In this document: positions 1 to 64,000 of the stretch, one piece after another
Layout of the letters: the number at the start of each line of letters is the position of its first letter
Numbering within the stretch: the stretch's first letter is position 1
Assembly: GCA_000091205.1 (NCBI GenBank)
Contig: AP006489.2
Source: Cyanidioschyzon merolae
Lineage: Eukaryota
Length of the DNA: 64,000 bases
Strand: one strand, 5' to 3'
The notes under the pieces: model-generated
Seen by the model: only the letters and a program-made list of their open reading frames with translations
Told to the model about the DNA's origin: nothing
The model's database searches: none
Translations under genes and position numbers: made by a program

Positions 1-34
1 GCCCCAGACACATACCTAGACACCTCTGGGCCTG

Positions 35-3000
35 TTGATGGCACTCGGTTTCGTCAATAGCCCTTCTCTGATGCAGTCAACAGTCCGTCTTCACCGAAGG
101 GCCAGGAGACGAGTGGGTTCCTTTGCCAATCGACAGAACGTGGCTGCAGCGACGTCGCCCTCTGGTAACGGTGACGCGATGCAGCCTCAGACCGCGTCGG
201 CGCCAAGCGAACAGCCGTCTCGAGACAGACACCCGCAGCGACGACCTACCGCTGGGAAAGCTGATCTCCGTGGCCAGCCGCTCACGTCACCGGCGATGCT
301 ATCGTTCTACGGTCGCCAGGAGAGCCTCTTTCGAGACGATAGCGATCGCGAGGCGCTCTTTCAGTGTCTCACGCAACCTCTGCCAACCTGTTTTCGTATT
401 GTGGCGGGGAATCCGTTTAGCAAACTCATCCAACAGCGGCTTGACCAAAAACTATCGCTGATAACGAGCGATGCTGGTCTGGCTGCTGCTCGAGAACCTG
501 GACTGGTTCCTGGTTCCACCGAGTCGACGAGTACGATGACGACGACCACCGAGCGGACGCGCTGCGAAGCACCGTTTCCTTTGCCCTGGTATCCGGATCG
601 CTTGGCTTGGCAAGTGAATCTGCCGCGAGCGTTGCTTCGACGGGATCCAGCACTTCAGTGGCTGCATGAATTTCTTGTAAAAGAGCACGAATTCGGCAGT
701 ATTCATCGTCAAGAAGCCGTCAGCATGATACCACCTCTCGTGCTCGGCATCGAGCCGGGGCAGCGTATCCTGGACCTTTGCGCTGCTCCGGGCAGCAAGA
801 CAGCTCAGATTCTGGATATGTTGGCGAGCGAACGTTCAGTTCCATTCGAAGTAGCAAACAACACTCTACTCGTGGCGAATGATGTCGACCGAAAGCGATG
901 CTGGATGCTGGTGCATCAACTACAGCGATATGCGCTCGCGGGAGTCATCGTCACCAACTTTGATGCGTCCTCGTATCCGACCAGAGGCCTGCCGTTCCGG
1001 TTTGATCGGGTGCTCTGCGATGTCCCCTGCACTGGAGATGGTACGTTACGCAAGGCCCCGGATCTGTGGCTGCGCTGGAATCCCCACCAGGCTCGCTCCC
1101 TGCACCGCTTACAGACGCGAATTGCCATTCGTGGTATCGAGGCCCTGGTGACCGATGGTCGGGGTCGCATGGTCTACTCCACGTGCTCGTTGAATCCGAT
1201 CGAAAATGAGGCAGTGGTTGCGGCGGTGTTGCGTCATTTTGGATCAGATCACGTGGAGTTACTCGACGCTGCCGGAATGATACCCGCTATCTATAGGAGA
1301 CCGGGTTTATCGTCATGGGATCCTGGATTCGATGTCGTCGATGAGACGTCGTCCAGCGCAGCGTTTTCACCGCCATCAGCAGCGGAGCGGAGCTGGATGC
1401 ATTTGTCGCGCTGCATTCGAATCATGCCTCATGATCAGAATACCGGAGGGTTCTTTGTGGCTGTTTTCCATCGCAAAAAGCTGCCCGAGCAGCATCTTAA
1501 TGAGCAGACGCAAGCGCACGCTGCAGCAGAGGGAAGCGCGCTCCATACGCTCGACAGCAAGGCAGGATCGGCAGGCGAGGGCTCACCTCAGCCGCAGAGT
1601 GCTTCGCGACTCGAGACCTCGGCAGGCTATGGGGGCGCTTTGCGGCAGCCCTGCCGTCCGGCAGCTTCCCAGGGTGTCTTGGCCAGGGCGAGACCGCCAG
1701 CGGAGGCACAGGGTTGCCCTTTTCTAACGGACGGCAGCAGGGATGCTCACGACGAGGATCACTTGGGAGCGAAAGCGCGCAAATCTCCGCATCCCAGGTC
1801 GCGTTCCGGAGCAGCCGAGCCACAGTCTCCTGGCACCGGGGATGCACTCGTATCAGCGCTTTGCCCGGGACGCTGTCCTGAGGCGTCAGCACCAGTGCCG
1901 GGAGCTGGTCAGCAATGCGGGAACGAGTCGTTCTTGAATAGCAGCTGGAGGTCGACGCAGCACGCCGGGGAACCTGAGCCAGTCCACACATCGAATGCGT
2001 CTCCTGCGCATGTGCCTCTGCCGATGCTCGACAGAGACAGAATGCCGAGCACGGCGATATCAGCCGCCGCAGGAGTCGTCCAAGCGGATTTGATGGGATT
2101 TTCGAATGCAGCTGGTTTCAATGAGGTTGGTGCTGAACAGCAACGTAAGCAGGAACGGTGTTCGCCAGAAAAGAATCGCAGCGACGACAACTCCAACAAG
2201 TGCACCACAACAGGATTTGCGGACCTTTGGAGCGTTTCCGAAACCAGTGCCCCGATCAAGAGAGGCGGTCGCCGGGTGGCGCACTCGGAACCCTCGAATG
2301 TGCCTGGATCAGCGAAGGTTCATGCTGCTGACGATGCTGCCGCGGTTACCTTCGAGATGCCGACGGCTGAAAAGCGAGCCGCTGATGATGGCACGCAATC
2401 TGGATCCGACGAGGATCATGCTACTGCTGTTGTTACCGCTTCACCTGCAGCAAGCTCGGAAACGACGCCCGTTGGCACGCCTTCGGAGAGCTCGCTCTGC
2501 TCGCACCCAGGGCCGTACGCCCACCGCATGCGAGGCCCTCGGGACCCGCCTTTGATACCGGTACGACACGTTCCCTTTGGTGCCATTGTCGTTCAACGCA
2601 TTGCATCAAGCTACGGAATCCCGGTGGAGATCCTGGAAGCACACCTCTACTGCCGTGTCTACCTTGACCAGTGCAGTGCTTCGCCTTCTAAGCGCCTTCG
2701 AGTATACTGGCTTCCGGAAGCGGTGCGCTCTGTACTTGCATCTCACGAGCATCGACCGGAACGGATCCTTTTCGCTGGCATCCGAGCCTTTGAAGCCATG
2801 GAACTTCGCCAAGCACCACAAGGCGCCGCTGACGGAAACGCTGACCTGTGGTTTCGAATCGCCCACGAAGCGATCCCGACCCTGCTCCCGTACCTTCCCG
2901 AGGCCAAAGTTGCAACGCTTACACAAAGCGACTTGAGGAACATGATCAAAGAGATCCTTCAGGGTCGACTCGGCTTGCGCATAGCGATGCTGGCGGAGTC

Positions 3001-3259
3001 ACCAACACGACGCACGCTGGAGGAGTACCCTCTGGGACCCATGATCCTGCGCGGGGCACTCGTTGCTGCTGTCACTGGCAGCTCCCCGGTGGACATTCCG
3101 CTGCTATTATCGTCGTGGAAGACAAGCCCCCAGTTTATCAGCCTCTTCTTGTCCCGTGAAGAGCTCGAAGCGATTCGGCGGGCGATGCCTTTTCTCGTGG
3201 AAGACGGTACGACGGATTCATCCGCGAAGGATCCTGCCCAGGCGCTGGCCTGCGAGTAG
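35..3259 (+). CDS. RNA (cytosine-C5)-methyltransferase, NOL1/NOP2/Sun family (NSUN2/NCL1-like), with about 600 aa of low-complexity C-terminal extension; the N-terminus may be truncated by the window edge
   Basis: Uninterrupted 1074-aa ORF. Conserved SAM-MTase motifs are visible in the translation: ILDLCAAPGSKTAQ (motif I), DRVLCDVPCTGDGTLRK (motif IV with the Pro-Cys catalytic dyad), RMVYSTCSLNPIENEAVV (motif VI TCS Cys). The central part is Ser/Ala/Pro/Gln-rich low complexity. Confidence 0.8.
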   Translation: MMALGFVNSPSLMQSTVRLHRRARRRVGSFANRQNVAAATSPSGNGDAMQPQTASAPSEQPSRDRHPQRRPTAGKADLRGQPLTSPAMLSFYGRQESLFRDDSDREALFQCLTQPLPTCFRIVAGNPFSKLIQQRLDQKLSLITSDAGLAAAREPGLVPGSTESTSTMTTTTERTRCEAPFPLPWYPDRLAWQVNLPRALLRRDPALQWLHEFLVKEHEFGSIHRQEAVSMIPPLVLGIEPGQRILDLCAAPGSKTAQILDMLASERSVPFEVANNTLLVANDVDRKRCWMLVHQLQRYALAGVIVTNFDASSYPTRGLPFRFDRVLCDVPCTGDGTLRKAPDLWLRWNPHQARSLHRLQTRIAIRGIEALVTDGRGRMVYSTCSLNPIENEAVVAAVLRHFGSDHVELLDAAGMIPAIYRRPGLSSWDPGFDVVDETSSSAAFSPPSAAERSWMHLSRCIRIMPHDQNTGGFFVAVFHRKKLPEQHLNEQTQAHAAAEGSALHTLDSKAGSAGEGSPQPQSASRLETSAGYGGALRQPCRPAASQGVLARARPPAEAQGCPFLTDGSRDAHDEDHLGAKARKSPHPRSRSGAAEPQSPGTGDALVSALCPGRCPEASAPVPGAGQQCGNESFLNSSWRSTQHAGEPEPVHTSNASPAHVPLPMLDRDRMPSTAISAAAGVVQADLMGFSNAAGFNEVGAEQQRKQERCSPEKNRSDDNSNKCTTTGFADLWSVSETSAPIKRGGRRVAHSEPSNVPGSAKVHAADDAAAVTFEMPTAEKRAADDGTQSGSDEDHATAVVTASPAASSETTPVGTPSESSLCSHPGPYAHRMRGPRDPPLIPVRHVPFGAIVVQRIASSYGIPVEILEAHLYCRVYLDQCSASPSKRLRVYWLPEAVRSVLASHEHRPERILFAGIRAFEAMELRQAPQGAADGNADLWFRIAHEAIPTLLPYLPEAKVATLTQSDLRNMIKEILQGRLGLRIAMLAESPTRRTLEEYPLGPMILRGALVAAVTGSSPVDIPLLLSSWKTSPQFISLFLSREELEAIRRAMPFLVEDGTTDSSAKDPAQALACE

Positions 3260-4353
3260 AACCGGTGCTATTCCTTCGAATGCACCAGGTACGGATGCAG
3301 AGTCGGAGAAACGCGGGTATATTTACTGGAGCTTTTGCCCATGGGTACGGATCAATGAGAGGTGCGTTCGGATCGTTGCGCATTCGGAAGAGGCATCGCC
3401 GGGATTCGAGCACCGGATGCCGTCTCATAGAGCGGAGCGCCTGGAAGCACCACAGCTGTGGCGATCCATGAATGCGTCGACGGTGCAGGCAATGAACCAT
3501 TCGCGTGATTGCTCTGAACACGATCGGAGCAAGATCGAGCAGGCATGAGCAGTCGGTTACGGAACGCTTTCCGTGCTAGGCTACGCTGCATTGCTCGACG
3601 CTGCTCCACGAGGTTGCACGCGGGTTGCTGCATGTTGCGCAACTGCGACCCGTCCTTGATGCTGGTTCATTTCGGACTTTCGTCAGATCCATGCATGGGA
3701 CCGGGCATAACGCGTGAGAGAGGTCGCTCCTCCAGAGAATCCGTTGTCGGTACTTGCAGCCCGTGTTGACTCAAGACGCTTTTAGGAGTCTTGTCGGATC
3801 AATGAAAAGCACCAAGCATACAGATCGCTGGCTTGGTCAGAGGCGATAAGCGGTCTCGTGCAGCTGTCACAAGGCGTGCATATCTAGCAGCAGAACAGCA
3901 GACCAGCACGCGTTGTGCCCGTTGATCCTCTGCATTCGCGTCACACGTTTCATTCAACATAAAAGCTGGAACAGGTACGCATTCTCGCGCTCTCGGATGT
4001 CGCTGCTCAATTCGCTGTTGAACGCTGGCGTCTTCCACGCAACGTTCACAGGTGACTCGGGATTCCGATGACAATCCTCTGTGGCGGACACAGTCCGTGC
4101 ACCCATATCCATGACGACGTCGTTCCTATTCGATCAGGTAACATCTAGATATGCTGCGGGCTGCCTGTGTCGGCGCCAAGTGACAGCGCGCAACATCTTC
4201 GGCGTCTTGTTCGTGCGACATATCCGGTGCTATCGATTCTACTGCCGCGAAGCGCACTACAGGGCGCTCTTCGACCGACACGAAAGCATTTGATCCACAG
4301 ATTCCAACGTTTGCACGCTGTACCAAACAGAGGAATGGCCGCCACGGGGACTC

Positions 4354-4378
4354 CACACACACACACACACACACACAC
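4354..4378. repeat. (CA)12 microsatellite in the intergenic region
   Basis: The run cacacacacacacacacacacacac is read directly. Confidence 0.95.
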
Positions 4379-4426
4379 GATCAGGTTACCGCTATTTGGT
4401 GACATTGTGGCATCCGGCACCTCCTC

Positions 4427-5584
4427 TTATCGCATTTGCCATGCTCGTTCAGCAAGCGTGCAGGCACCGACAAGTCCTGCATGCGGCCCGTAGGCGCTCG
4501 AAACGATGTACTTCTCAACAGGCGTTTCTATCCCGAGGTAGTCGCGATCGAGCTCCACGAACTTGGACTGGATCTTCTTCAGCAGACTCTTGCGCTGCAT
4601 GACCCCGCCGCCTAGCACGATCCAGTGCGGAGCCAGCACACAGGAGAGGTTCCAGCATAGCTGTGCAAGGTAATGCGCAGCCAGCTTCCAAACCGGATGA
4701 TCGTCTGCGAGATCCGCAAGCTGCGAGGCGTCAACCTTCGCTCGTTCTGCGAGCGCCCCAGCGCAGCAGAGACCCTCCAGGCAGTCCTGATGCCAAATGC
4801 ATGAACCAGAGTACGAATCCGCGGGATATCGGACAACGCGGATGTGGCCTGCCTCTGGGTGAAGGCGTCCATGCAGGGGCTCATCCTGAATCGCGACACC
4901 CACACCTACTCCGGTGCCAACAGTGACGTAGGCGAGCACGAGCGGACCTCCCGGGTCGGTCGGAGATCGCCTAGCAGCCAGTTCGGCTAGAGCGGGAGCA
5001 TTCACATCTGTATCCACCAGGACTGGAATTCTGGTACCAATAGCCTTCGCCAGCTCTTGACTTGCAGGACGCTGCTCATCGCGTTCCCATAACTGTTGCA
5101 GCTCCTCTAGCAGCGCTAGCCCTTGCCATGCTTTCTTCGGTGTCTTTCCGAAGCGAACCTGGTGTGACGCGGCGCTCGACGCGACAGACGGGAGCAGGAT
5201 CGGACCAAAAGTAGCCACACCTAGTGCTGTAATCGGGTGCGTTTCGTGTCGCTCTGCCAGCCAAGCGGTCAGAAGCGTCAGCGTCTCACGAGGTGTACTC
5301 GTAGGAACCTGGAATCGTTCAATGAACTGATCGGGACGACCTACTGCGATTGCCGCTCGTGCACTCGTGCCCCCTAACTCGATAGCGGCAAACACAAGGT
5401 GCTGGTTACGTAAAGATTGTACCGCGGGAACTGTGGTGCTGCGCTCGTCCTCTTCGCCAAGGCTCAGCGCTCGTCGTTGCCGCCATCGAGCCAGACCCCA
5501 ACCGAGTGCAGTCACCGTGCTGAAGAGTGCCGGAGCAGCTGCCCACACCAGCCAAGTCGGTGTCGTTGTCTGCCTGCTCGTCAT
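4427..5584 (-). CDS. ROK-family sugar kinase (glucokinase/fructokinase-like) with an N-terminal hydrophobic segment
   Basis: 385-aa ORF. N-terminal ATP-binding IELGGT motif, VGTGVGVGV glycine-rich segment, EAGHI followed by a Cys cluster (CIWHQDCLEGLCCAG) resembling the ROK zinc-binding signature. N-terminal WLVWAAAPALFSTVTALGWGL looks like a TM helix or signal anchor. Confidence 0.7.
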   Translation of the reverse strand: MTSRQTTTPTWLVWAAAPALFSTVTALGWGLARWRQRRALSLGEEDERSTTVPAVQSLRNQHLVFAAIELGGTSARAAIAVGRPDQFIERFQVPTSTPRETLTLLTAWLAERHETHPITALGVATFGPILLPSVASSAASHQVRFGKTPKKAWQGLALLEELQQLWERDEQRPASQELAKAIGTRIPVLVDTDVNAPALAELAARRSPTDPGGPLVLAYVTVGTGVGVGVAIQDEPLHGRLHPEAGHIRVVRYPADSYSGSCIWHQDCLEGLCCAGALAERAKVDASQLADLADDHPVWKLAAHYLAQLCWNLSCVLAPHWIVLGGGVMQRKSLLKKIQSKFVELDRDYLGIETPVEKYIVSSAYGPHAGLVGACTLAERAWQMR

Positions 5585-6000
5585 AGGTTCCTACTTTTCT
5601 GCCACAAGAACGAAAGTCACAGGTTTCCCAGCAGGCACCGTTCCCGGGTGGTTATCGCAGCCGCAACACGCGGAGATGCCCGAATGACGCTGTCCAATGG
5701 GATGCCAGTTTCGCTACCTGTGGTCAGGTGGGTGCTGCCCTAGACACCAAGCAGCACCAGTGCTGGATACAGCGTCCGCTATTGGAGCACAGATCAACGG
5801 GCGTAGCGACAGGCTTCACGTAACGGATTACAACTAAGGAGCTTTTCGAGTCCGTGAGAGCCGCTTTGGCTTTGGAACGGAGCAGGAGCGCTGCAGCACC
5901 GCAAGGAACCGGTCTGCAGGTGCCGGAGCGCGCCCGGGTCGCTCTTGTTTGCGCTTCGGGTCTCAACGCGCCTGCCTTGCAGAGTCCTGAAGCATAAACA
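5585..6000. promoter_or_regulatory. Short divergent intergenic region between the head-to-head ROK kinase (-) and RIO1 (+) genes; putative shared bidirectional promoter
   Basis: Only about 416 bp separate the two start codons on opposite strands. No motif was identified, so this is inferred from the arrangement alone. Confidence 0.3.
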
Positions 6001-8022
6001 GTGAGTTTTTCTTTCCTAGAGGAGCGCTGCGGAGTCGTGCCGCCTCTAGACGCTGCAAGCTGGTTGCGTGTCATGAGTGCAAGCGACACGGTTGCGCAGC
6101 GGCTCGACGCTATGTCGGAGCAGATTGACGCGGAGACGTCCCGAAAACTGGAGCTCCAGCGTCGAACCAAGGATCGGCAAGAGCGTGCAACTGTGGAGCA
6201 GGTGCTCGATAGACGCACAAGGGCGTACCTGGCGAAGCTCTTTCGCCAGGGCGCTCTGCTTGCAGTGCACGGCTGCATCGCCACAGGTAAGGAAGCGAAC
6301 GTCTACTTTGGTCGATCGCATCCACCGAATGAACCTGAATCTGTCGTCGTCAGCGCAGCAATCAAGGTATATAAGACCTCAATTTTAATCTTTCGGGATC
6401 GAGAAAAGTACATCGCGGGAGAGCGCCGCTTTCGTTACGGCTATGGGAAGCCAAGAAACCCCAGGAAAATGGTCAAACTGTGGGCGGAGAAGGAGTTTCG
6501 AAACCTATCACGTCTTTGCCGTGCAAACATTCCATGTCCATCACCGTTCTATATTCGTGGCCATGTGCTTGTGATGCAGTTCATCGGCGATGAAGAGGGA
6601 ACACCCGCTCCGCGTCTCCAAGAGGTGCGAGCTCGGCGGCGAGCACCGAGTTTATCGGCAGAGGGTGCATCCCGGGGCGAGGAAGGCGTCAGCTCGGCCC
6701 CGGAGACGATGACGGAAGCTGCCACAACGCCGGCCGAGTCACTTTATGAACAAACCGTGATCAATATGCGCCGTATGTACCAAAAAGCACGTCTCGTGCA
6801 TGGTGACCTCAGTAGTTTTAATATTCTACTTTGGCAAGGTCGAATCTATTTCGTGGATGTCTCGCAGAGCATGGAGCAAGATCATCCGTTGGCCCTCGAT
6901 TTCCTTCGTCGAGACTGCCAGAATATCACAGCCTTTTTCCAGGCCGAGATGGGCAACGCAGAAGCGAACGAGGGCATGATACTATTGAGCGTTCGCAACC
7001 TCTTTGAGTACATCGTGGATGTCTGGGATGACGTGGATGATATTGCACTTTTGCAGAAATATCAGACGAGGCAAGAGGAACAGAGGAGGCGACGCGTCAG
7101 CCGCAGTGCGCAGCATGCGGACGACGAGCTCCTCTCAGATGACTCCACGGACGCCCTGGTATTCCAGTCCGTTCGAATTCCTCGTCGACTCGATGAAGTC
7201 GATGAAGAGCAACTGGACAGGATCTACTACGATCGGCTGTTGCGACTGGCGTCTTCTTCATCATCGAGTAGCTACTCGAGTTCGGCGAGCGACAGCTACA
7301 CAGGTGCCTCATCGGCTTTGAGTGCAGAGGTCGCTCGTTCGGATGACAAGTCCGACCATGAGGTATCGTCGACAGCCTCCTTGCGCCACGCAATAACAGT
7401 CCTTGATGGAGACGGTGATGTCTCCACGAATGACGGGTCGATCGAGGGAGATGCTGCGCCTGCCGTTTTCGACAGACAGTGCCGGCGTTCTACCTCTCGA
7501 CAGAGCGGGAATTCGAGTGCTTCCACGGAAGCCGCCTCGATCAGACAAGTTTCAGCGCAAGCCATGGCATCAGACACAAGGTCTCCGCTGCGTTATCCGG
7601 AGCACCTCGATGCGGTGTCGAGCGCCCGGTCCGCTTCTGGGCATGAGCCTGGGACGCCTTCGACGCCACAACACCCCTGCAAAGTTCCATACAGTGCTGC
7701 GCCTGCAGGCAGCGAGCAGCGCGTGGTACCCGTCGCCGCGCCGCACAACCACAGTGCCACGGAGGATAGCGATACCATCGTGCGGTCGACGAGCAAGTCC
7801 GCGGAAACTCCAGAGGCAGCGTCGGTCGAACGTGTGCATCTGCGCTGTGCTCGAAAAGCTTGGAAGAAACAAGTGAAAGAGCAGAATCGCATTCGGCGAC
7901 AGAACAAGATACCGAAACACGTGAAACGTCAAGCGGTACACCGGCCTGGACGTTTACGGCGGTATCTGGCGGCACGAGAGACCGCTGCTCGAACTCAGCA
8001 AGCGTCGTCTGGAGAGTGCTAG
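6001..8022 (+). CDS. RIO1: RIO1-type atypical serine protein kinase with a long Ser/Asp-rich C-terminal extension
   Basis: 673-aa ORF. RIO1 hallmark motifs GCIATGKEANVYFG (ATP-binding loop) and LVHGDLSSFNILL (catalytic loop), and a metal-binding DVSQS segment. The C-terminal ~350 aa are low complexity (SSSSSSYSSSASDSYTGASS). Confidence 0.8.
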   Translation: MSFSFLEERCGVVPPLDAASWLRVMSASDTVAQRLDAMSEQIDAETSRKLELQRRTKDRQERATVEQVLDRRTRAYLAKLFRQGALLAVHGCIATGKEANVYFGRSHPPNEPESVVVSAAIKVYKTSILIFRDREKYIAGERRFRYGYGKPRNPRKMVKLWAEKEFRNLSRLCRANIPCPSPFYIRGHVLVMQFIGDEEGTPAPRLQEVRARRRAPSLSAEGASRGEEGVSSAPETMTEAATTPAESLYEQTVINMRRMYQKARLVHGDLSSFNILLWQGRIYFVDVSQSMEQDHPLALDFLRRDCQNITAFFQAEMGNAEANEGMILLSVRNLFEYIVDVWDDVDDIALLQKYQTRQEEQRRRRVSRSAQHADDELLSDDSTDALVFQSVRIPRRLDEVDEEQLDRIYYDRLLRLASSSSSSSYSSSASDSYTGASSALSAEVARSDDKSDHEVSSTASLRHAITVLDGDGDVSTNDGSIEGDAAPAVFDRQCRRSTSRQSGNSSASTEAASIRQVSAQAMASDTRSPLRYPEHLDAVSSARSASGHEPGTPSTPQHPCKVPYSAAPAGSEQRVVPVAAPHNHSATEDSDTIVRSTSKSAETPEAASVERVHLRCARKAWKKQVKEQNRIRRQNKIPKHVKRQAVHRPGRLRRYLAARETAARTQQASSGEC

Positions 8023-9084
8023 TGGGTACACGCCTCCAGAATCGACGCCTTCGACACGCGCACATCACACCCGTTGCTTTGGGAATCTGTCGCTAGGAGG
8101 CTTTGCAACTGAGGCTGGCATACATCGTGACGCAAGCAGCGTTCCGACCTGCGGGACCGTACGCTCGATCACGATGAACGCTGCCGAAGGGTTACTGCAT
8201 CACCTTCACCCTATGCCGGAGAGGGACGCACTGCCCCATTCCGATTCGCTTCGTCCTCAGCTTGATTGTCGTTAGGCATTCACTGCGATGTGGTAGGGCG
8301 AGCGTCCAGGGAGCTCGCCTCGTTCCATGACCAGCGTCGGCATCGGTTGCTGGTCTGGCTTTTGATTTCCGTTCGGTTTCTTTTGCGGAGCTTGTCAGCT
8401 CGCGCAGCGTCGATCCGTAAACGTCATAGCATGTTCTTTTTCTGGTTGTATTCGTTCGTTGCCGCCAGGCACATGCAAAAAAGTCAGCATCGAAGCGAAT
8501 TGTACGAGCGGATACGTATAGGCAAGCGCTTACGAGCAAGATGGTCTCCATTCGCGTCAAACCGTACATGGAACACTGAACCGTTTGCGCTGTACCTGAC
8601 TTTCCGTGCTTTACCAGCTTGCTGGTAGATGTACAGCCTCTGCATTCGAGATGCAGCAAGAAGGGCGTACGAATTCGTGCGTGAAATCAGGATTCTCGGT
8701 CGTCTTTGATTTCAGTGGCTCCTTCAGCGCTTTCCCGCTGGGAATCGTTATCGCACCGGCATGACGGGGACTCACGACGCCCTCGAAAACGGGTACGTAA
8801 AACAACCGAAACGATGATTTCAATACATATGCACAAGCTCTAGTCTTCTCCTTTGTTTTCGTGGAACGTGTTCAAATCACGGATTTGTTGTGTCGTAGAT
8901 CTCTCTGTTCCATGGCAACGGACGAGCGCAGCTACCCGCACCGCTTGATGGATTGCAAATGAAACTCTCGACTTCGTCCATGGACAGCTTCTTCAAAAGC
9001 TCATGCCGCAGCTTCACCGAACCTGTTACGTCAAAGAATCCAAGCCGCTCGAAGGACGACCCATCATGTCTTTGTGGCCATCGA

Positions 9085-9235
9085 CGAAACGACATTCGAC
9101 ACCAGCACCATGATACCTCGCATGATATATGCTTCGAGAGGTTCCCCTCTCTTTCGTTTGCGTGGGATCGGGTGTCGAACTCGGACTTGAGTCATCGCAG
9201 CGATCGTTTCCAGTGGGGAACGCATTACCACTTTG
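9085..9235 (+). repeat. Isolated degenerate copy of the conserved core module shared by interspersed element families A and B
   Basis: The sequence gtcgaactcggacttgagtcatcgcagcgatcgtttccagtggggaacgc aligns with gtctcggactcggactggagtcatcgcggtgatcgcttcgagtggagaacgc of family A and with the corresponding block of family B. The upstream gccatcgacgaaacgacattcgacaccagc matches family B gccatcgacgacacagcattcgacagcagc. Confidence 0.55.
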
Positions 9236-10655
9236 CACGACAGGCGCGTAGACGGATCGACACTTCTCGATTTGTTTTCAAGGTGCTCTTTCATCATGGG
9301 AGACATTGCGTTCCACAAAACCTCTATTACATAAGAGGGTTCGCGCGTACACGCTCAGCAGACAGAGGACTTGCCTGCGGAGATCGCCTCCAAGTCGCCC
9401 GAGATCATAGGATACGGAACCGAGCACGGAAACGGAGCAAAGCATCGAGGTGAATCCTCTGTACCAGACCTGCGCATCGACAGAGCGATGAAGCAAGCCT
9501 TCATGCGTCGTGCGGCCATGCCCCGAGGCCGGCATATGGTGGACTCAGGGTACCGCCTGACCCCGGTTAGCTGTCACCGCTGCGAGGCGTGCACCGATGC
9601 AGTATGCAAAGAAGGGGAAAATTGCGATCGAGGCATCCATCGCAACTGCCGCCTGTTCATGAAATGCGTTGACAACTGCCAGACACGGTGAAATCGGGAT
9701 TGAAACAGTTCCGTCGAATCCCTTCAACAGCCGACAATAGAGTTGGAAAGAAAGGAGGGACCGGCGAACTTGAAACCTGGGATAAAAGAGAGAAAATGAA
9801 GCTATCACAAAATTCGTCCGCTCAAAGCTGGTCTAAATGACAACGGGAGCATACGCAGGCTTTAGCGTGTACCTCGGAATCAGAAGACGCATTCTGTTTT
9901 GTACTGGGATCGATGTAGCGTCTGTGACGATTCACATATCTCTGTGCGCACCGCAGTAGCTCCAAGTGGCAACGGTACGCACGTCAGCATGGAAACTCCC
10001 GGACATACGCATTCGGAAGCGGGACCAGGAACGTGCGGCTCAGGTCATGCGGGTGGTATCCGCTGCCAGCGCGGGTATCCCCGGCAGGTACACCCTGTGG
10101 GGCATCAGAAATGAGAAATAGGCGCTGATGCACATGCGCGAGAACGCGCCTTCGGTGTCCATGTCGTGCCCTTTTACAGCTTTCGCTTACCTCGGACTTT
10201 CCCTGGACGAGCGCTACACTGCTTGTCTTGCTTTCAAAACGCCGTCCCAGCCTGCTTTGCGTTTCCAAGGGTCTCGGGTTCGTCACCAAAATCGTCCAGT
10301 GCATGCGAGGCCTGCTTTCCGCGATGGAGCGCATCTTCGAGCGCGATCGAGGGCCAAGCTCTGGCTTCCTGAAATACTATACATCTCGAGTGAACGGTTG
10401 CACGCTCGCATAAGGCTGGAGCGCAGCACGCGAGCAACAACGACGCCTGACTCGTGAGTCGCTGCAAACGCTTGCGTCCACGCTCGCTGACCGCCTCCCC
10501 GACAGTGAACCGTGCGCTTGATCCGCCAGAGATGCCCCCCGAGAAATCCGCTTGTGTAGAGGAAGGCACCGAACCCTCGAGAACAGCAGCGATTCCGGTG
10601 CTGCCGCAGCTCCCCATGCTGCTGACCACAACCCCGTTGTGCGGGGAATCAGCGT

Positions 10656-12389
10656 CTACAGACGCTCTGTTGGCATGAGACGGTTCGGGCACTGCGTCGT
10701 ATTCCGAACGAGCCAGGTGCTGTCGGAAGCGATATGCGACTGAGCGGAGTTATCGCCGGGCGTTGCACAGGTGCTCGAGTTCGAGTACTCGCACGCGACG
10801 CGGTTCCATTCGAAGTACGCATGGGTATGGTTGTAGACAACCAGTTTTCCGACACCGAATGAGCCCTCGCGGAAGGCCGACCAAGATGGTTGCGGGTCGA
10901 TGAACGGCAGCGATGGACCTTCGCGGTTGCCGGCATCACCGAGTACCAGCTGCACTGCGCCGCACGGGTTGGTCTGATTGTTGTACACCGGATAGGTGCG
11001 CTCGTAGACGTGGACGTGCCCCACAAGTATCAAATCCACACCATACTTATAGATGAGGTCCTCCATGGCCTCACGCATCAGCAGGCGCGAACCAGTCCCG
11101 AGTACGGAGCAGTACCAGGGTACGTGGAACTGCACCACCAGCCAAGGCGTGCGTGTTCGGTTGACACGCTCGAGCGCACGCATTAGCCAACGGTACTGAA
11201 CGCTCTGCTTATCGAAACGAGCAAAGGAGGCCAGCGTGATCACATGCACCAAACCAGCCTCAAAGGCGTGGTATTCGAAGGTCGGGGACTCGGACTCTTC
11301 GAAGGGCGTCGCGAAACGGAACATGTACGCGACATTGTTCTCGTTGCCGGAGTTGAATTCATGGTTCCCATTGCACCACAGGTGCATCTTCGTAGAGAAC
11401 AGCGGCTCCATGAGCCGCTGCCAGGTATCCCACAGTGGCCAGTATGCGTCTGCATACGAGAGATCGCCGTGCAGCATCACGAAATCGGGGTTCACCTTGT
11501 TCAACATGTACTCCATGTTCATGACGCTGATGTTGGTCTGCCCGACATCGGCCCAGAGTCCAATGGTCATAGGACGGTCCTGGATACCCGGCTCCGGCAA
11601 GGTTGTAAAGTTACCCGAGAATTCGCCATCGATGTCGTAGTAGTACGTCGTTTGCGGGAGGAGATTATCGAGCTTCGCTTGGAAAACCAGCGGCGACTGA
11701 TAGAGTGCTGTCGGGTTGTTGTAGACCGCGAAGACGGAGCGGTTCTCCGGAATGTCTGCCACAGTGGTGTTTCGGTAGACGTACCACCAAGGTTCTGCCC
11801 AGGAGGCGGTATTCATGAATGCCGCTACCTCGGAACGGTTCAACGCGGGCGCGCCCATCGGCGGATTCCACAAGTAGCTGTTGTACTCTTGCATGCCGGA
11901 ATAGACCCTGGCGTTCAGAACCATTTCGTGATCAAGATGCGATGCATTGGTACCGTAGCGAAGCGTGGCCTGCATCGGTAACTCGGTATTCGGTAAATCG
12001 TTAATATCGCGAAGAAAACCGATGACCACGCGATCGTAGCGCAGGACGCTGAGGTGGACCTGTTCGACTTTACCGTGCCGCGACTGCACCCGAATATCAT
12101 GGAACGGGAGCGCCTCGCTCGAAAACTTGGGCCGAATATAGGCGCTGGTGCGAGATAACGTCTGCAGTTTTACGGGCATCGAGAGCGCACCACTGCAAAG
12201 CAGCACGAGCGTGCTCACGAGAACACATACTGCGATGATGTGGCGCATCAGCATGGCGTCGTTTACGTGGCTTTTGTTTCGCTGTGCACTGCCTTGGTCG
12301 TGCTGCACTTCGATAAACCCCAATGTATACCGAAGAAAAAGTGCAGGCAGAATTCGCAGCAGATGCCCACTGCCATGGATGTGCTGCAT
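10656..12389 (-). CDS. Purple acid phosphatase (calcineurin-like metallophosphoesterase, plant/algal type) with N-terminal signal or anchor
   Basis: 577-aa ORF containing the PAP metal-ligand motifs GDLSYAD, GNHE and VGHVHVYER in the canonical order. N-terminal hydrophobic stretch VCVLVSTLVLLCSGALS. Confidence 0.8.
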   Translation of the reverse strand: MQHIHGSGHLLRILPALFLRYTLGFIEVQHDQGSAQRNKSHVNDAMLMRHIIAVCVLVSTLVLLCSGALSMPVKLQTLSRTSAYIRPKFSSEALPFHDIRVQSRHGKVEQVHLSVLRYDRVVIGFLRDINDLPNTELPMQATLRYGTNASHLDHEMVLNARVYSGMQEYNSYLWNPPMGAPALNRSEVAAFMNTASWAEPWWYVYRNTTVADIPENRSVFAVYNNPTALYQSPLVFQAKLDNLLPQTTYYYDIDGEFSGNFTTLPEPGIQDRPMTIGLWADVGQTNISVMNMEYMLNKVNPDFVMLHGDLSYADAYWPLWDTWQRLMEPLFSTKMHLWCNGNHEFNSGNENNVAYMFRFATPFEESESPTFEYHAFEAGLVHVITLASFARFDKQSVQYRWLMRALERVNRTRTPWLVVQFHVPWYCSVLGTGSRLLMREAMEDLIYKYGVDLILVGHVHVYERTYPVYNNQTNPCGAVQLVLGDAGNREGPSLPFIDPQPSWSAFREGSFGVGKLVVYNHTHAYFEWNRVACEYSNSSTCATPGDNSAQSHIASDSTWLVRNTTQCPNRLMPTERL

Positions 12390-12788
12390 CCCGAGCGCTC
12401 CCGTTTGTGCATCAACCGTATCCCCCAGTGCACGCGATACGCATCTGGCGGACGGGATGCGTCGATGGACGCCCGCCGCAGCAGCGCGCTGGGCACGTAT
12501 GGCGACACGTGTCGTGTGCTGCGATGCAACGCCAACCCTGGATATTTTGGGATGGATATGTACTCATTGGCATACGAACTGATAACGGTTCGCGGGCGGG
12601 ATTGCATCGTGCAGCATGCCACAGGACATCGATGCATATTTATGAATATAAATGTATAAAATGGACATATGCAGGCCTGTCGTCTCTGGCGCACACAGGC
12701 CATCTACCTGCGTACGCGCTCCAAGCAGCAGCAGCGCCAGACTGGCGTACGCTCGTCTCGGCACAAGCCGGGCAGGAGACCAGCGCCG
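12390..12788. promoter_or_regulatory. Divergent intergenic region between purple acid phosphatase (-) and RPB9 (+); putative bidirectional promoter
   Basis: About 400 bp between opposing start codons. Inference from gene arrangement only. Confidence 0.3.
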
Positions 12789-13163
12789 ATGCCCGCTCGT
12801 TTCTGCAGGAACTGCAGTAATCTTCTCTATCCTCAGGAGGACAAAGAGTACTTTCTCCGGGAACGACGTCGCCGTCTGCTGTACGTGTGTCGAACGTGTG
12901 CGTACCGAGAGGTGGTTCAGAACCTCGCGGAACCCGTGCATCGTCACGTTGTGCACCACTCGGCTAGCGAAAAGACTACCGTGCGTTTGGATGCACCATT
13001 AGATCCGACGCTGCCGCGGACACATCACGTGACTTGCGCCAAGTGCGGCCACCACGAAGCGGTTTACTTTCAGTCTCCGGTGGGGCGCAACGACGAAGCA
13101 CTCGTACTGGTGTTCATCTGCGTGCACTGCAAGAATACGTGGCTGTCTTCGGACGAGCAGTAG
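12789..13163 (+). CDS. RPB9: DNA-directed RNA polymerase II subunit RPB9 (TFIIS-type double zinc-ribbon subunit)
   Basis: From Met41 of the ORF starting at 12669. N-terminal zinc ribbon FCRNCSNLLYPQEDKE...YVCRTCAY and C-terminal ribbon DPTLPRTHHVTCAKCGHHEAVYFQSP...VFICVHCKNTW match the RPB9 pattern FCRDCNNMLYPREDKE / DPTLPR...CPKC...FFQS. The 124-aa length is typical. Confidence 0.75.
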   Translation: MPARFCRNCSNLLYPQEDKEYFLRERRRRLLYVCRTCAYREVVQNLAEPVHRHVVHHSASEKTTVRLDAPLDPTLPRTHHVTCAKCGHHEAVYFQSPVGRNDEALVLVFICVHCKNTWLSSDEQ

Positions 13164-14126
13164 AGATGGTATCGGGACACGAAGTACCCAGTGGGGACGC
13201 ATGAGGCACAGCTTCATCACGCTTTTGTGTTCGTCGACAGCGCTGCTTGGGCGACGAAGCACCACGGTGCTCAGCGCGCGTGCTGAGGACGTTCTGGAGT
13301 CGATGACGAAAATCTCTCGCATACAACGGAGCTGGCGTTATCAGGCGCCATGCTAGGGCCAGCCCAGCTGCTGATACCTGTCTTGCTCTACGGCAGTGGA
13401 CACAGCAGGAAATGCGGCGAAAGTGGCAACGCCGGCTCTGGCCAGGTCCCAGAGACGAGTGCGCCCTGGAGCCACCGAATGAAAAGTGACTAAAAAAGCA
13501 TAGCGTTACGTTTCAGTACGGTGCCTGCAGTGACGAACGTCGACTCGTAACCGCGACATCGAGCGTACGATACTCGTGGACAACGATGCATGCGCCCAGG
13601 CTAGGGACGCGTGCCATGGTGACGCCTCCGCTGGCCTGCAGCGACGTAACCACAAGACCGCATCTTACGCCGTACATCTCCCGAGATGCTTGCACAGCAT
13701 GACGCCACAGCGGGAGTGTGCTCTAGTCAAACGAAGTAGATGCCAGAGACCGGCACATCCGCTGGAAGGCGCGGGGAGACCTCCACCGCCACAATTACAT
13801 TCCAGATCCGTCTCTTCTCCGTAGCAACAGCAACATCTAGTGAAACGTTTGCGCTGCGTATTCAACGCGGTGAGGAGCTCTCGTCGTGGGTCCATTCCGA
13901 ATCGGTGCTGACTCTGCTGCAACATCTGCAGCACCTGCAACAGGTAAACGGGTTGTGCTGTGTATGGTACTCGCATGCTCTACGCCTCTGTTCCAAGTCA
14001 AGGACGGAGCGGAGTTCTACGCGGGCAAGCTGCTATCGCTGCACGAGCGACAGAAACGCCTCCCGCAAGCTGGACGCCGCCCTCACTGGAAGCGCATGTA
14101 TGACGAGACTGTAGTAGGTCCGGTGT

Positions 14127-15269
14127 TTACACGTCAATAATTCGGGATAGCTTTTGAAGTCGATTCAGCAAGGCGTCGCCGTGCTTGAGAACCTCTTGAT
14201 ATAGCCCACTACGAGAATCCGGACGACTCGCTACGATGATGCCGGTAATTCGGTCGATTTTCACGCTCAGCCGATCTGCATTGATGAAACGTGCAAGCTC
14301 CGCATCCAGGAATGCTTCTCGCACCCCGAAAGCGGCAGCCATATTGGTGAGCGAAACGCTTTTGTATGCTCGCAAGTACTGGGCGTACGCGGCCAGCCGG
14401 ATCTCGCGTCCAAGGAACGCCTCATAGCGATGAAGCAATCGCTCCTTTCGAACCTGCTCCAGAATGGATGGTAATGTCTGCATGATTCGCAGATAGTCAC
14501 ATGAAACAAAGGCATTCAAACAGTCGCGTACAGCGGGATAATTGTCGATAACCTGCAAAACTTCCGGAGACGACGCGACGCGTTCTTGTAGAACGGGACG
14601 CTCCCTTGTTGCCAGACAACAGACTACAGCGTAGAAGACGAACTGAGGAAAACTGAGCAGTTCTGTTGCCGTGAAAGTAGCGAGTCCGTCGAGAAATGCC
14701 TCGGATGCCTCCAGCCACTCACCTTCGCAGTACATGCGGTGTAGCGCATCGTACACGCGCAAACGGTTCCGGCGCTCCCAGTCGCTGCCCTTGGCCAGCA
14801 GGTCCCGTGCTCGAGCTAGCTCGCGACGCATGAGTCTCCGATCTTCCATAGCTAAACCCAGGCGAAACAGGGCGAAGCAGATGTCGAGTTTCGGCCCAAC
14901 TGCCACCGTCTCTTGAAACGCCGCTTCATAAGAGCGGGTCGCGTTTTCTATGTCGCCGATGCGAGCCCAGAACGCGGAGCGCGCTTCCAGCGCCTCGCGA
15001 ACCTCGGTTTCACCTTCATGCTCGCGCGCGTCTTGGACGCGCACCTGCAGTTGCTTGATCGTCGACGCTATGCGCTCCCGCAGTGCGTCTTCGGAGACAC
15101 GTGCACTTGGAAGCAGCGGCCGTACCCGCTTCTCGTAAAACGGTAGCGCCAGCTGCGTGTCAATCGCTTGCTCGAGTTCCGAAACGTGCTTCCATCCATT
15201 GATGACCGCGAATGCGAGATCGGCGAGATCCAGAATAGGGTCGCGTTGTGTCTCTCCTTCGGTTACCAT
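14127..15269 (-). CDS. RPN7: 26S proteasome regulatory (lid) subunit RPN7, PCI domain
   Basis: Homology starts at Met180 of the 559-aa ORF (MVTEGETQRD...). KGSDWERRNRLRVYDALH, LDGLATFTATELLSF and the C-terminal KIDRITGIIVASRPDSRSGLYQEVLKHGDALLNRLQKLSRII match the RPN7 signature (GGDWERRNR...; ...NRPD...LLNRVQKLSRVI). The upstream 179 codons lack homology and run through a (GT)n microsatellite. Confidence 0.7.
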   Translation of the reverse strand: MVTEGETQRDPILDLADLAFAVINGWKHVSELEQAIDTQLALPFYEKRVRPLLPSARVSEDALRERIASTIKQLQVRVQDAREHEGETEVREALEARSAFWARIGDIENATRSYEAAFQETVAVGPKLDICFALFRLGLAMEDRRLMRRELARARDLLAKGSDWERRNRLRVYDALHRMYCEGEWLEASEAFLDGLATFTATELLSFPQFVFYAVVCCLATRERPVLQERVASSPEVLQVIDNYPAVRDCLNAFVSCDYLRIMQTLPSILEQVRKERLLHRYEAFLGREIRLAAYAQYLRAYKSVSLTNMAAAFGVREAFLDAELARFINADRLSVKIDRITGIIVASRPDSRSGLYQEVLKHGDALLNRLQKLSRIIDV

Positions 15270-18073
<2,804 letters not shown>

Positions 18074-18340
18074 ACAAGCTTGAAACGGATGCGCTCCCAT
18101 TTATCGAGAGCGCACGAGACTGGACGGATGTGTGGTACGCCCGCCTGCCTGCGATTGCGGGTATGAAAAGAGAGATGCCTTTCGGGCAAACCATTGGACT
18201 GGCCTCGGATCAGCATCAGCGTCGAGACGGTACTGACTTGTGAGTTTGAAAGAAGGGCTGACGCTGCAGGAACGCGAAGGTAAAGCTGAATCTGCGAGGT
18301 TGCAGCGGGTTCATGCATGTTCATCTACACCAGTGACAGA

Positions 18341-19703
18341 TTCAAATGGGACGCTAAACGGCTCACTCTGTTCCTGTCTGTCGATTTCTTCGGAATTCAT
18401 TCCTGATTCGTACAGCAGTCTCGACGTGAGAAGCGCGACAATAACGGCTGGCGGATTCATGCCGAATCCAGGAATGCTCCATCGACTTGTCAAGCTGGCG
18501 CGGTGGGTGCTCTCTCTCTCTCTCTCTCCGATCGAATACGTTCTATCGTCAGAGCAGAGATCACTCGCAACGCCCTCGAACACACACTCATACAATAACC
18601 GGTATTCGGATGCAATGCATAGGCGCCCAGGCAGCCACGCTTCTCCTGTACGCACACATAGCATACCCAGAGCAGGCGTGCTTCAAGTCTCCCGTCGTTC
18701 CGGTTCGAGGCAACTCGTGTACACGCGAACGACCAACGCTGGCACGACAAGACGAAACGCTTGACGTCACCGCTTGACGACCTGTTCACAAGCTCGTGCC
18801 CGACGGTCGCTGAACTCGTCACGGCACACGACTGAGTCGCTTCGGAACGCAAGTGCTGCTCGCTGGGTGGCCACGGACGTCACGGCACTCGACAGCGGCA
18901 CGCTGTCTGTGAGGGGATATGCGGCCAGAGGCTTCCGTCTCTGGTGTTGCCGTGCAAAAGCGTCTCGGACTCGGACTGGAGTCATCGCGGTGATCGCTTC
19001 GAGTGGAGAACGCGTCACCGTTTTGCGCCAAAAGCGAACGTAGACGCTTCAGGAGTTCTGGACGTGTTCGCCAGCGCGAGTATTGCCTGCAGCACCTGGT
19101 TCATCGTGGAAACCTGCGTCTCCGTTCCAGAAATCCTCTACGGAACGGAGACGCATGTACCTGCTCGTGTGCAACGGACACGGCACTCGACGAAGCGATC
19201 ACCCGGAAGAAGCGCGTGACAGTAGCGTGCCTCACTAGTCGGAGAAGCGGCGGATGCATCGACGGTAACCTTCGTCGCCCGTCCAGGGCGTGGACCTGGC
19301 GCTGAAGCGAGCGTTCACGAGACACAGGGTAGCGCTCTTAGGAGGGCGTGTGATGCTGGCGGTGCAGCGGTGCAGTGGTGCAGCGGTGCAGCGGTGCATA
19401 TCTGGGTACACCCGGTCATAGCTTAGAGTGATCGCTGCGACCAGCGTACCGCGGCCGTATACGAGGAAGACGAGCGTAGCCATCCGAGTGCAGGTCGCAA
19501 GACAGGTGATCACTTTTCCAGTTGCTGACGGCTGCTCTGAAGACGACAGATAGACCTGTGTACTTCGAGCCGGAAACACACAGTTAGAGAATGAAGCAGT
19601 CCAAGGAAAAGACCCCAGAGGCTTCCGTAGATGATGCAACTGTAAACAGGTCGAAACATTTGTGCATCCACACGTGTTGGAGCACCCGTTTCCTTCCAGT
19701 CTG
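18341..19703 (+). mobile_element. Interspersed element family A, copy 1 (~1.36 kb, non-coding, non-autonomous; class unknown)
   Basis: Near-identical over its full length to the copies at 23605-24967 and 28150-29523. It begins ttcaaatgggacgctaaacggctcac and ends ggagcacccgtt(t/c)ccttccagtctg. It contains a (CT)n run, an 8-bp minisatellite (gcagcggt/gcagtggt x4-5) and the conserved core at about 18880-19025. No long ORF with recognisable homology. Confidence 0.65.
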
Positions 19704-20262
19704 AAACAAGCATAGGAACACGATACAGTCTGTTCCATACCCGGGGTGCTTTCGTCCAGGTTGTGCGTTTACTCGGGAAATGTCGCATCTTGGACTCCGG
19801 GGACTGCACAGTGTTCAGCTGAGGCTCCTGCAAGTAACCTCAAACGATCAGCAACCTCATGCGAAGGCGTTCGAAAGGTCGTATCGACATCGAACGCCGC
19901 CTCCAAAGCGTTCCACAACAAGTACCCTCACGGCTATCGAGAATCCCAGTATCGAAATCGAGCGAAAGATACTTAGCTCTGGAGCTACGTCCGTCTCACA
20001 GGTCCCAGAATCGCCGCATGAAGCAAGCATATTCATCAACATGGGTAACGGTTCCCGGTGGGGTTACGAGCCGGCTCCTTTGCTTGGGGCGGCGAACTTC
20101 AAGCTCGGAAAACGCAGTCGTATGACAAGCACGCACGCAAGCACCATTTTCATTCCAAATGCACCGCTACCGCTCCAGTGCCGCCCTGATAACGAGCGCG
20201 TACACATCAGGCTCAACAACTGTGACGACGACAGCGGCAGTAGAAACGCCAGACGCGAACCT

Positions 20263-22296
20263 CTAAGGCGCTGATGGCAACGCAGGCACCATTCCAGAAC
20301 GCTCAATCAGCGCCAGTGCCTGCACCACTGTGGCATCATCGTAGGCATCACCAATGAACTGGATGCCTACTGGAAGGTAAACCGGCGGCTCGCTTCCCTG
20401 TGCGTCGGCAGAGGGCACAAGACCTACCGGTGCTGTTCCCGCCGGCAAACCAGCAATGTTTGCCACAAAAGTATAGGTGACGGCTTGCCAGGTCGCCCGC
20501 AGATCCTTGCAAGGTTTCCGATCGGGCCGGAACGCAACCGGAAGCGTATCGGTTGTGGGCAAGGCCAGCACATCCACAATGTTGCGACGAAACAGGGTTG
20601 CCAGTTGCACTCGAAGGGCCGCTCTCGCTCGCCGAGCAACGGCCATATCGGCTCCGGTGATGCCTTTCACCGTGTGCAGAACGAGACGACTCCCGTACTC
20701 AAGAAGCTCGCTGCGTGGTTTGAAGCTCCAGTCTGTGGATAAAAGACATTCGAGGGCATCCAGGGGCAAATAAATTGCTCCAAGAGCTGAGGCAAACGGT
20801 TGCAAAGATATGTGCTCCTGGGGTATCGTCACGAGTTCCGCCCAACCGCGATCCGCGAGCCGATGCAAGGCGTCCAGACCAGTGCGTCGAATCGCCGCCG
20901 AGGAGCATCGCTGCCACTCAGACAATGGTATACCAATGCGGAGCTTTCTCGTGGACCCAACCGCTATTTGTCCGGCATCGTTCAGCGATGCGCTCCATTG
21001 CTCCAAGCGGTCCAGTAGCATCGCCACAGCATGTTTCGCTGAACCTCTCGGAGCGTAACCATCTCCGCTCTCGTCAGCATGCACGAGCAAATGATCCATG
21101 CTCTTCGTGTTGGGTGACGTATCCTGCACCGCGGCGACCAGGAAGGCAACAAGATCAAGCACCGAGACTCCGAGGACGCCACCGTGGCCTACGCTTGAGC
21201 AGGCGATACCGGGGTCACCACGACGCGGAAGCAGAAATGCATGGGTCGGCTTCAATCCGAAAAGGCCATTCCAAGCAGCCGGAATCCGCACGCTACCGCC
21301 ACCATCGGTACCATAGGCAACAGGCACATGCAGCAGCGCGACGCGTGCGACAGCAGCCGCGCTACCCGTTGATGAGCCACCAGCGGCATGCCGCTCGCTA
21401 AAAGCACACGGCGGCATCGCATAGACCTCACTGAAACCGAGCGGGTCGAGTCCAAACTCTGTCATCTTCGTTTTTCCGAGCACAACGGCACCAGCTGCTT
21501 CGAGGCGTTCGATCAAGAGTGCATCCGCGTCGGCGACGCGAGGAGCGTCTCGGTATGGAGGGATCGTATGAATGCGCGTTCCACTGGAGGTCACACGTCC
21601 AGCCACATTGACCGAGTCTTTCACAACGACAAGCACTCCATCCAGGACTGAGAGCGGCTGAGGCTGCGGCTCTCTCGCATAGCGCTGTGCAGAGGCGTTC
21701 GCAGCTCGCCGAGCGCGCTCTTCGAATACCTGTGAAAATGGCGATGGACCCCATGCCGTCATCCCTCCCTGTTCCATCTTCCGGATAGCGCTTAGCGTAG
21801 ATTCCAGGATTTGCAGCGGTGTGCAGACTCGCTGTCGATATAGTTGATGATAGGTTAGGCAGGAGCCGGTGCGGATGCCGCGCTCTTCGAATGCAGTCGG
21901 TGGAGCTGCTTCCTGAACGGAAGCGACTCGCGTTTTCCCAACACTTGCGGAGTATGCTTCGCACAGAGCCCAAACTCGCGCATAGGAGAGCGCTTCTCGT
22001 GGCTGTCGAGTCGCTGAACTGCCATCGATGTGCCGACCCGGCAACGGACGCTCGTCTAGCGCACTCGTAGCGAGTGCCGCGGCGTCGACTGCTGTCGCTG
22101 AACCCTCCGCAGCACCCAGCTCAACGATCGAACGCAGCGTCGTGCATAGCCGGTCGAAGCTGAACAGTCGTTTCGTAAAGGTTGCGGCAAGCCACGAACC
22201 CAGGTTGCCTAGAAGTTCCAGGACCAAAACCAGCACACGGAGCGTTGTGCCGTGGAGTGACGTGAACCGCTTAGGCTTTCTTGGTTGCAAGCTCAT
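20263..22296 (-). CDS. Amidase-signature family enzyme (GatA/FAAH-like amidase) with a ~200-aa N-terminal extension
   Basis: 677-aa ORF. The catalytic Lys context VVKDSVNVAG and the Gly/Ser-rich amidase signature GGSSTGSAAAVA (nucleophile Ser) lie at the expected spacing. Confidence 0.7.
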   Translation of the reverse strand: MSLQPRKPKRFTSLHGTTLRVLVLVLELLGNLGSWLAATFTKRLFSFDRLCTTLRSIVELGAAEGSATAVDAAALATSALDERPLPGRHIDGSSATRQPREALSYARVWALCEAYSASVGKTRVASVQEAAPPTAFEERGIRTGSCLTYHQLYRQRVCTPLQILESTLSAIRKMEQGGMTAWGPSPFSQVFEERARRAANASAQRYAREPQPQPLSVLDGVLVVVKDSVNVAGRVTSSGTRIHTIPPYRDAPRVADADALLIERLEAAGAVVLGKTKMTEFGLDPLGFSEVYAMPPCAFSERHAAGGSSTGSAAAVARVALLHVPVAYGTDGGGSVRIPAAWNGLFGLKPTHAFLLPRRGDPGIACSSVGHGGVLGVSVLDLVAFLVAAVQDTSPNTKSMDHLLVHADESGDGYAPRGSAKHAVAMLLDRLEQWSASLNDAGQIAVGSTRKLRIGIPLSEWQRCSSAAIRRTGLDALHRLADRGWAELVTIPQEHISLQPFASALGAIYLPLDALECLLSTDWSFKPRSELLEYGSRLVLHTVKGITGADMAVARRARAALRVQLATLFRRNIVDVLALPTTDTLPVAFRPDRKPCKDLRATWQAVTYTFVANIAGLPAGTAPVGLVPSADAQGSEPPVYLPVGIQFIGDAYDDATVVQALALIERSGMVPALPSAP

Positions 22297-23604
22297 GAAC
22301 GCACTGAATCACCACAGCTTTCAGTGGATTCACGTTCAACACGCTGGACAGTGCAGGAACGCTCTGCCCCAATGACATCGCTTCGAATCAATGTGGGGAC
22401 GGGTTCGCGGATACTTGCATTCTCGGTCGATGACAGAAGCGGTATGCAACCTGTGGCACTTCTCTACCTATGCTCTGATGGTTCATGTTCGGCATAGATA
22501 GGTATGGTTGGTGAGGTTATCCCAGGGATTCGAGCTTGCCGCAAATCGGCTGGTGATATCTCGTATTCTGCGAGGCCGATTTTTTGCGGCTCTTGCTGTT
22601 GACACCACCACCACCGTCCGAGTAGCTGCTGTTGCGAACATCTCGGTCTGTGGAAGCACCTGGCTGGGGTAAACGTGAAAAGGCCACGGAATCGTCTAAA
22701 AGGATTTTGTAGACGGAACTTGAACACATATCTGAAACGTGTTTGCCAAGCGAACCTGTGCCCTTGACGTGATGCTGAACCAAGTGCGTACATCGCACGG
22801 TACCTGGCCGGTTTTCAGCATCGATCGATTCTTGTACCCCGAAAAAGGGAGTACGCGTCCGTGCACAAGGCATCAACGTTTAGAGAGCATCTGCATAGAC
22901 CGCAGCTTAACCCCTTCAACCGAGTCGTTCGCCTCGTTCGGATTCCAGGTACGACTCCTGCCGTGTTGACTGTCGAAAACATTCCATGATCGCTTGCTTA
23001 TCAGTACCGCATGTGGCATTACCAATGCAGGTACCTGTTCCGTGAGCCTAATCGTCTACAATCGCACGAGGCACAAGTTTGGTGCCTTGTTTTATATCCG
23101 ATTATCCGGAATGTTGAGCGGTATTGCATGCTCTAGCGCTGGCGAGCATGGACAACGACGATAGACAGAATACCTCGCTGGAATCGGTTATGGAGTGTAC
23201 GCTTTCCTCGCGACGCATAGCGCTCAGATGTCGTGGTGAGGCATACGCTGCGGAGTGTGGTCCCATGCAGACTGCCGGTTAGGATCGGCGTAAACGACGC
23301 ATTTTCGATCCAGTCTCGAAGAAAGGAAGACATTCAGATGATCCGTCGTGGAAACGGGTGCATTTCTGTTTCTTATCAGTCTTTCGAAGCTTTTCGATTG
23401 TACCGTTAGAGATCGCAACGATAGAGGCTACCTCTCACCGGATTGTGAACGGATGTGCGGCATCGACACCACAGGCACAGCTGTTATGCTCGTCTATACA
23501 ATCGCTACGTATCCCAGTTCCAGTCGCAGAACTGCTCCGTTCCCAGCAGAGAGCGATCCATGCTCCGCTCTGATGGTGTTCCAGTGCTCTGAAGCACTGT
23601 AAGA

Positions 23605-24967
23605 TTCAAATGGGACGCTAAACGGCTCACTCTGTTCCTGTCTGTCGATTTCTTCGGAGTTCATTCCTGATTCGTACTGCAGTCTCGACGTGAGAAGCGC
23701 GACAATAACGGCTGGCGGATTCATGCCGAATCCAGGAATGCTCCATCGACTTGTCAAGCTGGCGCGGTGGGTGCTCTCTCTCTCTCTCTCTCCGATCGAA
23801 TACGTTCTATCGTCAGAGCAGAGATCACTCGCTACGCCCTCGAACACACACTCATACAATAACCGATATTCGGATGCAATGCATAGGCGCCCAGGCAGCC
23901 ACGCTTCTCCTGTACGCACACGTAGCATACCCAGAGCAGGTGTGCTTCAAGTCTCCCGTCGTTCCGGTTCGAGGCAACTCGTGTACACGCGAACGACCAA
24001 CGCTGGCACGACAAGACGAAACGCTTGACGTCACCGCTTGACGACCTGTTCACAAGCTCGTGCCCGACGGTCGCTGAACTCGTCACCGCACACGACTGAG
24101 TCGCTTCGGAACGCAAGTGCTGCTCGCTGGGTGGCCACGGACGTCACGGCACTCGACAGCGGCACGCTGTCTGTCAGGGGATATGCGGCCAGAGGCTTCC
24201 GTCTCTGGTGTTGCCGTGCAAAAGCGTCTCGGACTCGGACTGGAGTCATCGCGGTGATCGCTTCGAGTGGAGAACGCGTCACCGTTTTGTGCCAAAAGCG
24301 AACGTAGACGCTTCAGGAGTTCTGGACGTGTTCGCCAGCGCGAGTATTGCCTGCAGCACCTGGTTCATCGTGGAAACCTGCGTCTCCGTTCCAGAAATCC
24401 TCTACGGAACGGAGACGCATGTACCTGCTCGTGTGCAACGGACACGGCACTCGACGAAGCGATCACCCGGAAGAAGCGCGTGACAGTAGCGTGCCTCACT
24501 AGTCGGAGAAGCGGCGGGTGCATCGACGGTAACCTTCGTCGCCCGTCCAGGGCGTGGACCTGGCGCTGAAGCGAGCGTTCACGAGACACAGGGCAGCGCT
24601 CTTAGGAGGGCGTGTGATGCTGGCGGTGCAGCGGTGCAGTGGTGCAGCGGTGCAGCGGTGCACAACTGGGTACACCCGGTCATAGCCTAGAGTGATCGCT
24701 GCGACCAGCGTACCGCGGCCGTATACGAGGAAGACGAGCGTAGCCATCCGAGTGCAGGTCGCAAGACAGGTGATCACTTTTCCAGTTGCTGACGGCTGCT
24801 CTGAAGACGACAGATAGACCTGCGTACTTCGAGCTGGAAACACACAGTTAGAGAATGAAGCAGTCCAAGGAAAAGACCCCAGAGGCTTCCGTAGATGATG
24901 CAACTGTAAACAGGTCGAAACATTTGTGCATCCACACGTGTTGGAGCACCCGTTCCCTTCCAGTCTG
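23605..24967 (+). mobile_element. Interspersed element family A, copy 2
   Basis: Collinear and almost identical (only a handful of substitutions by eye) to 18341-19703, in the same orientation. It carries the same (CT)n run, minisatellite and core module (about 24145-24290). Confidence 0.65.
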
Positions 24968-25430
24968 GAATTCATGAATACCTTATCTGATCTATATGTA
25001 GAGGTCGCGAGACCCGTCCGAACCCCAACATACGCATATGCGTTTTTTCCTGCACGTTGACGTGTCCATGGGCAGCGCCACTGCCGAAGACATACACGCT
25101 CATGAAACGTGGTATCTGGAGCGGCATCGATGTGATTTCGTAACACTCTACGACATTGCTGCTGACATCGACGCGAGCACAGGGGCATACGCGCTCATCC
25201 GCATCCGACCGTGGAGCCATTTCTGTCATGTGTACCAGATTCAAGAAAAGCCAATTCAAAGCAACCACTTGAAACATAGGGAATTCGTCGTCGTCACTCA
25301 CTTTTGCGTACTTGATCCCTTATTTAACCTGGTTCCCATTGACAATTTGTATGCTTTATGAACCAAAACAGGTCGCGTACGAAAACGAATCTGGCGCGAC
25401 CTTGTTCGAATCGTTTTGGCTTGTACTTGA

Positions 25431-27689
25431 TTGCCCGTGGCTCTTAGGAAGCGTTTCGGTCGGCACGGGGCGTTTCCCATGACTGACGAGCACCAGTCGG
25501 GCACAGCGTGTCAGAGCTCAGCGAGGAAACCGCCCAAGGGAGGTCTGCGACGAAGCACACGCAGCAGGATTCGGGAAGCTCCACCCGAAGACTCACCAGC
25601 GTTGCCGACGCCGCGTACGCCGCAATGGCAGGCCAAGGCGCCCGCTGAAACGCTCTGGAGCCCTTGGCGGGATCAAATAGAGACTGGTTTGGGGTTCGAA
25701 ACGCCGAAAAACTCCGGTAAAGGGGATCGTCGTCGAGGTCACCGTCGAGAGCAGCGGACCAGGCCGGCAGCCGACAAGCGACGCGTTCGCTGGGCGGCCT
25801 CAGTGCGTGGGAAACGCCCGCCGCTGCTCTCGATAGCTGTATCGGTGGCTGGCTGGATCACGCTGGTTATCGTTGCGGTACTTCTTCTGGTGCGTGGGCA
25901 AAAGTGGCAGCAACAGCAAGTGCTGTCGCTTCGGGCGACAACTCGGAGGTACGCGTACGCCACCCTGCTCTGTGATGATGAACGCATGCTCCGGGCAGTT
26001 GCGGCATTGGTGCACTCGCTTCGAGTCCGAGCAAACACCTCCTACCCGATCTTGGTGCTTACCACACCCAACTTGTCAACAGCGGCGTCACAGCATCTGG
26101 AGGCGCTTGGAGCAACAGTAATACGGCGCGAGCCGCTGCCGTATCCGTTTGCCCTGAACGCAGCCCGGCTCCGCGATAACAAACCCTGTCGCTATGCCAA
26201 GTTACACCTGTGGTCGTTAACAACATACGAAAAGATTGTGTTCCTTGATGGAGACACATTGGTTTTGGCACCAATTGATGATCTCTTTGAAAAGTATGAT
26301 GCGCTCGCTGCTGCTCCAGACCTCTATCCGGAGACGTTCAACTCCGGCGTGATGGTGCTCGAACCGCGCCACGATGTGTACGCCTCGATGTTGGCACGAT
26401 ATCGGGAGACACCCTCGTACAACTTGGGCGATCAGGGCTTTCTGAATAGTTTCTTTGGTGAGCAATGGAGAGCGAACCCGAAGCGTTTCCACTTGCCCCT
26501 GGAATACAACACGCTGCTGAAGCTGCGGGAGACCATTCTCTGGGCGAGCCTCCAGCGCCGCGTCCGTGTTGTCCATTTTACTGGAGAAACCAAACCGTGG
26601 AGCTGGCACTTGACCAATTTTCGTGACTGGGATCGTCATATCGATCCTGTCTTCTACTACGAATGGATTCAGATCGACCGATCAGCACGCAACTTATCAC
26701 TTGATGAACCGCACTGGGCCCGTTGCGCTCTGGAAGCCCAGACGCTAGCCATGCACAACGGGAGCCTTGGACAACGCTTTCCGCTTCGCGATCGCTACAG
26801 TGTGGTGCTCAGCACGTATAGCCGCGATGATTTGCTACATAAGCTGTTGCGCATTCATTATCGCCCTGGCCTGTTCCCTGGAAAACCCAAGTCGCGTCAG
26901 AAGGAACAAACATCGGACGCGAGTGCGCTGATCGATAAGGTATTCATTGTGTGGCATGATCCGCAGCGAACACCACCGCCGGACCTTCTTCGTAATCTGC
27001 CGCCGGATCGATTCCTGCTTGTTCAACAGCAGCAGGACTCGCTGAATAACCGCTTTAATCCTCTGGGGCCCGCTCTGCGCACACGAGCAGTGCTCATCGT
27101 CGATGACGATATTCGCATTCATCACGAGGATGCAGCATTCGCTTTCCGAGTCTGGCAGGATAATCCGAATGCGCTGGTTGGCTTCTTCCCGCGTTTTCAC
27201 CGGCGGCATCCTCAGACCGGAACGTATGAGTACCACATTGCTGAGCCCGTGGATCACGATGCGAACGCGAGTCACAGACAGTTCCGTCGCTACTCGATTG
27301 TGCTAACCAAGCACATGTTCATGCGCGCTGACTTTCTCTTCTACTATCGCTGCCTTCTGCCGGATGAACGCATTCATGCTTATGTCGACGAGCATCGGAA
27401 CTGCGAGGATATCGCTTGTCAGTGCATGGTGACCAGTATGGGTGGATCCGCTCCCATCGCCGTTCGTGCGGTGCACCCGGTCGAGGACTACGGCACCCCG
27501 GGTGTAGGCGTTGCCGGTGGTATCAGCGCATCACGGTCTCATTTGGGGTCCCGTTCCCACTGCATTGCGACCTTTTTAGAGACGTTTTGGAAAGGTTCAA
27601 ATGCCCTTCTTTATAATGACGTAATCATGGAGCGTTTTGTGAAGATTCCGTTTGAGAAAAAGCGACTGCGGGACCTGGCGAAAACGTGA
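25431..27689 (+). CDS. Bifunctional glycosyltransferase: N-terminal GT8 (glycogenin-like, DxD) domain fused to a C-terminal GT64 (exostosin-like) domain, with a type II membrane anchor
   Basis: 752-aa ORF. TM segment LLSIAVSVAGWITLVIVAVLLLV near aa 125-150. GT8 motifs YATLLCDDE..., KLHLWSLTTYEKIVFLDGDTLVL, FNSGVMVLEP. GT64 block SLNNRFNPLGPALRTRAVLIVDDDIRIHHEDAAFAFRVWQDNPNALVGFFPR matches the plant GT64 consensus SLNNRF...KTRAVLELDDDI...FRVWRE.P..IVGFYPR. Confidence 0.75.
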   Translation: MPVALRKRFGRHGAFPMTDEHQSGTACQSSARKPPKGGLRRSTRSRIREAPPEDSPALPTPRTPQWQAKAPAETLWSPWRDQIETGLGFETPKNSGKGDRRRGHRREQRTRPAADKRRVRWAASVRGKRPPLLSIAVSVAGWITLVIVAVLLLVRGQKWQQQQVLSLRATTRRYAYATLLCDDERMLRAVAALVHSLRVRANTSYPILVLTTPNLSTAASQHLEALGATVIRREPLPYPFALNAARLRDNKPCRYAKLHLWSLTTYEKIVFLDGDTLVLAPIDDLFEKYDALAAAPDLYPETFNSGVMVLEPRHDVYASMLARYRETPSYNLGDQGFLNSFFGEQWRANPKRFHLPLEYNTLLKLRETILWASLQRRVRVVHFTGETKPWSWHLTNFRDWDRHIDPVFYYEWIQIDRSARNLSLDEPHWARCALEAQTLAMHNGSLGQRFPLRDRYSVVLSTYSRDDLLHKLLRIHYRPGLFPGKPKSRQKEQTSDASALIDKVFIVWHDPQRTPPPDLLRNLPPDRFLLVQQQQDSLNNRFNPLGPALRTRAVLIVDDDIRIHHEDAAFAFRVWQDNPNALVGFFPRFHRRHPQTGTYEYHIAEPVDHDANASHRQFRRYSIVLTKHMFMRADFLFYYRCLLPDERIHAYVDEHRNCEDIACQCMVTSMGGSAPIAVRAVHPVEDYGTPGVGVAGGISASRSHLGSRSHCIATFLETFWKGSNALLYNDVIMERFVKIPFEKKRLRDLAKT

Positions 27690-28149
27690 TCGCTGCAGAG
27701 CTATCGCCAGTGCTGGTGCGGATGCAGAGGACCTGGACGCGCCCTCCAGTAGTCAAGCGTGCGAAGCATCGCGTCGGATCCAGTGAAGAGGTATTTTGTC
27801 GGCACTCGACTTGGCTGCTGGTGCAGGTTCTATGGTGCGCGGATCCTACGAGCAAGAGGGTCTGCACTCCAACCGTGGTGTAAGCGCTCGGCACACCCTC
27901 TATATTGCGTCAGGGGTTTAGGCTTCGCGTAGGTACACGGGCGAAGCGATCGTCGCATGCCTTGCGTCTGCGGGTTATACTGGCGAAGGACACGTGCGGA
28001 ATTCTGCTCGAAGATTCAAGAACTGTCGGCTAGGAGTTTGAACAGGAATCTGATTGTACCGTGCTTTGCGATGTGAATGCGATCGGGGAGTGCACCAAGA
28101 TGGCATTTGAATAAAATGCTCGTACATCGCTCCAGTTCTTGTTGTAGGT

Positions 28150-29523
28150 ATGTATCGGGTTCAAACGGGACGCTAAACGGCTCACTCTGTTCCTGTCTGT
28201 CGATTTCTTCGGAGTTCATTCCTGATTCGTACTGCAGTCTCGACGTGAGAAGCGCGACAATAACGGCTGGCGGATTCATGCCGAATCCAGGAATGCTCCA
28301 TCGACTTGTCAAGCTGGCGCGGTGGGTGCGCTCTCTCTCTCTCTCTCCGATCGAATACGTTCTATCGTCAGAGCAGAGATCACTCGCTACGCCCTCGAAC
28401 ACACACTCATACAATAACCGATATTCGGATGCAATGCATAGGCGCCCAGGCAGCCACGCTTCTCCTGTACGCACACGTAGCATACCCAGAGCAGGCGTGC
28501 TTCAAGTCTCCCGTCGTTCCGGTTCGAGGCAACTCGTGTACACGCGAACGACCAACGCTGGCACGACAAGACGAAACGCTTGACGTCACCGCTTGACGAC
28601 CTGTTCACAAGCTCGTGCCCGACGGTCGCTGAACTCGTCACGGCACACGACTGAGTCGCTTCGGAACGCAAGTGCTGCTCGCTGGGTGGCCACGGACGTC
28701 ACGGCACTCGACAGCGGCACGCTGTCTGTCAGGGGATATGCGGCCAGAGGCTTCCGTCCCTGGTGTTGCCGTGCAAAAGCGTCTCGGACTCGGACTGGAG
28801 TCATCGCGGTGATCGCTTCGAGTGGAGAACGCGTCACCGTTTTGTGCCAAAAGCGAACGTAGACGCTTCAGGAGTTCTGGACGTGTTCGCCAGCGCGAGT
28901 ATTGCCTGCAGCACCTGGTTCATCGTGGAAACCTGCGTCTCCGTTCCAGAAATCCTCTACGGAACGGAGACGCATGTGCCTGCTCGTGTGCAACGGACAC
29001 GGCACTCGACGAAGCGATCACCCGGAAGAAGCGCGTGACAGTGGCGTGCCTCACTAGTCGGAGAAGCGGCGGGTGCATCGACGGTAACCTTCGTCGCCCG
29101 TCCAGGGCGTGGACCTGGCGCTGAAGCGAGCGTTCACGAGACACAGGGTAGCGCTCTTGGGAGGGCGTGTGATGCTGGCGGTGCAGCGGTGCAGTGGTGC
29201 AGCGGTGCAGCGGTGCATATCTGGGTACACCCGGTCATAGCCTAGAGTGATCGCTGCGACCAGCGTACCGCGACCGTATACGAGGAAGACGAGCGTAGCC
29301 ATCCGAGTGCAGGTCGCAAGACAGGTGATCACTTTTTCCAGTTGCTGACGGCTGCTCTGAAGACGACAGATAGACCTGCGTACTTCGAGCCGGAAACACA
29401 CAGTTAGAGAATGAAGCAGTCCAAGGAAAAGACCCCAGAGGCTTCCGTAGATGATGCAACTGTAAACAGGTCGAAACATTTGTGGATCCACACGTGTTGG
29501 CGCACCCGTTCCCTTCCAGTCTG
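28150..29523 (+). mobile_element. Interspersed element family A, copy 3
   Basis: Same sequence, orientation and internal landmarks as copies 1 and 2. The first bases differ slightly (ttcaaacggga versus ttcaaatggga). The core module lies at about 28700-28845. Confidence 0.65.
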
Positions 29524-30033
29524 TCATAGGCGTGCAGTAACTTGTTCAGTGATGCATTCCGTTGATGAGGGTGCTCGCGGGCCGTCGCGACGTCAACGCC
29601 CACTTCAAGCAAGCTGCTGGATTCTTGACTTGCTTTCCGCGTTCCTTGCCAGATTTGTCTTGCATGAGCATGTAAGCTGGATCGTACAGAAACGTTGTAC
29701 AAAGCCTAGCGTGGATCAAAGTGCACTGCCCAGTGCCAATGCACGGCAAGTGCTCGCTTCGCATCAAGCGTACGCTGCGTAGCTCCTATGCTGAGAACAT
29801 GCTGGGAAACCGAGCGCTTTACCTTTCACAGGCACGTGCCAAGCACGGGCTACGGCACTGCGTCTTCAGCTGCACAGGCGTTCGTGACAGTGTCGTATCG
29901 CATGAAAATGCAAGCGCTCTTTCTCGCAGTACAAGAGACAACCAGCACGGGTACCATATCGATCGTGATGACGCGTTTATGCTGCCACTTGGCGCCTGTC
30001 ACGCAGCTGGTCAGGTTGCAAGATAGCCAATGA

Positions 30034-30558
30034 CTACACCCGCTTGCGCTCGGTGTTGTGTTGTTTGATAGCTGCCCTGTTCGCAAGTTTGAGTAAACGT
30101 TGTAGCTGCTCTGATCCAAGCAGTCGCACGGCTTCCTGGAGGCCCCGTTCTGATCGTAAACTTTCGAAGCGTTCTTGTAGAACCCGCAGCGGTACGTTCT
30201 TTTCTTCAGAGAGCAGTGTCCATAGCCATTCAGGGTAGGCGGATAACGGCTGCTTTGGCGGTCCTGTTTCGCCCTTGACAATATTAAGCGCGCTCCAGGT
30301 AGTCTCCGTGGCTTCTGACGCCAGCTGGTCTGTGCTTGTTGCGTCGGGAGCTGGACTCGGCTTTTCCGCTCGGTCTGGAGCCTGCTTTCGCGTTTTGGTT
30401 GCAACCCCGCGCCGCACAAGGAACTGGAACCGCTGCCTCAAGGCCCGTACGACGTCTAGCCCTTGCATTCCGTATCCGACGACACCTTCTGACGCAAATA
30501 GAAAAGAAGTTTGGCACCAATGAACGGCAACTACTGCTTTAACAGCGCGCAGCGTCAA
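30034..30558 (-). CDS. Mitochondrial ribosomal protein L54 (mL54)-like small protein
   Basis: 174-aa ORF whose C-terminal half AYPEWLWTLLSEEKNVPLRVLQE...QLQRLLKLANRAAIKQHNTERKR resembles the mL54 signature (YPEWLFEMNLGPPKTLEEL...[21 protein letters not shown]). The N-terminus is basic and presequence-like. The true start could be an internal Met. Confidence 0.5.
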   Translation of the reverse strand: MTLRAVKAVVAVHWCQTSFLFASEGVVGYGMQGLDVVRALRQRFQFLVRRGVATKTRKQAPDRAEKPSPAPDATSTDQLASEATETTWSALNIVKGETGPPKQPLSAYPEWLWTLLSEEKNVPLRVLQERFESLRSERGLQEAVRLLGSEQLQRLLKLANRAAIKQHNTERKRV

Positions 30559-31350
30559 GAGCGGTACAATCGACTGAAGAGCATGCGCTTAGGCCATTCG
30601 AACGCTCGTTCACGCGCTCTGCATGAAGCGAACACCGCATGCCGCTCCGGTCGACAAGGCGCTCACAGTGTCGAAACGAGTCCTGACACACACATTGCAC
30701 CTGTTGCTTTATGTCGTGGCTCACGTCATGCCTGGCAGTAGAGACCAGCGAGCACTGGAAAAGTCAGACCGCATCGCATCTGCTCTTCCGCGTATAAGCT
30801 GTCTTGTGGAACGAAATTGTGGACGAAAAATGCCAGAGGTATGTGGACTGCTGGCAGCCCTGCTTGACAACCACCTAGGAACAGTTGCTTGACGACATGC
30901 GTCGAGGTGAGCGTTGCTAGGCAAGACCTGCTCGAGTGCGAAGCATCGCGATCCCTCACGACATCCTATATATTATGATTACTTGGTAGCGAACAATGCT
31001 TCTACTGAACCGTGAGCGTCTACATCGCATTTGACAAGATGAAAGACGTATTTAACTGGACAAAATCAGGGAGAATCGGCTTGCCCGATGAGCGCCTGAG
31101 CACCAATCGCAGCGGTGCACGATTTGATCGCTTTCGAGTCGTGGAAAGCGGTTTGGTCCGAGGGCCGAATCGCGGCCCCTTGAATGAGATGCCATGACGC
31201 GCTTCAACCCTGATTGCGTTCATGAACGATGCTATCGCTTTGGCGGTTTGGATGCAACCACGCAACTGAATCACCGCTAGGTCTGATGTCGTCGGAACGT
31301 TCGCTTGACTCCTCTTTTCGAATAGCGAGTTGCACTTTGTTGCTTGTTCA

Positions 31351-31878
31351 TAGACAGGTCTAGCATTTTGTTGGAGTGATCGCTTACGGAATGAGCCGAG
31401 TACTTGTCCCCACTGAAATATTATGATTTAGAAACTCGTAGACAGGTCTAGCATTTTGTTGGAGTGATCGCTTACGGAATGAGCCGAGTACTTGTCCCAA
31501 CTGAAATATTATGATTTAGAAACTCGTAGACAGGTCTAGCATTTTGTTGGAGTGATCGCTTACGGAATGAGCCGAGTACTTGTCCCCACTGAAATATTAT
31601 GATTTAGAAACTCGTAGACAGGTCTAGCATTTTGTTGGAGTGATCGCTTACGGAATGAGCCGAGTACTTGTCCCAACTGAAATAATATGATTTAGAAACT
31701 CGTAGACAGGTCTAGCATTTTGTTGGAGTGATCGCTTACGGAATGAGCCGAGTACTTGTCCCAACTGAAATAATATGATTTAGAAACTCGTAGACAGGTC
31801 TAGCATTTTGTTGGAGTGATCGCTTACGGAATGAGCCGAGTACTTGTCCCAATTGGAATATTATGATTTATAAACGGA
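31351..31878. repeat. Tandem satellite of six 88-bp units (tagacaggtctagcattttgttggagtgatcgcttacggaatgagccgagtacttgtccc[c/a]actgaaata[t/a]tatgatttagaaactcg)
   Basis: The tagacaggtc motif recurs at 31351, 31439, 31527, 31615, 31703 and 31791, an exact 88-bp period. Units are head-to-tail with no spacers. The last unit degenerates (aattggaatattatgatttataaacgg). Confidence 0.9.
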
Positions 31879-34874
31879 CAAATTGGATCACCTGTTGATC
31901 GACACGCAGCGGGCTCCCGGTGAAGCACTCGCTTACGCTTACCCATCCGTATCTCTTCGTTGCCGGTCGTATGAACGGTACGGATTCTTCACAGGCTGTT
32001 CCCTCTTTGATAATAGCTCCTAGAGATAGTATGGAGTGAAATGATTTGACAAGGAGGCTATCATTTATACTGAGTTTCATACGTGCCGTTTGAGGTGCAC
32101 GACGTTCCAAACACCGACAACGAGAAGGATGGTGCATCCATATGCTGACCATACAGGGACAACCTTGAACGGATAAGGTCTTGTTTCGCTGCCTAGCAGC
32201 GACGGCTTCAAGTCTGGTCGGGGTACTTCTCCAGTCTACGGATTATATTCCTTTTGTCGAACGTCTTCATGAAAAACGAAAAAAAAACACAAAAAGTAGC
32301 GCTGGTACATGCGGTACAGAATGAGGTGCTCTGCGTACAAGGCGGTGCAGACCTGACGGTTCTCGTGGATGGTCTTTTTTTGGTTCCTTTTCGTTGGCAG
32401 GCAACCCTTCGGTGCGCTTCGATGCAAAAAGAACTTTTCCGATTCACGAAACCGACGGCTCAAATGCCGATGACGCTTCACGTGATGCCGGTGCTGGACA
32501 GGTTCTCTCCTCAATACGTGGCTGCCTGGCTCCTGTACGTTCATGCGTTGGACAGCGAGCGGAACTTTATGGTGAGTAGAGCATCACTAGCATCAGCTGG
32601 TGCCATTGCTCGCGCGCATCCTATGATGACTTCCGGTAGGTCTGTCTCTAGTACTGAACGCTCGACCAACAGACTCTCTTGTGGTAAGCACTGCGCTGAC
32701 ACCTCCATCGAGCCGTCATGTTCACTGACGTAAAAAATTCTGGCACGTGCGGAACCACGAGTCGAAGACGATGCCGTTATCCATGAGTGCGGTTCTTGTC
32801 GCCGCTAAAGCGCGAGTATCTCTTCGTGCTTGTGATGCCACATCCTCATGCAGTCAGTTTACGTGCGAGTCTCGCGATGGAGACACATCTGGACGTGCGG
32901 CTCGAGTCACTGCCCTCCGTTTATCGACGACGAGGATGCAGGGGAACGCCATCTGGAGCTCCACGCCCGACGGCGATAAGCGTAGGAGGATTCGAGTGTA
33001 GCACTTGTGACCAGGCAGCTTCACGCGTTGCGCACTTTGTCGTCCATGCTCATCTGCTCGGGGCGTTATCTTGCGCAGCGTAGAGGTCTCCACTGTACAC
33101 ATGTGGCGCCCCGCAGCGCGGTCCTGCAAAGAATCACATGAACAACGCTTTTGCGTACGCATCGCCTTGAGCAAAAGCGCTATTCCACAAATGAATGCCC
33201 TTAGCGTAAACGGAAATCCACCAAGGTAGCAAAAGCCTCTACGGCAATGCGTCTCCAGAGCGTGCGTTCCTGGCGATGCCTAGGCTTCGGCAGTGCCAGC
33301 ATTGCCTCTGAGGTCCAGCGACACCTGTCACCGCGTGGATCCCTCTCCCACTATCTGTAGATGCGGTCCTGCGGAAACAAAAGCAAACTGATCCGGCTCT
33401 AGTATGAAGCCAGCGCAACAGCGAGGCATCCATCAGCGAGCTCGAGTGCACCACGGATATGAACATGGATAAAATGCGACATTCGACGCAGTTTTGGTCT
33501 GCTCAAGTGTCGACACCTCAAACCAATATCTAGATGGGCGCCCGAACACCATTACCAGCCGTACCCCGCAAAGCGCCTCCCCAGGCCTGCGGTTTGCGGA
33601 TGACTCGCGTCGCAGCAAGCAGCTCTGGCAGGCCCGCCACCCAAACAGTCGCTGAGACTAGTTTCCAGGCATCAAAGAACGATTGTTCTGGGGATTCAGG
33701 TACAAAGAAGGCGTATCTTAAGGAACTTGGGTCTCTTTCCTGCTCCTCCATGGCACCCTCGCATAAAAGAGAACCGCGGTTCAATGCATGTATCTTATTC
33801 TATTTCCCAGCACGAGGGCTGCGCGCGCTTTTACGGGACGTCGAATCGTTCACATGAGCCAGAGGATCCCAAATAGCACGATGGTTATCCCAATTGATGT
33901 GCGCTTCCATTACGGAGCGCCCTACCTTCAGGTGCAGCTCCACGAGCACGATCGACCAATTCTTGCGGAGAGCACGCTGCTTCCGTACGAAGCTCACGGT
34001 ACCAAGCGACTGGTAGGAGCGCTCGCTATGAAACCGCACGAACACAGCGCATTTCTGCCATATAGTTTACTACGGACAAGAGCGCAAGAACCACGTGTAC
34101 ACGCACTCATAGTTCACTAGAACCGCCCCAGTGGGGCCACTTGAAACACACAGGCACCACTGTAGAACTTTTCCGTCGAGTACCTCAACGCGCTGCGTAC
34201 TGACGGGTGAACCACCGGCTTTCCGACACAGCATCGTTTCGAGGATGCACAAAGACGCTTTCCGGCGGTGACGGCGCTACTCAGTCAGTCAGTCTGTCTG
34301 TCTGTCAGTCAGTCAGTCTGTCTGCCACGAACCCGAGTATCAATGCCTGCACCTCGACAGTGCAACCTAGGTCGGCGTCAGCATCTGCTGCTACCGCTGG
34401 TGTATACTTGTGTGCGTGTGTGTGTGTGCAGTTATTGATGCTTGCCCGCGCTAGCCTAGACTTCTATAAAGCAGAACATCACTTTGCATGTGCAGTCGCA
34501 GTTCAAGTATCTGACGCTGAGAGCGGAGCGCCGTACAAACCGCGCGCCGCTCTGTGTTTTCGAAACGACGGCGAGTCACTTTCGATGCTGAGGGCCTGAA
34601 AGCTGCAGCTGCTTCGGGTCTGTTTCGGGAACCGACGCAACGGGTTGTAGGTGTTTCGCTCTGGACTGTCGGGAGGTTTTGCTACCTCAAGGACCTGGGC
34701 GTGGCAGGCGTGATAAGCAGAGCGCTTACCCTTACGCATTGCGTAGTCGCTCTAAAAAACTTGGGGTGTGCTCCAGGTCGAGATTTGTGAACTTGCCGTT
34801 CAAACCAAAGCCGTCAGAATAGCGTGTGGACAGGAAAGCAATACAACGCGACTAGTACCACCACCTAACAAGAG

Positions 34875-37286
34875 ATGAAGGAAGCCTCTCGTTCTAGAGG
34901 GTGCCAGGTGCGGCTTCGAATAGCGTCGCACCTGACATGCACCCGGGTGTACCCCGAGCTTCAGTGGGTACAGCCGCATGTGCTTTTCTCCGGTCGTCAG
35001 GCAGTTTCCCGCAAAGCCAAGGTAGTCAACATTGCGAAGGCGTGGTCGCGAGCCCCCCACAGAATATATGCTGCCTGCCGTCGGAGAAGCGTTGCCAATC
35101 TAGTCTACTGCTGCGCCACCAAGGGACACCAAGAGCACTCCGAAGCACCACCGAGCGATGACGCTTTGAGGGAATATGAAGCGGTGACCAGCACGCCGGA
35201 ACACGACACCAACGATGCCGTCCGCCGGGAGCTGGCGGAAAATCGTTTCAAAGCTGTTCGTGAACGCGTTGCTACGTTAGAGCAGAAACTACAGCACGGC
35301 GAGGCCATTCGCCGCGTTTTGCTAGCAGAGCAGCTGCTGAAAGCGCTACGAAATCCGGAACTCTACGCAAAACTAGAAGCGGTGGGCCGCAGGCATGCCG
35401 CTGAACAGGAAACGCCTTCCAGTGCCAGCTCGGATTCCAAAGCAACCGCTTCTGCAGCTATGAGCTCCGCTGTTGCTGGGGCAGCTGCTACGGAGCTTGA
35501 GCAACCAACAGATGTCGATGCTGGGCGCACTCCTTCTGTCGCAGCCTCTGACGAGAGGATCATGGCACTTGCCCGGATCATTCAGCAAACACAGGGCCTT
35601 CTCGAAGCACTGAGCCAGTGGAAACACTTGCCAGATAGCGTTTTGGCGAAGGCGAAGGAGTTTCGCAAAGAGCTCGGACAAGTTCTCCTTGAGACTGACC
35701 TTGAAACGGTACTAACCACGGGAGGTTCCGTTTCGAGTGCTGGCACCCCAAGCTCTGAAACCAGTTCTCCTGCCGCGAGAGATTTCTTCAACCGCGCAGT
35801 ACGGGCGCTGCGAGGGCGCTCGAGCGGCAAGCCGGCCGTTACAGACGAAGAGCTGGAGAGTATCCTCTCGGCCGCTGCACAAATGCGACGGACAAGTGCG
35901 CTCAAGGCAGAGATGGATCGCATCGTCACTGCCGAAGCCGCAGCTGCGATGGTGGAGGCCCAACGAGCTCGCGACGAAAAGAGCGCTAAGAACACGGGCG
36001 CAACGTACACTCAAGCTTCAGCCCGTCATGCGCAGCATCTCCTAGAGCGCTGTCGTTTGAAGGGACACGAGCTCAGGAGCTGGCTGAAGCATTTTGTTTC
36101 CGACACCTGGCAACGTCTGAATGGTGTCCCGAGCCCGTCACAGGGTTCCAGTGAAATGAGCGAGACTGCGATTGCACCAGCCCCTGTCATGCCGTTCCGC
36201 CAACGCCAAGCGCTGATCTTTAAGCACACTCTGGAAGATCTGAAACCTCTCGAACGAAAACTGCAGGAATTGAGCAAAGAACGCGAAATGCGTCTGCGAC
36301 GCGAGGGCCCTCTCGGCAAGCTGATCCATATTCGCGACCTGCGCGCACTAGACGACCAAGTGAACGCACTTCGTCGACAAATCAGCGTCCGAGTTCTCGA
36401 GAGCGAGATGGAACGCATTTATCTCTATCTCGATGCAGAGCTCGACGCCTCGACTTTGTTTTTCTCGCGGCCTATCAACGACGAACAGGAGGAGATGCTG
36501 CTCATCGCCGAATACGGGTTGCTGGCTCGGCGTCTAGCGGAAATCCAAGTCCTCGTGGATGTCGGTGAGGCGGTGCTCATCGAAGACGACGAGCTTGCCG
36601 ATCTGGCCTCTGACATCCAGTTTCTCAAGTCTCGCCTGGGCATCGGAGAAGACGATGCGTACATGAACCTGGGCTCTGTGGTACTCGATTGGTCGCGAAT
36701 TCGTCAGTATCTGGCGGAGATGTCCCAAAAAGCCAAGGAGGGTGGAGAATTCTACTGGCGAGGCGTTCGCCTTCTCGGAGGTGACATCATGTACAGCCTT
36801 CGACTGATTCAACGAGCAGCCGCAGGTTACACGTTAACACCGCGCGAAGTCCGCACCATTAGGCGAACAGGTCGCGATATCTTGACACTGGTCCCGTTTG
36901 GCATTTTATTGGCACTGCCGCTGACTCCCGTCGGCCATGTCATGGTGTTCTCGTTCATTCAGCGATATTTCCCGAGTTTCTTCCCGAGCACGTTCACGGA
37001 TAAGCGCCAGGAGCTCATGAGACGTTACGAAAGCCTCATGCAGCAAATTTCGAGCCTCGAAAAAGACTCTGCAACCGAGGAGGCTGAGAAAGTCTCGCTA
37101 TTGGCTCGCGCTGCGCCCGAGGAGACACACCTCGCCAGTGACGATGATGATAACGACATCGACGCCGGCACCAGTTACGTCGACAACGAAATCGACATCG
37201 ACAAGCGCAGTAGCGCGTTGGGAAACAGCGCTGGCGAACGTTTGGCAAGTCGCCGCTCGCGAGGCGTCGAGTTTCCGCGCAAGTGA
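34875..37286 (+). CDS. LETM1-domain protein with a long N-terminal coiled-coil region (plant/algal LETM1-like architecture)
   Basis: 803-aa ORF. The C-terminal block LTPREVRTIRRTGRDILTLVPFGILLALPLTPVGHVMVFSFIQRYFPSFFPSTF aligns with the LETM1 core (LTRRERRQF...[35 protein letters not shown]). The preceding ~550 aa are coiled-coil or low complexity (E/A/R/L-rich) and the tail is acidic. Confidence 0.7.
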   Translation: MKEASRSRGCQVRLRIASHLTCTRVYPELQWVQPHVLFSGRQAVSRKAKVVNIAKAWSRAPHRIYAACRRRSVANLVYCCATKGHQEHSEAPPSDDALREYEAVTSTPEHDTNDAVRRELAENRFKAVRERVATLEQKLQHGEAIRRVLLAEQLLKALRNPELYAKLEAVGRRHAAEQETPSSASSDSKATASAAMSSAVAGAAATELEQPTDVDAGRTPSVAASDERIMALARIIQQTQGLLEALSQWKHLPDSVLAKAKEFRKELGQVLLETDLETVLTTGGSVSSAGTPSSETSSPAARDFFNRAVRALRGRSSGKPAVTDEELESILSAAAQMRRTSALKAEMDRIVTAEAAAAMVEAQRARDEKSAKNTGATYTQASARHAQHLLERCRLKGHELRSWLKHFVSDTWQRLNGVPSPSQGSSEMSETAIAPAPVMPFRQRQALIFKHTLEDLKPLERKLQELSKEREMRLRREGPLGKLIHIRDLRALDDQVNALRRQISVRVLESEMERIYLYLDAELDASTLFFSRPINDEQEEMLLIAEYGLLARRLAEIQVLVDVGEAVLIEDDELADLASDIQFLKSRLGIGEDDAYMNLGSVVLDWSRIRQYLAEMSQKAKEGGEFYWRGVRLLGGDIMYSLRLIQRAAAGYTLTPREVRTIRRTGRDILTLVPFGILLALPLTPVGHVMVFSFIQRYFPSFFPSTFTDKRQELMRRYESLMQQISSLEKDSATEEAEKVSLLARAAPEETHLASDDDDNDIDAGTSYVDNEIDIDKRSSALGNSAGERLASRRSRGVEFPRK

Positions 37287-38374
37287 CGCAGCGTGCATGC
37301 GAAGACGCGCTCCCGTTGAGGCTTCCCTTTAGCAGAGGCGCGCTACAATGCTCTTTCGCTGTCGTTCCAAGGCGGTTGCCGCCGTCCAGCACTCCAGTTT
37401 GCAACCAGTCTCCGCTTTCGCTGATTCGACGATCGACGAGCCGTCGAGGAGCAAACCACGTGCATAGCCGTTCTGCGGCCTGGTCCAGCGTGACGCATCA
37501 TTCGAGAACACCGGTGATGATAATGGTGATATTCGTCGTCATTAGCGCACCGTAGGTCCGCAGCACCACCAAAGTGATACCCAGGGGTTTACCGCTCTCA
37601 ATGTTGTGCGTCGTTGTCGCGCGGCGGTACCTGCTGCTGCTGCTGCTGTTGCTGGTAACCGAGCGGTGGCGACGTGCTGACGGTATGTGTGCTGCGGTCG
37701 AGAATGCATGTGTGTGTTTGTGTCTGCACGCGTGGCTTCACACCAGGTGTGCTTCAGGAGACTCGAACCGTAACGCGTCGTGCAGCGCTGCGGACGGCAT
37801 CACTTGGGAATGAGCTGCTTGCGAAATGCATCCAACCTGGCAGCGCTGTAGTTGCCTCAGTGACTACCGGCTCTACGGACTCGGGGATGCAGAGGCAACG
37901 CAGGGGCAACTGCGGCTTGTGTGTGCCAAGGATGCATGTGCACTGTCGCTTGCGTTCGAAGCGTCAGTTCGCGTCTCGGCCATGTTCGAGAATGTTTTTG
38001 GTACAAGGACGGGGATCGTTGCCGATGATGATCATCGTCCGGCGTACGAATGCGTCCGCTGACCATGACCCCTTGACCGCGCATGCTGCACTGCGCATTC
38101 CAGGTGAACGTGCTGGAGGCAACGCAGAGAGGCTCGCGACCTGGGGACGGCACCGGAGCCTTGACGACTGGTTGATCCTGCGCTAGCAGCACGGAAGTGT
38201 GCACAGTGAGCGGTGCCAGTGCAGGCCGGCGCACGAGAAACAGCAGGACCTGGTGGCACAACTCGGTTCGAACTGCGCAGCGCTTGCTGCAGGAGCTTGT
38301 TCGGTATCGGAAAGCTGTGTTCGGCGATGCTGTTCACGGCCACACGGGTGGAGAACGGTCGGGGCTTTTGCCTT

Positions 38375-39728
38375 TGTCAAACTAAAATGCGTAACTGACC
38401 TGGTCGCTCTACTCATGTCTTGTGATTATGTTTCCGAACGTTTCATGGGTGTTTAGCCTCGGCATTCGATTTGCAGTCGCAAGGGATGCCGCTTTCATGC
38501 GTCGTTCTAGGATCCGCGGTCGTCGTTTCGGAGTGAGATTCTCGATGCTTTGCTGCTGGAATTCGGAACGATTCCAGAGTGAGGATGAGTCGCGAGGCAG
38601 TGGAACACGACTACGCAACACACGCGATACCATTGTGGTATTCGTATGTACCGGCAACCAGGCTACTCCTTTGCTTGTGTGCGTCGCATGCGCAGATCAC
38701 ACACAGGATTCATGTCTTCTATCGTTCTGTGTTCAGGCATTACGCGGACGAAGCAGTATGCGCTGTTGGATTGGCGAGCAAAAACACTCCATGTCGGGCG
38801 CTGAAACCTCGTTGACGAGTTCATGGCGAATGCTCACTGAACTTGTCCCGTCAACACATCGATCTCATTCGAAACACACACGTCCTACGCTCTGTGTATG
38901 GAGCCATCGACGACACAGCATTCGACAGCAGCATGACACCGGTCACGGGATATGCTCCCAGACGCTGTTGTCTCTTCCGTTTCGATCGAAAAAGGGTCCT
39001 GGAGTCGGAATGCTATGATCACAGCGATCGCTTTCTGCGGAGAATGCTTCGCGACTGAGAAAGAAGCGCGCGTTGCCGGATCGAAGGTTCTCGACTTGAT
39101 CTCGAGCCTCGGTTTCCCTCTCGGTACTTGTTTCATTTCAGAGAGCAACGCTCAGCACAAATCCGCTTGTAGAAAATCGAAAAACAAGCGTTCACGCGCC
39201 TAGAGAGCAGCGTACGAGGTCAAGGCATTGCCCCGAAGAAGCCAGCGGTATCAGGGAACTGCAGTGGGCACGTCAACTGAGGAGCGCATCGCGAGGAGCC
39301 TTCTGTACCCGTCAAGGGCATGGGCTGAGCGATACGGTGAGCGTTCACGCTCTGCAGAGTGGCGCTGCCACCAGGCGGAAATTTGCCGGAGACATGCATT
39401 CGAGTGCCTGACCAAAGTCAAGTGTCGCCGCTGCGAAGCGCGCACCGAGGCTGTTTCCGACAAGTACGAAACCGAGAAGCGAAGCGTGATTCGCGACTTG
39501 AGCCTGTGGACATCGTGCGTCGACACCAGCCGAAGCCCGTGATACCCGGACTTGGAAGCTGTTGTTGTTGTTGTTGTCGTCGTCGTCATGCAGTGACTAC
39601 TGAAAACAGAGCTGGCGAGACGAACACGATCCGCGTACGTAAACGCCGGAAATAAAAGAGGGAATATGCGGCAGTTGCAGACATAGCTTTCAACAACCGG
39701 TATTCATGAGAATGAAGAGAGACCCGAC
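38375..39728 (+). mobile_element. Interspersed element family B, copy 1 (~1.35 kb, non-coding)
   Basis: Collinear and highly similar to 55822-57170. It starts tgtcaaactaaaatgcgtaactgacc and ends ...gagaatgaagagagaccc. It contains a (GTT)n/(GTC)n run near 39555-39581 and the conserved core at about 38915-39045. The length and core position are similar to family A. Confidence 0.65.
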
Positions 39729-39839
39729 CCTTTTGCGAGTTCGCTCGATATACAGGACCTGTCCTATTTCTAGGCTGACACGGGTACGATGTAGCTCGAT
39801 CCTAGTCCTTGTGGTAAAGCAGAGCCGGCGTTACCGGTT

Positions 39840-41330
39840 TTAGTTTACATCAGTACAAGTCGCTTTGATTTCATTGGGCGGGGCCAGCGAAACGTATTGC
39901 AATCCGAAAACGCCCAGCAAATAACTCAGCACAGCAAACAGGAGCGCGATGGCTGCCAGATCTCCCAGGGAAGGTATACCGCCAAAGGCAGCTCGCCAGC
40001 CAAGCCCACCCCCGTCCTGCTGCTTGCGTCGATACAGTACATACAAACTAAGGATGATGAATAAGAGAACCGCAATCCGATTGGCATACTTCAGGCCCAG
40101 TGGCGGTCGATAGGCCGGTACTCGATAGACCGTCGCCATCGGACGATATATGAGTTCGTCTCGGATCCGCGCCGCCACGGTGAGAGCGTGCTCCACTGCA
40201 GCGACAGTCTCAGCATACGACGGATCACAGGGGTCTACGGAGCTCGCGATCGCCTCGCAGTACTCCGTGAAGATGGTCAGTACTGCGGGCATGTCGCGGG
40301 CGCGGAGCACGAGCTTCGCTGTTTGGCCGCGACGAAGCTTGACGCGTCGAACGAATACATCGGCGTTATTGTAGCAAAGCGCAAGCGTGGCTATCGCCAT
40401 GACTTGGGGAATCGCCACAAAATAAAATACAGATTCCGACCGCACCTGCGACATATACTGAAGACAATCGGGTACGTGCCGAAGCGCGTCGGTGACCATG
40501 GCGTTCAGGCACTCGACGGCGACACGGCGGTGTTCAGGTCGGGCTAGATCGGCGAGTTCCATGTCCTTGCCAAACCTACCCCATATCTCCTGAGGCCAAA
40601 ATGTGCGTCCATCACGTTGGTCTTCCAGATAGTCCCGGATAATATTGGTTTTCTGCAGGAAAAGACCCATAGAGTTCGCTAACGCATCAGCAAGCTTGCT
40701 CTCTACGAATACTTCCCGTGACTCGTACCCGGAAGCAGCGAACATGGCACTCAACCCAATACCCACCAAACCAGCAACGTAGTGGCAGTACAAGTCGTAG
40801 TCCGCAATGGTCGCACATGCCTTGTGATGAATGTGCTGAGCCATACCGTCACCCATACAACGGGTAATATCCGTTATGATCTCTCGATAAGCAGGTTTCA
40901 GCTCATGGAAACAACCAAGCACTCGGGGAAACTCTTCCAACAGCTTCCGCTCGTCCGCGCTGCCGATATCGTGCACAGCGTAGCTGTTGCCCTGCAGGTG
41001 CGTGTACAACTCTTGACACAGCCGCATCCGCAACGTTGCGTCAACGCTCGTGTCGTCCTCTATCGTGTCCAAGGCGCGTAGAATAAGGTAAAATATACAT
41101 ACCGGGTCGCGAAGTTCTGAATCCAGCTCCATGATCACCAGCGCGAACGAACGAGACACTCTCCGGAGGTACTCGTAACAGAAGCGCCAGTCGGCGATGC
41201 GCTCAGCATCGCCCACCCGCTGCCGTAAACCCTCTTCCTGTACGTTTACTGCCTTTCTACTCTTCTCACGATACTTGACTAACGCCCATAACTCATCAGG
41301 ATGGCATAAAACCGTGCGTAACGCGCCCAT
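39840..41330 (-). CDS. SQS: Squalene synthase (farnesyl-diphosphate farnesyltransferase)
   Basis: 496-aa ORF with isoprenoid-synthase motifs SRSFALVIMELDSELRDPVCIFYLILRALDTIEDD (first Asp-rich region), YCHYVAGLVGIGLSAMF and a second Asp-rich region. C-terminal hydrophobic tail IALLFAVLSYLLGVFGL is consistent with an ER anchor. Confidence 0.85.
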   Translation of the reverse strand: MGALRTVLCHPDELWALVKYREKSRKAVNVQEEGLRQRVGDAERIADWRFCYEYLRRVSRSFALVIMELDSELRDPVCIFYLILRALDTIEDDTSVDATLRMRLCQELYTHLQGNSYAVHDIGSADERKLLEEFPRVLGCFHELKPAYREIITDITRCMGDGMAQHIHHKACATIADYDLYCHYVAGLVGIGLSAMFAASGYESREVFVESKLADALANSMGLFLQKTNIIRDYLEDQRDGRTFWPQEIWGRFGKDMELADLARPEHRRVAVECLNAMVTDALRHVPDCLQYMSQVRSESVFYFVAIPQVMAIATLALCYNNADVFVRRVKLRRGQTAKLVLRARDMPAVLTIFTEYCEAIASSVDPCDPSYAETVAAVEHALTVAARIRDELIYRPMATVYRVPAYRPPLGLKYANRIAVLLFIILSLYVLYRRKQQDGGGLGWRAAFGGIPSLGDLAAIALLFAVLSYLLGVFGLQYVSLAPPNEIKATCTDVN

Positions 41331-41664
41331 CGAGTGCTAAAGAAGCAGGCACCTACGAACAAGGCACACGAAAGAAGACCAGCAATCCACGCTGTTCGCG
41401 CATCGCGCAATGGATGGCGTACAACAGCGCGCTGCAGCGCCCTGCGTGTCCATGCGACGTGCGACGTGCGTCGTACGTCGTGCGTGTGCGTGTGCGTGTG
41501 CGTGTGTTCGAATCGGCGCACTGGACGCGCCTTGCCGCGCAGACGCATCGCAGGTGCCATGCGTGGCGCTGTTTTCGGCGGCAGGCGATCGAATTCGCGA
41601 TGCCACAGGTATCCCAGTGCGGATCGTAGCTGCATTGTATAGAGGCTATGCATTTCTATTCGTT

Positions 41665-42590
41665 ACTGGACAGCGCAAAATGGACTGCATGAATGCCTCA
41701 GGTCAGTCATAGCACAGTGCGCAGATGGCTGAGGAACACTGAAAGACAGCAAGCGAGAACTGTATGCGCTCTGCGCCAAGAACTGGTATTGTGAAAGGCT
41801 CTAGTGGTCTATGGTAGAAAAACGAACTGTTGATTATCTTCCATGGAAGGCAAAATCGAAGATTGTAGTTACCACGGGCGTCTCTGCTTCTCAACAGCTC
41901 ATTCATTTGGTCCTGCAAGCACTGAGATACAGTTGCAGAAAAAGAGTACCGGTTGAAGCATGGTGGTTTTTCACGGAAATCGCACAGAGAGGCTTCCTGG
42001 AAATTGGGAATCTGTATGAAGCAGAGGAACGTCGGTTTGTTTTTCCAGTTAATGATACTGTGTTCGGATGAAACAGTCGTAGCGTCTATGCGTATTCGTG
42101 GAGCATGGATCCCGTCGTAGGTATGCACGATCGAACTCGAAGAGAACGGGGACATCATCATCGGTTCTAGGTGCAGTGGATTCATTTTTGGCGGCCTCAG
42201 CTTTGGCTCCTAGAGAAGGTTCGCGCATCAGCACAAACCACTTTGTCGAATTATCGAAGAATTTTGCCCTGACGTCTGAGAATGTCCCTCTGTTGCACAT
42301 CGTGCCACTTCACTCTTTCCCTTGCGTTTGGGCTTTTCCCGATTCTATCGGGGAGTAGAGCTGCTTTTCATTCCTTCATACTGAGCGTGATTGAATCCCG
42401 TTGAGGGAGTCGTTTCTATCGTGAATTGTGCGGATCGCTGCACTGGGTGGATCGCCGTAGCTCTGAACATGTGCTAACATACCGCGGCACGTTAGCTCTG
42501 TCTTCCACAAGTCCTTCTCGCTCTGGAAAAGTGCTCACCTATGGGCATGAATGAGTGCATTCATTTGAAGAAATAAATAATCTGAGGGAT
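41665..42590 (+). repeat. Interspersed repeat family C, copy 1 (~0.9 kb, diverged)
   Basis: Roughly 65-70% identical by eye to 57455-58370 along its length. Shared blocks include gcactgagatacagttgcagaaaaag / gcactgaaaacactgggatagagtcgcagaaaaag, gtatgcacgatcgaactcgaagag / gtatgtacaatcgaactccaagag, cccgattctatcggggagtagagctgcttttc / gtcgattctatctgggtagagctgcttttc and atgggcatgaatgagtgcattcatttgaagaaataaataatc / agggcatgaacaagtgcgttcattttgaagaaataaaaaatc. Confidence 0.55.
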
Positions 42591-43288
42591 GCGCTGTAGA
42601 ATGCACTTCAGAAGATCGAGTTGGAGAGACGGCAGCGGAGCGCCTCGGCGCTAGAGGAGCACGGACAGCTGACAGACCACCGAATGGCACCGAGGGCAAG
42701 CGTTGGAGGACTCCTCGAAAATGCGGGTTTAACCAGCGGGAATCAACGCATGGAATGCGTGAACCGAGAGACTTCAACGCCGTGATCAATATCAGAAGAT
42801 ATGCGGTGCGGAGGATGAGACCCGAGGAGCCGCTGCAAACCAACTTTGGGGAGCAGCCTATGAAGCTCGAAGCGTACAAGGAGAAGCTGAAGCCGGTAGC
42901 ACACGGCCCGTCAACGAAAATGTCCGGAGGCTTCTACGGTTCTGTATCCGTGTACCCGGCATGGTCTTGCCACATGTATCGTTTCATTCAACATATTTGT
43001 ACACCTTAGAATAACATTGAACACATCGTGTGCGGACACCGGACTCGGCGCTACCAGCGCCTGAGCGGCGCAGTGCCTCCTGGCCAAGCACACGGGAACA
43101 AGCGGTCAAGTTCTCATAACTGCGCATCGGCTATTTTTATGAACTGAAGTCTCACTGTCTTGGACTACATAGAGCTGCACTTCTGTCGACGAACGCGCAC
43201 GAGATCCTGTGCCCAGCGCTTTGTCTTAACAAGACTGGCGTCTGCCGCTCGAGGGCTCCGTACCCGCAGACCGCGCTCGTGACACCTT

Positions 43289-46200
43289 ATGAGCGTGAAG
43301 GGTGCTCAGGTCGATACTGCACACGGAGCACTCGACAGAGAAATCTTTGATAATGGGTTTCCATCCGATAATGGTGGCTGCAGGGACAGCGATCAGGGCA
43401 TCCCGCCGCACACAGGCGCAGTCAACGCGATGCTCCGGAACCTGTCAACAAGCGTGCCGTTCGACGCCTCCGTCTATGGTAGCTATACCTTTGTGCACGA
43501 GTCCTGGGAACCGTGTCCTACTGCAGTCAACGCTTGGCAGCGTTTATGCGAAGTCTGGCGAGCGAGACAGGAGCTGCAACAGATCGAGCGTCAGCTCGAA
43601 CAGGTGCGGCGCAGAGCGTCCTCGCTGCTGCCAATGCAGAAGACCAGCTCCGAAACGAATCAAGACGCGATGACGACAAACGTCTACCGCACCACATATG
43701 CCCAGATACATAGACTACTGCTCGAACGCGAGCAGGCGCGACGAGCGCTCTCCGCGCGGCCCGTAACGCTTCGCGACGATACACAGGTTCTCTCCCGCAG
43801 CCTAGAGGCTATTCAGTTCCGAATCCCTTCCGTCGATGATATTCGACGCGCTTCTGTGATTGAAATGAACCGCAAACAATTGTACACCCCCGAGCACGAC
43901 ATCGTCCCGCACGGCGCACTGGACAAGCACCTAGGCGTCAGCGATAAGAACGAGCGCTGTGCAACCTGCGGACTCTCCCTGGCTGACTGTGCCGGCCATT
44001 TCGGTCATATCGAACTAGTGCTTCCTGTGTTCCACGTTGGCTATCTGAGTTTCTTGCTTCAAGTACTCCAGTGCATCTGCAAGCGCTGTAGTGGCCTACT
44101 TGCAGATGCACAGTTCGTTGAGCATCTGCGTCATCAACAACGTGAGCATCGCGCTCGAAACACACCGGGCTACCTTCAGAGCCTCCTCAAGCGCCACTTG
44201 GAATGGGCCAAGCGCTCCTCGATCTGCCGACACTGCGGCGCTCCGAATGGTCTCGTTCGTAAAGTCAGCAGCCCGCGGGAATGGCTCGCCACTGCATCCG
44301 CGGCAGCGACAAGCTCTAGTACGACTTGTACGCAGCGGGATGGCAGCGGTGGCATCGCAACACGAGCCGCCTCTGGGCTGCGCTCGAATTCCTCGATGAG
44401 CCATACAGGAGCACCGCGACTCGTGCATGAACTGATGCCCCGGGCCGGCTGGAGCCACCGCCAGTACCTCCAACTTGAACTTTACTTGGCGCACTGGTAC
44501 GAACGGGCGAGCTTTGCAGCTGGAAGGAACTTGCGTCGATGCCCAGCGGATCAGGTCATTGCACAGAAGGCGCCCACTGCACAGGCCAGTTCGATCGCTG
44601 GAGTCTTGATGCACACCGCGGACGGCGATAAGGACGACTTGGACAGCGACCACAACGAGTTCAACGCTTTACCGAGCGCACTGGGCAAGCCAGCAGCCTC
44701 TGGGGCGTCACTGTCTGCTGCCGTTGCAGCTCGCAGGATGATGCATCGCTCCCGCAAGGCACACTTTGCATTCGAGCTGACGCCGCTCCACGTACTGGAA
44801 CTGCTGCGAAACATTGCACCGGCGGACCTTGAAGCACTCGGCATGGATCCCGACACCACGAGACCCGAGGATATGCTCCTGCGCTGCGTTGCCGTTCCGC
44901 CAGTCTGCATTCGTCCCAGCGTTTGTAACGATCCATCCCAAGGGAGCACTGAGGACGATCTCACGATCATGCTTGCCGATATAGCGGGTGCGAATGCTCT
45001 TGTGATGGAGCAACTGGTCAAAGGCAGCGATTTGGGCAAACTGCTCGATGCTTGGGATCATTTGCAACTCGCTGTTGCCCGCTACATTCATGCAGACTAT
45101 CCAGGTCTACCGGCTAGTCTCTACTACAAGGCACAGATCGGTCTCTGCCAACGCCTGAAAGGCAAACAGGGGCGCTTCCGGGGAAATCTCTCGGGCAAGC
45201 GGGTCGACTTTTCGGCTCGAACGGTCATATCTCCGGACCCGAACTTGTCCATCGATCAGGTGGGTGTTCCGCTGCGGATCGCGAAGATTCTCACCTACCC
45301 GGAGCGCGTCACGCCCTGGAACATCGACCAGCTGCGGAAAAGTGTCCTGCGAGGCCCGGATCGCCATCCAGGTGCCAACTACGTGCTCTTTCCTGATGGA
45401 AGCAAGCGTTTTCTTCGCTTTGGTGACCGCGAGGACATCGCTCGCAGTCTCTGCGTGGGCTGCGTCGTCGAGCGTCACCTCCGAGACGGTGACCTGGTGC
45501 TCTTCAATCGACAACCGTCGTTGCACCGGCTTTCAATCATGGCGCACTCGGTGAAAGTGATTGCTGGTCGGACCTTCCGCTTCAATGAGTGCGTATGTGC
45601 GCCCTATAATGCCGACTTTGATGGCGACGAAATGAACCTGCACGTGCCGCAGACCGAGGAGGCGCGAGCAGAAGCACGAGCGTTGCTTGCCGTTCCCCAG
45701 AACCTGCTCTCGCCACGCAACGGTGAGCCGCTCATCGCCTGCACTCAGGATTTCATCACCGCGCTGTACCTGCTGACCCACAAGGACGTCTTCTATGGAC
45801 GCTGGGCTGCGGTCCAGTGTCTGAGCTTCGGCCTGGAACCGGAGGCATCGGCAGCGATCCTTGGACGCCTGCCCGAGCCGGCAATTCTCCATCCGCTTCC
45901 CTTGTGGACAGGAAAGCAGCTCTTCAGCGCGCTGGTGCAGGCCGATCCCGCCCTCAGCGATGAGGCAGTGCGCGTGCTCATCTGCTTTGATGCAACCGAG
46001 AAAGCCTACACTCATGAAGGCATCTGGTGTCGTGCCGACGCCTACGTCTGTGTCCGATCCGCGGAGCTCATCAGTGGCCAGGTCGCGAAACGAACGCTGG
46101 GCTCCCAGTCGAAGCAGTCCCTGCTCTACGTCCTGCAGCGAGAAGCAGGGCCACTGCTTGCCGTGCGCTGCATGAACCGCCTAGCCCGTTTCGCGAGCCG

Positions 46201-49081
46201 TTGGCTCTCTGAGTACGGCTTCAGTTTTGGGATCGATGATGTTCGACCCTCGCCGGCCCTGGAACACGCCAAAGCTGTGCGCATTCGCAACGCCTACACC
46301 CAAGTTCAGGATGCTATCGAGCGATATCGAGCAGGTGTTATGCGACCTCGCCCCGGTTACACCGACGAGGAGACCCTCGAGTGGCACATTCATCGACTCT
46401 TGAGCGACCTGCGCGAACACGCTGGACAAGTATGTCTCCAGGAGATGGCACCCCACAACACTGCGATGATCATGGCCATGAGCGGGGCGAAAGGCAGCAC
46501 CATCAACATCTCCCAGATGGTGGCTTGTGTCGGACAACAGACCGTGAACGGTACGCGCGTCCGAGCAGGGTTTCACCAGCGCACACTGCCTCATTTTATG
46601 CGCGGGGATAAGTCACCAGAGGCAGGTGGGTTTGTGGCAAACTCGTTCTATTCAGGGATGAACGCAATCGAGTTCTTCTTCCATTCGATGGCGGGACGCG
46701 AGGGCCTCGTAGATACCGCAGTGAAAACCGCAGAAACCGGCTACATGCAACGCCGTTTTATGAAAGCGCTTGAGGACCTCCGCGTCGCATACGATGATAC
46801 TGTCCGCACAAGTGATGCCAGTCTGGTACAGTTGCGCTTTGGCGGTGACGGTCTGGATCCCCTGGAAATGGAAGCGAGCGACGGTCAAGCTATCGACTGG
46901 GAGCGACTCTGGACGACGGTGCAGTGGCTGGACGCACACTCTGATCCGCTGGTTGAACGGGCGCTCGGTGGACGCTTCCTGGCGGATAGCGTTCCGAGCG
47001 CGGTCGCGGTAGCGATGCCCGACACTGGGAGCGCGCAGGCGTTGCCAGGCGCTAGCCACAGGTATCAGCAACAACAACAACAACAACAACGACTACAACA
47101 ACAGCGTCGATCCTGGACGTTGGCGTCGCCCCGGATGCAACCAGAGCCTGAACGCATGGTCGACGACCTACAGAGGCCGCTTCTAGAAGCGCTGGAGGCA
47201 GCGGACCCGTCGACGGCTGCTTTCGAGCAACAGCAACAGCAGGTCCCTCTAAGCTGGCCGGGGCGTGTTCGCCAAGGTGTACTAGCTCTGGCGACACGAC
47301 ACAGTCCGCTGACGCCGCGACAATGGCAACTGCTGATGACCCTAACGGAACGCAAGCTCCGGCGAGCGCTCATCGAACCTGGAACCGCAGTCGGTGCCAT
47401 TGCTGCCCAGTCGATTGGGGAACCGTCCACCCAGATGACCCTCAAGACGTTTCATTTTGCAGGAGTGGCGTCGATGAACATTACCCAGGGCGTTCCGAGA
47501 ATCAAAGAGCTCGTGAATGCAACCCGTCGGATCGCAACTCCGCTGGTAACTGCATACCTGGAGACGACGGCTCCAGGGCAGCAAGAGCCTCGGGCGCTCG
47601 CCTACAACCTGCAGCGTCGGCTGGAGTGTCGACGTCTCAAACAGGTCATTCGGTATGGAGAAGTGCGCTGGAATGCATCCGGTGTATACCTGGATTACGT
47701 CCTCGACGAGCGCTTTGTCGCCGAGTACGGTCTTCATGCCATCGACGCAAAAGCGTCTGCAACATTGGAAGCCAGTGGAGCAAAGGCGCTGCCAAACATG
47801 ACTGGAATTTCTCAGGTTGAGTCCTTGTGTCGTCGTTTGCGCGCTCAGCTGCCTTGGCCGGCACTCTCCGAGGAAGAGGACACATGCAATGACCCCCGTC
47901 GTGACGAATCGACCGGGAACGTCCGTGTGGTATACGCCAACGGTAGCAGCGACGGCAGCGACGACGACGTTGTCCATCTCCAGTTTTGGCCACCGAGCGC
48001 GTTGGCACGTTCACGACCTACTCGGCGACGAATGGGCAGCGCCTCGGCAGCGGCAGCAGTTGCAGCAACAGCAGCAGCAACAACAGAGACAAACGTTGCG
48101 GACTGGGAGCCAGCGCTCGCTCAGCTGCAACGTCTCGTACCAGAGCTGGTTGTCAGTGGACTTGCGAGCATCGCTCGCGTTGTTTGGAGTCAGGCGCTCT
48201 CTCCTGCGAGCGATAGCGCTGGGAAAAGCGGGGAAGCTGCTGCCGCTGCTGCTGCCGCTTCTGCTGCTACCGAGTCTATCCAGTTGCTCGCTGAAACCGA
48301 AGATATGCGTTCGGTGATGAATACGCAAGGCATCGATGCGAGTAGTGTCTACTGCAACCACGTACTGGTCGTGGAGCAGGTCCTAGGTATCGAGGCAGCG
48401 CGAAGCACCATCGTGAAGGAGGTGCTGGAGACCATGGCTGCGCACGGGGTAACGCTTGATGCTCGTCATGTGGACCTGCTCTCCGACATGATGACCCAGA
48501 GTGGGCAAGTGCTTGGCATCACGCGCTTTGGAATCAGCAAGATGCGTCAGAGTACCCTGATGCTGGCGAGTTTTGAGAAGACCGTGGATCATCTCTTTGA
48601 GGCTGCGGTTCGTTCACGTTCTGATCGGATTCGAGGAGTCAGTGAGCGGGTGATTATGGGAAAGCCAGTGCCACTGGGCACCGGCATGGTGTCAGTCGGC
48701 TATGTCGAGTGTCCTGAACGCGTCGCACTCGCTCCGCAACGCGATGCGACTTGTTCCGGGTCGGAGGAGGCGGTTTCGTCTAGTTTGGAGGGTACGTCAA
48801 GGTCAAGATCTAGGCCAGAGGCGATACAAAGTGCTGACGACGAGGCGCCACGAGACGTAGATCGCCCAGCAACAGAGCGAGGAGTAGATAGGATCACAAA
48901 CGGAACAACAACAGCAGTAGCAGCAGCAGCAGCAGGAGGAGATGCAGACGAAACGTTTGCCGCCATGCCGTTCCCAAACCAGAAGCGACTTGCCTGGCAT
49001 TTGTTGCGACCGCCCGAGGCAGCGACCTGGTCGAGAAATTGCAACAGGCGTGAAAAGGCAACCATCGTTCACGAGCAGTGA
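43289..49081 (+). CDS. RPC1: DNA-directed RNA polymerase III largest subunit (RPC1/C160) with large low-complexity insertions
   Basis: 1930-aa uninterrupted ORF. The N-terminal zinc site [30 protein letters not shown]...CKRCSGLL and second site [14 protein letters not shown] match the Pol III-specific pattern ([29 protein letters not shown]...CKNCS; RCLHCGALNGVVKK). Also present are [40 protein letters not shown], the active site [24 protein letters not shown], the bridge and trigger helices ([47 protein letters not shown]) and no heptad CTD. Poly-Q/poly-A insertions account for the extra ~450 aa. Confidence 0.85.
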   Translation: [1930 protein letters not shown]

Positions 49082-50650
49082 AGTCTGGAATACCAACGCA
49101 AGCACGTCCTTGTTGTTTTTCAGCTTGTACTTGTCGTAGGTATTTCGTAAAGGGATTGGATTCCATGGATTTGGCAAATGTCGCGAAAACGAAACTTGAT
49201 GCTGTTGTTCCTTGCTTGCGAAAACGGCTTTATTCTTCCGAGTCGATCATAGCATGATGAGCAGATGCACGAACTGGTGCTGTCGTGGACAGCATCGTTC
49301 ACTCAAAACAGCACTTGTCAAATGCGATGGCCATAACCGTCTCCTCGTGAATTTATCCAGAGTCATACGTTCTCTCAGAATGTCGATCGATCGACGAGAG
49401 CGTTGGATGAGAAGTACGCTGCGTCCAGTTGCAACGAACGGTGATAAAAAGACCCGGACGGATAACGAACAAGAAAGCATGGGTCTTTGAAAAACCGTTG
49501 CAGGTTGAAAAGACACCAACGAGGTCGTACGAAAACGCGGACGACGATTCCAGGGGAAACAGATGCTCGACGAACGCCCTGAGAGGTTCATCCGGAGGTA
49601 CGGTGGATTCATGTCTATGGGAATTCAAGGAGGATCAAAAAGCATACATAAGGTTTCTTTCTCAGTGGTTTGGAAAAGCAAGTGACCGTCGATTCCAACC
49701 GTTTCGTGGCAACCTTCAACGCTGGGCACGTTCTGACGTGCCCAGCGTGCACACTCCCGCTCTTAACGATAGCGTTCGGGCTAGGCAGGCTTCGACTCTG
49801 AACAACTCGAATGGGTGCGTTTCATGACGACTTGCAGACCTCACGGCTACAGTTGCCTGCTGGACCCTCTAGAGAAGAAGAACGTGAAACAGGCCCGGAT
49901 CTACAAAGTTGTGTACGAGAAGCTCACCGAAATTCAGACTGCGACGAAAAGAATGCGCTGTTCAGCATAATGAGACTCCAGCAGCAACCACGTTGCACAA
50001 GCACGTCGTGCACTGTCGCTTGAAGGTCACGATCAGTATCCGGAAAAGTATCGTACGCCGCTGGTATCCATCTGTGTTCAACCACGAGCGCACGTCCAAG
50101 GGAACTGTTTCGTATTCTTTTTTGACATGGTGCTTCAACCCGGAACGCCTTGTAGGAACCAAAGCTTGAACCTAGACAGACAGAGAGACAGGTTATTGAA
50201 CGTTCGCTTGGACCAATGCACGGAGTACGGTACCGTTCAGCGGTCCAGCCAAGCAGAAGCACCGTTTCCACACATCGAAAACGATTTTTCTGGGCAACGG
50301 GTGACCGGAAACGGGGTACCAGTACGCTATCGTACTGGGTGTATGCGGAAAACCTCACCTTGGCATACCGGAGATGCTTTCCATCATACGATCCCCGTGT
50401 CTGAGTGAATCAGCGGCCAACATCGAAGCTGAACCATGCAGTCCGTACCTGATCGCTTTTTCAAACGAGAACCAGTATCCGAGGATTCTGGAAACCTTTT
50501 CTCATGGCTATGGAAACCTACGTGCTTTCTGGTATCGCTTGTCGTCCAGCATCTTCGCTCGACATATGCATACGATGGAAGCGCATCACCCATGCTCTCG
50601 ACTGCCTTGGCTGTAACGACACGGAAGCATCCGTCATCACCGAGCCGCTA

Positions 50651-53600
50651 TCATTCTTGATGCATATGCTGCATCGTATGCATGGGACGAATCAACGGGT
50701 TACGGGCCTGTGCTGGGTACGGATCCCTTGCCAGCCGTCTACGACGACGACGACGACGAAGATACCACTTGGCTGCGATTGCTATGAAGAGCAACACCAG
50801 TAAGCTGCCTCGGAGTTCGCCACGATGCCCAGAGACAACGGACAAGCGGGCCCAAGCAGGTCGTCGACTTGGCACTGCCACGTACTGCAAGTATCGCAGG
50901 AGACGCTGCCAGGGCGACAACAGCCACCGCCACCGCCACCAGCGTACGCTTTCCTGCCAGCGTTCCAGTTGTAGCCAAGCCAGGACTAGTGTGGACGCTA
51001 ACCAGGCCTCCTTGGCATCCACGACTCGGGCGGTTTCCAAGTACCGCTCGGCAAGGTGCAGATCACGCGGTGCTCCACCACGACCACGTAAATGCAGATA
51101 GCCCAGGTTAAATAGCGCCTCTGCTGTACCGAGTTCCGCCGCTTGACGATAAAACATCCACGCTGATATCGGATCGGATGGCGCTGCGACCTCTTCGTTG
51201 AACCACACCTGCGACTTGTCGCCAGACGCTGCCTGCTGCTCCTGCCAACGGTAGAGGAGATCACCAGCCGCCACCATCGCTTGACGCTGTCCATTCAGGG
51301 ACGCCAACAACCAGAAGGAGAGCGCCCGCTGTTCATCCTGCATCCACGCGTCCAACAGTATCGCCGCATTGTACTGAGCGACCTCGACGCCCGCCCACGC
51401 TGCCTGCACCACATTCCAGAGCGCTTCGTCGACAAGCGCTGCCTTGACAGCTCTCGACAACATCCGCGGACGCGTGCGGGATAAGCGCGCGGTCGTTACC
51501 AAGCCGCTCAGCTCCAAGAGGTACTGGGCGCGTTCGAGGGACCGGCGCACAAGCGGGGCCTCTTCGGCTACCCGACGAAAGCTCAGCGCAATATCGACAC
51601 AAGCGCTCGGGGCGATACCGGCCTGCATCAACGCTGCTGCCTTCCATATCGCTCGTCGATGTCCAGCTCGTGCCGCTTCCACCATACACACCAGCGCTTG
51701 GCGCTCGTCACGCCGATCGACTCCGGCACCGCTGAGGTAGAGCAATCCCAGGTTGTATTTGGCTTCACTGTAGCCGTGCGCTGCAGCCGCACGAAAGAGA
51801 CGCGCTGCTTCGTGCTCATCACGTTCCACAGCGATGCCCCAACGATGCAGTTGACCGAGCGCGTTCAGAGCGCTCGGTTCGCCACGAGCAGCCGCCACTC
51901 GGTAATGCCACAGTGCCGACTCGTTACTCGGTGCAACCCCGAGGCCGTGCAGATACATCGACGCGAGCAGCACATGAGCGTGTGGGTCACCCGTCTGGGC
52001 CGCGCGTGTCAAGTACTGCAAGGCGCGTCCATAGTCGGGCGCGTGCCCAGCCATACCCGTGAGCAGCACATGTCCGAGGGCGACCTGGGCGCGAACGTCA
52101 CCACGATCAGCAGCATGGCGATAGTACTGGATGAGTTCTCGTTCGTCAGCGTGTACCTGGGGTAGCAGCGTCATCGATGTTTCCAGCGCGAAGCGCGGTT
52201 TTGTTTCCAGCAGCTCCGGAGGGGTATTTCGGCGGGCAGCTGCGATCTGTTGGAGACTGGCGAGCCAGTCAGGTAGCCAGCGACGAGGACGGTCGAGCGG
52301 TTGCCAGGAAGCGCTCCCGAGTCCAGCGGCAGCGGGTTCATGTGCTAGCGTGGCAGCAGCGGTTCGTTGCCAAAGAGCAGGCGCTCGCTTTGCGAAACGT
52401 CGTATTCGTTGTGCATCCTGCAGTGACAGGCGAAAGCTTTCCAGTGGTAGGCGCTGTGATGCGAACCAGCCACGTTCGCTGAATGTTCCAGTAAAGTCGA
52501 GTTGTCCGTCAGCAAGTGGATGCATGGGGTTCTTGGAGGCGCGTTCCCGGGAGCTGGACGTAGGCCTCAATATGCCGTCGTCGTTTTCGTGGTGATCATC
52601 ATCGACTTGTCCGAGGTAGGCTGCAGCGAGACGATAGAAGCGCACAGCTTGCTCGCAGTTCTCGGGGAGACCACCGATCCCATACAGGTAACGAAAAGCG
52701 AGGGCGAGTTGTGCTCGGGGATGTCCATCGTTCGCAGCGCGATGCCAGTGCAACAGCGCGGCAACGCGGTCTCGTTCGCCAGTACTCGTACTGCTACTAC
52801 TGCTACTACTGCTGCTGGGCGTTTTGCTGCCTGCATGGGGCACGCTGCTTTGCGCGCTTCGCCAAGCGGCAGCGTACCCGAGAGGAATGCTACCATGCTC
52901 CGCAGTCGTGGTGCTACTCCAAAGCAGCAGCGTCGCCACAAGGTCATGCGCATCCGCTTGTCCAGATGCCACTGCACGTTCCAAGTGATACGTAGCGCGT
53001 GTACGGTTCGGTTTCAGTCCGTATACGCTGTCGCCAGACCAGTAGAGGCGCGCTAGAACGCTGCTTGCAAGGAAACAATCGGGAGATTCTGCGGTTGCAG
53101 CGGTTGTCTCTAAGAGCGCTACAATGGCCGTTACGTTCGCCTGTGTACGCCACAAGGCCTCGACCTCGGATATCCAGGAAGGTACCGGGCGTTGTTGTGC
53201 TTCGGGTTGCACAGTGGGCATCGAGAAGCGCTTCAATGATGATGCTTCCTGAGGCTCTTCTGCACCATGCACGTCCTGAGACGCTTCAGACGCTGCCGAT
53301 GCACTGCCCTGTACACCGGACAAGAGCTCTGGGGCAGCACGTTCATCTTTGACGTTTGCTCTACTTCGACTCGGTGCACGAGGACGCTCACCTGCGATTG
53401 TATCGGTTGCGGACAATTTGCTTACGAGCAGCATCTGTTCCGCGTACAAGTCCAGGTGCCAACGCGTGAGCTGTTGCCTCAGCTGTTGGAAAGCCGTCGG
53501 TTTCCGTCCCTGGGGCAGAGACAGTGCGAGCGGATGCTGCTCTCCCTTGTCGAGTAGGGTCATCATGGCGGCAAACGAGGCATTCAATTCCTTTCCAAAG

Positions 53601-54074
53601 AGCTGCAGACGCTCTCGGAGGTCTTGCACTTCTCTGAGAGGCTGCTCATCTGTCAAGGCAGCAATGCGATCGGTGATTCGGAGCGACTCGACTTGCACGC
53701 GATGCAGCTGGAGCCTTGTCGTCAAGCGCAGAACCTCACTCGTGGCGCGCTCCCTGAGTTCAGGCCACCAGCCTTCGAGTGCGGATGCAGTTTGTGGAGC
53801 GGGAATGAGTTGTCGGAGTTCCTCTTCGAGACGCAGCACTTGGTGAATGACCTGTATCGCCTGCCAAGCGACACCCGCCGGGTGCGCATCCGTCTCTGGT
53901 GCTGGTGCTGCGGATTCGACCGGCTCGGGAGTGGGCTCTTCCAGTATCGAAGCATCCAGAGGCCAGCCCAGCATATGGAGAAGCGCATCCTCGGGTGGTA
54001 AGATACTCGGCTTCGGATCGGGTAAACGCTGGTCGAGGGGTAGCGGCATCTGCTGATGTTGATGCTGTTCCATG

Positions 54075-54105
<31 letters not shown>

Positions 54106-55207
54106 CCTGTTGCTGTTGCTGTTTGTATCCTTCGCCTAGACGCTCCTGCTGTGTCCAGAGTGTTGCGTCGGGACCCTGCTTTGAGTCCGTTGCGGTGTTT
54201 GGTGTGCGGTTCCTTTCGGATACACCATAGGTGGTGTTCACTGCCTGCTGTGTGTCTGTGATTCGAAACGATTCTGACAACGATGAACGTATTTCCATTG
54301 GTGAACCAGCATCCACAGTGCTTTCCGGACTGTCGCTGTTATCGATCGCTCTAGGAGACTCAAGGCCTGCGGCTTCCAGCGATGCTTTGGGCTTCGACTC
54401 GGGATCATAAGACCACGAAGCGCCTGGAGCACTACCGAGCAACTGCTCCGAACGCGAGCGCTCCTGCGCAACATCCTTTGGGAATGGATCCATCGCTGAA
54501 ACTTGTGTCGCAGCGACCACAACGCTGCTGGATTCCGTTTCATCACCAGCAGTAGGATGCACAGTACCAGAAACAGTAGAATCAATCGTATCAGCAGCCG
54601 TAGAATCAGCAGGCAGCTGAATTGCCACAAGTGATACCGACGGTTGTGCCTGTTGTTTCTCCGAGTCTGCGGCTGGAGCGTTGCGGGCCCCATGGACGAC
54701 AGCATTCGCTTGGGGTGCCTCGTCTCGAGTACGCTTCGGCCATGAACTTGACTCGAGATGCTTTGCATGCTCGACGCTGCCGGTTGTTATCGCTTCGGTT
54801 GACGCCAAGCTGGACAGTGTCGGTTTCCATGTGGTCCAAGACGCCGCACTCACACCAAAAGTCCGCCGTTGCATGAAAAGATTCGAGTCTGATCCTCTAG
54901 AAGCATTGACATTGGATGTGTCTGTTGCCGCTGAGCTATCTGAGGATCGCCAATGTGTCTGCCAGGCAGCAGACTGAACCACACTGGGACGGATAAGACT
55001 CCCGCGTCCTTGTATTGTAGGTGATGCGCTCGTCTGCGGAATAGACGGAGATTTCGTGACGCTTTCCTCGCGCATCTCTCGCTGATGTGCTTGAGCTGCT
55101 CCCAGGTTGCAGAGCACGACCCAGAGGATGACCCCCAGCCAGAACTTGCGGTGAATAAATAAGCGCCACCGCTTCCATAACTTGCAAGAGCTAAACAGGG
55201 TCTCCAT
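50651..55207 (-). CDS. SEL1L/Hrd3-like Sel1-repeat (TPR-like) protein with signal peptide and C-terminal TM anchor; very long low-complexity N-terminal half
   Basis: 1518-aa ORF. N-terminal hydrophobic leader FWLGVILWVVLCNLGAAQA. Multiple Sel1 repeats in the C-terminal ~700 aa (e.g. GDPHAHVLLASMYLHGLGVAPSNESALWHYRVAAARGEPSALNALGQLHRWGIAVERDEHEAARLFRAAAAHGYSEAKYNLGLLYLSGAG). C-terminal TM LLVLLFIAIAAKWYL followed by an Arg-rich tail. Internal poly-Q ([16 protein letters not shown]) is encoded by the (GTTGCT)n repeat at about 54080-54121. Confidence 0.7.
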
Positions 55208-55821
55208 TCAGGGGCGACTCGGAGTCAGCGCTCTATGATGGCGATGCTGGGCGTACGGACAAGAGTTCCTAAAATGATCCAGGAAAAGTCAGACTGGGAA
55301 CCAGCAGACCTCCAGAAAGAAAACTCTGGAACACCTTACGCTCTCTGCGGAAGCAAGTTCCTCGTTGAAAGGTTCTTGGGCTCAGCGAAGCGCCGCGGTG
55401 TATGCCTCGTGAGAGAACCTCTGCTCCCGTTGGCTCTAGACCAACTTTCGTTCCTCGATGTCTCCAGGAGTAGGGCTTCAAACGGAAGCGCCCTTGAGCT
55501 TCGACGAAGAGAACGTTTGCAGCCGTTTGCTCTGTACCGATCCTCGTGTCTCCTTGTCTTTAGAAAACGCTTCGCGGATCGGTTACCAACCTCTGTCGTG
55601 CAGAAAGCGCTGCGCAGGACTCGTCCCAAGCCGTCTTCGGAGCAGTTCAAGGATACTTGTTTCTGCAAGACCTTGAACGCCACAGTTTATCAACGATCGA
55701 TTCCTACCTCTCGTTTAAGGGTGAAAAGAAGCTCAGAAAACGCCCGGATATATCTGTGATAAACGTGTTTTCCGTAGGCGAGAAATCCGGAAGCGTCTTG
55801 TGCCGCGTTGTCCTATACCCG

Positions 55822-57170
55822 TGTCAAACTAAAATGCGTAACTGACCTGGTCGCTCTACTCATGTCTTGTGATTATGTTTCCGAACGTTTCATGGGTGTT
55901 TAGCCTCGGCATTCGATTTGCAGTCGCAAGGGATGCCGCTTTCATGCGTCGTTCTAGGATCCGCGGTCGTCGTTTCGGAGTGAGATTCTCGATGCTTTGC
56001 TGCTGGAATTCGGAACGATTCCAGAGTGAAGATGAGTCGCGAGGCAGTGGAACACGACTACGCAACACACGCGATACCATTGTGGTATTCGTATGTACCG
56101 GCAACCAGGCTACTCCTTTGCTTGTGTGCGTCGCATGCGCAGATCACACACAGGATTCATGTCTTCTATCGTTCTGTGTTCAGGCATTACGCGGACGAAG
56201 CAGTATGCGCTGTTGGATTGGCGAGCAAAAACACTCCATGTCGGGCGCTGAAACCTCGTTGACGAGTTCATGGCGAATGCTCACTGAACTTGTCCCGTCA
56301 ACACATCGATCTCATTCGAAACACACAAGTCCTACGCCCTGTGTATGGAGCCATCGACGACACAGCATTCGACAGCAGCATGACACCGGTCACGGGATAT
56401 GCTCCCAGACGCTGTTGTCTCTTCCGTTTCGATCGAAAAAGGGTCCTGGAGTCGGAATGCTATGATCACAGCGATCGCTTTCTGCGGAGAATGCTTCGCG
56501 ACTGAGAAAGAAGCGCGCGTTGCCGGATCGAAGGTTCTCGACTTGATCTCGAGCCTCGGTTTCCCTCTCGGTACTTGTTTCATCTCCGAGAGCAACGCTC
56601 AGCACAAAGCCGCTTGTAGAAAATCGAAAAACAAGCGTTCACGCGCCTAGAGAGCAGCGTACGAGGTCAAGGCATTGCCCCGAAGAAGCCAGCGGTATCA
56701 GGGAACTGCAGTGGGCACGTCAACTGAGGAGCGCATCGCGAGGAGCCTTCTGTACCCGTCAAGGGCATGGGCTGAGCGATACGGTGAGCGTTCACGCTCT
56801 GCAGAGTGGCGCTGCCACCAGGCGGAAATTTGCCGGAGACATGCATTCGAGTGCCTGACCAAAGTCAAGTGTCGCCGCTGCGAAGCGCGCACCGAGGCTG
56901 TTTCCGACAAGTACGAAACCGAAAAGCGAAGCGTGATTCGCGACTTGAGCCTGTGGACATCGTGCGTCGACACCAGCCGAAGCCCGTGATACCCGGACTT
57001 GGAAGCTGTTGTTGTTGTTGTCGTCGTCGTCATGCAGTGACTACTGGAAACAGAGCTGGCGAGACGAACACGATCCGCGTACGTAAACGCCGGAAATAAA
57101 AGAGGGAATATGCGGCAGTTGCAGACATAGCTTTCAACAACCGGTATTCATGAGAATGAAAAGAGACCCA
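55822..57170 (+). mobile_element. Interspersed element family B, copy 2
   Basis: Collinear with 38375-39728 (a few substitutions and small indels by eye), same orientation. The core module lies at about 56360-56490. Confidence 0.65.
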
Positions 57171-57454
57171 AACTTTAGGCTGTACACCCGTGTTCGAGTA
57201 CCTGCTCCATGATATCACGAGATACGTGTATTCTCTACATCGAAGAAGGCACACAACGGTTTACGAGCCATGAAGCATGAAACGAGATCGTGCGTTCGGC
57301 GGAATCGTACATATTGCTTTAGTCTTTCAACGCAACGATATTGCATATCCGAATCATGTCATCGAATGCTTTTTCGCGGAGTATATCAAGAGATCGAAAT
57401 CACGATGCAATGCACCATACAGATCGTAGACGAATTACCAATAAAACATATGCG

Positions 57455-58370
57455 TTACAGAACAGTGCAACGAGGACTGCATCCCTCCTTCTGTTCAGTT
57501 ATACCACAGGACGCAGATGAGAGAAGAACACAGAAAGAAACAAGTATATTTGCTCCGGCCCCAAAACTGGTATTCTTAACGTGTGCTTGCTGTAAATGGT
57601 AGAGAACAAGCAGTTGAGCACCTTTTACGGAAGGCAAAAGCAACGACACTAGCTACCACCGGCGCCTCTGTTTCTCTACAGCTTGTTCGTGTGGCACTGA
57701 AAACACTGGGATAGAGTCGCAGAAAAAGGGTGCTAGTTCATGAATGGCCATTTTCCATAGGAACCACGACTACAGCGTTCCTGGAACGTCGCAATTGGTA
57801 TTAGGGACCGAAAAGGCGACCTGTTTTCATCAGTAGATGACACTTGCTTCGGCCGAAACGGTCGCAGCGGCTATGGGTATTTGCGGAGCACGGAGCCCGT
57901 GGTATGTACAATCGAACTCCAAGAGGACTAAGACATCATTATCTGTTCGACCTGCATTGGATACATTTGGCGGCATCAGTTTCCCCCGTAGAGAAAGCTC
58001 ATACTACAGCACCAACCACTGTGTCGAATTATTGAAGACCTTTTCTCCTGAATGTCTCTTGACGCCCTTGTATTGAACGTTGCATTTCAACGTTCCGCTT
58101 GCGTTCGAGCTTTTGTCGATTCTATCTGGGTAGAGCTGCTTTTCGATCCTCCGTGCTTAGCGTGTTTCAACCCCATCGAACGAGTCTTTCGTATCCTGAT
58201 ACGTAATGATCGCTCCACTGGACGAAGCATCGAAGCTTTGAACACGCGGTGACATTCCGGGACACCTGTCGTCTTTCTTGTACAAGTGCTCCTCTCGCAG
58301 GGAACGCCCTCACATGAGGGCATGAACAAGTGCGTTCATTTTGAAGAAATAAAAAATCCAAGGGAAAGGT
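57455..58370 (+). repeat. Interspersed repeat family C, copy 2 (diverged), lying about 285 bp downstream of family B copy 2
   Basis: See family C copy 1. Similarity begins near acagtgcaacgaggactgcat (versus acagcgcaaaatggactgcat upstream of copy 1) and ends after the ttgaagaaataaaaaatc block. Confidence 0.55.
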
Positions 58371-59042
58371 ATCGAAATGGAACACGTGGATGCTGGATGC
58401 CCGACGTCGCCGGGTTCGGCGAAAAAAACGAAAAAAATCCTCTTCACGCCGACCAACGAGCGATAAAGCACAACTGACGAAGAATAAGGGCAAGAGGGCA
58501 GGTAAGCGAGCTCGGCTGGGCTTGCCCGATTTCAGGATGACGAGGCTGTGGTGCCCCTGAGGGCACGAGTTCCAGCAATCCTCGCATTGGTTCGTTCAAC
58601 CTCAGGCAATCACCGCGTAGACTTCGTGAGCCCGGACTTTAACGCTGTTCTTAATATCACAAGATGTACAGTGCTGAAGACGAGACTCGAGGAGCTGATG
58701 CGAGCCAGCTTGGTGTGGCAGCCTCGAATACTCGACGTATCCAAGAAGACCTGAAACCGATAGCAGGCGGCCGGTCGGAAAAAAAAGCCGGCAGGCATTT
58801 GGACGTCGCCATACGTTCGCCCTACATGTTCGTGAGCGTTTGTTCGTTTCCGAGACAATGCACTCCCAGTCTCAACACAAGTCGTGCGCTTGGAACAGGG
58901 TTTTTTTTCAAGTAGAGAAAACTCAGGTTCAGAGCTGCACTAGACACTTGTTGCTTGCGAGGACTCTCCAATTCTGACGTTTGTCTTTGCCTTCACACAC
59001 ACACACACAGACTCACACCCGGCGACGGATAGCTTCGCAAGT

Positions 59043-60347
59043 ATGACAGCAGACGTCTGGCTTCAGACGCTCGTTGGCGACGAGCTTCTCTTACGCAACT
59101 GGTGTGAAAGGGATCGAAACACGACTGGTGAATTAATTGCTCGCGTACTTTCCGAGTACGGTCTGGTGTGGGAACCCAACGGAGCCGACGCTGACGTCTT
59201 ACGCGTCGAGCAGGAATACTTTGGCGCCGGCGGAGAGTTCTTCGTCTTGGAGCATAAGCCTACCGCACAGATTGTAGGTTCTGTCGGCTGGTATCCACTG
59301 CCTCCCGAGACAAACGCGCCACTGCGGGCGGAGCTTCGCAAAATGTACCTTGAGCGCTCTTTTCGTGGAAGAGGGTTGGGTCGTCTGCTGTTGGCCTTTG
59401 CAGAGGCACGTATTCGCCAGACGAGCTGCGCTCCCTGGCAAGTGATCCTCGAGTCCGCATCAGTGCTCGAACGTGCCTGCGCACTATACCGCCGCTCGGG
59501 GTACACCGACCTGGCGGCGGCGACGAATCAAACCAAGCGATGCGACGTGGTGCTGACAAAGTGGATCGCTCCGCTTGCTCCTCTCTGTGGCGGGCCAGCG
59601 AGCCATAGCCATGCACCACGGCATGAAGCCGATAACCAGAACTGTTTGGCATGCGGAGAGCATGTCGACACTTGGACGCATTCGTGTTCTGCTGTGCACT
59701 TCGCCATTGCCAGCTGCGCGACGGCAACGTTCGGTTCGATAGTGGCGTGGTTACCCTTATCCTTGCGAGCGCCTGTGCCGACTTTGTGGCGAGTGACACT
59801 CTGGCTCGTCCAAAAACAGAACGCAGACGTCTCCTCTGCACAATACATGTGGATGCGTGCGTCGAATAGCGCTTCGAGTCGAGCGTCGCCGAATCTTTCA
59901 TGGCATTTTCTATACTGCACGCCGTGGTACACGATGATGGATGGAAACGGTGCTCATGGCGCATGTGCTTGTGACTGGGCGTGTGCTTGTTGTGCTTGTG
60001 GTGGCAGGTGCTGCTCGCCGTTGCCTCCGAGCTTGCGGTGCGGTGCGAATCCGCAGCTCGCTTTTCGGCAGGTGCTTGTACCGGGACCCGCGTCTGCGCA
60101 AGTGCTTCTTCTCCCAGGGCCGCAGCATCAATCGCTCGTTGCTGATCTGTGTTTGTTGCGTCTCCGTGACGTAAAGCAGCAGCGCTTTTCAGACGATGAA
60201 GCGATGGCTGCCGCAGAATATCTCTGGTGCAGGTGGGACGAACTCGCTCAGCGCATCGCTGAATGCGATCCACCGATGCGAGCGTTCCTTCAACAGGTCT
60301 GGCGTATACTGGACACAGTTCGCTGTTCGTTTGAGCCCGTGCGATAA
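59043..60347 (+). CDS. GNAT-family N-acetyltransferase domain protein (domain in the first ~180 aa; the C-terminal ~250 aa of the ORF is of uncertain reality)
   Basis: FFVLEHKPTAQIVGSVGWYPL...LRKMYLERSFRGRGLGRLLLAFAEARIR...YRRSGYTD matches GNAT motifs A/B (acetyl-CoA binding R-x-x-G-x-G/A). The downstream part has no recognisable similarity and includes a Cys-rich stretch translated from a tgtgcttgt-type simple repeat. Confidence 0.5.
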   Translation: MTADVWLQTLVGDELLLRNWCERDRNTTGELIARVLSEYGLVWEPNGADADVLRVEQEYFGAGGEFFVLEHKPTAQIVGSVGWYPLPPETNAPLRAELRKMYLERSFRGRGLGRLLLAFAEARIRQTSCAPWQVILESASVLERACALYRRSGYTDLAAATNQTKRCDVVLTKWIAPLAPLCGGPASHSHAPRHEADNQNCLACGEHVDTWTHSCSAVHFAIASCATATFGSIVAWLPLSLRAPVPTLWRVTLWLVQKQNADVSSAQYMWMRASNSASSRASPNLSWHFLYCTPWYTMMDGNGAHGACACDWACACCACGGRCCSPLPPSLRCGANPQLAFRQVLVPGPASAQVLLLPGPQHQSLVADLCLLRLRDVKQQRFSDDEAMAAAEYLWCRWDELAQRIAECDPPMRAFLQQVWRILDTVRCSFEPVR

Positions 60348-61749
60348 GCACATAACGTTCTCTAGCGCAAAAAATGACAACAATTCACGCAGAGCGGGTT
60401 TCGGGTGCGTGCATTTCATTATGCAGGGTTAACGTTGCGGGCACGAGCGTCGAGTCCAGGTACCGTGTCGAGTCAGCGAATGTGCGCTGGTCAGGGCTTT
60501 GGTTTCAAGAAGCGTGCTGCACTTGTGTTGTGCATCGAGACAGAGGCGTCTATTCCAAGGATTGCTGGGTTCGGTGCGAGGATCGAATAGAAAGCGCACT
60601 TGCCAGGTTGAAACAGGGTGCAAGACGCACACGGTGCCAGGCGGGTCGTTGCACTGGCACTGAGATCCCGCGAGTTTCCGTGGCAGATGCTACACTACAT
60701 TGCACCGGCTGATAACGAGTCTGGTGTTCGCTGATGCGGTAGATATTCATTTTGCAGGGTACGCATCTGTGTTTGGTTTCGAATACAGCGTCGGCGTCCG
60801 TGGAAAGGGAAACGAAAGGTTGCCGCAGCGTTACCCAGGACATCAGAGGCACACCTGCTGTGCGGTGGTGGTACATGATATGCATGGAATTGAGCGTGCA
60901 GCATTTGTTAACTCGAGAATGCGTTGATGGAGCCGAGTTCATCAGCATGAGAAAAGTTGCCTGTGAGTCGCGTTCCCCAAAGGCGGGCTTCTGGTTTCCT
61001 TTACATTAGCCAATGTCCAAGAAGCGCAACTGTATGAGATGTGACACGGGGCTGTATGCGGGGCGAGAAAGTCTGCGAGTCGTGCTCGAAGGCGCTTGCG
61101 CTACGACGCGGCCTTTCATCGGTAAGCGCCGATTGACGGGCTCTGGAGAAGCGCACAGTAGTGCATGCGCTCATGGGTTGCCTGACGTGCGGTGACCACG
61201 GTACTCTCGCACACCGCAACAGATAGACAGGCTACTCAGCGAACGCGACGCCCTCTGCACGACCCGAACGCATATGAAACCTACCAAAAATGATGTCTGT
61301 TGGGGTCATTTCTTGCCTTGCTCTGTATTCCGCGTGAATGATGTACGTGCACAATTCGGGGCAAGTACACCGCGTGCATCGGCTCGTTGAGGGCATTGCC
61401 TCCATCTCTCCTGCTAAAGCTCAGCATGCAAGCACTTGCCGATCCTTGGTGGCCCTGAGGAACCTGCCTACTACCAGCTGTGGTCGTCCACGACGATTTT
61501 CTCGTCGTGCAGCGCTTTTGAACGCGCTCGGCAAAGTGCTAGATGCATTGCGCTTTCAAGCGCGCTCTCTCTCTCTCTCGCTGATCACGAAATCATCGAT
61601 CGAGGTGCCCTGCAGAGCCCCGACCTGACCCAGATGCCACCGGGGACATCCCAGGAAAGCCACCATGTCGCCAGATCCGTCAATGAAGCAGGCACCACGG
61701 CTTGCTCCGTTTCATGACCGAGGGTGGCGAGTGCGCACAGCGTCACCCA

Positions 61750-61769
61750 GTGTGTGTGTGTGTGTGTGT
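61750..61769. repeat. (GT)10 microsatellite
   Basis: The run gtgtgtgtgtgtgtgtgtgt is read directly. A (CT)n run lies at about 61566-61580 nearby. Confidence 0.95.
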
Positions 61770-62272
61770 ATGCACGCATCCTCATGCGTACGTCTACAGA
61801 GAGCCACATATAGGTGTATACGCATTTCGCTCGCAAAGGGAAAATGCGTCTCATTAGAGTATGTGGAATTTGCTTCGGAATTTCCCGCTGCACAAGCATG
61901 TGCCTCTGTCTTGGATGTATATATCACATTGGACTCCTCTTCCGGATACGCACAATGCTGTCTGTGACCAAAGCATGCATGTCAGCTTCAGTGCAAGTGC
62001 TTCCGGACGGTACCACTTCTGATCGTATCGCATCGTATAGAACACAAGATCGATTCGGTCAGTGATCCGGCAGTCGCTGAGCCCATCGTCATGACGCAGC
62101 GGCACAGGCCAGGGCATTGCAATGCCTTGGCACACGACGCTTCAAAGCGTCGACTAGCCAGCGCTGGTTCGGGGCTCATTATCCTTCCTGGACCCCAACA
62201 GGGCGACTTTGAACACATGAGCGCACGAGTCAGCGATGCCAATCGGTGCTAGGGATCGTAGGTTCAACGAAT

Positions 62273-62734
62273 TTATCGTTTTGCGTCTGATACATGAGAT
62301 GTCTGGGCAGCGTGTCTGCGAATACCAGCTCGGGCTACGTTCCTCCGGTGGGCGCGGCTCTGTTTATGTCTCGCAAGCGTGCACGCTCGCGCAAAGTCCC
62401 GCTTGCACGTCGTGCAGCGCAGCGTCGCGTTGGCTAACGCTCCGCTCGATGGTGCGACTGCTTCCTCGCTTTGCGAAGCACTGGGCGTGTTCGAAGGCCC
62501 TTGTTGGGACGCTGAGCTTCGTCGTTCTCTTGATGGAGGCGTCTGCCGCCAGTTTTCCAAACTCTGACTTTCGCTGGTCACCAAGCTCGTGGGCTGTCGG
62601 ACCAGCTCGACTGTCTGTGGTGCCCAAGACAGCGCCACGGGTGCCTCAGACTCGAAGGGCTCGTCCATTGAACTCTCCGAAGACGGTCGAGTCACCGCAA
62701 TGGGTACGCTCCCGGTAACAGGGAAGGCGCGCAT
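62273..62734 (-). CDS. Possible small C2H2 zinc-finger protein
   Basis: 153-aa ORF containing one C-x2-C-x12-H-x5-H spacing (CTTCKRDFARACTLARHKQSRAH), preceded by Ser/Pro-rich low complexity. Weak support: a single finger and no other similarity. Confidence 0.25.
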   Translation of the reverse strand: MRAFPVTGSVPIAVTRPSSESSMDEPFESEAPVALSWAPQTVELVRQPTSLVTSESQSLENWRQTPPSRERRSSASQQGPSNTPSASQSEEAVAPSSGALANATLRCTTCKRDFARACTLARHKQSRAHRRNVARAGIRRHAAQTSHVSDAKR

Positions 62735-63399
62735 GAGCTCCCGAAGTGCGCAGCGCTGTCGGTGCGACGAGCTTCACTGCACGTTCAAGGCAAAACGGTT
62801 GAACTGTGGCGCAACGCCCTACCGGTAGCGGTTTGAAACCGGGGCATCCAGGTGGCCCGATTTGGCTTGACCTTTTCTGTCAGGTTGATACAATGATTTA
62901 TCATAAATGTCAGGCTTTGTTTCAGCTGCGTTGCCTGACGGCTGAATTTGGGATGATTGCCACGACATGGCCGGTGCGCTGCTCAATGAGAGAGAACTCA
63001 TTCGCGACCAATGCGTTTCAAAGGCAGCGGCGCTAGCGCCTGTGGAAAACGCTACCCCCGAACGAGTCACGAGAGGGATCGACGGAGGCTCCGTATTATC
63101 CTGTGAGAATGCACTAAAGTCGGCGGAACGTAGCGGTGTCGAAAGAGGAAGGCTGGTGTTGGCCCTGGACAGCGGTACCAACTGCGCAGCTGAGAGACGA
63201 CGGCTGGAGTCGTCGATTTGGCAACGTAGGAGTAAACCTGCGCGCATGGTAGAATCAGCGACCAGAACCACGTCCAACTGAATGGGAACACTGAAGTCTT
63301 TGTTCTGTTTCTGCTTGTCGATTTTCCCGGTGTTTTTTGGTGTCGACCCTGCACTTTTGGAAGTGAAGCAAGAAAGGCACACAGCTTACCAGTTAGTTT

Positions 63400-64000
63400 A
63401 CGTTTCCCGGTTATGTTTTTGACGTGACTCGTTTCGCGCTTTGCCGCTGGAACTCGTGACATCCTGGAACAACGCTGCGCAAAACTACCAGAATCATCAT
63501 TCCATGCTCATGCACGAGCCTCCACGGTTCACCTTCGCTTTCCAAGTAGCATACGCAAATCACGCAGTGTTCAAGTATTTGATCTTTGTGTTTCACTGCA
63601 AATCGTGGGCGCTTCAATTCGTGTCGCTGGACTGAAGATGACCAGTACACGATATCGTTGATTGAAGACCTTTTCACATGCTCATGCCGAAAGTTCATTG
63701 AACTGTTCGAGTCGAACAATGAACTCTGCTCGAAAGACAAATCCCTCTCTATTTCCGGTCGTCGAAGGATCAGCATTCGACTGCAGCATGATACCGCTGA
63801 CGGGATATGATCCCAGAGGCGCCGGTCTCTTCCGTTCACAAACGGAACAGCGTCTTGGACTTAGGCTTTCGCGATGGCAACGATCGCTTCCAGTAGAGAC
63901 ATCGTCATCGCTTGCCACAGAGGGAGCGTAGGCGGATCGAGATTTCTCGACCCGTCCTCCAGCACAGGATTTTTTTCCGATACCCGTTTCATCATGGATA
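63400..64000 (+). repeat. Degenerate family-B-like element fragment including the conserved core (about 63765-63905), truncated by the window end
   Basis: gcattcgactgcagcatgataccgctgacgggatatgatcccagaggcgccggtctcttccgtt...cgatcgcttccagtagagac aligns with the family B core gcattcgacagcagcatgacaccggtcacgggatatgctcccagacgctgttgtctcttccgtt...gcgatcgctttctgcggagaatgc. Weaker similarity continues upstream. Confidence 0.5.

Follow-up and report, generated by a model that had tools for sequence, protein, structure and literature searches.

Fanzor1 genes are known to be carried by Mariner/Tc1 transposons, e.g. PUl-1 and PGv-1 (Bao & Jurka 2013, PMC3627910; Jiang et al. 2023, PMC10530073). In Cyanidioschyzon merolae, the Fanzor1 family CMe-1A comprises about 150 copies of ~3.2 kb that are about 80% identical to their consensus, its transposon class being unknown and inverted ends not reported (PMC3627910). 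According to the summary of Meers et al. 2023 given in PMC10690162, TnpB/IscB assist transposon retention through guide-RNA-directed cleavage and recombinational repair.

Here we analyse 64 kb of C. merolae contig AP006489.2 (the window, i.e. the whole stretch of 64,000 nucleotides), which contains seven copies of a related repeat, A1, A2, A3, B1, B2, C and D. As in the Fanzor1-carrying Mariner/Tc1 transposons, a single element combines Fanzor1 with a Tc1/mariner-IS630-type transposase and has putative short inverted ends and TA at the ends, and the C-terminal Fanzor motif (zinc ribbon, then RD..AA.N) is recognisable. Unlike in those transposons, only an internally deleted derivative of ~1.35 kb is found, all copies being pseudogenes without the third catalytic transposase region and the first ~530 Fanzor residues, and the Pfam model that the transposase fits is the IS630-like DDE_3, not the classical mariner one. 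With CMe-1A the repeats share the character of an old, diverged Fanzor1-bearing family in a compact red-algal genome; however, their Fanzor remnant is ~23% identical to CMe-1 and far nearer to the P0137/P0127 group of Fanzor1-type proteins, and the element is shorter, with a transposase remnant, putative inverted ends and no intact copy. The relics are a not yet described member of the Fanzor-carrying Tc1/mariner-type transposons, combined with concerted evolution, and as such of an ordinary kind.

Results

Family A consists of three 1.37-kb repeats in direct orientation, each in an intergenic space unrelated to the other two, at 18338-19703 (A1), 23602-24967 (A2) and 28157-29523 (A3), all on the plus strand. 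The copies differ pairwise at 18, 19 and 24 of 1368 aligned columns (98.7, 98.6 and 98.2% identity), in agreement with the initial annotation, which had described three near-identical copies in the same orientation, one per intergenic space, and the alignment contains 30 variable columns and one 1-nt indel. The neighbouring genes named there are likewise seen by Pfam, i.e. ThiC (16052-18073, plus strand), an amidase (20263-22296, minus strand) and a GT8+GT64 fusion (25431-27689, plus strand). The unit borders are the same in all three copies and the flanks are mutually unrelated; segmental duplication had been rightly dismissed. All three copies lie within 11 kb; the reported spacing of 5264 bp is reproduced, whereas the second measures 4555 bp instead of 4545 bp. 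A family-A-specific CT run on the plus strand reads (CT)9.5 in A1 (18510-18528) and A2 (23774-23792) and (CT)8.5 in A3 (28331-28347), and a family-A-specific array of five GCGGTGCA units, also on the plus strand (A1 19359-19398, A2 24623-24662, A3 29178-29217), is without difference among the copies. The microsatellite length variation previously noted is therefore reduced to a single T>G substitution in A3 that leaves the length unchanged, and the cagc/caac difference once placed within the 8-mer minisatellite falls just past the invariant array.

Independent metagenome contigs recover the junctions C..A1 (L007, L011, L013), A1..A2 (L019) and A3..B1 (L027), at the spacing of the window except for ~190 bp less in L027; hence, the A copies are no artefact of this assembly, an objection that the initial annotation had itself raised. 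That a single repeat was misplaced three times, or that the copies were polished toward each other, is improbable in the extreme. L002 joins the left flank of A1 to the right flank of A3, and L010 likewise B1 to B2, demonstrating that assemblers jump at these repeats, but the junctions and spacing of the window are present in five independent contigs from several samples, and the three copies keep their variable columns and their own flanks. Copies in the metagenome display a mosaic variant pattern, L002 and L010 being chimeric or recombinant at the same repeats, with short-read misassembly as a possible cause. The contigs able to show exchange between copies are themselves suspected chimeras, and metagenome contigs were discounted as population evidence since L002 and L010 join flanks of different copies.

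The A units belong to a larger group that further includes, all on the plus strand, the single diverged relic C (8551-9910, ~55% identical to A), B1 (38370-39784), B2 (55817-57228) and the diverged relic D (63272-64000), which is cut by the window end. In BLAST, A to D align collinearly and in one orientation, with ~60% identity and E-values down to 1e-66, the overall identity of B, C and D to A being ~55%. A 22-base pattern retrieves at least six further subfamilies from metagenome contigs, and the identities of all subfamily pairs fall within 52-59%, i.e. a star-like pattern. Rather than the separate family it was first taken for, A is one of at least ten subfamilies, ~55% identical to each other, that would stem from one old burst. 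The junction between the transposase and Fanzor parts is identical across all subfamilies, which points to descent from one internally deleted, non-autonomous element.

No intact reading frame is present on either strand in the 10 subfamilies, and the majority consensus recovers two frames, a 5' IS630/Tc1-type transposase (HTH + DDE_3) and a 3' Fanzor1 C-terminal stretch. The earlier view that the A units derive from a mobile element is correct. The HTH + DDE_3 remnant is located by tblastn with the consensus peptide at 18529-19031 in A1, 23793-24289 in A2 and 28348-28844 in A3, and the Fanzor1 remnant (RuvC-II-like stretch, zinc ribbon and RuvC-III) at 19257-19635, 24521-24899 and 28943-29455, respectively, all on the plus strand. 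The transposase assignment is built on the consensus, the peptide of which scores 29.9 bits against Pfam DDE_3 (PF13358; cut-off 28.6 bits, E=5.7e-7, profile positions 2-117 of 146) and also matches HTH_Tnp_Tc3_2 (E=3e-4), HTH_33 and HTH_32. When the consensus was scanned together with nine copies, four of these 10 sequences showed DDE_3 at E<1, with no significant Pfam match to it in any single copy (best E about 0.06-0.2; translated fragments of individual copies reached E=0.2). The transposase survives only in part, its third catalytic residue belonging to a region that is deleted. Two contigs hold intact relatives: in L030 an HTH-DDE_3 transposase, whose N-terminus matches the 5' consensus (BLASTP, E=1.8e-7), precedes a Fanzor1 N-terminus, and in L028 a transposase end, PPYSPWFNPIE, precedes Fanzor. 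A protein search for a full-length partner transposase with the 64-aa L028 transposase end returned two short fragments only.

The zinc-ribbon region of the consensus reads TTVKCHRCE..RLCMKC..NRDLDAAVNVL, i.e. the [TS][TS]xx-C4 zinc ribbon-RD motif is present, and its match to Cas12f1-like_TNB (PF07282) is just at the cut-off (26.3 bits). Across 153 aa, the 3' consensus peptide shares 50% identity with P0137, a protein of 682 aa, at its C-terminal end (BLASTP, E=3e-50). The part kept corresponds to P0137 residues 521-670, the upstream part being replaced by the transposase remnant, and a complete RuvC with the first catalytic Asp (DPG motif region) is absent; the elements carry Fanzor gene fragments, not Fanzor genes. 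Matches to the curated Fanzor1 protein CMe-1 (reference sequence from PMC3627910) are at 1e-8 to 1e-13 for P0137, P0127 and P0129 (P0137 7e-10; P0129 3e-13), and tblastn with Fanzor1-type proteins finds C, B1 and B2 directly (6e-10, about 1e-6), in C at 9338-9727. Sequence searches of the PDB were uninformative, whether made with the consensus, with the family profile or with P0137. Two other frames were rejected. A minus-strand ORF from a conserved CCATG, which in A3 has 157 aa with two hydrophobic stretches, is disrupted by frameshifts in A1 and A2, lacks a Pfam match and was judged spurious, and 'EYSPRGSP' in consensus frame 0, considered as the transposase motif PPYSPxxNPIE, overlaps the actual Fanzor frame, as P0125 shows.

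Selection on a non-coding function, with the ~1.3-kb units acting either as conserved RNA genes or as regulatory or chromosomal elements tied to one strand, would be compatible with the presence of all seven window copies on the plus strand (p ~0.016 for the shared orientation), one per intergenic space, with their share of 14-15% of the window and with an element centre that is more conserved than the ends. However, the decayed transposase and Fanzor frames account for the sequence, the divergence to ~55% is star-like, and orientation is mixed on another contig, L005 (E minus, F plus, a third copy minus). In syntenic relatives, at the loci L001 and L003, gene order is conserved and the elements are missing, the ThiC-amidase spacer being 65 bp and 751 bp there compared to 2189 bp here. 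Rfam at gathering thresholds gives no match in the whole window, and RNAalifold on the 3' ~200 nt of nine subfamilies, where a structured guide (omega) RNA might lie, predicts 0 pairs. We consider such a function very unlikely. The 3-base periodicity of substitutions is flat in the A/B/C/D comparison, but a non-coding reading of this crude test was set aside, as frameshifts and neutral decay defeat it. The common orientation of the seven window copies is predicted neither by random insertion nor by conversion.

The element ends appear to be imperfect inverted tips, with a by-eye consensus of CACCTGTGTCAGAT..AAATGGGAC at the 5' end and, as reverse complement, CCCATGTCAG..GAAATGGAAC at the 3' end; an automated repeat search of a single copy detects no inverted ends because these have decayed. 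With boundaries set by eye, 12 of 24 ends have a TA adjacent to the inferred tip, compared to a TA frequency of 2.9% in the window (p ~2e-7 even with three positions allowed). Together, the DDE_3 + HTH transposase and TA at the ends would, as judged from sequence, place the element in the Tc1/mariner-IS630 superfamily. Ends of the form AGATTC...CAGTCTG disagree with a Helitron (5'-TC...CTRR-3', 3' hairpin) and with a solo LTR (TG...CA, 4-6 bp duplication), a matching duplication also being absent.

Dispersed repeats such as yeast Ty elements, human Alu/L1 and duplicated genes evolve in concert by non-allelic gene conversion. The present repeats resemble these cases in displaying sharp-bordered near-identity inside older, diverged homology, between close partners on one chromosome, but the background divergence (~45%) is far larger than usual. 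The pattern is clearest for B1 and B2, which are 99.1% identical along 1351 bp (B1 38375-39725, B2 55822-57169) and match at only 43 of 68 positions in the rest of the element. Identity ends 59 nt short of the old 3' end (39726-39784 in B1), the family profile continues to align 47-68 nt beyond this border, and the 3' tail of B2 has subfamily H as its nearest relative; the outermost 5 bases at the 5' end differ as well. The A unit leaves out ~10 nt of each old tip, and diverged tips persist outside. The relic around A1 probably spans 18328-19712 (plus strand), with TA on each side (18326-7 and 19713-4), and the 3' flank of A3, CTGtcatagg, is still like the family end CTGACATGG. Even when A and B are left out of the family profile, it aligns 23-29 nt past the 5' border and 5-13 nt past the 3' border of the A unit in A1 and A3. 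Near-identity thus ends abruptly inside homologous, anciently diverged sequence at B1/B2, the case of A being weaker (tips of ~10 nt). Borders inside old, diverged element ends argue for gene conversion between old insertions and against new transposition.

A recent burst, in which an active Tc1/IS630-type transposase encoded elsewhere in the genome acted in trans on a family-A master that hopped locally into three nearby intergenic sites, would account for a discrete unit with the same borders in three unrelated flanks, for its clustering within 11 kb and for its origin in a transposon-derived family with putative inverted ends and TA flanks. Yet the borders of the A unit lie ~10 nt inside the inverted-repeat tips, with tip-like, mutually diverged sequence directly outside, and a TA duplication is absent from them. 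The B1/B2 border, 59 nt inside the element, is impossible for cut-and-paste, all copies found are full of stops, and protein searches gave no intact transposase of the type. A recent burst is accordingly judged unlikely, and of the two options left by the initial annotation, very recent amplification or gene conversion, the latter is favoured.

Discussion

We propose that A1-A3 are dead relics of an old Fanzor1-bearing transposon that look alike most likely because of gene conversion and not of recent jumping. The parent would have been a Tc1/mariner-IS630-type element with two co-oriented genes, one for an HTH + DDE_3 transposase and one for Fanzor1, the TnpB-like RNA-guided nuclease of eukaryotes. 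One internal deletion may then have fused the N-terminal two thirds of the transposase, to about the second catalytic Asp, with the last ~150 Fanzor1 codons, yielding a non-autonomous DNA transposon of ~1.35 kb. This derivative presumably spread through this red-algal lineage (presumably Cyanidiophyceae) in one old burst, of which only intergenic insertions would have survived, the copies decaying neutrally down to ~55% mutual identity. The near-identity of A1, A2 and A3, and separately that of B1 and B2, would be secondary: through non-allelic gene conversion (ectopic recombinational repair), one body would have been copied over those of nearby relics along the chromosome. Tracts that stopped inside the elements would have left the outermost inverted-repeat tips with their old, diverged sequence. 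Of this account, the homologies, the common junction, the lack of the elements in relatives and the borders of the tracts are observed directly, and the succession of events and conversion as the mechanism are inferred.

Conversion is inefficient at only ~55% identity, and the model therefore requires that repeated conversion kept the partners similar. C, 9.8 kb from A1, escaped, for which the conversion model gives no reason. In family A the spared tips measure only about 6-12 nt, based on short by-eye alignments.

Alternatively, relics may have been overwritten through guide-RNA-directed homing by an active Fanzor1 encoded elsewhere in the genome, which we regard as scarcely probable. Such a Fanzor1 would use transcripts of the 3' ends that the non-autonomous elements have kept, would cut diverged sister copies where their end sequences are conserved, and the bodies of these would be replaced as the cuts are repaired from a donor copy; if true, this would explain borders near the element ends despite ~45% background divergence. 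Compared to TnpB/IscB-assisted retention, as far as it is described in the summary cited above, a gene of the TnpB nuclease family at the transposon 3' end and copying by homologous repair as the proposed outcome are shared, while here an intact nuclease and a conserved guide-RNA structure are lacking. The link of these relics to that process is speculation, and a wider consequence would follow only if an active Fanzor were found in this genome.

Returning to gene conversion as the preferred explanation, the near-identity calls for caution in the dating of transposon bursts, as copy divergence that most likely reflects conversion gives falsely young insertions. The elements add a red-algal lineage in which Fanzor1 travelled alongside an IS630/Tc1-type transposase, and ~15% of the 64-kb region, otherwise 'anonymous' intergenic DNA of a very compact algal genome, is explained. 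An insertion-site preference for intergenic DNA, as previously suggested, is superfluous, since in a genome so compact only intergenic insertions survive.

Family A belongs to a wider and older element family

The window carries three near-identical direct repeats, A1 (18338-19703), A2 (23602-24967) and A3 (28157-29523), all on the plus strand. They differ pairwise at 18, 19 and 24 positions over 1368 aligned columns (98.7, 98.6 and 98.2% identity; one 1-nt indel), and their flanks are unrelated beyond the unit edges. The initial annotation is hence borne out in describing three real same-orientation repeats, and in naming ThiC, an amidase and a GT8+GT64 fusion as the genes around them. Start-to-start distances are 5264 bp, as given there, and 4555 rather than 4545 bp; the GCGGTGCA x5 array, described as an 8-mer minisatellite varying between copies, is uniform across A1-A3, and the supposed variation in (CT)n length comes down to a single T>G substitution in A3. 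A 157-aa minus-strand ORF of A3 (29054-29527) begins at a CCATG conserved in the 3' end of the element and contains two hydrophobic stretches; it is frameshifted in A1 and A2, lacks a Pfam match and is probably spurious.

Sequence comparisons place family A within a much larger, older family. In a sensitive self-comparison of the window, A and B align collinearly on the same strand with about 60% identity over ~800 nt. B forms a plus-strand pair with near-identical tracts at 38375-39725 (B1) and 55822-57169 (B2), 99.1% identical to each other, and the relatedness of the single copy C (~8551-9910, plus) and of D (63272 to the window end, plus) to A is similar to that of B. A family profile matches the window at exactly these seven places, which jointly occupy 14-15% of the 64 kb. 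All seven share one orientation (p about 0.016), with mixed orientations on contig L005. A preference for particular insertion sites, as suggested initially, is unsupported. A 22-base degenerate pattern drawn from conserved blocks was run once against metagenome contigs and matched 24 loci, many being the same loci in other samples; the remaining ones supply the new subfamilies E, F, G, H, I and J. The resulting 10-subfamily alignment displays end-to-end homology, with 52-59% identity for all pairs in a star-like pattern. On L005, subfamily F (4814-6352, the same locus as L009 8107-9643) has its first ~150 nt tandemly duplicated. The contig also carries E, in inverse orientation to F, and ends in a third, partial copy, giving three relics within 12.6 kb.

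Relics of a Fanzor1-carrying transposon

An intact frame is absent from each of the ten subfamilies, a crude codon-periodicity test is flat, and an Rfam search returned no match. The majority consensus of the ten recovers long plus-strand frames. Its 5' peptide matches the Pfam IS630/Tc1-type transposase domain DDE_3 (29.9 bits, cut-off 28.6; E=5.7e-7) as well as three transposase helix-turn-helix models, and its 3' peptide reaches the cut-off of the TnpB/Cas12f zinc-ribbon model PF07282. P0125 (..QRALARAADR..KPVIVGYGTGRGNGGGHKGEP..WEHLTTKKC..NRDFNAAINIL..), an intact 216-aa ORF recovered by profile search of the protein database, settles by its sequence which frame of the 3' part is the true one. 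Exhaustive searching with P0125 leads to full-length proteins of 680-800 aa that bear PF07282. Over the RuvC region these match the curated Fanzor1 CMe-1 of Cyanidioschyzon merolae at 1e-8 to 1e-13 (reference sequence taken from the PMC3627910 supplement). The C-terminus of one of them, P0137, shares 50% identity with the 3' consensus peptide across 153 residues (E=3e-50). Fanzor-type proteins also give direct matches to three window copies, C, B1 and B2 (6e-10 and about 1e-6), making the assignment to this eukaryotic TnpB-like nuclease independent of the consensus. P0129, which is the closest intact Fanzor1 relative of higher GC content, is encoded on L032 (1-7757), a viral-looking contig, where its neighbors are genes for an RNA ligase, a 2H-SAK protein and a Peptidase_S74 protein.

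The parent layout was read from contigs of low-GC organisms. L030 encodes an HTH-DDE_3 transposase, the N-terminus of which matches the 5' consensus at 1.8e-7, followed by a Fanzor1 N-terminus; on L028, the transposase end (PPYSPWFNPIE) precedes a Fanzor gene with its own internal deletion. In the window elements, the transposase frame extends to about the second catalytic Asp (..CFIMD..) and runs directly into Fanzor sequence corresponding to residues from about 520. This junction is at the identical place in 10/10 subfamilies, indicating that all of them descend from a single internally deleted ancestor, a non-autonomous derivative of a Fanzor1-carrying Tc1/IS630-type transposon. The aligned ends form imperfect inverted tips (5' CACCTGTGTCAGAT..AAATGGGAC; 3' reverse complement CCCATGTCAG..GAAATGGAAC), and TA, which accounts for 2.9% of dinucleotides, adjoins 12 of 24 ends; the final ~200 nt contain no conserved RNA structure. 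The elements are relics of such a transposon, an added case of a known type: associations of this kind have been described (PMC3627910; PMC10530073). CMe-1A, an old Fanzor1 family, has been reported from C. merolae without assignment to a transposon class (PMC3627910). The Fanzor1 of L028 (1-1114; organism 33% GC), beside the DDE_3 transposase end, has lost residues ~24-538 and retains an open 216-codon frame; it is an independent internal-deletion derivative that may still be under selection.

Probable gene conversion behind the near-identity

The evidence is clear in the B pair. The identity shared by B1 and B2 starts at TGTCAAAC, with the outermost five bases at the 5' tip differing (GCCTT versus ACCCG), and stops at 39725/57169, 59 nt short of the old 3' end. 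Beyond this border both continue as homologous, diverged tails (43/68 matches) ending ..ACG.G|TA, that of B2 being nearest to subfamily H, and a family profile from which A and B were excluded still aligns for 47-68 nt beyond it. A border inside the element cannot be produced by cut-and-paste, but can be by conversion between relics. The A copies display the same pattern, but tighter: the unit AGATTC...CAGTCTG leaves out about 10 nt per end, and the sequences just outside are tip-like and differ among copies (A1, TA|CACCAGTGAC on the 5' side and AAACAAGCA|TA on the 3' side; A2, CACTGTA; A3, ..CTGtcatagg), with no TA duplication at the unit borders. Recent trans-mobilisation is disfavored by these borders, and we regard it as rather improbable; the recent amplification put forward initially is unsupported, and gene conversion, named there as the other option, fares better.

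Concerted evolution, in which an old relic would be overwritten by another old relic, is the best explanation for the near-identity, and we consider such gene conversion the probable origin of the likeness of A1-A3. Exchange between partners only 55% identical is inefficient, so the converted sets (A; B) would have to be held similar by repeated exchange. The model does not account for the escape of copy C.

Metagenome copies carry paralogue variants in mosaic combinations. In L002 (1-4695) the flank of A1 on the ThiC side is joined to the sequence downstream of A3, and in L010 (4300-5830) the sequence left of B1 is joined to that right of B2. These contigs are either short-read assembler chimeras or real deletion haplotypes arising by crossing-over between direct repeats, and due to this ambiguity the mosaic variants are given no weight as population evidence.

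Lineage-specific insertion and neighboring repeats

The ThiC of the window has a 100% identity match solely in a JGI metagenome. Its best-matching named relatives belong to the red algae (Porphyridium, Galdieria, Chondrus, Rhodosorus), none of the 120 best matches is from Cyanidioschyzon merolae, and the two closest contigs are 85% identical. We infer that the organism is a cyanidiophyte of hot springs. The ThiC protein (gene at 16052-18073) is extended at its N-terminus by ~130 residues, which would fit plastid targeting. Among contigs of related organisms, L001 (GC 66%) has the syntenic order RIO1, TFIIS, RPN7, ThiC, amidase, GST, GT8/64, L37, RNase HII, LETM1, SQS, and L003 (GC 55%) is syntenic for the ThiC to GT8/64 portion. 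As neither syntenic block contains an element, and the ThiC-amidase spacer measures 65 bp (L001) and 751 bp (L003) versus 2189 bp in the window, the window elements are lineage-specific insertions. Intergenic spacers in the window are longer than in GC-rich L001 (after LETM1, 2.5 kb versus 148 bp), the expansion consisting mostly of transposon relics at the sites checked.

Between A3 and the LETM1 gene, where genes are sparse, lies an 88-bp tandem array (31260-31963), in which six near-perfect units (98% matches) are bordered on either side by degenerate ones. Metagenome contig L027 places A3 and B1 ~190 bp closer together than the window does, and a change of some two array units could explain this. 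A second dispersed repeat pair (41657-42589 and 57449-58365; 71% identity, ~930 bp, same strand) has no long ORF in common. Each member is downstream of a B copy, 0.2 kb past B2 and, with one intervening gene, 1.9 kb past B1, and the pair may represent another relic family.

What the first reader, a model, noticed from the sequence alone, without database searches (positions are those of the whole stretch)
25431..27689. Single polypeptide fusing a GT8 (glycogenin-like) and a GT64 (exostosin-like) glycosyltransferase domain behind a type II membrane anchor
The N-terminal half has the GT8 DxD fold motifs (LDGDTLVL; FNSGVMVLEP). The C-terminal half matches the GT64 consensus with striking conservation (SLNNRF...TRAVL.VDDDI...FRVW...P...VGFFPR). 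Between the domains lies a WSWH-type linker (KPWSWHLTNFRDWDRHIDPVFYYEWIQ). Two-domain glycosyltransferases are known (e.g. LARGE: GT8+GT49; EXT: GT47+GT64), but a GT8+GT64 combination is unusual. It would be predicted to make a repeating alpha-linked disaccharide or to prime-and-extend a glycan on a protein or lipid acceptor.
Basis: partly seen in the sequence, partly recalled or inferred. Interest (0 to 1): 0.6.

Follow-up and report, generated by a model that had tools for sequence, protein, structure and literature searches.

The report
Membrane-anchored GT8+GT64 two-domain glycosyltransferase
This red-alga gene really does encode one membrane-anchored protein with two sugar-adding enzyme domains (GT8 then GT64); the design is widespread in red algae and fungi but has never been studied biochemically, and the gene is very probably one published as a starch-priming "glycogenin", a label its anatomy does not fit.

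Summary
One uninterrupted ORF (real start ATG 25479, 736 aa) encodes a basic tail, one signal-anchor helix, a GT8 domain (Pfam 69 bits; glycogenin-1 E 2e-35) and a GT64 domain (Pfam 158 bits; EXTL2 E 6e-24). Both DxD motifs are intact. The AF2 model has pLDDT 92 and pTM 0.90.

The window is Cyanidioschyzon merolae 10D chromosome 7. The protein is identical to BAM79674.1, "similar to glycogenin glucosyltransferase", and by inference is CMG174C (CmGLG2), published as a glycogenin whose overexpression doubles starch.

The fusion is not rare. Eighty-four of the 431 proteins retrieved have GT8 then GT64, from Cyanidiophyceae, five fungal lineages and a pelagophyte. One GenBank record is already named "families GT8 + GT64". 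Streptophytes carry a reversed GT64-GT8-GT8 form.

The anatomy argues against a classical glycogenin. The type II anchor is conserved, the acceptor tyrosine is absent, and the C-terminus is a GT64 domain.

The best reading is a Golgi/ER-lumenal bifunctional retaining transferase that builds an alpha-linked disaccharide unit, possibly on or next to glucuronic acid. In Rhodotorula the gene sits beside a GlcAT-like GT43 gene. Sugars and acceptor are unknown. It is a new variant of a known kind, of moderate interest.

The parts
25479..27689 (+). Complete CDS (736 aa plus stop) of the GT8+GT64 protein. It equals C. merolae 10D BAM79674.1 / XP_005535960.1 and is inferred to be locus CMG174C (CmGLG2).
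   Evidence: ORF. Zero differences from P0012. Accessions. Chromosome 7 is 584,452 bp. CMG174C is the only chromosome-G member of the four published glycogenin-like genes.
25431..25478 (+). In-frame upstream extension from a TTG. This is an artefact of bacterial-code ORF calling and is not part of the protein.
   Evidence: One search lists a TTG start. The annotated protein and all close orthologs begin at the ATG (736 aa).
25479..25823 (+). N-terminal tail, aa 1-115. It is basic (net about +15), low-complexity, poorly conserved and predicted to be cytosolic.
   Evidence: Charge count. No conservation outside close relatives in alignment A1. pLDDT below 30. The median tail in the family is only 15 aa.
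25824..25895 (+). Single transmembrane signal-anchor, aa 116-139 (LLSIAVSVAGWITLVIVAVLLLVR). Predicted type II orientation, with the N-terminus in the cytosol and the catalytic domains in the lumen.
   Evidence: Kyte-Doolittle maximum 2.75, flank charges +6 against +3. Modelled as a helix. The anchor is conserved in 31 of 44 complete family members, and 25 of those 31 have the more positive N-flank.
25938..26675 (+). GT8 (glycogenin-like, retaining GT-A) domain, aa 154-399.
   Evidence: Pfam PF01501 at 69 bits. Glycogenin-1 E 3e-36 with a residue-level alignment. Family HMM coordinates. Foldseek glycogenin target TM 0.71-0.82.
26247..26255 (+). GT8 DxD metal/nucleotide-sugar motif (D257-G-D259, within LDGDTLV).
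   Evidence: Aligns with glycogenin MDADTLV. D257 and D259 are invariant in A1. Positions.
26514..26543 (+). Loop (aa 346-355, LLKLRETILW) that aligns with the glycogenin self-glucosylation loop (SISIY194SYLPAF). It contains no tyrosine.
   Evidence: HMMER alignment. MAFFT column count over 57 fused proteins: Leu 22, Tyr 10, Phe 7, Met 6; C. merolae has Leu.
26772..27674 (+). GT64 (EXTL2/GMT1-like, retaining GT-A) domain, aa 432-732. It includes a lineage-specific low-complexity insert at about aa 463-487.
   Evidence: Pfam PF09258 at 158 bits. EXTL2 E 4e-25, EXT2 and EXTL3. Family HMM coordinates. Foldseek EXTL2 target TM 0.81-0.84. The insert is absent from Galdieria and fungi and is the only low-pLDDT block in that region.
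27102..27110 (+). GT64 DDD motif (D542-D544, within LIVDDDI).
   Evidence: Aligns with EXTL2 LMVDDDT. Invariant in A1. Positions.

Best explanation
The gene encodes a type II membrane-anchored bifunctional retaining glycosyltransferase of the secretory pathway (Golgi or ER lumen). It is not a cytosolic starch primer. Both GT-A domains look catalytically competent and pack into one rigid unit. The proposed mechanism has two consecutive alpha-glycosylations on one acceptor. The glycogenin-like GT8 domain transfers an alpha-linked hexose or hexuronic acid from a UDP-sugar. The GT64 domain adds an alpha-linked HexNAc or mannose, most likely onto a glucuronic acid, because every characterised GT64 enzyme (EXT1/2, EXTL2/3, plant GINT1 and GMT1) uses GlcA as its acceptor (established knowledge). 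The product would be an alpha,alpha-disaccharide unit on a glycolipid or glycoprotein, or a short repeat of it. This parallels the plant GIPC core pathway, in which IPUT1 (GT8) acts before GMT1/GINT1 (GT64).

Shown here: the architecture, the motif integrity, the conserved anchor, the wide distribution, a reversed-order fusion in streptophytes, and clustering with other glycosyltransferase genes in Rhodotorula.

Inferred: lumenal location, order of action, identity of the sugars and acceptor, and that the reported starch increase on CmGLG2 overexpression is indirect.
For: Both domains are well above the Pfam cut-offs and match solved structures. DGD, GDQG, HFxG..KPW, DDD and NCEDIA are all intact, and all but two of their residues (G258, I645) fall in invariant columns of A1. 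The AF2 model of aa 140-736 has pLDDT 92.0 and pTM 0.90, so a fixed two-domain body is predicted.

The signal-anchor shows the positive-inside pattern in C. merolae and across the family: 31 of 44 members have the anchor, 25 of those 31 have the more positive N-flank, and the median tail is 15 aa.

The architecture is conserved across Cyanidiophyceae, chytrids, Mucoromycota, Basidiomycota, Saccharomycotina, a metchnikovellid and a pelagophyte.

A second arrangement, GT64-GT8-GT8, occurs in Chara and Diphasiastrum. It appears independent: its GT64 groups with plant GT64-C3 at 96% bootstrap, and its GT8 domains score lower on the fusion's GT8 profile (80-154 bits) than animal glycogenin does (182-192 bits). 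Two independent fusions of the same two families argue for functional coupling.

In Rhodotorula glutinis and R. babjevae the gene lies in a cluster with a GT43 gene whose best PDB hits are animal beta1,3-glucuronyltransferases (E 5e-16), plus a second GT8 gene and a second GT64 gene. A polysaccharide pyruvyl-transferase gene is adjacent in another Microbotryomycete.

Plant GIPC synthesis uses GT8 then GT64 (PMC9113257; IPUT1 being GT8 is from my own knowledge).
Against: No biochemical data exist for any member in the literature I could search. The donor sugars cannot be read from sequence. The GT8 half is closest to true glycogenins and to ~269-aa GT8 proteins, a few of them from myxobacteria. 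No plant IPUT1/PGSIP appears in the top 120 hits, so the GIPC analogy is not an orthology. The GT64 half falls outside the 100%-supported GMT1 clade, and deep nodes of my NJ tree are weak (18-30%). The Rhodotorula cluster comes from two close relatives, and neighbourhoods in Galdieria, Jimgerdemannia, Umbelopsis and C. merolae show nothing comparable. Topology is predicted, not measured. Overexpression of CMG174C reportedly raises starch two-fold, which the authors read as glycogenin function. I found no report of GIPC or GlcA-glycans in C. merolae.
Confidence: 0.55

Rival explanations
1. It is a genuine glycogenin (CmGLG2) that self-glucosylates and primes cytosolic floridean starch, as published. 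On this view the GT64 domain and the anchor are accessory or regulatory.
For: The GT8 half is 36-39% identical to rabbit and human glycogenin-1 (E 2e-35) with catalytic residues conserved. Reviews report that CMG174C clusters with yeast and rabbit glycogenin and that its overexpression doubles starch. The gene lies on chromosome 7 and carries the glycogenin-like name.
Against: A signal-anchor with positive-inside orientation should place the domain in the lumen, away from cytosolic starch, and this holds across the family. There is no Tyr in the loop that aligns with glycogenin Tyr194/195, and the column is not conserved in 57 fused proteins. The C-terminus is a conserved, motif-intact GT64 domain, not a glycogen-synthase-binding tail. 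The fused gene also occurs in a metchnikovellid microsporidian and next to other secretory-type GT genes in Rhodotorula. A two-fold overexpression effect is weak evidence. The primary paper could not be read.
Confidence: 0.15
2. It is a LARGE/EXT-type co-polymerase. The two domains alternate to build a long polysaccharide of a repeating alpha-linked disaccharide on a protein or lipid primer.
For: It shares the overall design of LARGE1 (GT8+GT49) and EXT1/2 (GT47+GT64): type II anchor, two active GT domains and a rigid two-domain model (established knowledge of those enzymes). In Rhodotorula it is clustered with a GlcAT-like GT43 gene, a weakly LARGE-like GT8 gene (E 0.0015) and another GT64 gene. 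In a related yeast a polysaccharide pyruvyl-transferase gene is adjacent, which suggests an acidic polysaccharide pathway.
Against: No such polymer is known to me in the wall-less C. merolae. All characterised alternating co-polymerases of this type pair one inverting and one retaining activity, whereas both domains here belong to retaining families (established knowledge). Nothing in the sequence distinguishes one round of synthesis from many.
Confidence: 0.15
3. It is specifically a fused IPUT1+GMT1/GINT1 equivalent that builds the Hex(NAc)-GlcA head group on inositol-phosphoceramide (GIPC) in one polypeptide.
For: The same two CAZy families act consecutively in plant GIPC synthesis (for GT64; my own knowledge for IPUT1 being GT8). 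Plant GMT1 proteins are the best-scoring named, characterised relatives of the GT64 half (200-206 bits against 185 for a nematode protein named EXTL2). Non-animal GT64 domains group together to the exclusion of EXTL2/EXT2 at 76% bootstrap. In Amphiamblys a GDP-mannose pyrophosphorylase gene lies 93 bp downstream. Fungi and plants both make IPC-based lipids.
Against: The GT8 half is in the glycogenin clade, not the PGSIP/IPUT1 clade. Reviews place the other paralog, CmGLG1, with plant PGSIPs. The GT64 half lies outside the GMT1 clade. I found no report of GIPC in Cyanidioschyzon. Adjacency in a compact microsporidian genome is weak evidence.
Confidence: 0.12
4. The fusion is an artefact: two adjacent genes joined by a sequencing or assembly error.
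For: An early Cyanidiococcus annotation split the ortholog into two proteins (KAF6000819 and KAF6000820).
Against: The sequence comes from the finished C. merolae 10D genome. The same continuous frame is found in environmental variants, three other Cyanidiophyceae genera, many fungi and a pelagophyte. The inter-domain segment is conserved and confidently modelled. The newer Cyanidiococcus model is a single 735-aa protein.
Confidence: 0.01

Closest known systems
CmGLG2 (CMG174C) of Cyanidioschyzon merolae, published as a glycogenin
   Same: Very probably the same gene. It is on chromosome 7 (584,452 bp), is named 'similar to glycogenin glucosyltransferase', and is the only chromosome-G member of the four published glycogenin-like genes.
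   Different: The reviews I could read describe it only as a glycogenin-type glucosyltransferase that clusters with yeast and rabbit glycogenin. They do not mention the signal-anchor, the GT64 domain or the missing acceptor Tyr. The locus-tag identity is inferred; the primary paper was not available.
Glycogenin-1 (GYG1; GT8; PDB 1LL2, 3T7O)
   Same: Same GT-A fold. Identity is 36-39%. DxD, GDQG and HFxGxxKPW motifs are conserved.
   Different: Glycogenin is soluble and cytosolic, self-glucosylates Tyr194/195 and ends in a glycogen-synthase-binding tail. This protein is membrane-anchored, has no Tyr in the aligned loop and ends in a GT64 domain.
EXTL2 and the GT64 domains of EXT1/2 and EXTL3 (alpha1,4-N-acetylhexosaminyltransferases)
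   Same: Same fold (target TM 0.81-0.84). DDD and NCEDIA motifs are conserved. Type II secretory-pathway enzymes.
   Different: Only 26-27% identity. It is partnered with GT8, not GT47. It groups with non-animal GT64 proteins (76% bootstrap). Donor and acceptor are unknown.
Plant GIPC head-group enzymes: IPUT1 (GT8), then GMT1 or GINT1 (GT64)
   Same: The same pair of CAZy families acts consecutively in the Golgi. GMT1 is the best-scoring characterised relative of the GT64 half.
   Different: The plant enzymes are separate polypeptides. The GT8 half here is glycogenin-clade, not PGSIP/IPUT1-clade. The GT64 half is outside the GMT1 clade.
LARGE1/2 (GT8+GT49) and EXT1/2 (GT47+GT64) bifunctional Golgi glycosyltransferases
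   Same: Type II anchor followed by two catalytic GT domains in one chain, with one of the two families shared in each case.
   Different: The domain pairing differs. Both domains here belong to retaining families, so an alternating alpha/beta polymer like matriglycan or heparan is not expected.
Streptophyte GT64-GT8-GT8 proteins (Chara braunii GBG76892.1; Diphasiastrum complanatum KAJ7298729.1)
   Same: The same two families fused behind an N-terminal anchor.
   Different: Reversed order and an extra, divergent GT8 domain. The GT64 domain belongs to a plant-specific clade with GT64-C3 (96% bootstrap), so the fusion is probably independent. These proteins are also uncharacterised.

Membership tests
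CAZy GT8 / Pfam PF01501 | Profile match above the curated cut-off | tested here: met
   69.3 bits against a 24.3 cut-off, E 5e-19.
CAZy GT8 / Pfam PF01501 | GT-A fold with a DxD motif and the HxxGxxKPW metal-binding His motif | tested here: met
   DGD at 257-259 and HFTGETKPW at 366-374 align with glycogenin DAD and HFLGQTKPW. Foldseek target TM is 0.71-0.82 to glycogenin.
CAZy GT64 / Pfam PF09258 | Profile match above the curated cut-off | tested here: met
   158.2 bits against a 21.3 cut-off, E 3e-46.
CAZy GT64 / Pfam PF09258 | GT-A fold with the DDD motif and the NC(E/D)DIA motif of EXTL2 | tested here: met
   DDD at 542-544 and NCEDIA at 641-646 align with EXTL2. Foldseek target TM is 0.81-0.84.
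Glycogenin (functional class, self-priming of glycogen/starch) | Acceptor tyrosine (Tyr194/195) in the loop after the YN motif | tested here: not met
   The aligned loop LLKLRETILW has no Tyr. In 57 fused proteins the column is Leu 22, Tyr 10, Phe 7, Met 6.
Glycogenin (functional class, self-priming of glycogen/starch) | Soluble cytosolic protein, in the same compartment as glycogen/starch synthase | tested here: not met
   An N-terminal signal-anchor with positive-inside orientation is present and conserved in the family. This is a prediction only, with no localisation data.
Glycogenin (functional class, self-priming of glycogen/starch) | C-terminal glycogen-synthase-interacting segment | tested here: not met
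   PDB matches to glycogenin, including chains from the GYG1-GYS1 complex, stop at about residue 223 of glycogenin. The region after GT8 is a GT64 domain.
Glycogenin (functional class, self-priming of glycogen/starch) | UDP-glucose donor and self-glucosylation activity | not testable with these tools
   This needs an enzyme assay. Only an overexpression phenotype is reported second-hand.
Bifunctional two-domain Golgi glycosyltransferases (LARGE/EXT type) | Type II anchor plus two catalytically intact GT domains in one chain | tested here: met
Bifunctional two-domain Golgi glycosyltransferases (LARGE/EXT type) | Product is an alternating co-polymer | not testable with these tools
   No product data exist.
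GIPC head-group glycosyltransferases (IPUT1; GMT1/GINT1) | GT8 part belongs to the plant PGSIP6/IPUT1 clade | tested here: inconclusive
   No plant PGSIP/IPUT1 is among the top 120 profile hits, which are glycogenins and ~269-aa GT8 proteins, a few of them myxobacterial. Reviews place CmGLG2 with yeast and rabbit glycogenin and CmGLG1 with the PGSIPs. No IPUT1 reference sequence was available for a tree.
GIPC head-group glycosyltransferases (IPUT1; GMT1/GINT1) | GT64 part belongs to the GMT1 or GINT1 clade | tested here: not met
   The GMT1 clade has 100% bootstrap and excludes the fusion. The fusion lies in a broader non-animal group (76%). GINT1 was not sampled.
GIPC head-group glycosyltransferases (IPUT1; GMT1/GINT1) | Acts on inositol-phosphoceramide | not testable with these tools
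   No lipid data exist. I found no paper linking Cyanidioschyzon and GIPC.

The most novel reading that the evidence does not exclude
GT8+GT64 proteins are the synthase of a so-far undescribed alpha-linked, glucuronic-acid-associated glycan (on IPC lipids or on secretory proteins). This glycan would be shared by Cyanidiophyceae red algae, early-diverging and some dikaryan fungi, and some stramenopiles. The C. merolae 'glycogenin' CmGLG2 would then be mis-assigned, with its effect on starch being indirect. Independent fusions of the same two families in streptophytes would mark a conserved GT8-to-GT64 biosynthetic module that also underlies plant GIPC synthesis.
Probability: 0.3. Interest if true: 0.65.

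Novelty: new variant of a known kind. Interest (0 to 1): 0.45.

Why it matters
First, it flags a probable functional mis-assignment in a model alga. CmGLG2 is cited as a second glycogenin and as a target for raising algal starch, yet its anatomy is that of a lumenal two-domain glycan synthase. That changes how the overexpression result should be read, and it can be tested directly in the genetically tractable C. merolae.

Second, it defines a widespread eukaryotic enzyme family with no characterised member: at least 84 GT8-then-GT64 proteins among those retrieved, plus a reversed form in streptophytes. Two independent fusions of GT8 with GT64, together with the plant IPUT1-to-GMT1/GINT1 pathway, suggest a recurrent GT8/GT64 partnership. 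That partnership could guide the discovery of new glycolipid or glycoprotein structures in fungi and algae. The Rhodotorula GT43-GT8-GT64-[GT8+GT64] gene cluster is a concrete place to look for the product.

Tried and rejected
- **Frameshift or two-gene artefact:** rejected. The frame is conserved in many taxa.
- **'WSWH linker' as a cytokine-receptor-like or flexible linker:** rejected. It is the glycogenin HFxGxxKPW motif followed by conserved helices.
- **Strict Rosetta-stone reading (GT8 = IPUT1 ortholog, GT64 = GMT1 ortholog):** not supported. I kept it only as an analogy.
- **First AF2 run with a 7-sequence alignment:** unusable, pLDDT 37.8. A 133-sequence alignment fixed this.
- **AFDB50 fold search:** unavailable.
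- **First tree script:** timed out. I redid it with numpy distances. Deep nodes remained unresolved, so I make no claim that the forward fusions are monophyletic.
- **Primary CmGLG2 and MDR1 papers:** not held.
- **Locus tags of neighbouring genes:** full-text and supplement searches found nothing. The CMG174C identity therefore rests on chromosome length, gene name and the published gene list.
- **Neighbourhood analysis outside Rhodotorula:** no consistent partner.
- **Recent-duplicate test:** tblastn of the fusion's domains against the Rhodotorula neighbours showed they are not recent duplicates.
- **'Solo' fungal GT64 proteins as evidence of fission:** weakened. The Umbelopsis locus has GT8-like sequence just upstream.
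Full report

Yes. The window holds one uninterrupted + strand ORF at 25431..27689. It is 752 aa when counted from a TTG under the bacterial code. The first ATG is at 25479 and gives 736 aa. Pfam finds Glyco_transf_8 (69.3 bits, E 5e-19) followed by Glyco_transf_64 (158.2 bits, E 3e-46), both far above their curated cut-offs. Against the PDB, the N-terminal half matches glycogenin-1 (E 2e-35) and Skp1 alpha-galactosyltransferase Gat1 (E 8e-30). The C-terminal half matches EXTL2 (E 6e-24), EXT2 and EXTL3. A Kyte-Doolittle scan finds a single hydrophobic segment at aa 116-139. Its N-flank charge is +6 and its C-flank charge is +3, and the 113-residue stretch before the hydrophobic region has a net charge of +15.

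**2. What organism and gene is it?**

The neighbouring ORFs are eukaryotic housekeeping genes: proteasome RPN7, a RIO kinase, ThiC, an amidase, a LETM1-like protein, squalene synthase and an RNA polymerase largest subunit. Exact-sequence look-ups place RPN7, ThiC, the amidase and squalene synthase on a 584,452-bp contig of Cyanidioschyzon merolae 10D, as BAM79671-73 and BAM79676. The target protein is identical, with zero differences, to BAM79674.1 / XP_005535960.1 / UniProt M1V7C8, "similar to glycogenin glucosyltransferase".

Chromosome 7 of C. merolae is 584,452 bp (Nozaki et al. 2007, PMC1955436), so the locus tag begins with CMG. Reviews list four glycogenin-like genes in this alga: CMK020C (CmGLG1), CMG174C (CmGLG2), CMR358C (MDR1) and CMJ262C (PDR1). 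Only one of them is on chromosome G. Residue 613 of this protein is Met, not the Ser613 phosphosite of CmGLG1. I therefore infer that this gene is CMG174C (CmGLG2). The reviews report that it clusters with yeast and rabbit glycogenin and that its overexpression raises starch about two-fold. I could not read the primary paper, so the identity is an inference, though a strong one.

**3. Is the architecture unusual?**

No. A word-indexed search found the same two-domain protein in Cyanidiococcus (71% identity), an unidentified relative (80%), Cyanidium (64%), Galdieria (44%) and Rhodotorula (35%). An exhaustive phmmer search of 1.84 billion cluster representatives gave 124 hits at E <= 1e-30, and dozens of them align in one stretch across query residues ~150-730.

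I built HMMs from domain alignments A2 and A3 and scanned all 431 retrieved proteins. Eighty-four are GT8+GT64, and 97 carry both domains in some order. Named members are listed below.

| Organism | Group |
|---|---|
| Jimgerdemannia flammicorona | Mucoromycota |
| Rhizophlyctis rosea | chytrid |
| Microbotryomycetes sp. and Rhodotorula | Basidiomycota |
| Dipodascopsis tothii | Saccharomycotina |
| Amphiamblys sp. | metchnikovellid microsporidian |
| Pelagomonas calceolata | pelagophyte |

The Amphiamblys GenBank record is already titled "glycosyl transferase, families GT8 + GT64". A reversed arrangement, anchor-GT64-GT8-GT8, occurs in Chara braunii and the lycophyte Diphasiastrum. I found no paper that characterises any such protein.

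**4. Anatomy**

With a 133-sequence alignment, AlphaFold2 models aa 140-736 at mean pLDDT 92.0 and pTM 0.90. A first run with 7 sequences failed at pLDDT 37.8. Foldseek against the PDB returns EXTL2 (target TM 0.81-0.84) and glycogenin (0.71-0.82). Among the 50 matches listed, the only ones spanning both halves are the GT47+GT64 exostosins, at rmsd 16-18 Å, so none shares this domain pairing.

The GT8 catalytic motifs are DGD 257-259, GDQG 317-320 and HFTG..KPW 366-374. The GT64 motifs are LNNRF 522, DDD 542-544 and NCEDIA 641-646. All are present, and all but two of their residues (G258, I645) fall in invariant columns of the seven-species alignment.

The next ~25 residues are conserved (D383, W384 and W396 are invariant) and modelled as confident helices. 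The only poorly modelled internal stretch is a low-complexity insert at about aa 463-487. It is present only in the Cyanidioschyzon, Cyanidiococcus and Cyanidium group.

**5. Is it a glycogenin?**

Three defining features of glycogenin fail.

- **Acceptor tyrosine.** The glycogenin self-glucosylation loop (SISIY194SYLPAF) aligns with LLKLRETILW, which has no tyrosine. Across 57 complete fused proteins that column is Leu 22, Tyr 10, Phe 7 and Met 6.
- **Compartment.** The protein has an N-terminal signal-anchor. Of 44 complete Met-starting family members, 31 have a hydrophobic segment before the GT8 domain. In 25 of those 31 the N-flank is the more positive and in 1 the reverse, and the median tail is 15 aa. 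This is the classical type II Golgi glycosyltransferase layout. It puts the catalytic domains in the lumen, whereas floridean starch is cytosolic (established knowledge).
- **C-terminus.** It is a conserved, motif-intact GT64 domain, not a synthase-binding tail.

The topology is a prediction, and the overexpression phenotype is real data that I know only second-hand. I therefore keep the glycogenin reading as a rival at about 0.15.

**6. Subfamily placement**

The GT8 profile (A2) retrieves fused-family fragments at 210-302 bits. Below them is a plateau at ~182-196 bits made of ~269-aa GT8 proteins, a few of them named as myxobacterial (Minicystis, Byssovorax), and vertebrate glycogenin-1. No plant IPUT1/PGSIP is in the top 120.

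The GT64 profile (A3) retrieves fused-family proteins and fragments at 333-366 bits. Stand-alone fungal GT64 proteins follow at about 250-318 bits. Plant GMT1 (GIPC mannosyltransferase 1) scores ~200-206 bits, and a nematode protein named EXTL2 scores 185.

An NJ tree of GT64 domains with 200 bootstraps gave these results:
- Non-animal GT64 domains group to the exclusion of EXTL2/EXT2 (76%).
- The GMT1 clade is well supported (100%) and excludes the fusion.
- The reversed plant fusions group with plant GT64-C3 (96%).
- The node joining the forward fusions is weak (18%).

The reversed fusions' GT8 domains score lower on the A2 profile (80-154 bits) than animal glycogenin does (182-192 bits). 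Together these results point to two independent fusions of GT8 with GT64.

The Umbelopsis "solo" GT64 gene has weak, colinear GT8-like coding sequence just upstream. The fungal "solo" forms may therefore be truncated gene models or decaying fusions.

**7. Genomic context elsewhere**

In Rhodotorula glutinis and R. babjevae the fused gene lies within ~12 kb of three other glycosyltransferase genes:
- a GT43 gene, whose best PDB hits are the animal beta1,3-glucuronyltransferases GlcAT-P, GlcAT-I and GlcAT-S (E 5e-16 to 8e-11);
- a 680-aa GT8 gene, with a weak hit to the LARGE1 GT8 domain (E 0.0015);
- a divergent GT64 gene.

These neighbours are not recent duplicates of the fusion's own domains.

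In another Microbotryomycete the adjacent gene is a polysaccharide pyruvyl-transferase. Dipodascopsis has a second GT64 gene in tandem. In Amphiamblys a GDP-mannose pyrophosphorylase gene lies 93 bp downstream. Galdieria has a GT14 "Branch" gene 2.5 kb upstream. Jimgerdemannia, Umbelopsis and C. merolae show nothing relevant.

The Rhodotorula cluster is the only strong contextual clue. Every characterised GT64 enzyme glycosylates a glucuronic acid (established knowledge; PMC9178029 for the EXT/EXTL enzymes; PMC9113257 for GMT and GINT). Taken together, these facts suggest a GlcA-containing product.

**8. Most likely mechanism**

I commit to a type II, lumenal, bifunctional retaining glycosyltransferase that performs two consecutive alpha-glycosylations. 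GT8 would add an alpha-hexose or alpha-hexuronate. GT64 would add an alpha-HexNAc or mannose, probably onto GlcA. The product would be a disaccharide unit on a glycolipid or glycoprotein. My confidence is about 0.55 for this general statement.

The more specific versions are each about 0.12-0.15: a GIPC head-group synthase analogous to IPUT1 followed by GMT1/GINT1, or a LARGE/EXT-like co-polymerase.

- **Shown:** architecture, motif integrity, conserved anchor, distribution, reversed fusion, Rhodotorula cluster.
- **Inferred:** compartment, order of action, sugars, acceptor.

**9. Novelty and verdict**

The gene itself is annotated and has apparently been studied under another label. The domain pairing is already visible in public annotation. 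Two-domain Golgi glycosyltransferases are a known kind (LARGE, EXT). What is new is that this particular pairing has no characterised member, and that the C. merolae representative seems to be carried in the literature as a glycogenin despite failing three of glycogenin's defining features. I rate it a new variant of a known kind, with interest about 0.45. It is a useful, testable correction and a lead into an unexplored glycan, but it is not a categorically new system.

Noticed in passing
window 18340-19703, 23604-24967, 28159-29523: Three direct copies of a ~1.37-kb element, 98-99% identical to each other, sit in three consecutive intergenic regions that flank the amidase gene and the GT8+GT64 gene (spacing 5264 and 4555 bp). 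They probably belong to the known C. merolae interspersed repetitive element: 253 copies, about 5% of the genome, with a truncated ORF weakly similar to WSSV WSV486 (Nozaki 2007). The copies here are shorter than the reported 3.2-kb average.
   Followed up: partly
window 31260-31963: A tandem array with an 88-bp period, about 8 units at 73-98% identity, lies in the long intergenic region downstream of the GT8+GT64 gene. That stretch also has the lowest GC content in the window, about 0.50.
   Followed up: no
L001 3299-12523 (Rhodotorula glutinis BAABUY010000144.1); L003 3322-12552 (R. babjevae): A glycosyltransferase gene cluster: GT43 (similar to animal beta1,3-glucuronyltransferases), a 680-aa GT8 protein with an extra DDD-containing C-terminal region that has no Pfam match, a divergent GT64, and the GT8+GT64 fusion. 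It is a candidate biosynthetic cluster for an unknown GlcA-containing glycan.
   Followed up: partly
Proteins P0098 (Chara braunii GBG76892.1), P0100 (Diphasiastrum complanatum KAJ7298729.1) and environmental relatives: Streptophytes encode type II proteins with the reversed order GT64-GT8-GT8. The second GT8 domain is divergent. They are annotated only as hypothetical proteins.
   Followed up: partly
L005 9424-10138 (Umbelopsis sp. AD052 JAIXMS010000011.1): Weak, colinear GT8-like coding similarity lies immediately upstream of a gene annotated as a stand-alone GT64. The gene model may be truncated, or the GT8 half may be decaying in Mucoromycotina.
   Followed up: partly
window 25479-27689 compared with environmental variants P0001, P0009-P0011, P0014, P0015: All the listed full-length hot-spring metagenome variants of this protein carry Ala at residue 299, where strain 10D has Asp. 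Their other substitutions are confined to the N-terminal tail (aa 85-108), which fits a weakly constrained cytosolic tail.
   Followed up: no
L008 10001-12969 (Amphiamblys sp. MKPU01000038.1): In this compact microsporidian genome a GDP-mannose pyrophosphorylase gene begins 93 bp after the GT8+GT64 gene. This could hint at a GDP-Man donor, as in plant GMT1, or it could be chance adjacency.
   Followed up: no

Follow-up and report, generated by a model that had tools for sequence, protein, structure and literature searches.

A 64,000-nucleotide stretch of nuclear chromosome 7 of Cyanidioschyzon merolae (contig AP006489.2, hereafter the window) contains, at positions 31351-31878, six 88-bp units arranged head-to-tail. 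We consider it highly probable that this array is a neutral, non-coding, single-locus minisatellite (VNTR) in the spacer between the gene for the mitochondrial ribosomal protein mL54 and a LETM1-like gene. The array is real, but as a feature it is ordinary, adding one so far undescribed member to a well-known class. A search of the literature for C. merolae minisatellites returned nothing specific.

TRF reported the repeat at 31351-31875, with a period of 88, 6.0 copies, 98% matches, 0% indels and a score of 1001. The distance from repeat start to repeat start was exactly 88 bp in a gap-free repeat search, and a 22-mer taken from the unit occurred six times in the window, in 88-bp steps, against none expected in shuffles. 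These results agree with one another and with an earlier sequence-only reading of the window, which had described an 88-bp head-to-tail array of six copies. According to TRF and the alignment of the units, the individual copies occupy positions 31351-31438, 31439-31526, 31527-31614, 31615-31702, 31703-31790 and 31791-31878, and the consensus of the unit is TAGACAGGTCTAGCATTTTGTTGGAGTGATCGCTTACGGAATGAGCCGAGTACTTGTCCCAACTGAAATATTATGATTTAGAAACTCG. Both the tandem head-to-tail organization and the unit length, which lies within roughly 10-100 bp, are those of a minisatellite.

The units are similar, but not identical. In the unit alignment, position 61 reads C-A-C-A-A-A in units 1 to 6, and a T71A change is common to units 4 and 5. 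The greatest divergence is found in unit 6, which carries six changes on the 3' side (C63T, A66G, G81T, and GGA in place of CG+T as the last three bases). Written as unit types, the array of the window reads 1-2-1-3-3-4. Two alternating variants had been noticed previously and taken as the signature of higher-order or unequal-crossover homogenization. The alternation is present in units 1-4, but not in units 5-6. A higher-order repeat, for example a 176-bp block, is unsupported, because the C/A alternation at position 61 ends after unit 4 and TRF sees a period of 88 alone, without any period of 176 bp. Turnover of the unequal-crossover type is supported by the mosaic structure of the alleles, which is described below.

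Public metagenome and read-archive assemblies with C. merolae-like haplotypes, which share about 99% identity with the window, served as the comparison set. All contigs that span the locus have the same flanks, and the length of the array is in every case an exact multiple of 88 bp, corresponding to 2, 3, 4, 5 or 6 units. Two units are present in L040, three in L013/L027/L038, L037, L023/L039 and L025/L041, four in L017/L026/L047 and L058, five in L050, and six in L018/L048 as well as in the window; the copy numbers of the contigs are taken from short-read assemblies and are minimum estimates, because identical adjacent units (such as the 3-3 pair in the window) collapse in short-read assembly. 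As in a VNTR, the number of units differs between independent assemblies at one locus. According to the sequence-only reading, a unit absent elsewhere in the genome and invariant in copy number would be a trivial local duplication. The first half of this description applies in the data searched, but the second does not, since copy number varies.

The order of the variants is polymorphic as well. Among the 39 units, 15 sequence types could be distinguished, which form related mosaics with an allele-specific order, again as expected for a VNTR. Next to the map of the window given above, the maps are 12-1-2-4 for L058, 11-1-3-4 for L017, 12-3-4 for L023, 15-4 for L040, 5-6-7-8-9-4 for L018, 5-6-7-8-10 for L050 and 13-7-14 for L013. 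Identical three-unit maps were seen again in independent samples. In every allele, the last unit carries the shared diverged 3' signature T63, G66, T81 and terminal GGA. From these maps we infer that the allele of the window could be derived by joining an L058-like 1-2 to an L017-like 1-3-4, followed by one duplication of unit 3.

The history that fits the evidence best would begin with the duplication, in the C. merolae lineage, of an 88-bp piece of fast-evolving spacer. Replication slippage, unequal exchange between sister chromatids or between alleles, and gene conversion would then have added and removed whole units. Such turnover would keep the inner units alike and let the edge unit drift, and the array sequence would have no specific function. 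The closest parallels are classical minisatellites, such as human MS32/D1S8 with its MVR mapping. The shared features are a unit in the 10-100 bp range, a single-locus head-to-tail array of a few hundred bp, allele differences of whole units, interspersed variants in allele-specific order, and an edge unit that is the most diverged. In contrast to the classical cases, the array is very short (2-6 units) and not GC-rich (42% in a 56% GC genome), and it resides in a mostly haploid host, the sexual cycle of which has only recently been described (PMC13353863).

The array is bordered by unique sequence on both sides. The left flank (31263-31350) is identical among the contigs inspected, and the right flank (31879-31966) is kept among them except for one base in L019. 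A MAFFT alignment gave an appearance of similarity between flanks and unit, which proved no better than in shuffles. With the left flank treated as a degenerate unit, 73 of 500 shuffles aligned to the unit at least as well, and the local alignment of the right flank was likewise not significant (42 of 500 shuffles); neither flank is therefore a degenerate unit. Both flanks are suited to the anchoring of PCR primers. With these unique flanks, at least five length alleles and informative internal maps, the locus has potential as a marker. Combined with two nearby microsatellites (see below), it could provide cheap PCR typing of C. merolae strains and environmental populations, and, the sexual cycle now being known, it could also be used to track crosses. 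The biological importance of the array is small, but it shows that the compact, repeat-poor genome of C. merolae carries fast-turning minisatellites in its spacers.

The array lies within a 4.3-kb divergent spacer, with mL54 (minus strand) on one side and the LETM1-like gene (plus strand) on the other. The mL54 gene (30034-30558, minus strand) was recognized by its match to PF08561 Ribosomal_L37 (E=5.9e-11). The 144-aa form of the protein starts at 30468, which is 883 bp from the array and places the latter in the mL54 upstream region. The 144-aa product was found in many related assemblies, and the gene is kept in the sister species. An exact look-up of the product (30034-30468, minus strand) returned only members from JGI, Logan and ENA; the cluster contains no NCBI or UniRef entry of strain 10D, and so mL54 may be unannotated, or modelled differently, in the 10D reference annotation. 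The LETM1-like gene (34875-37286, plus strand, PF07766) begins about 3 kb from the array, which is thus upstream of this gene also. Its product is XP_005535961/BAM79675 of C. merolae 10D. The translation reads NEIDIDK as in 10D, and at the sole position that separates 10D from the representative of the cluster, the window has the 10D residue. The squalene synthase encoded in the window is likewise identical to that of C. merolae 10D (BAM79676).

In general, the window consists of long intronless ORFs on both strands, among them an NSUN-type methyltransferase, a RIO kinase, a purple acid phosphatase, RPN7, ThiC, an amidase and a GT8/GT64 glycosyltransferase, in addition to the LETM1-like protein and squalene synthase. 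Between mL54 and the LETM1-like gene, no protein gene could be recognized; the six longest ORFs of the spacer were negative in Pfam, and exact look-up of the spacer ORFs in the protein collection gave no match. This confirms the earlier description of a gene-poor stretch holding only mL54 and a copy of a repeated element, A3 (28160-29523). The two simple repeats mentioned in that description, at about 34280-34325 and 34413-34430, were also recovered by TRF, as a (TCAG/TCTG)n repeat at 34281-34322 and a (TG)n microsatellite at 34409-34428, which is (TG)10 in the window. Both are located 2.4-2.5 kb from the array, upstream of the LETM1-like gene. Among the C. merolae-like contigs, the segment between fixed anchors measures 56, 60 or 64 bp for the former and 27, 29 or 31 bp for the latter. 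Both microsatellites are thus length-polymorphic, which shows that slippage and turnover are routine in this spacer.

A metagenome contig, L052 (JGI 3300050748), shows a different arrangement, in which mL54 is preceded, at a distance of 51 bp, by a gene for ribosomal protein L23. Positions 1-766 of the contig are joined to position 30508 of the window; the match to the window begins only there, about 40 bp upstream of the mL54 ATG. The assembly may be chimeric at this junction, the contig may derive from a transcript, or the locus may really be rearranged in one population.

In the sister species, whose coding regions are about 74% identical in nucleotide sequence, the gene order amidase-GT64-mL54-LETM1-SQS-RPB1 is retained, but the mL54/LETM1 spacer is shorter, at only about 2 kb. 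We did not find a copy of the unit in the sister species by blastn, by tblastx, or with an nhmmer profile built from all unit types; a single-copy ancestor in that species was thereby rejected. The absence of the unit from the sister species argues that the array is young and specific to the C. merolae lineage.

Sequence variation was compared between the units and the adjacent unique DNA. The units have 14 segregating sites in 88 positions, compared with 16 in 800 positions (pi 0.85%) of the left flank, a comparison that registers sequence constraint and is blind to functions that depend on length or chromatin. On this comparison, nothing points to purifying selection on the unit sequence, and the neutrality of the array would follow from this apparent lack of sequence constraint.

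An improbable alternative is that the array functions as a length-dependent cis-regulatory or chromatin element, with two to six copies of a factor-binding site and a copy number that tunes expression. The VNTR of the human INS gene, the copy number of which has been proposed to tune expression, provides a model for such a function and is similar to the array in being a length-polymorphic minisatellite upstream of a gene. The position of the array would fit this explanation, as it lies between divergent genes and upstream of both, 883 bp from the start codon of mL54 and 3 kb from the LETM1-like gene. So would the long stretches of the unit that are invariant in all units seen, for example TGATCGCTTACGGAATGAGCCG and TAGCATTTTGTTGGA, but a young homogenized array would show invariant stretches anyway. 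Moreover, the units vary more than the flanks, no motif or symmetry is conspicuous, and the sister species, in which both genes have the same orientation around a much shorter spacer, lacks the element. The analogy to the INS VNTR is weakened in the same way by the lack of conservation of the unit in the sister species, and an effect of length on expression is hypothetical here. The earlier suggestion of a regulatory or nuclease-recognition array was not borne out, because the units are less conserved than the flanks and have no conspicuous structure or motif.

As had been noted before, the array is richer in AT than its surroundings, with a GC content of 0.40-0.42 against 0.56 for the window; a single unit has 42%. 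The GC minima of the window are found here, both over 1 kb (0.438 at 31.3-32.3 kb) and over 2 kb (0.482 at 30.8-32.8 kb), and a second low stretch is present at 57.0-59.0 kb (0.488 over 2 kb). When the array was collapsed in silico to one unit, the local 2-kb value rose from 0.482 to 0.514 and the minimum moved to 57.0-59.0 kb (56.6-58.6 kb in collapsed coordinates). Since collapsing the array removes the minimum, the low GC content is mostly due to amplification of a unit with 42% GC.

The base composition also bears on the candidate reading that the spacer is part of the centromere of chromosome 7, which we regard as very unlikely. C. merolae centromeres are described in bioRxiv 10.1101/096016 and PMC4976089 (citing Kanesaki 2015) as single CENH3-bound regions of 2-3 kb with a GC content of 48.4% versus 55%. 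A gene-poor stretch of about 2 kb with a GC content near 48%, containing the lowest 1-kb and 2-kb values of the window, is reminiscent of this description. In contrast to the described centromeres, however, the low GC content here comes largely from the amplified unit; with the array collapsed, the 2-kb value of 0.514 is no longer the minimum, and alleles with 2-3 units, as they occur in nature, would scarcely be conspicuous in GC. An equally low stretch (57.0-59.0 kb) lies 26 kb away, no more than about 11% of the chromosome is contained in the window, and the same spacer in the sister species has no marked low-GC island. Furthermore, bioRxiv 10.1101/096016 describes these centromeres as having no apparent pattern except low GC. 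Taken together, there is only a slim chance that either the spacer is the CENH3-bound centromere of chromosome 7 or the copy number of the array sets mL54 expression. If the former were true, a C. merolae centromere would carry a strain-variable tandem repeat, although the centromeres of this species are described as having no pattern except low GC.

Returning to the interpretation as a non-coding minisatellite, the array contains no ORF of more than 40 aa in any frame, and the unit length of 88 is not divisible by 3; a coding array was rejected on the lack of such ORFs. Among the tRNA genes of C. merolae are permuted ones (PMC3728597), the two halves of which would become contiguous in a tandem array. 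ARAGORN nevertheless detected no tRNA in the window, arguing against a tRNA or permuted tRNA gene. Rfam searches gave no match at gathering score in the whole window, and none at E<=10 in the regions 30.8-32.4 kb and 27.6-35.0 kb. On neither strand does the unit fold better than its shuffles, with z-scores of -0.47 (plus strand) and +1.20 (minus strand), so that neither the tRNA-like structure nor the hairpin for which the sequence-only reading had proposed to look was found. A 150-nt stretch of the plus strand does fold at z=-3.07, but this value only reflects the pairing of a G-U-rich pseudo-palindrome around GATC with the corresponding copy in the following unit; as DNA, the array contains no inverted repeat. 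By ORF, tRNA, Rfam and folding tests, the array is non-coding and not an RNA gene, as expected for a VNTR.

These results leave hardly any room for the explanation that the units are tandem small RNA genes, for example box C/D-like snoRNAs in rotated phase, with AUGAUUU as C-like box and CUGA as D box, flanked by self-complementary AAUAUU. The elements can be pointed out in the unit. Positions 63-66 read CTGA, positions 73-79 read ATGATTT, and in the tandem context AATATT lies between the two. However, the terminal GA of RUGAUGA is missing from the C-like box, CTGA is replaced by TTGG in several units (types 4, 10, 13 and 14), and AATATT has become AATAAT in units 4-5, which removes the would-be stem. 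Boxes C and D joined by a terminal stem are thus not present. Furthermore, 4 of the 14 variable sites fall into the 18-nt would-be guide, Rfam was negative even at E<=10, and the rotated 95-nt fold had a z-score of only -0.27. A variable copy number and the lack of a homologue in the sister species also speak against snoRNA genes.

The distribution of the unit was followed with the 22-mer, which is invariant in all units seen. It matched 5 metagenome contigs, each colinear with the flanks of the window, and the metagenome scan yielded only one contig per positive sample. There was no match in the viral or prokaryote genome collections, excluding an origin from the genomes collected there, and none elsewhere in the window. 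Descent from the repeated elements A and B (see below) or from other sequence of the window was also rejected, as only chance 9-11-mers were shared. The metagenome contigs strongly suggest that the array occupies a single locus, a conclusion to be read with the tendency of short-read assemblies to lose repeats. Many contigs run only 25-50 nt into the array, or end at the edge of element A3, and the array explains why short-read assemblies of the species break at this position. The breaks could also be caused by a multi-copy repeat, but the idea that the array belongs to a satellite family, dispersed or subtelomeric, with several chromosomal sites of which one is visible here has next to no probability, given that every unit-bearing contig has the flanks of this locus, that each positive metagenome sample contains one contig, and that a tandem array alone suffices to break de Bruijn assemblies.

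Satellite DNA families share with the array the tandem head-to-tail organization, but they occur at several sites or in arrays of kb to Mb. The array spans 0.18-0.53 kb, at most 528 bp, and is present with the flanks of one locus and with no other copies in the data searched. Of the possibilities that the sequence-only reading had listed, a local minisatellite is the one that stands, with 2-6 units at a single locus across haplotypes. A larger satellite family, which had been listed beside it, found no support, since the 22-mer matched this locus alone in the metagenome collection and was absent from the viral and prokaryote collections and the rest of the window.

Apart from the minisatellite, the window contains two types of longer repeats. 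Element A is present in three copies of about 1.37 kb that are 98-99% identical (18338-19706, 23602-24970, and A3 at 28160-29523). The copies are located in separate spacers between unrelated genes, namely ThiC/amidase, amidase/GT64 and GT64/mL54. In each copy, a (CT)n run is accompanied by five GCGGTGCA repeats, and Pfam recognizes no ORF. The sister species contains nothing that matches A3 at the syntenic loci, and the edge of A3 is a point at which short-read contigs break. Element A looks like a dispersed mobile or repetitive element, and it may be related to the 253-copy interspersed element of Nozaki 2007 (PMC1955436). Element A1 is adjoined by a full-length, nuclear-encoded ThiC gene (16052-18073, plus strand; PF01964, E=1e-170) for a radical SAM thiamine pyrimidine synthase.

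Element B is present in two 1.35-kb copies (38375-39725 and 55822-57169), which have an identity of 99.1% and are separated by 17.4 kb. Near the two copies lies another pair of sequences, of about 0.93 kb (41657-42589 and 57449-58365), with an identity of only 70%. No gene separates the second element B from 57449-58365, while the squalene synthase gene is located between the first element B and 41657-42589. Contigs of other strains also end at element B.
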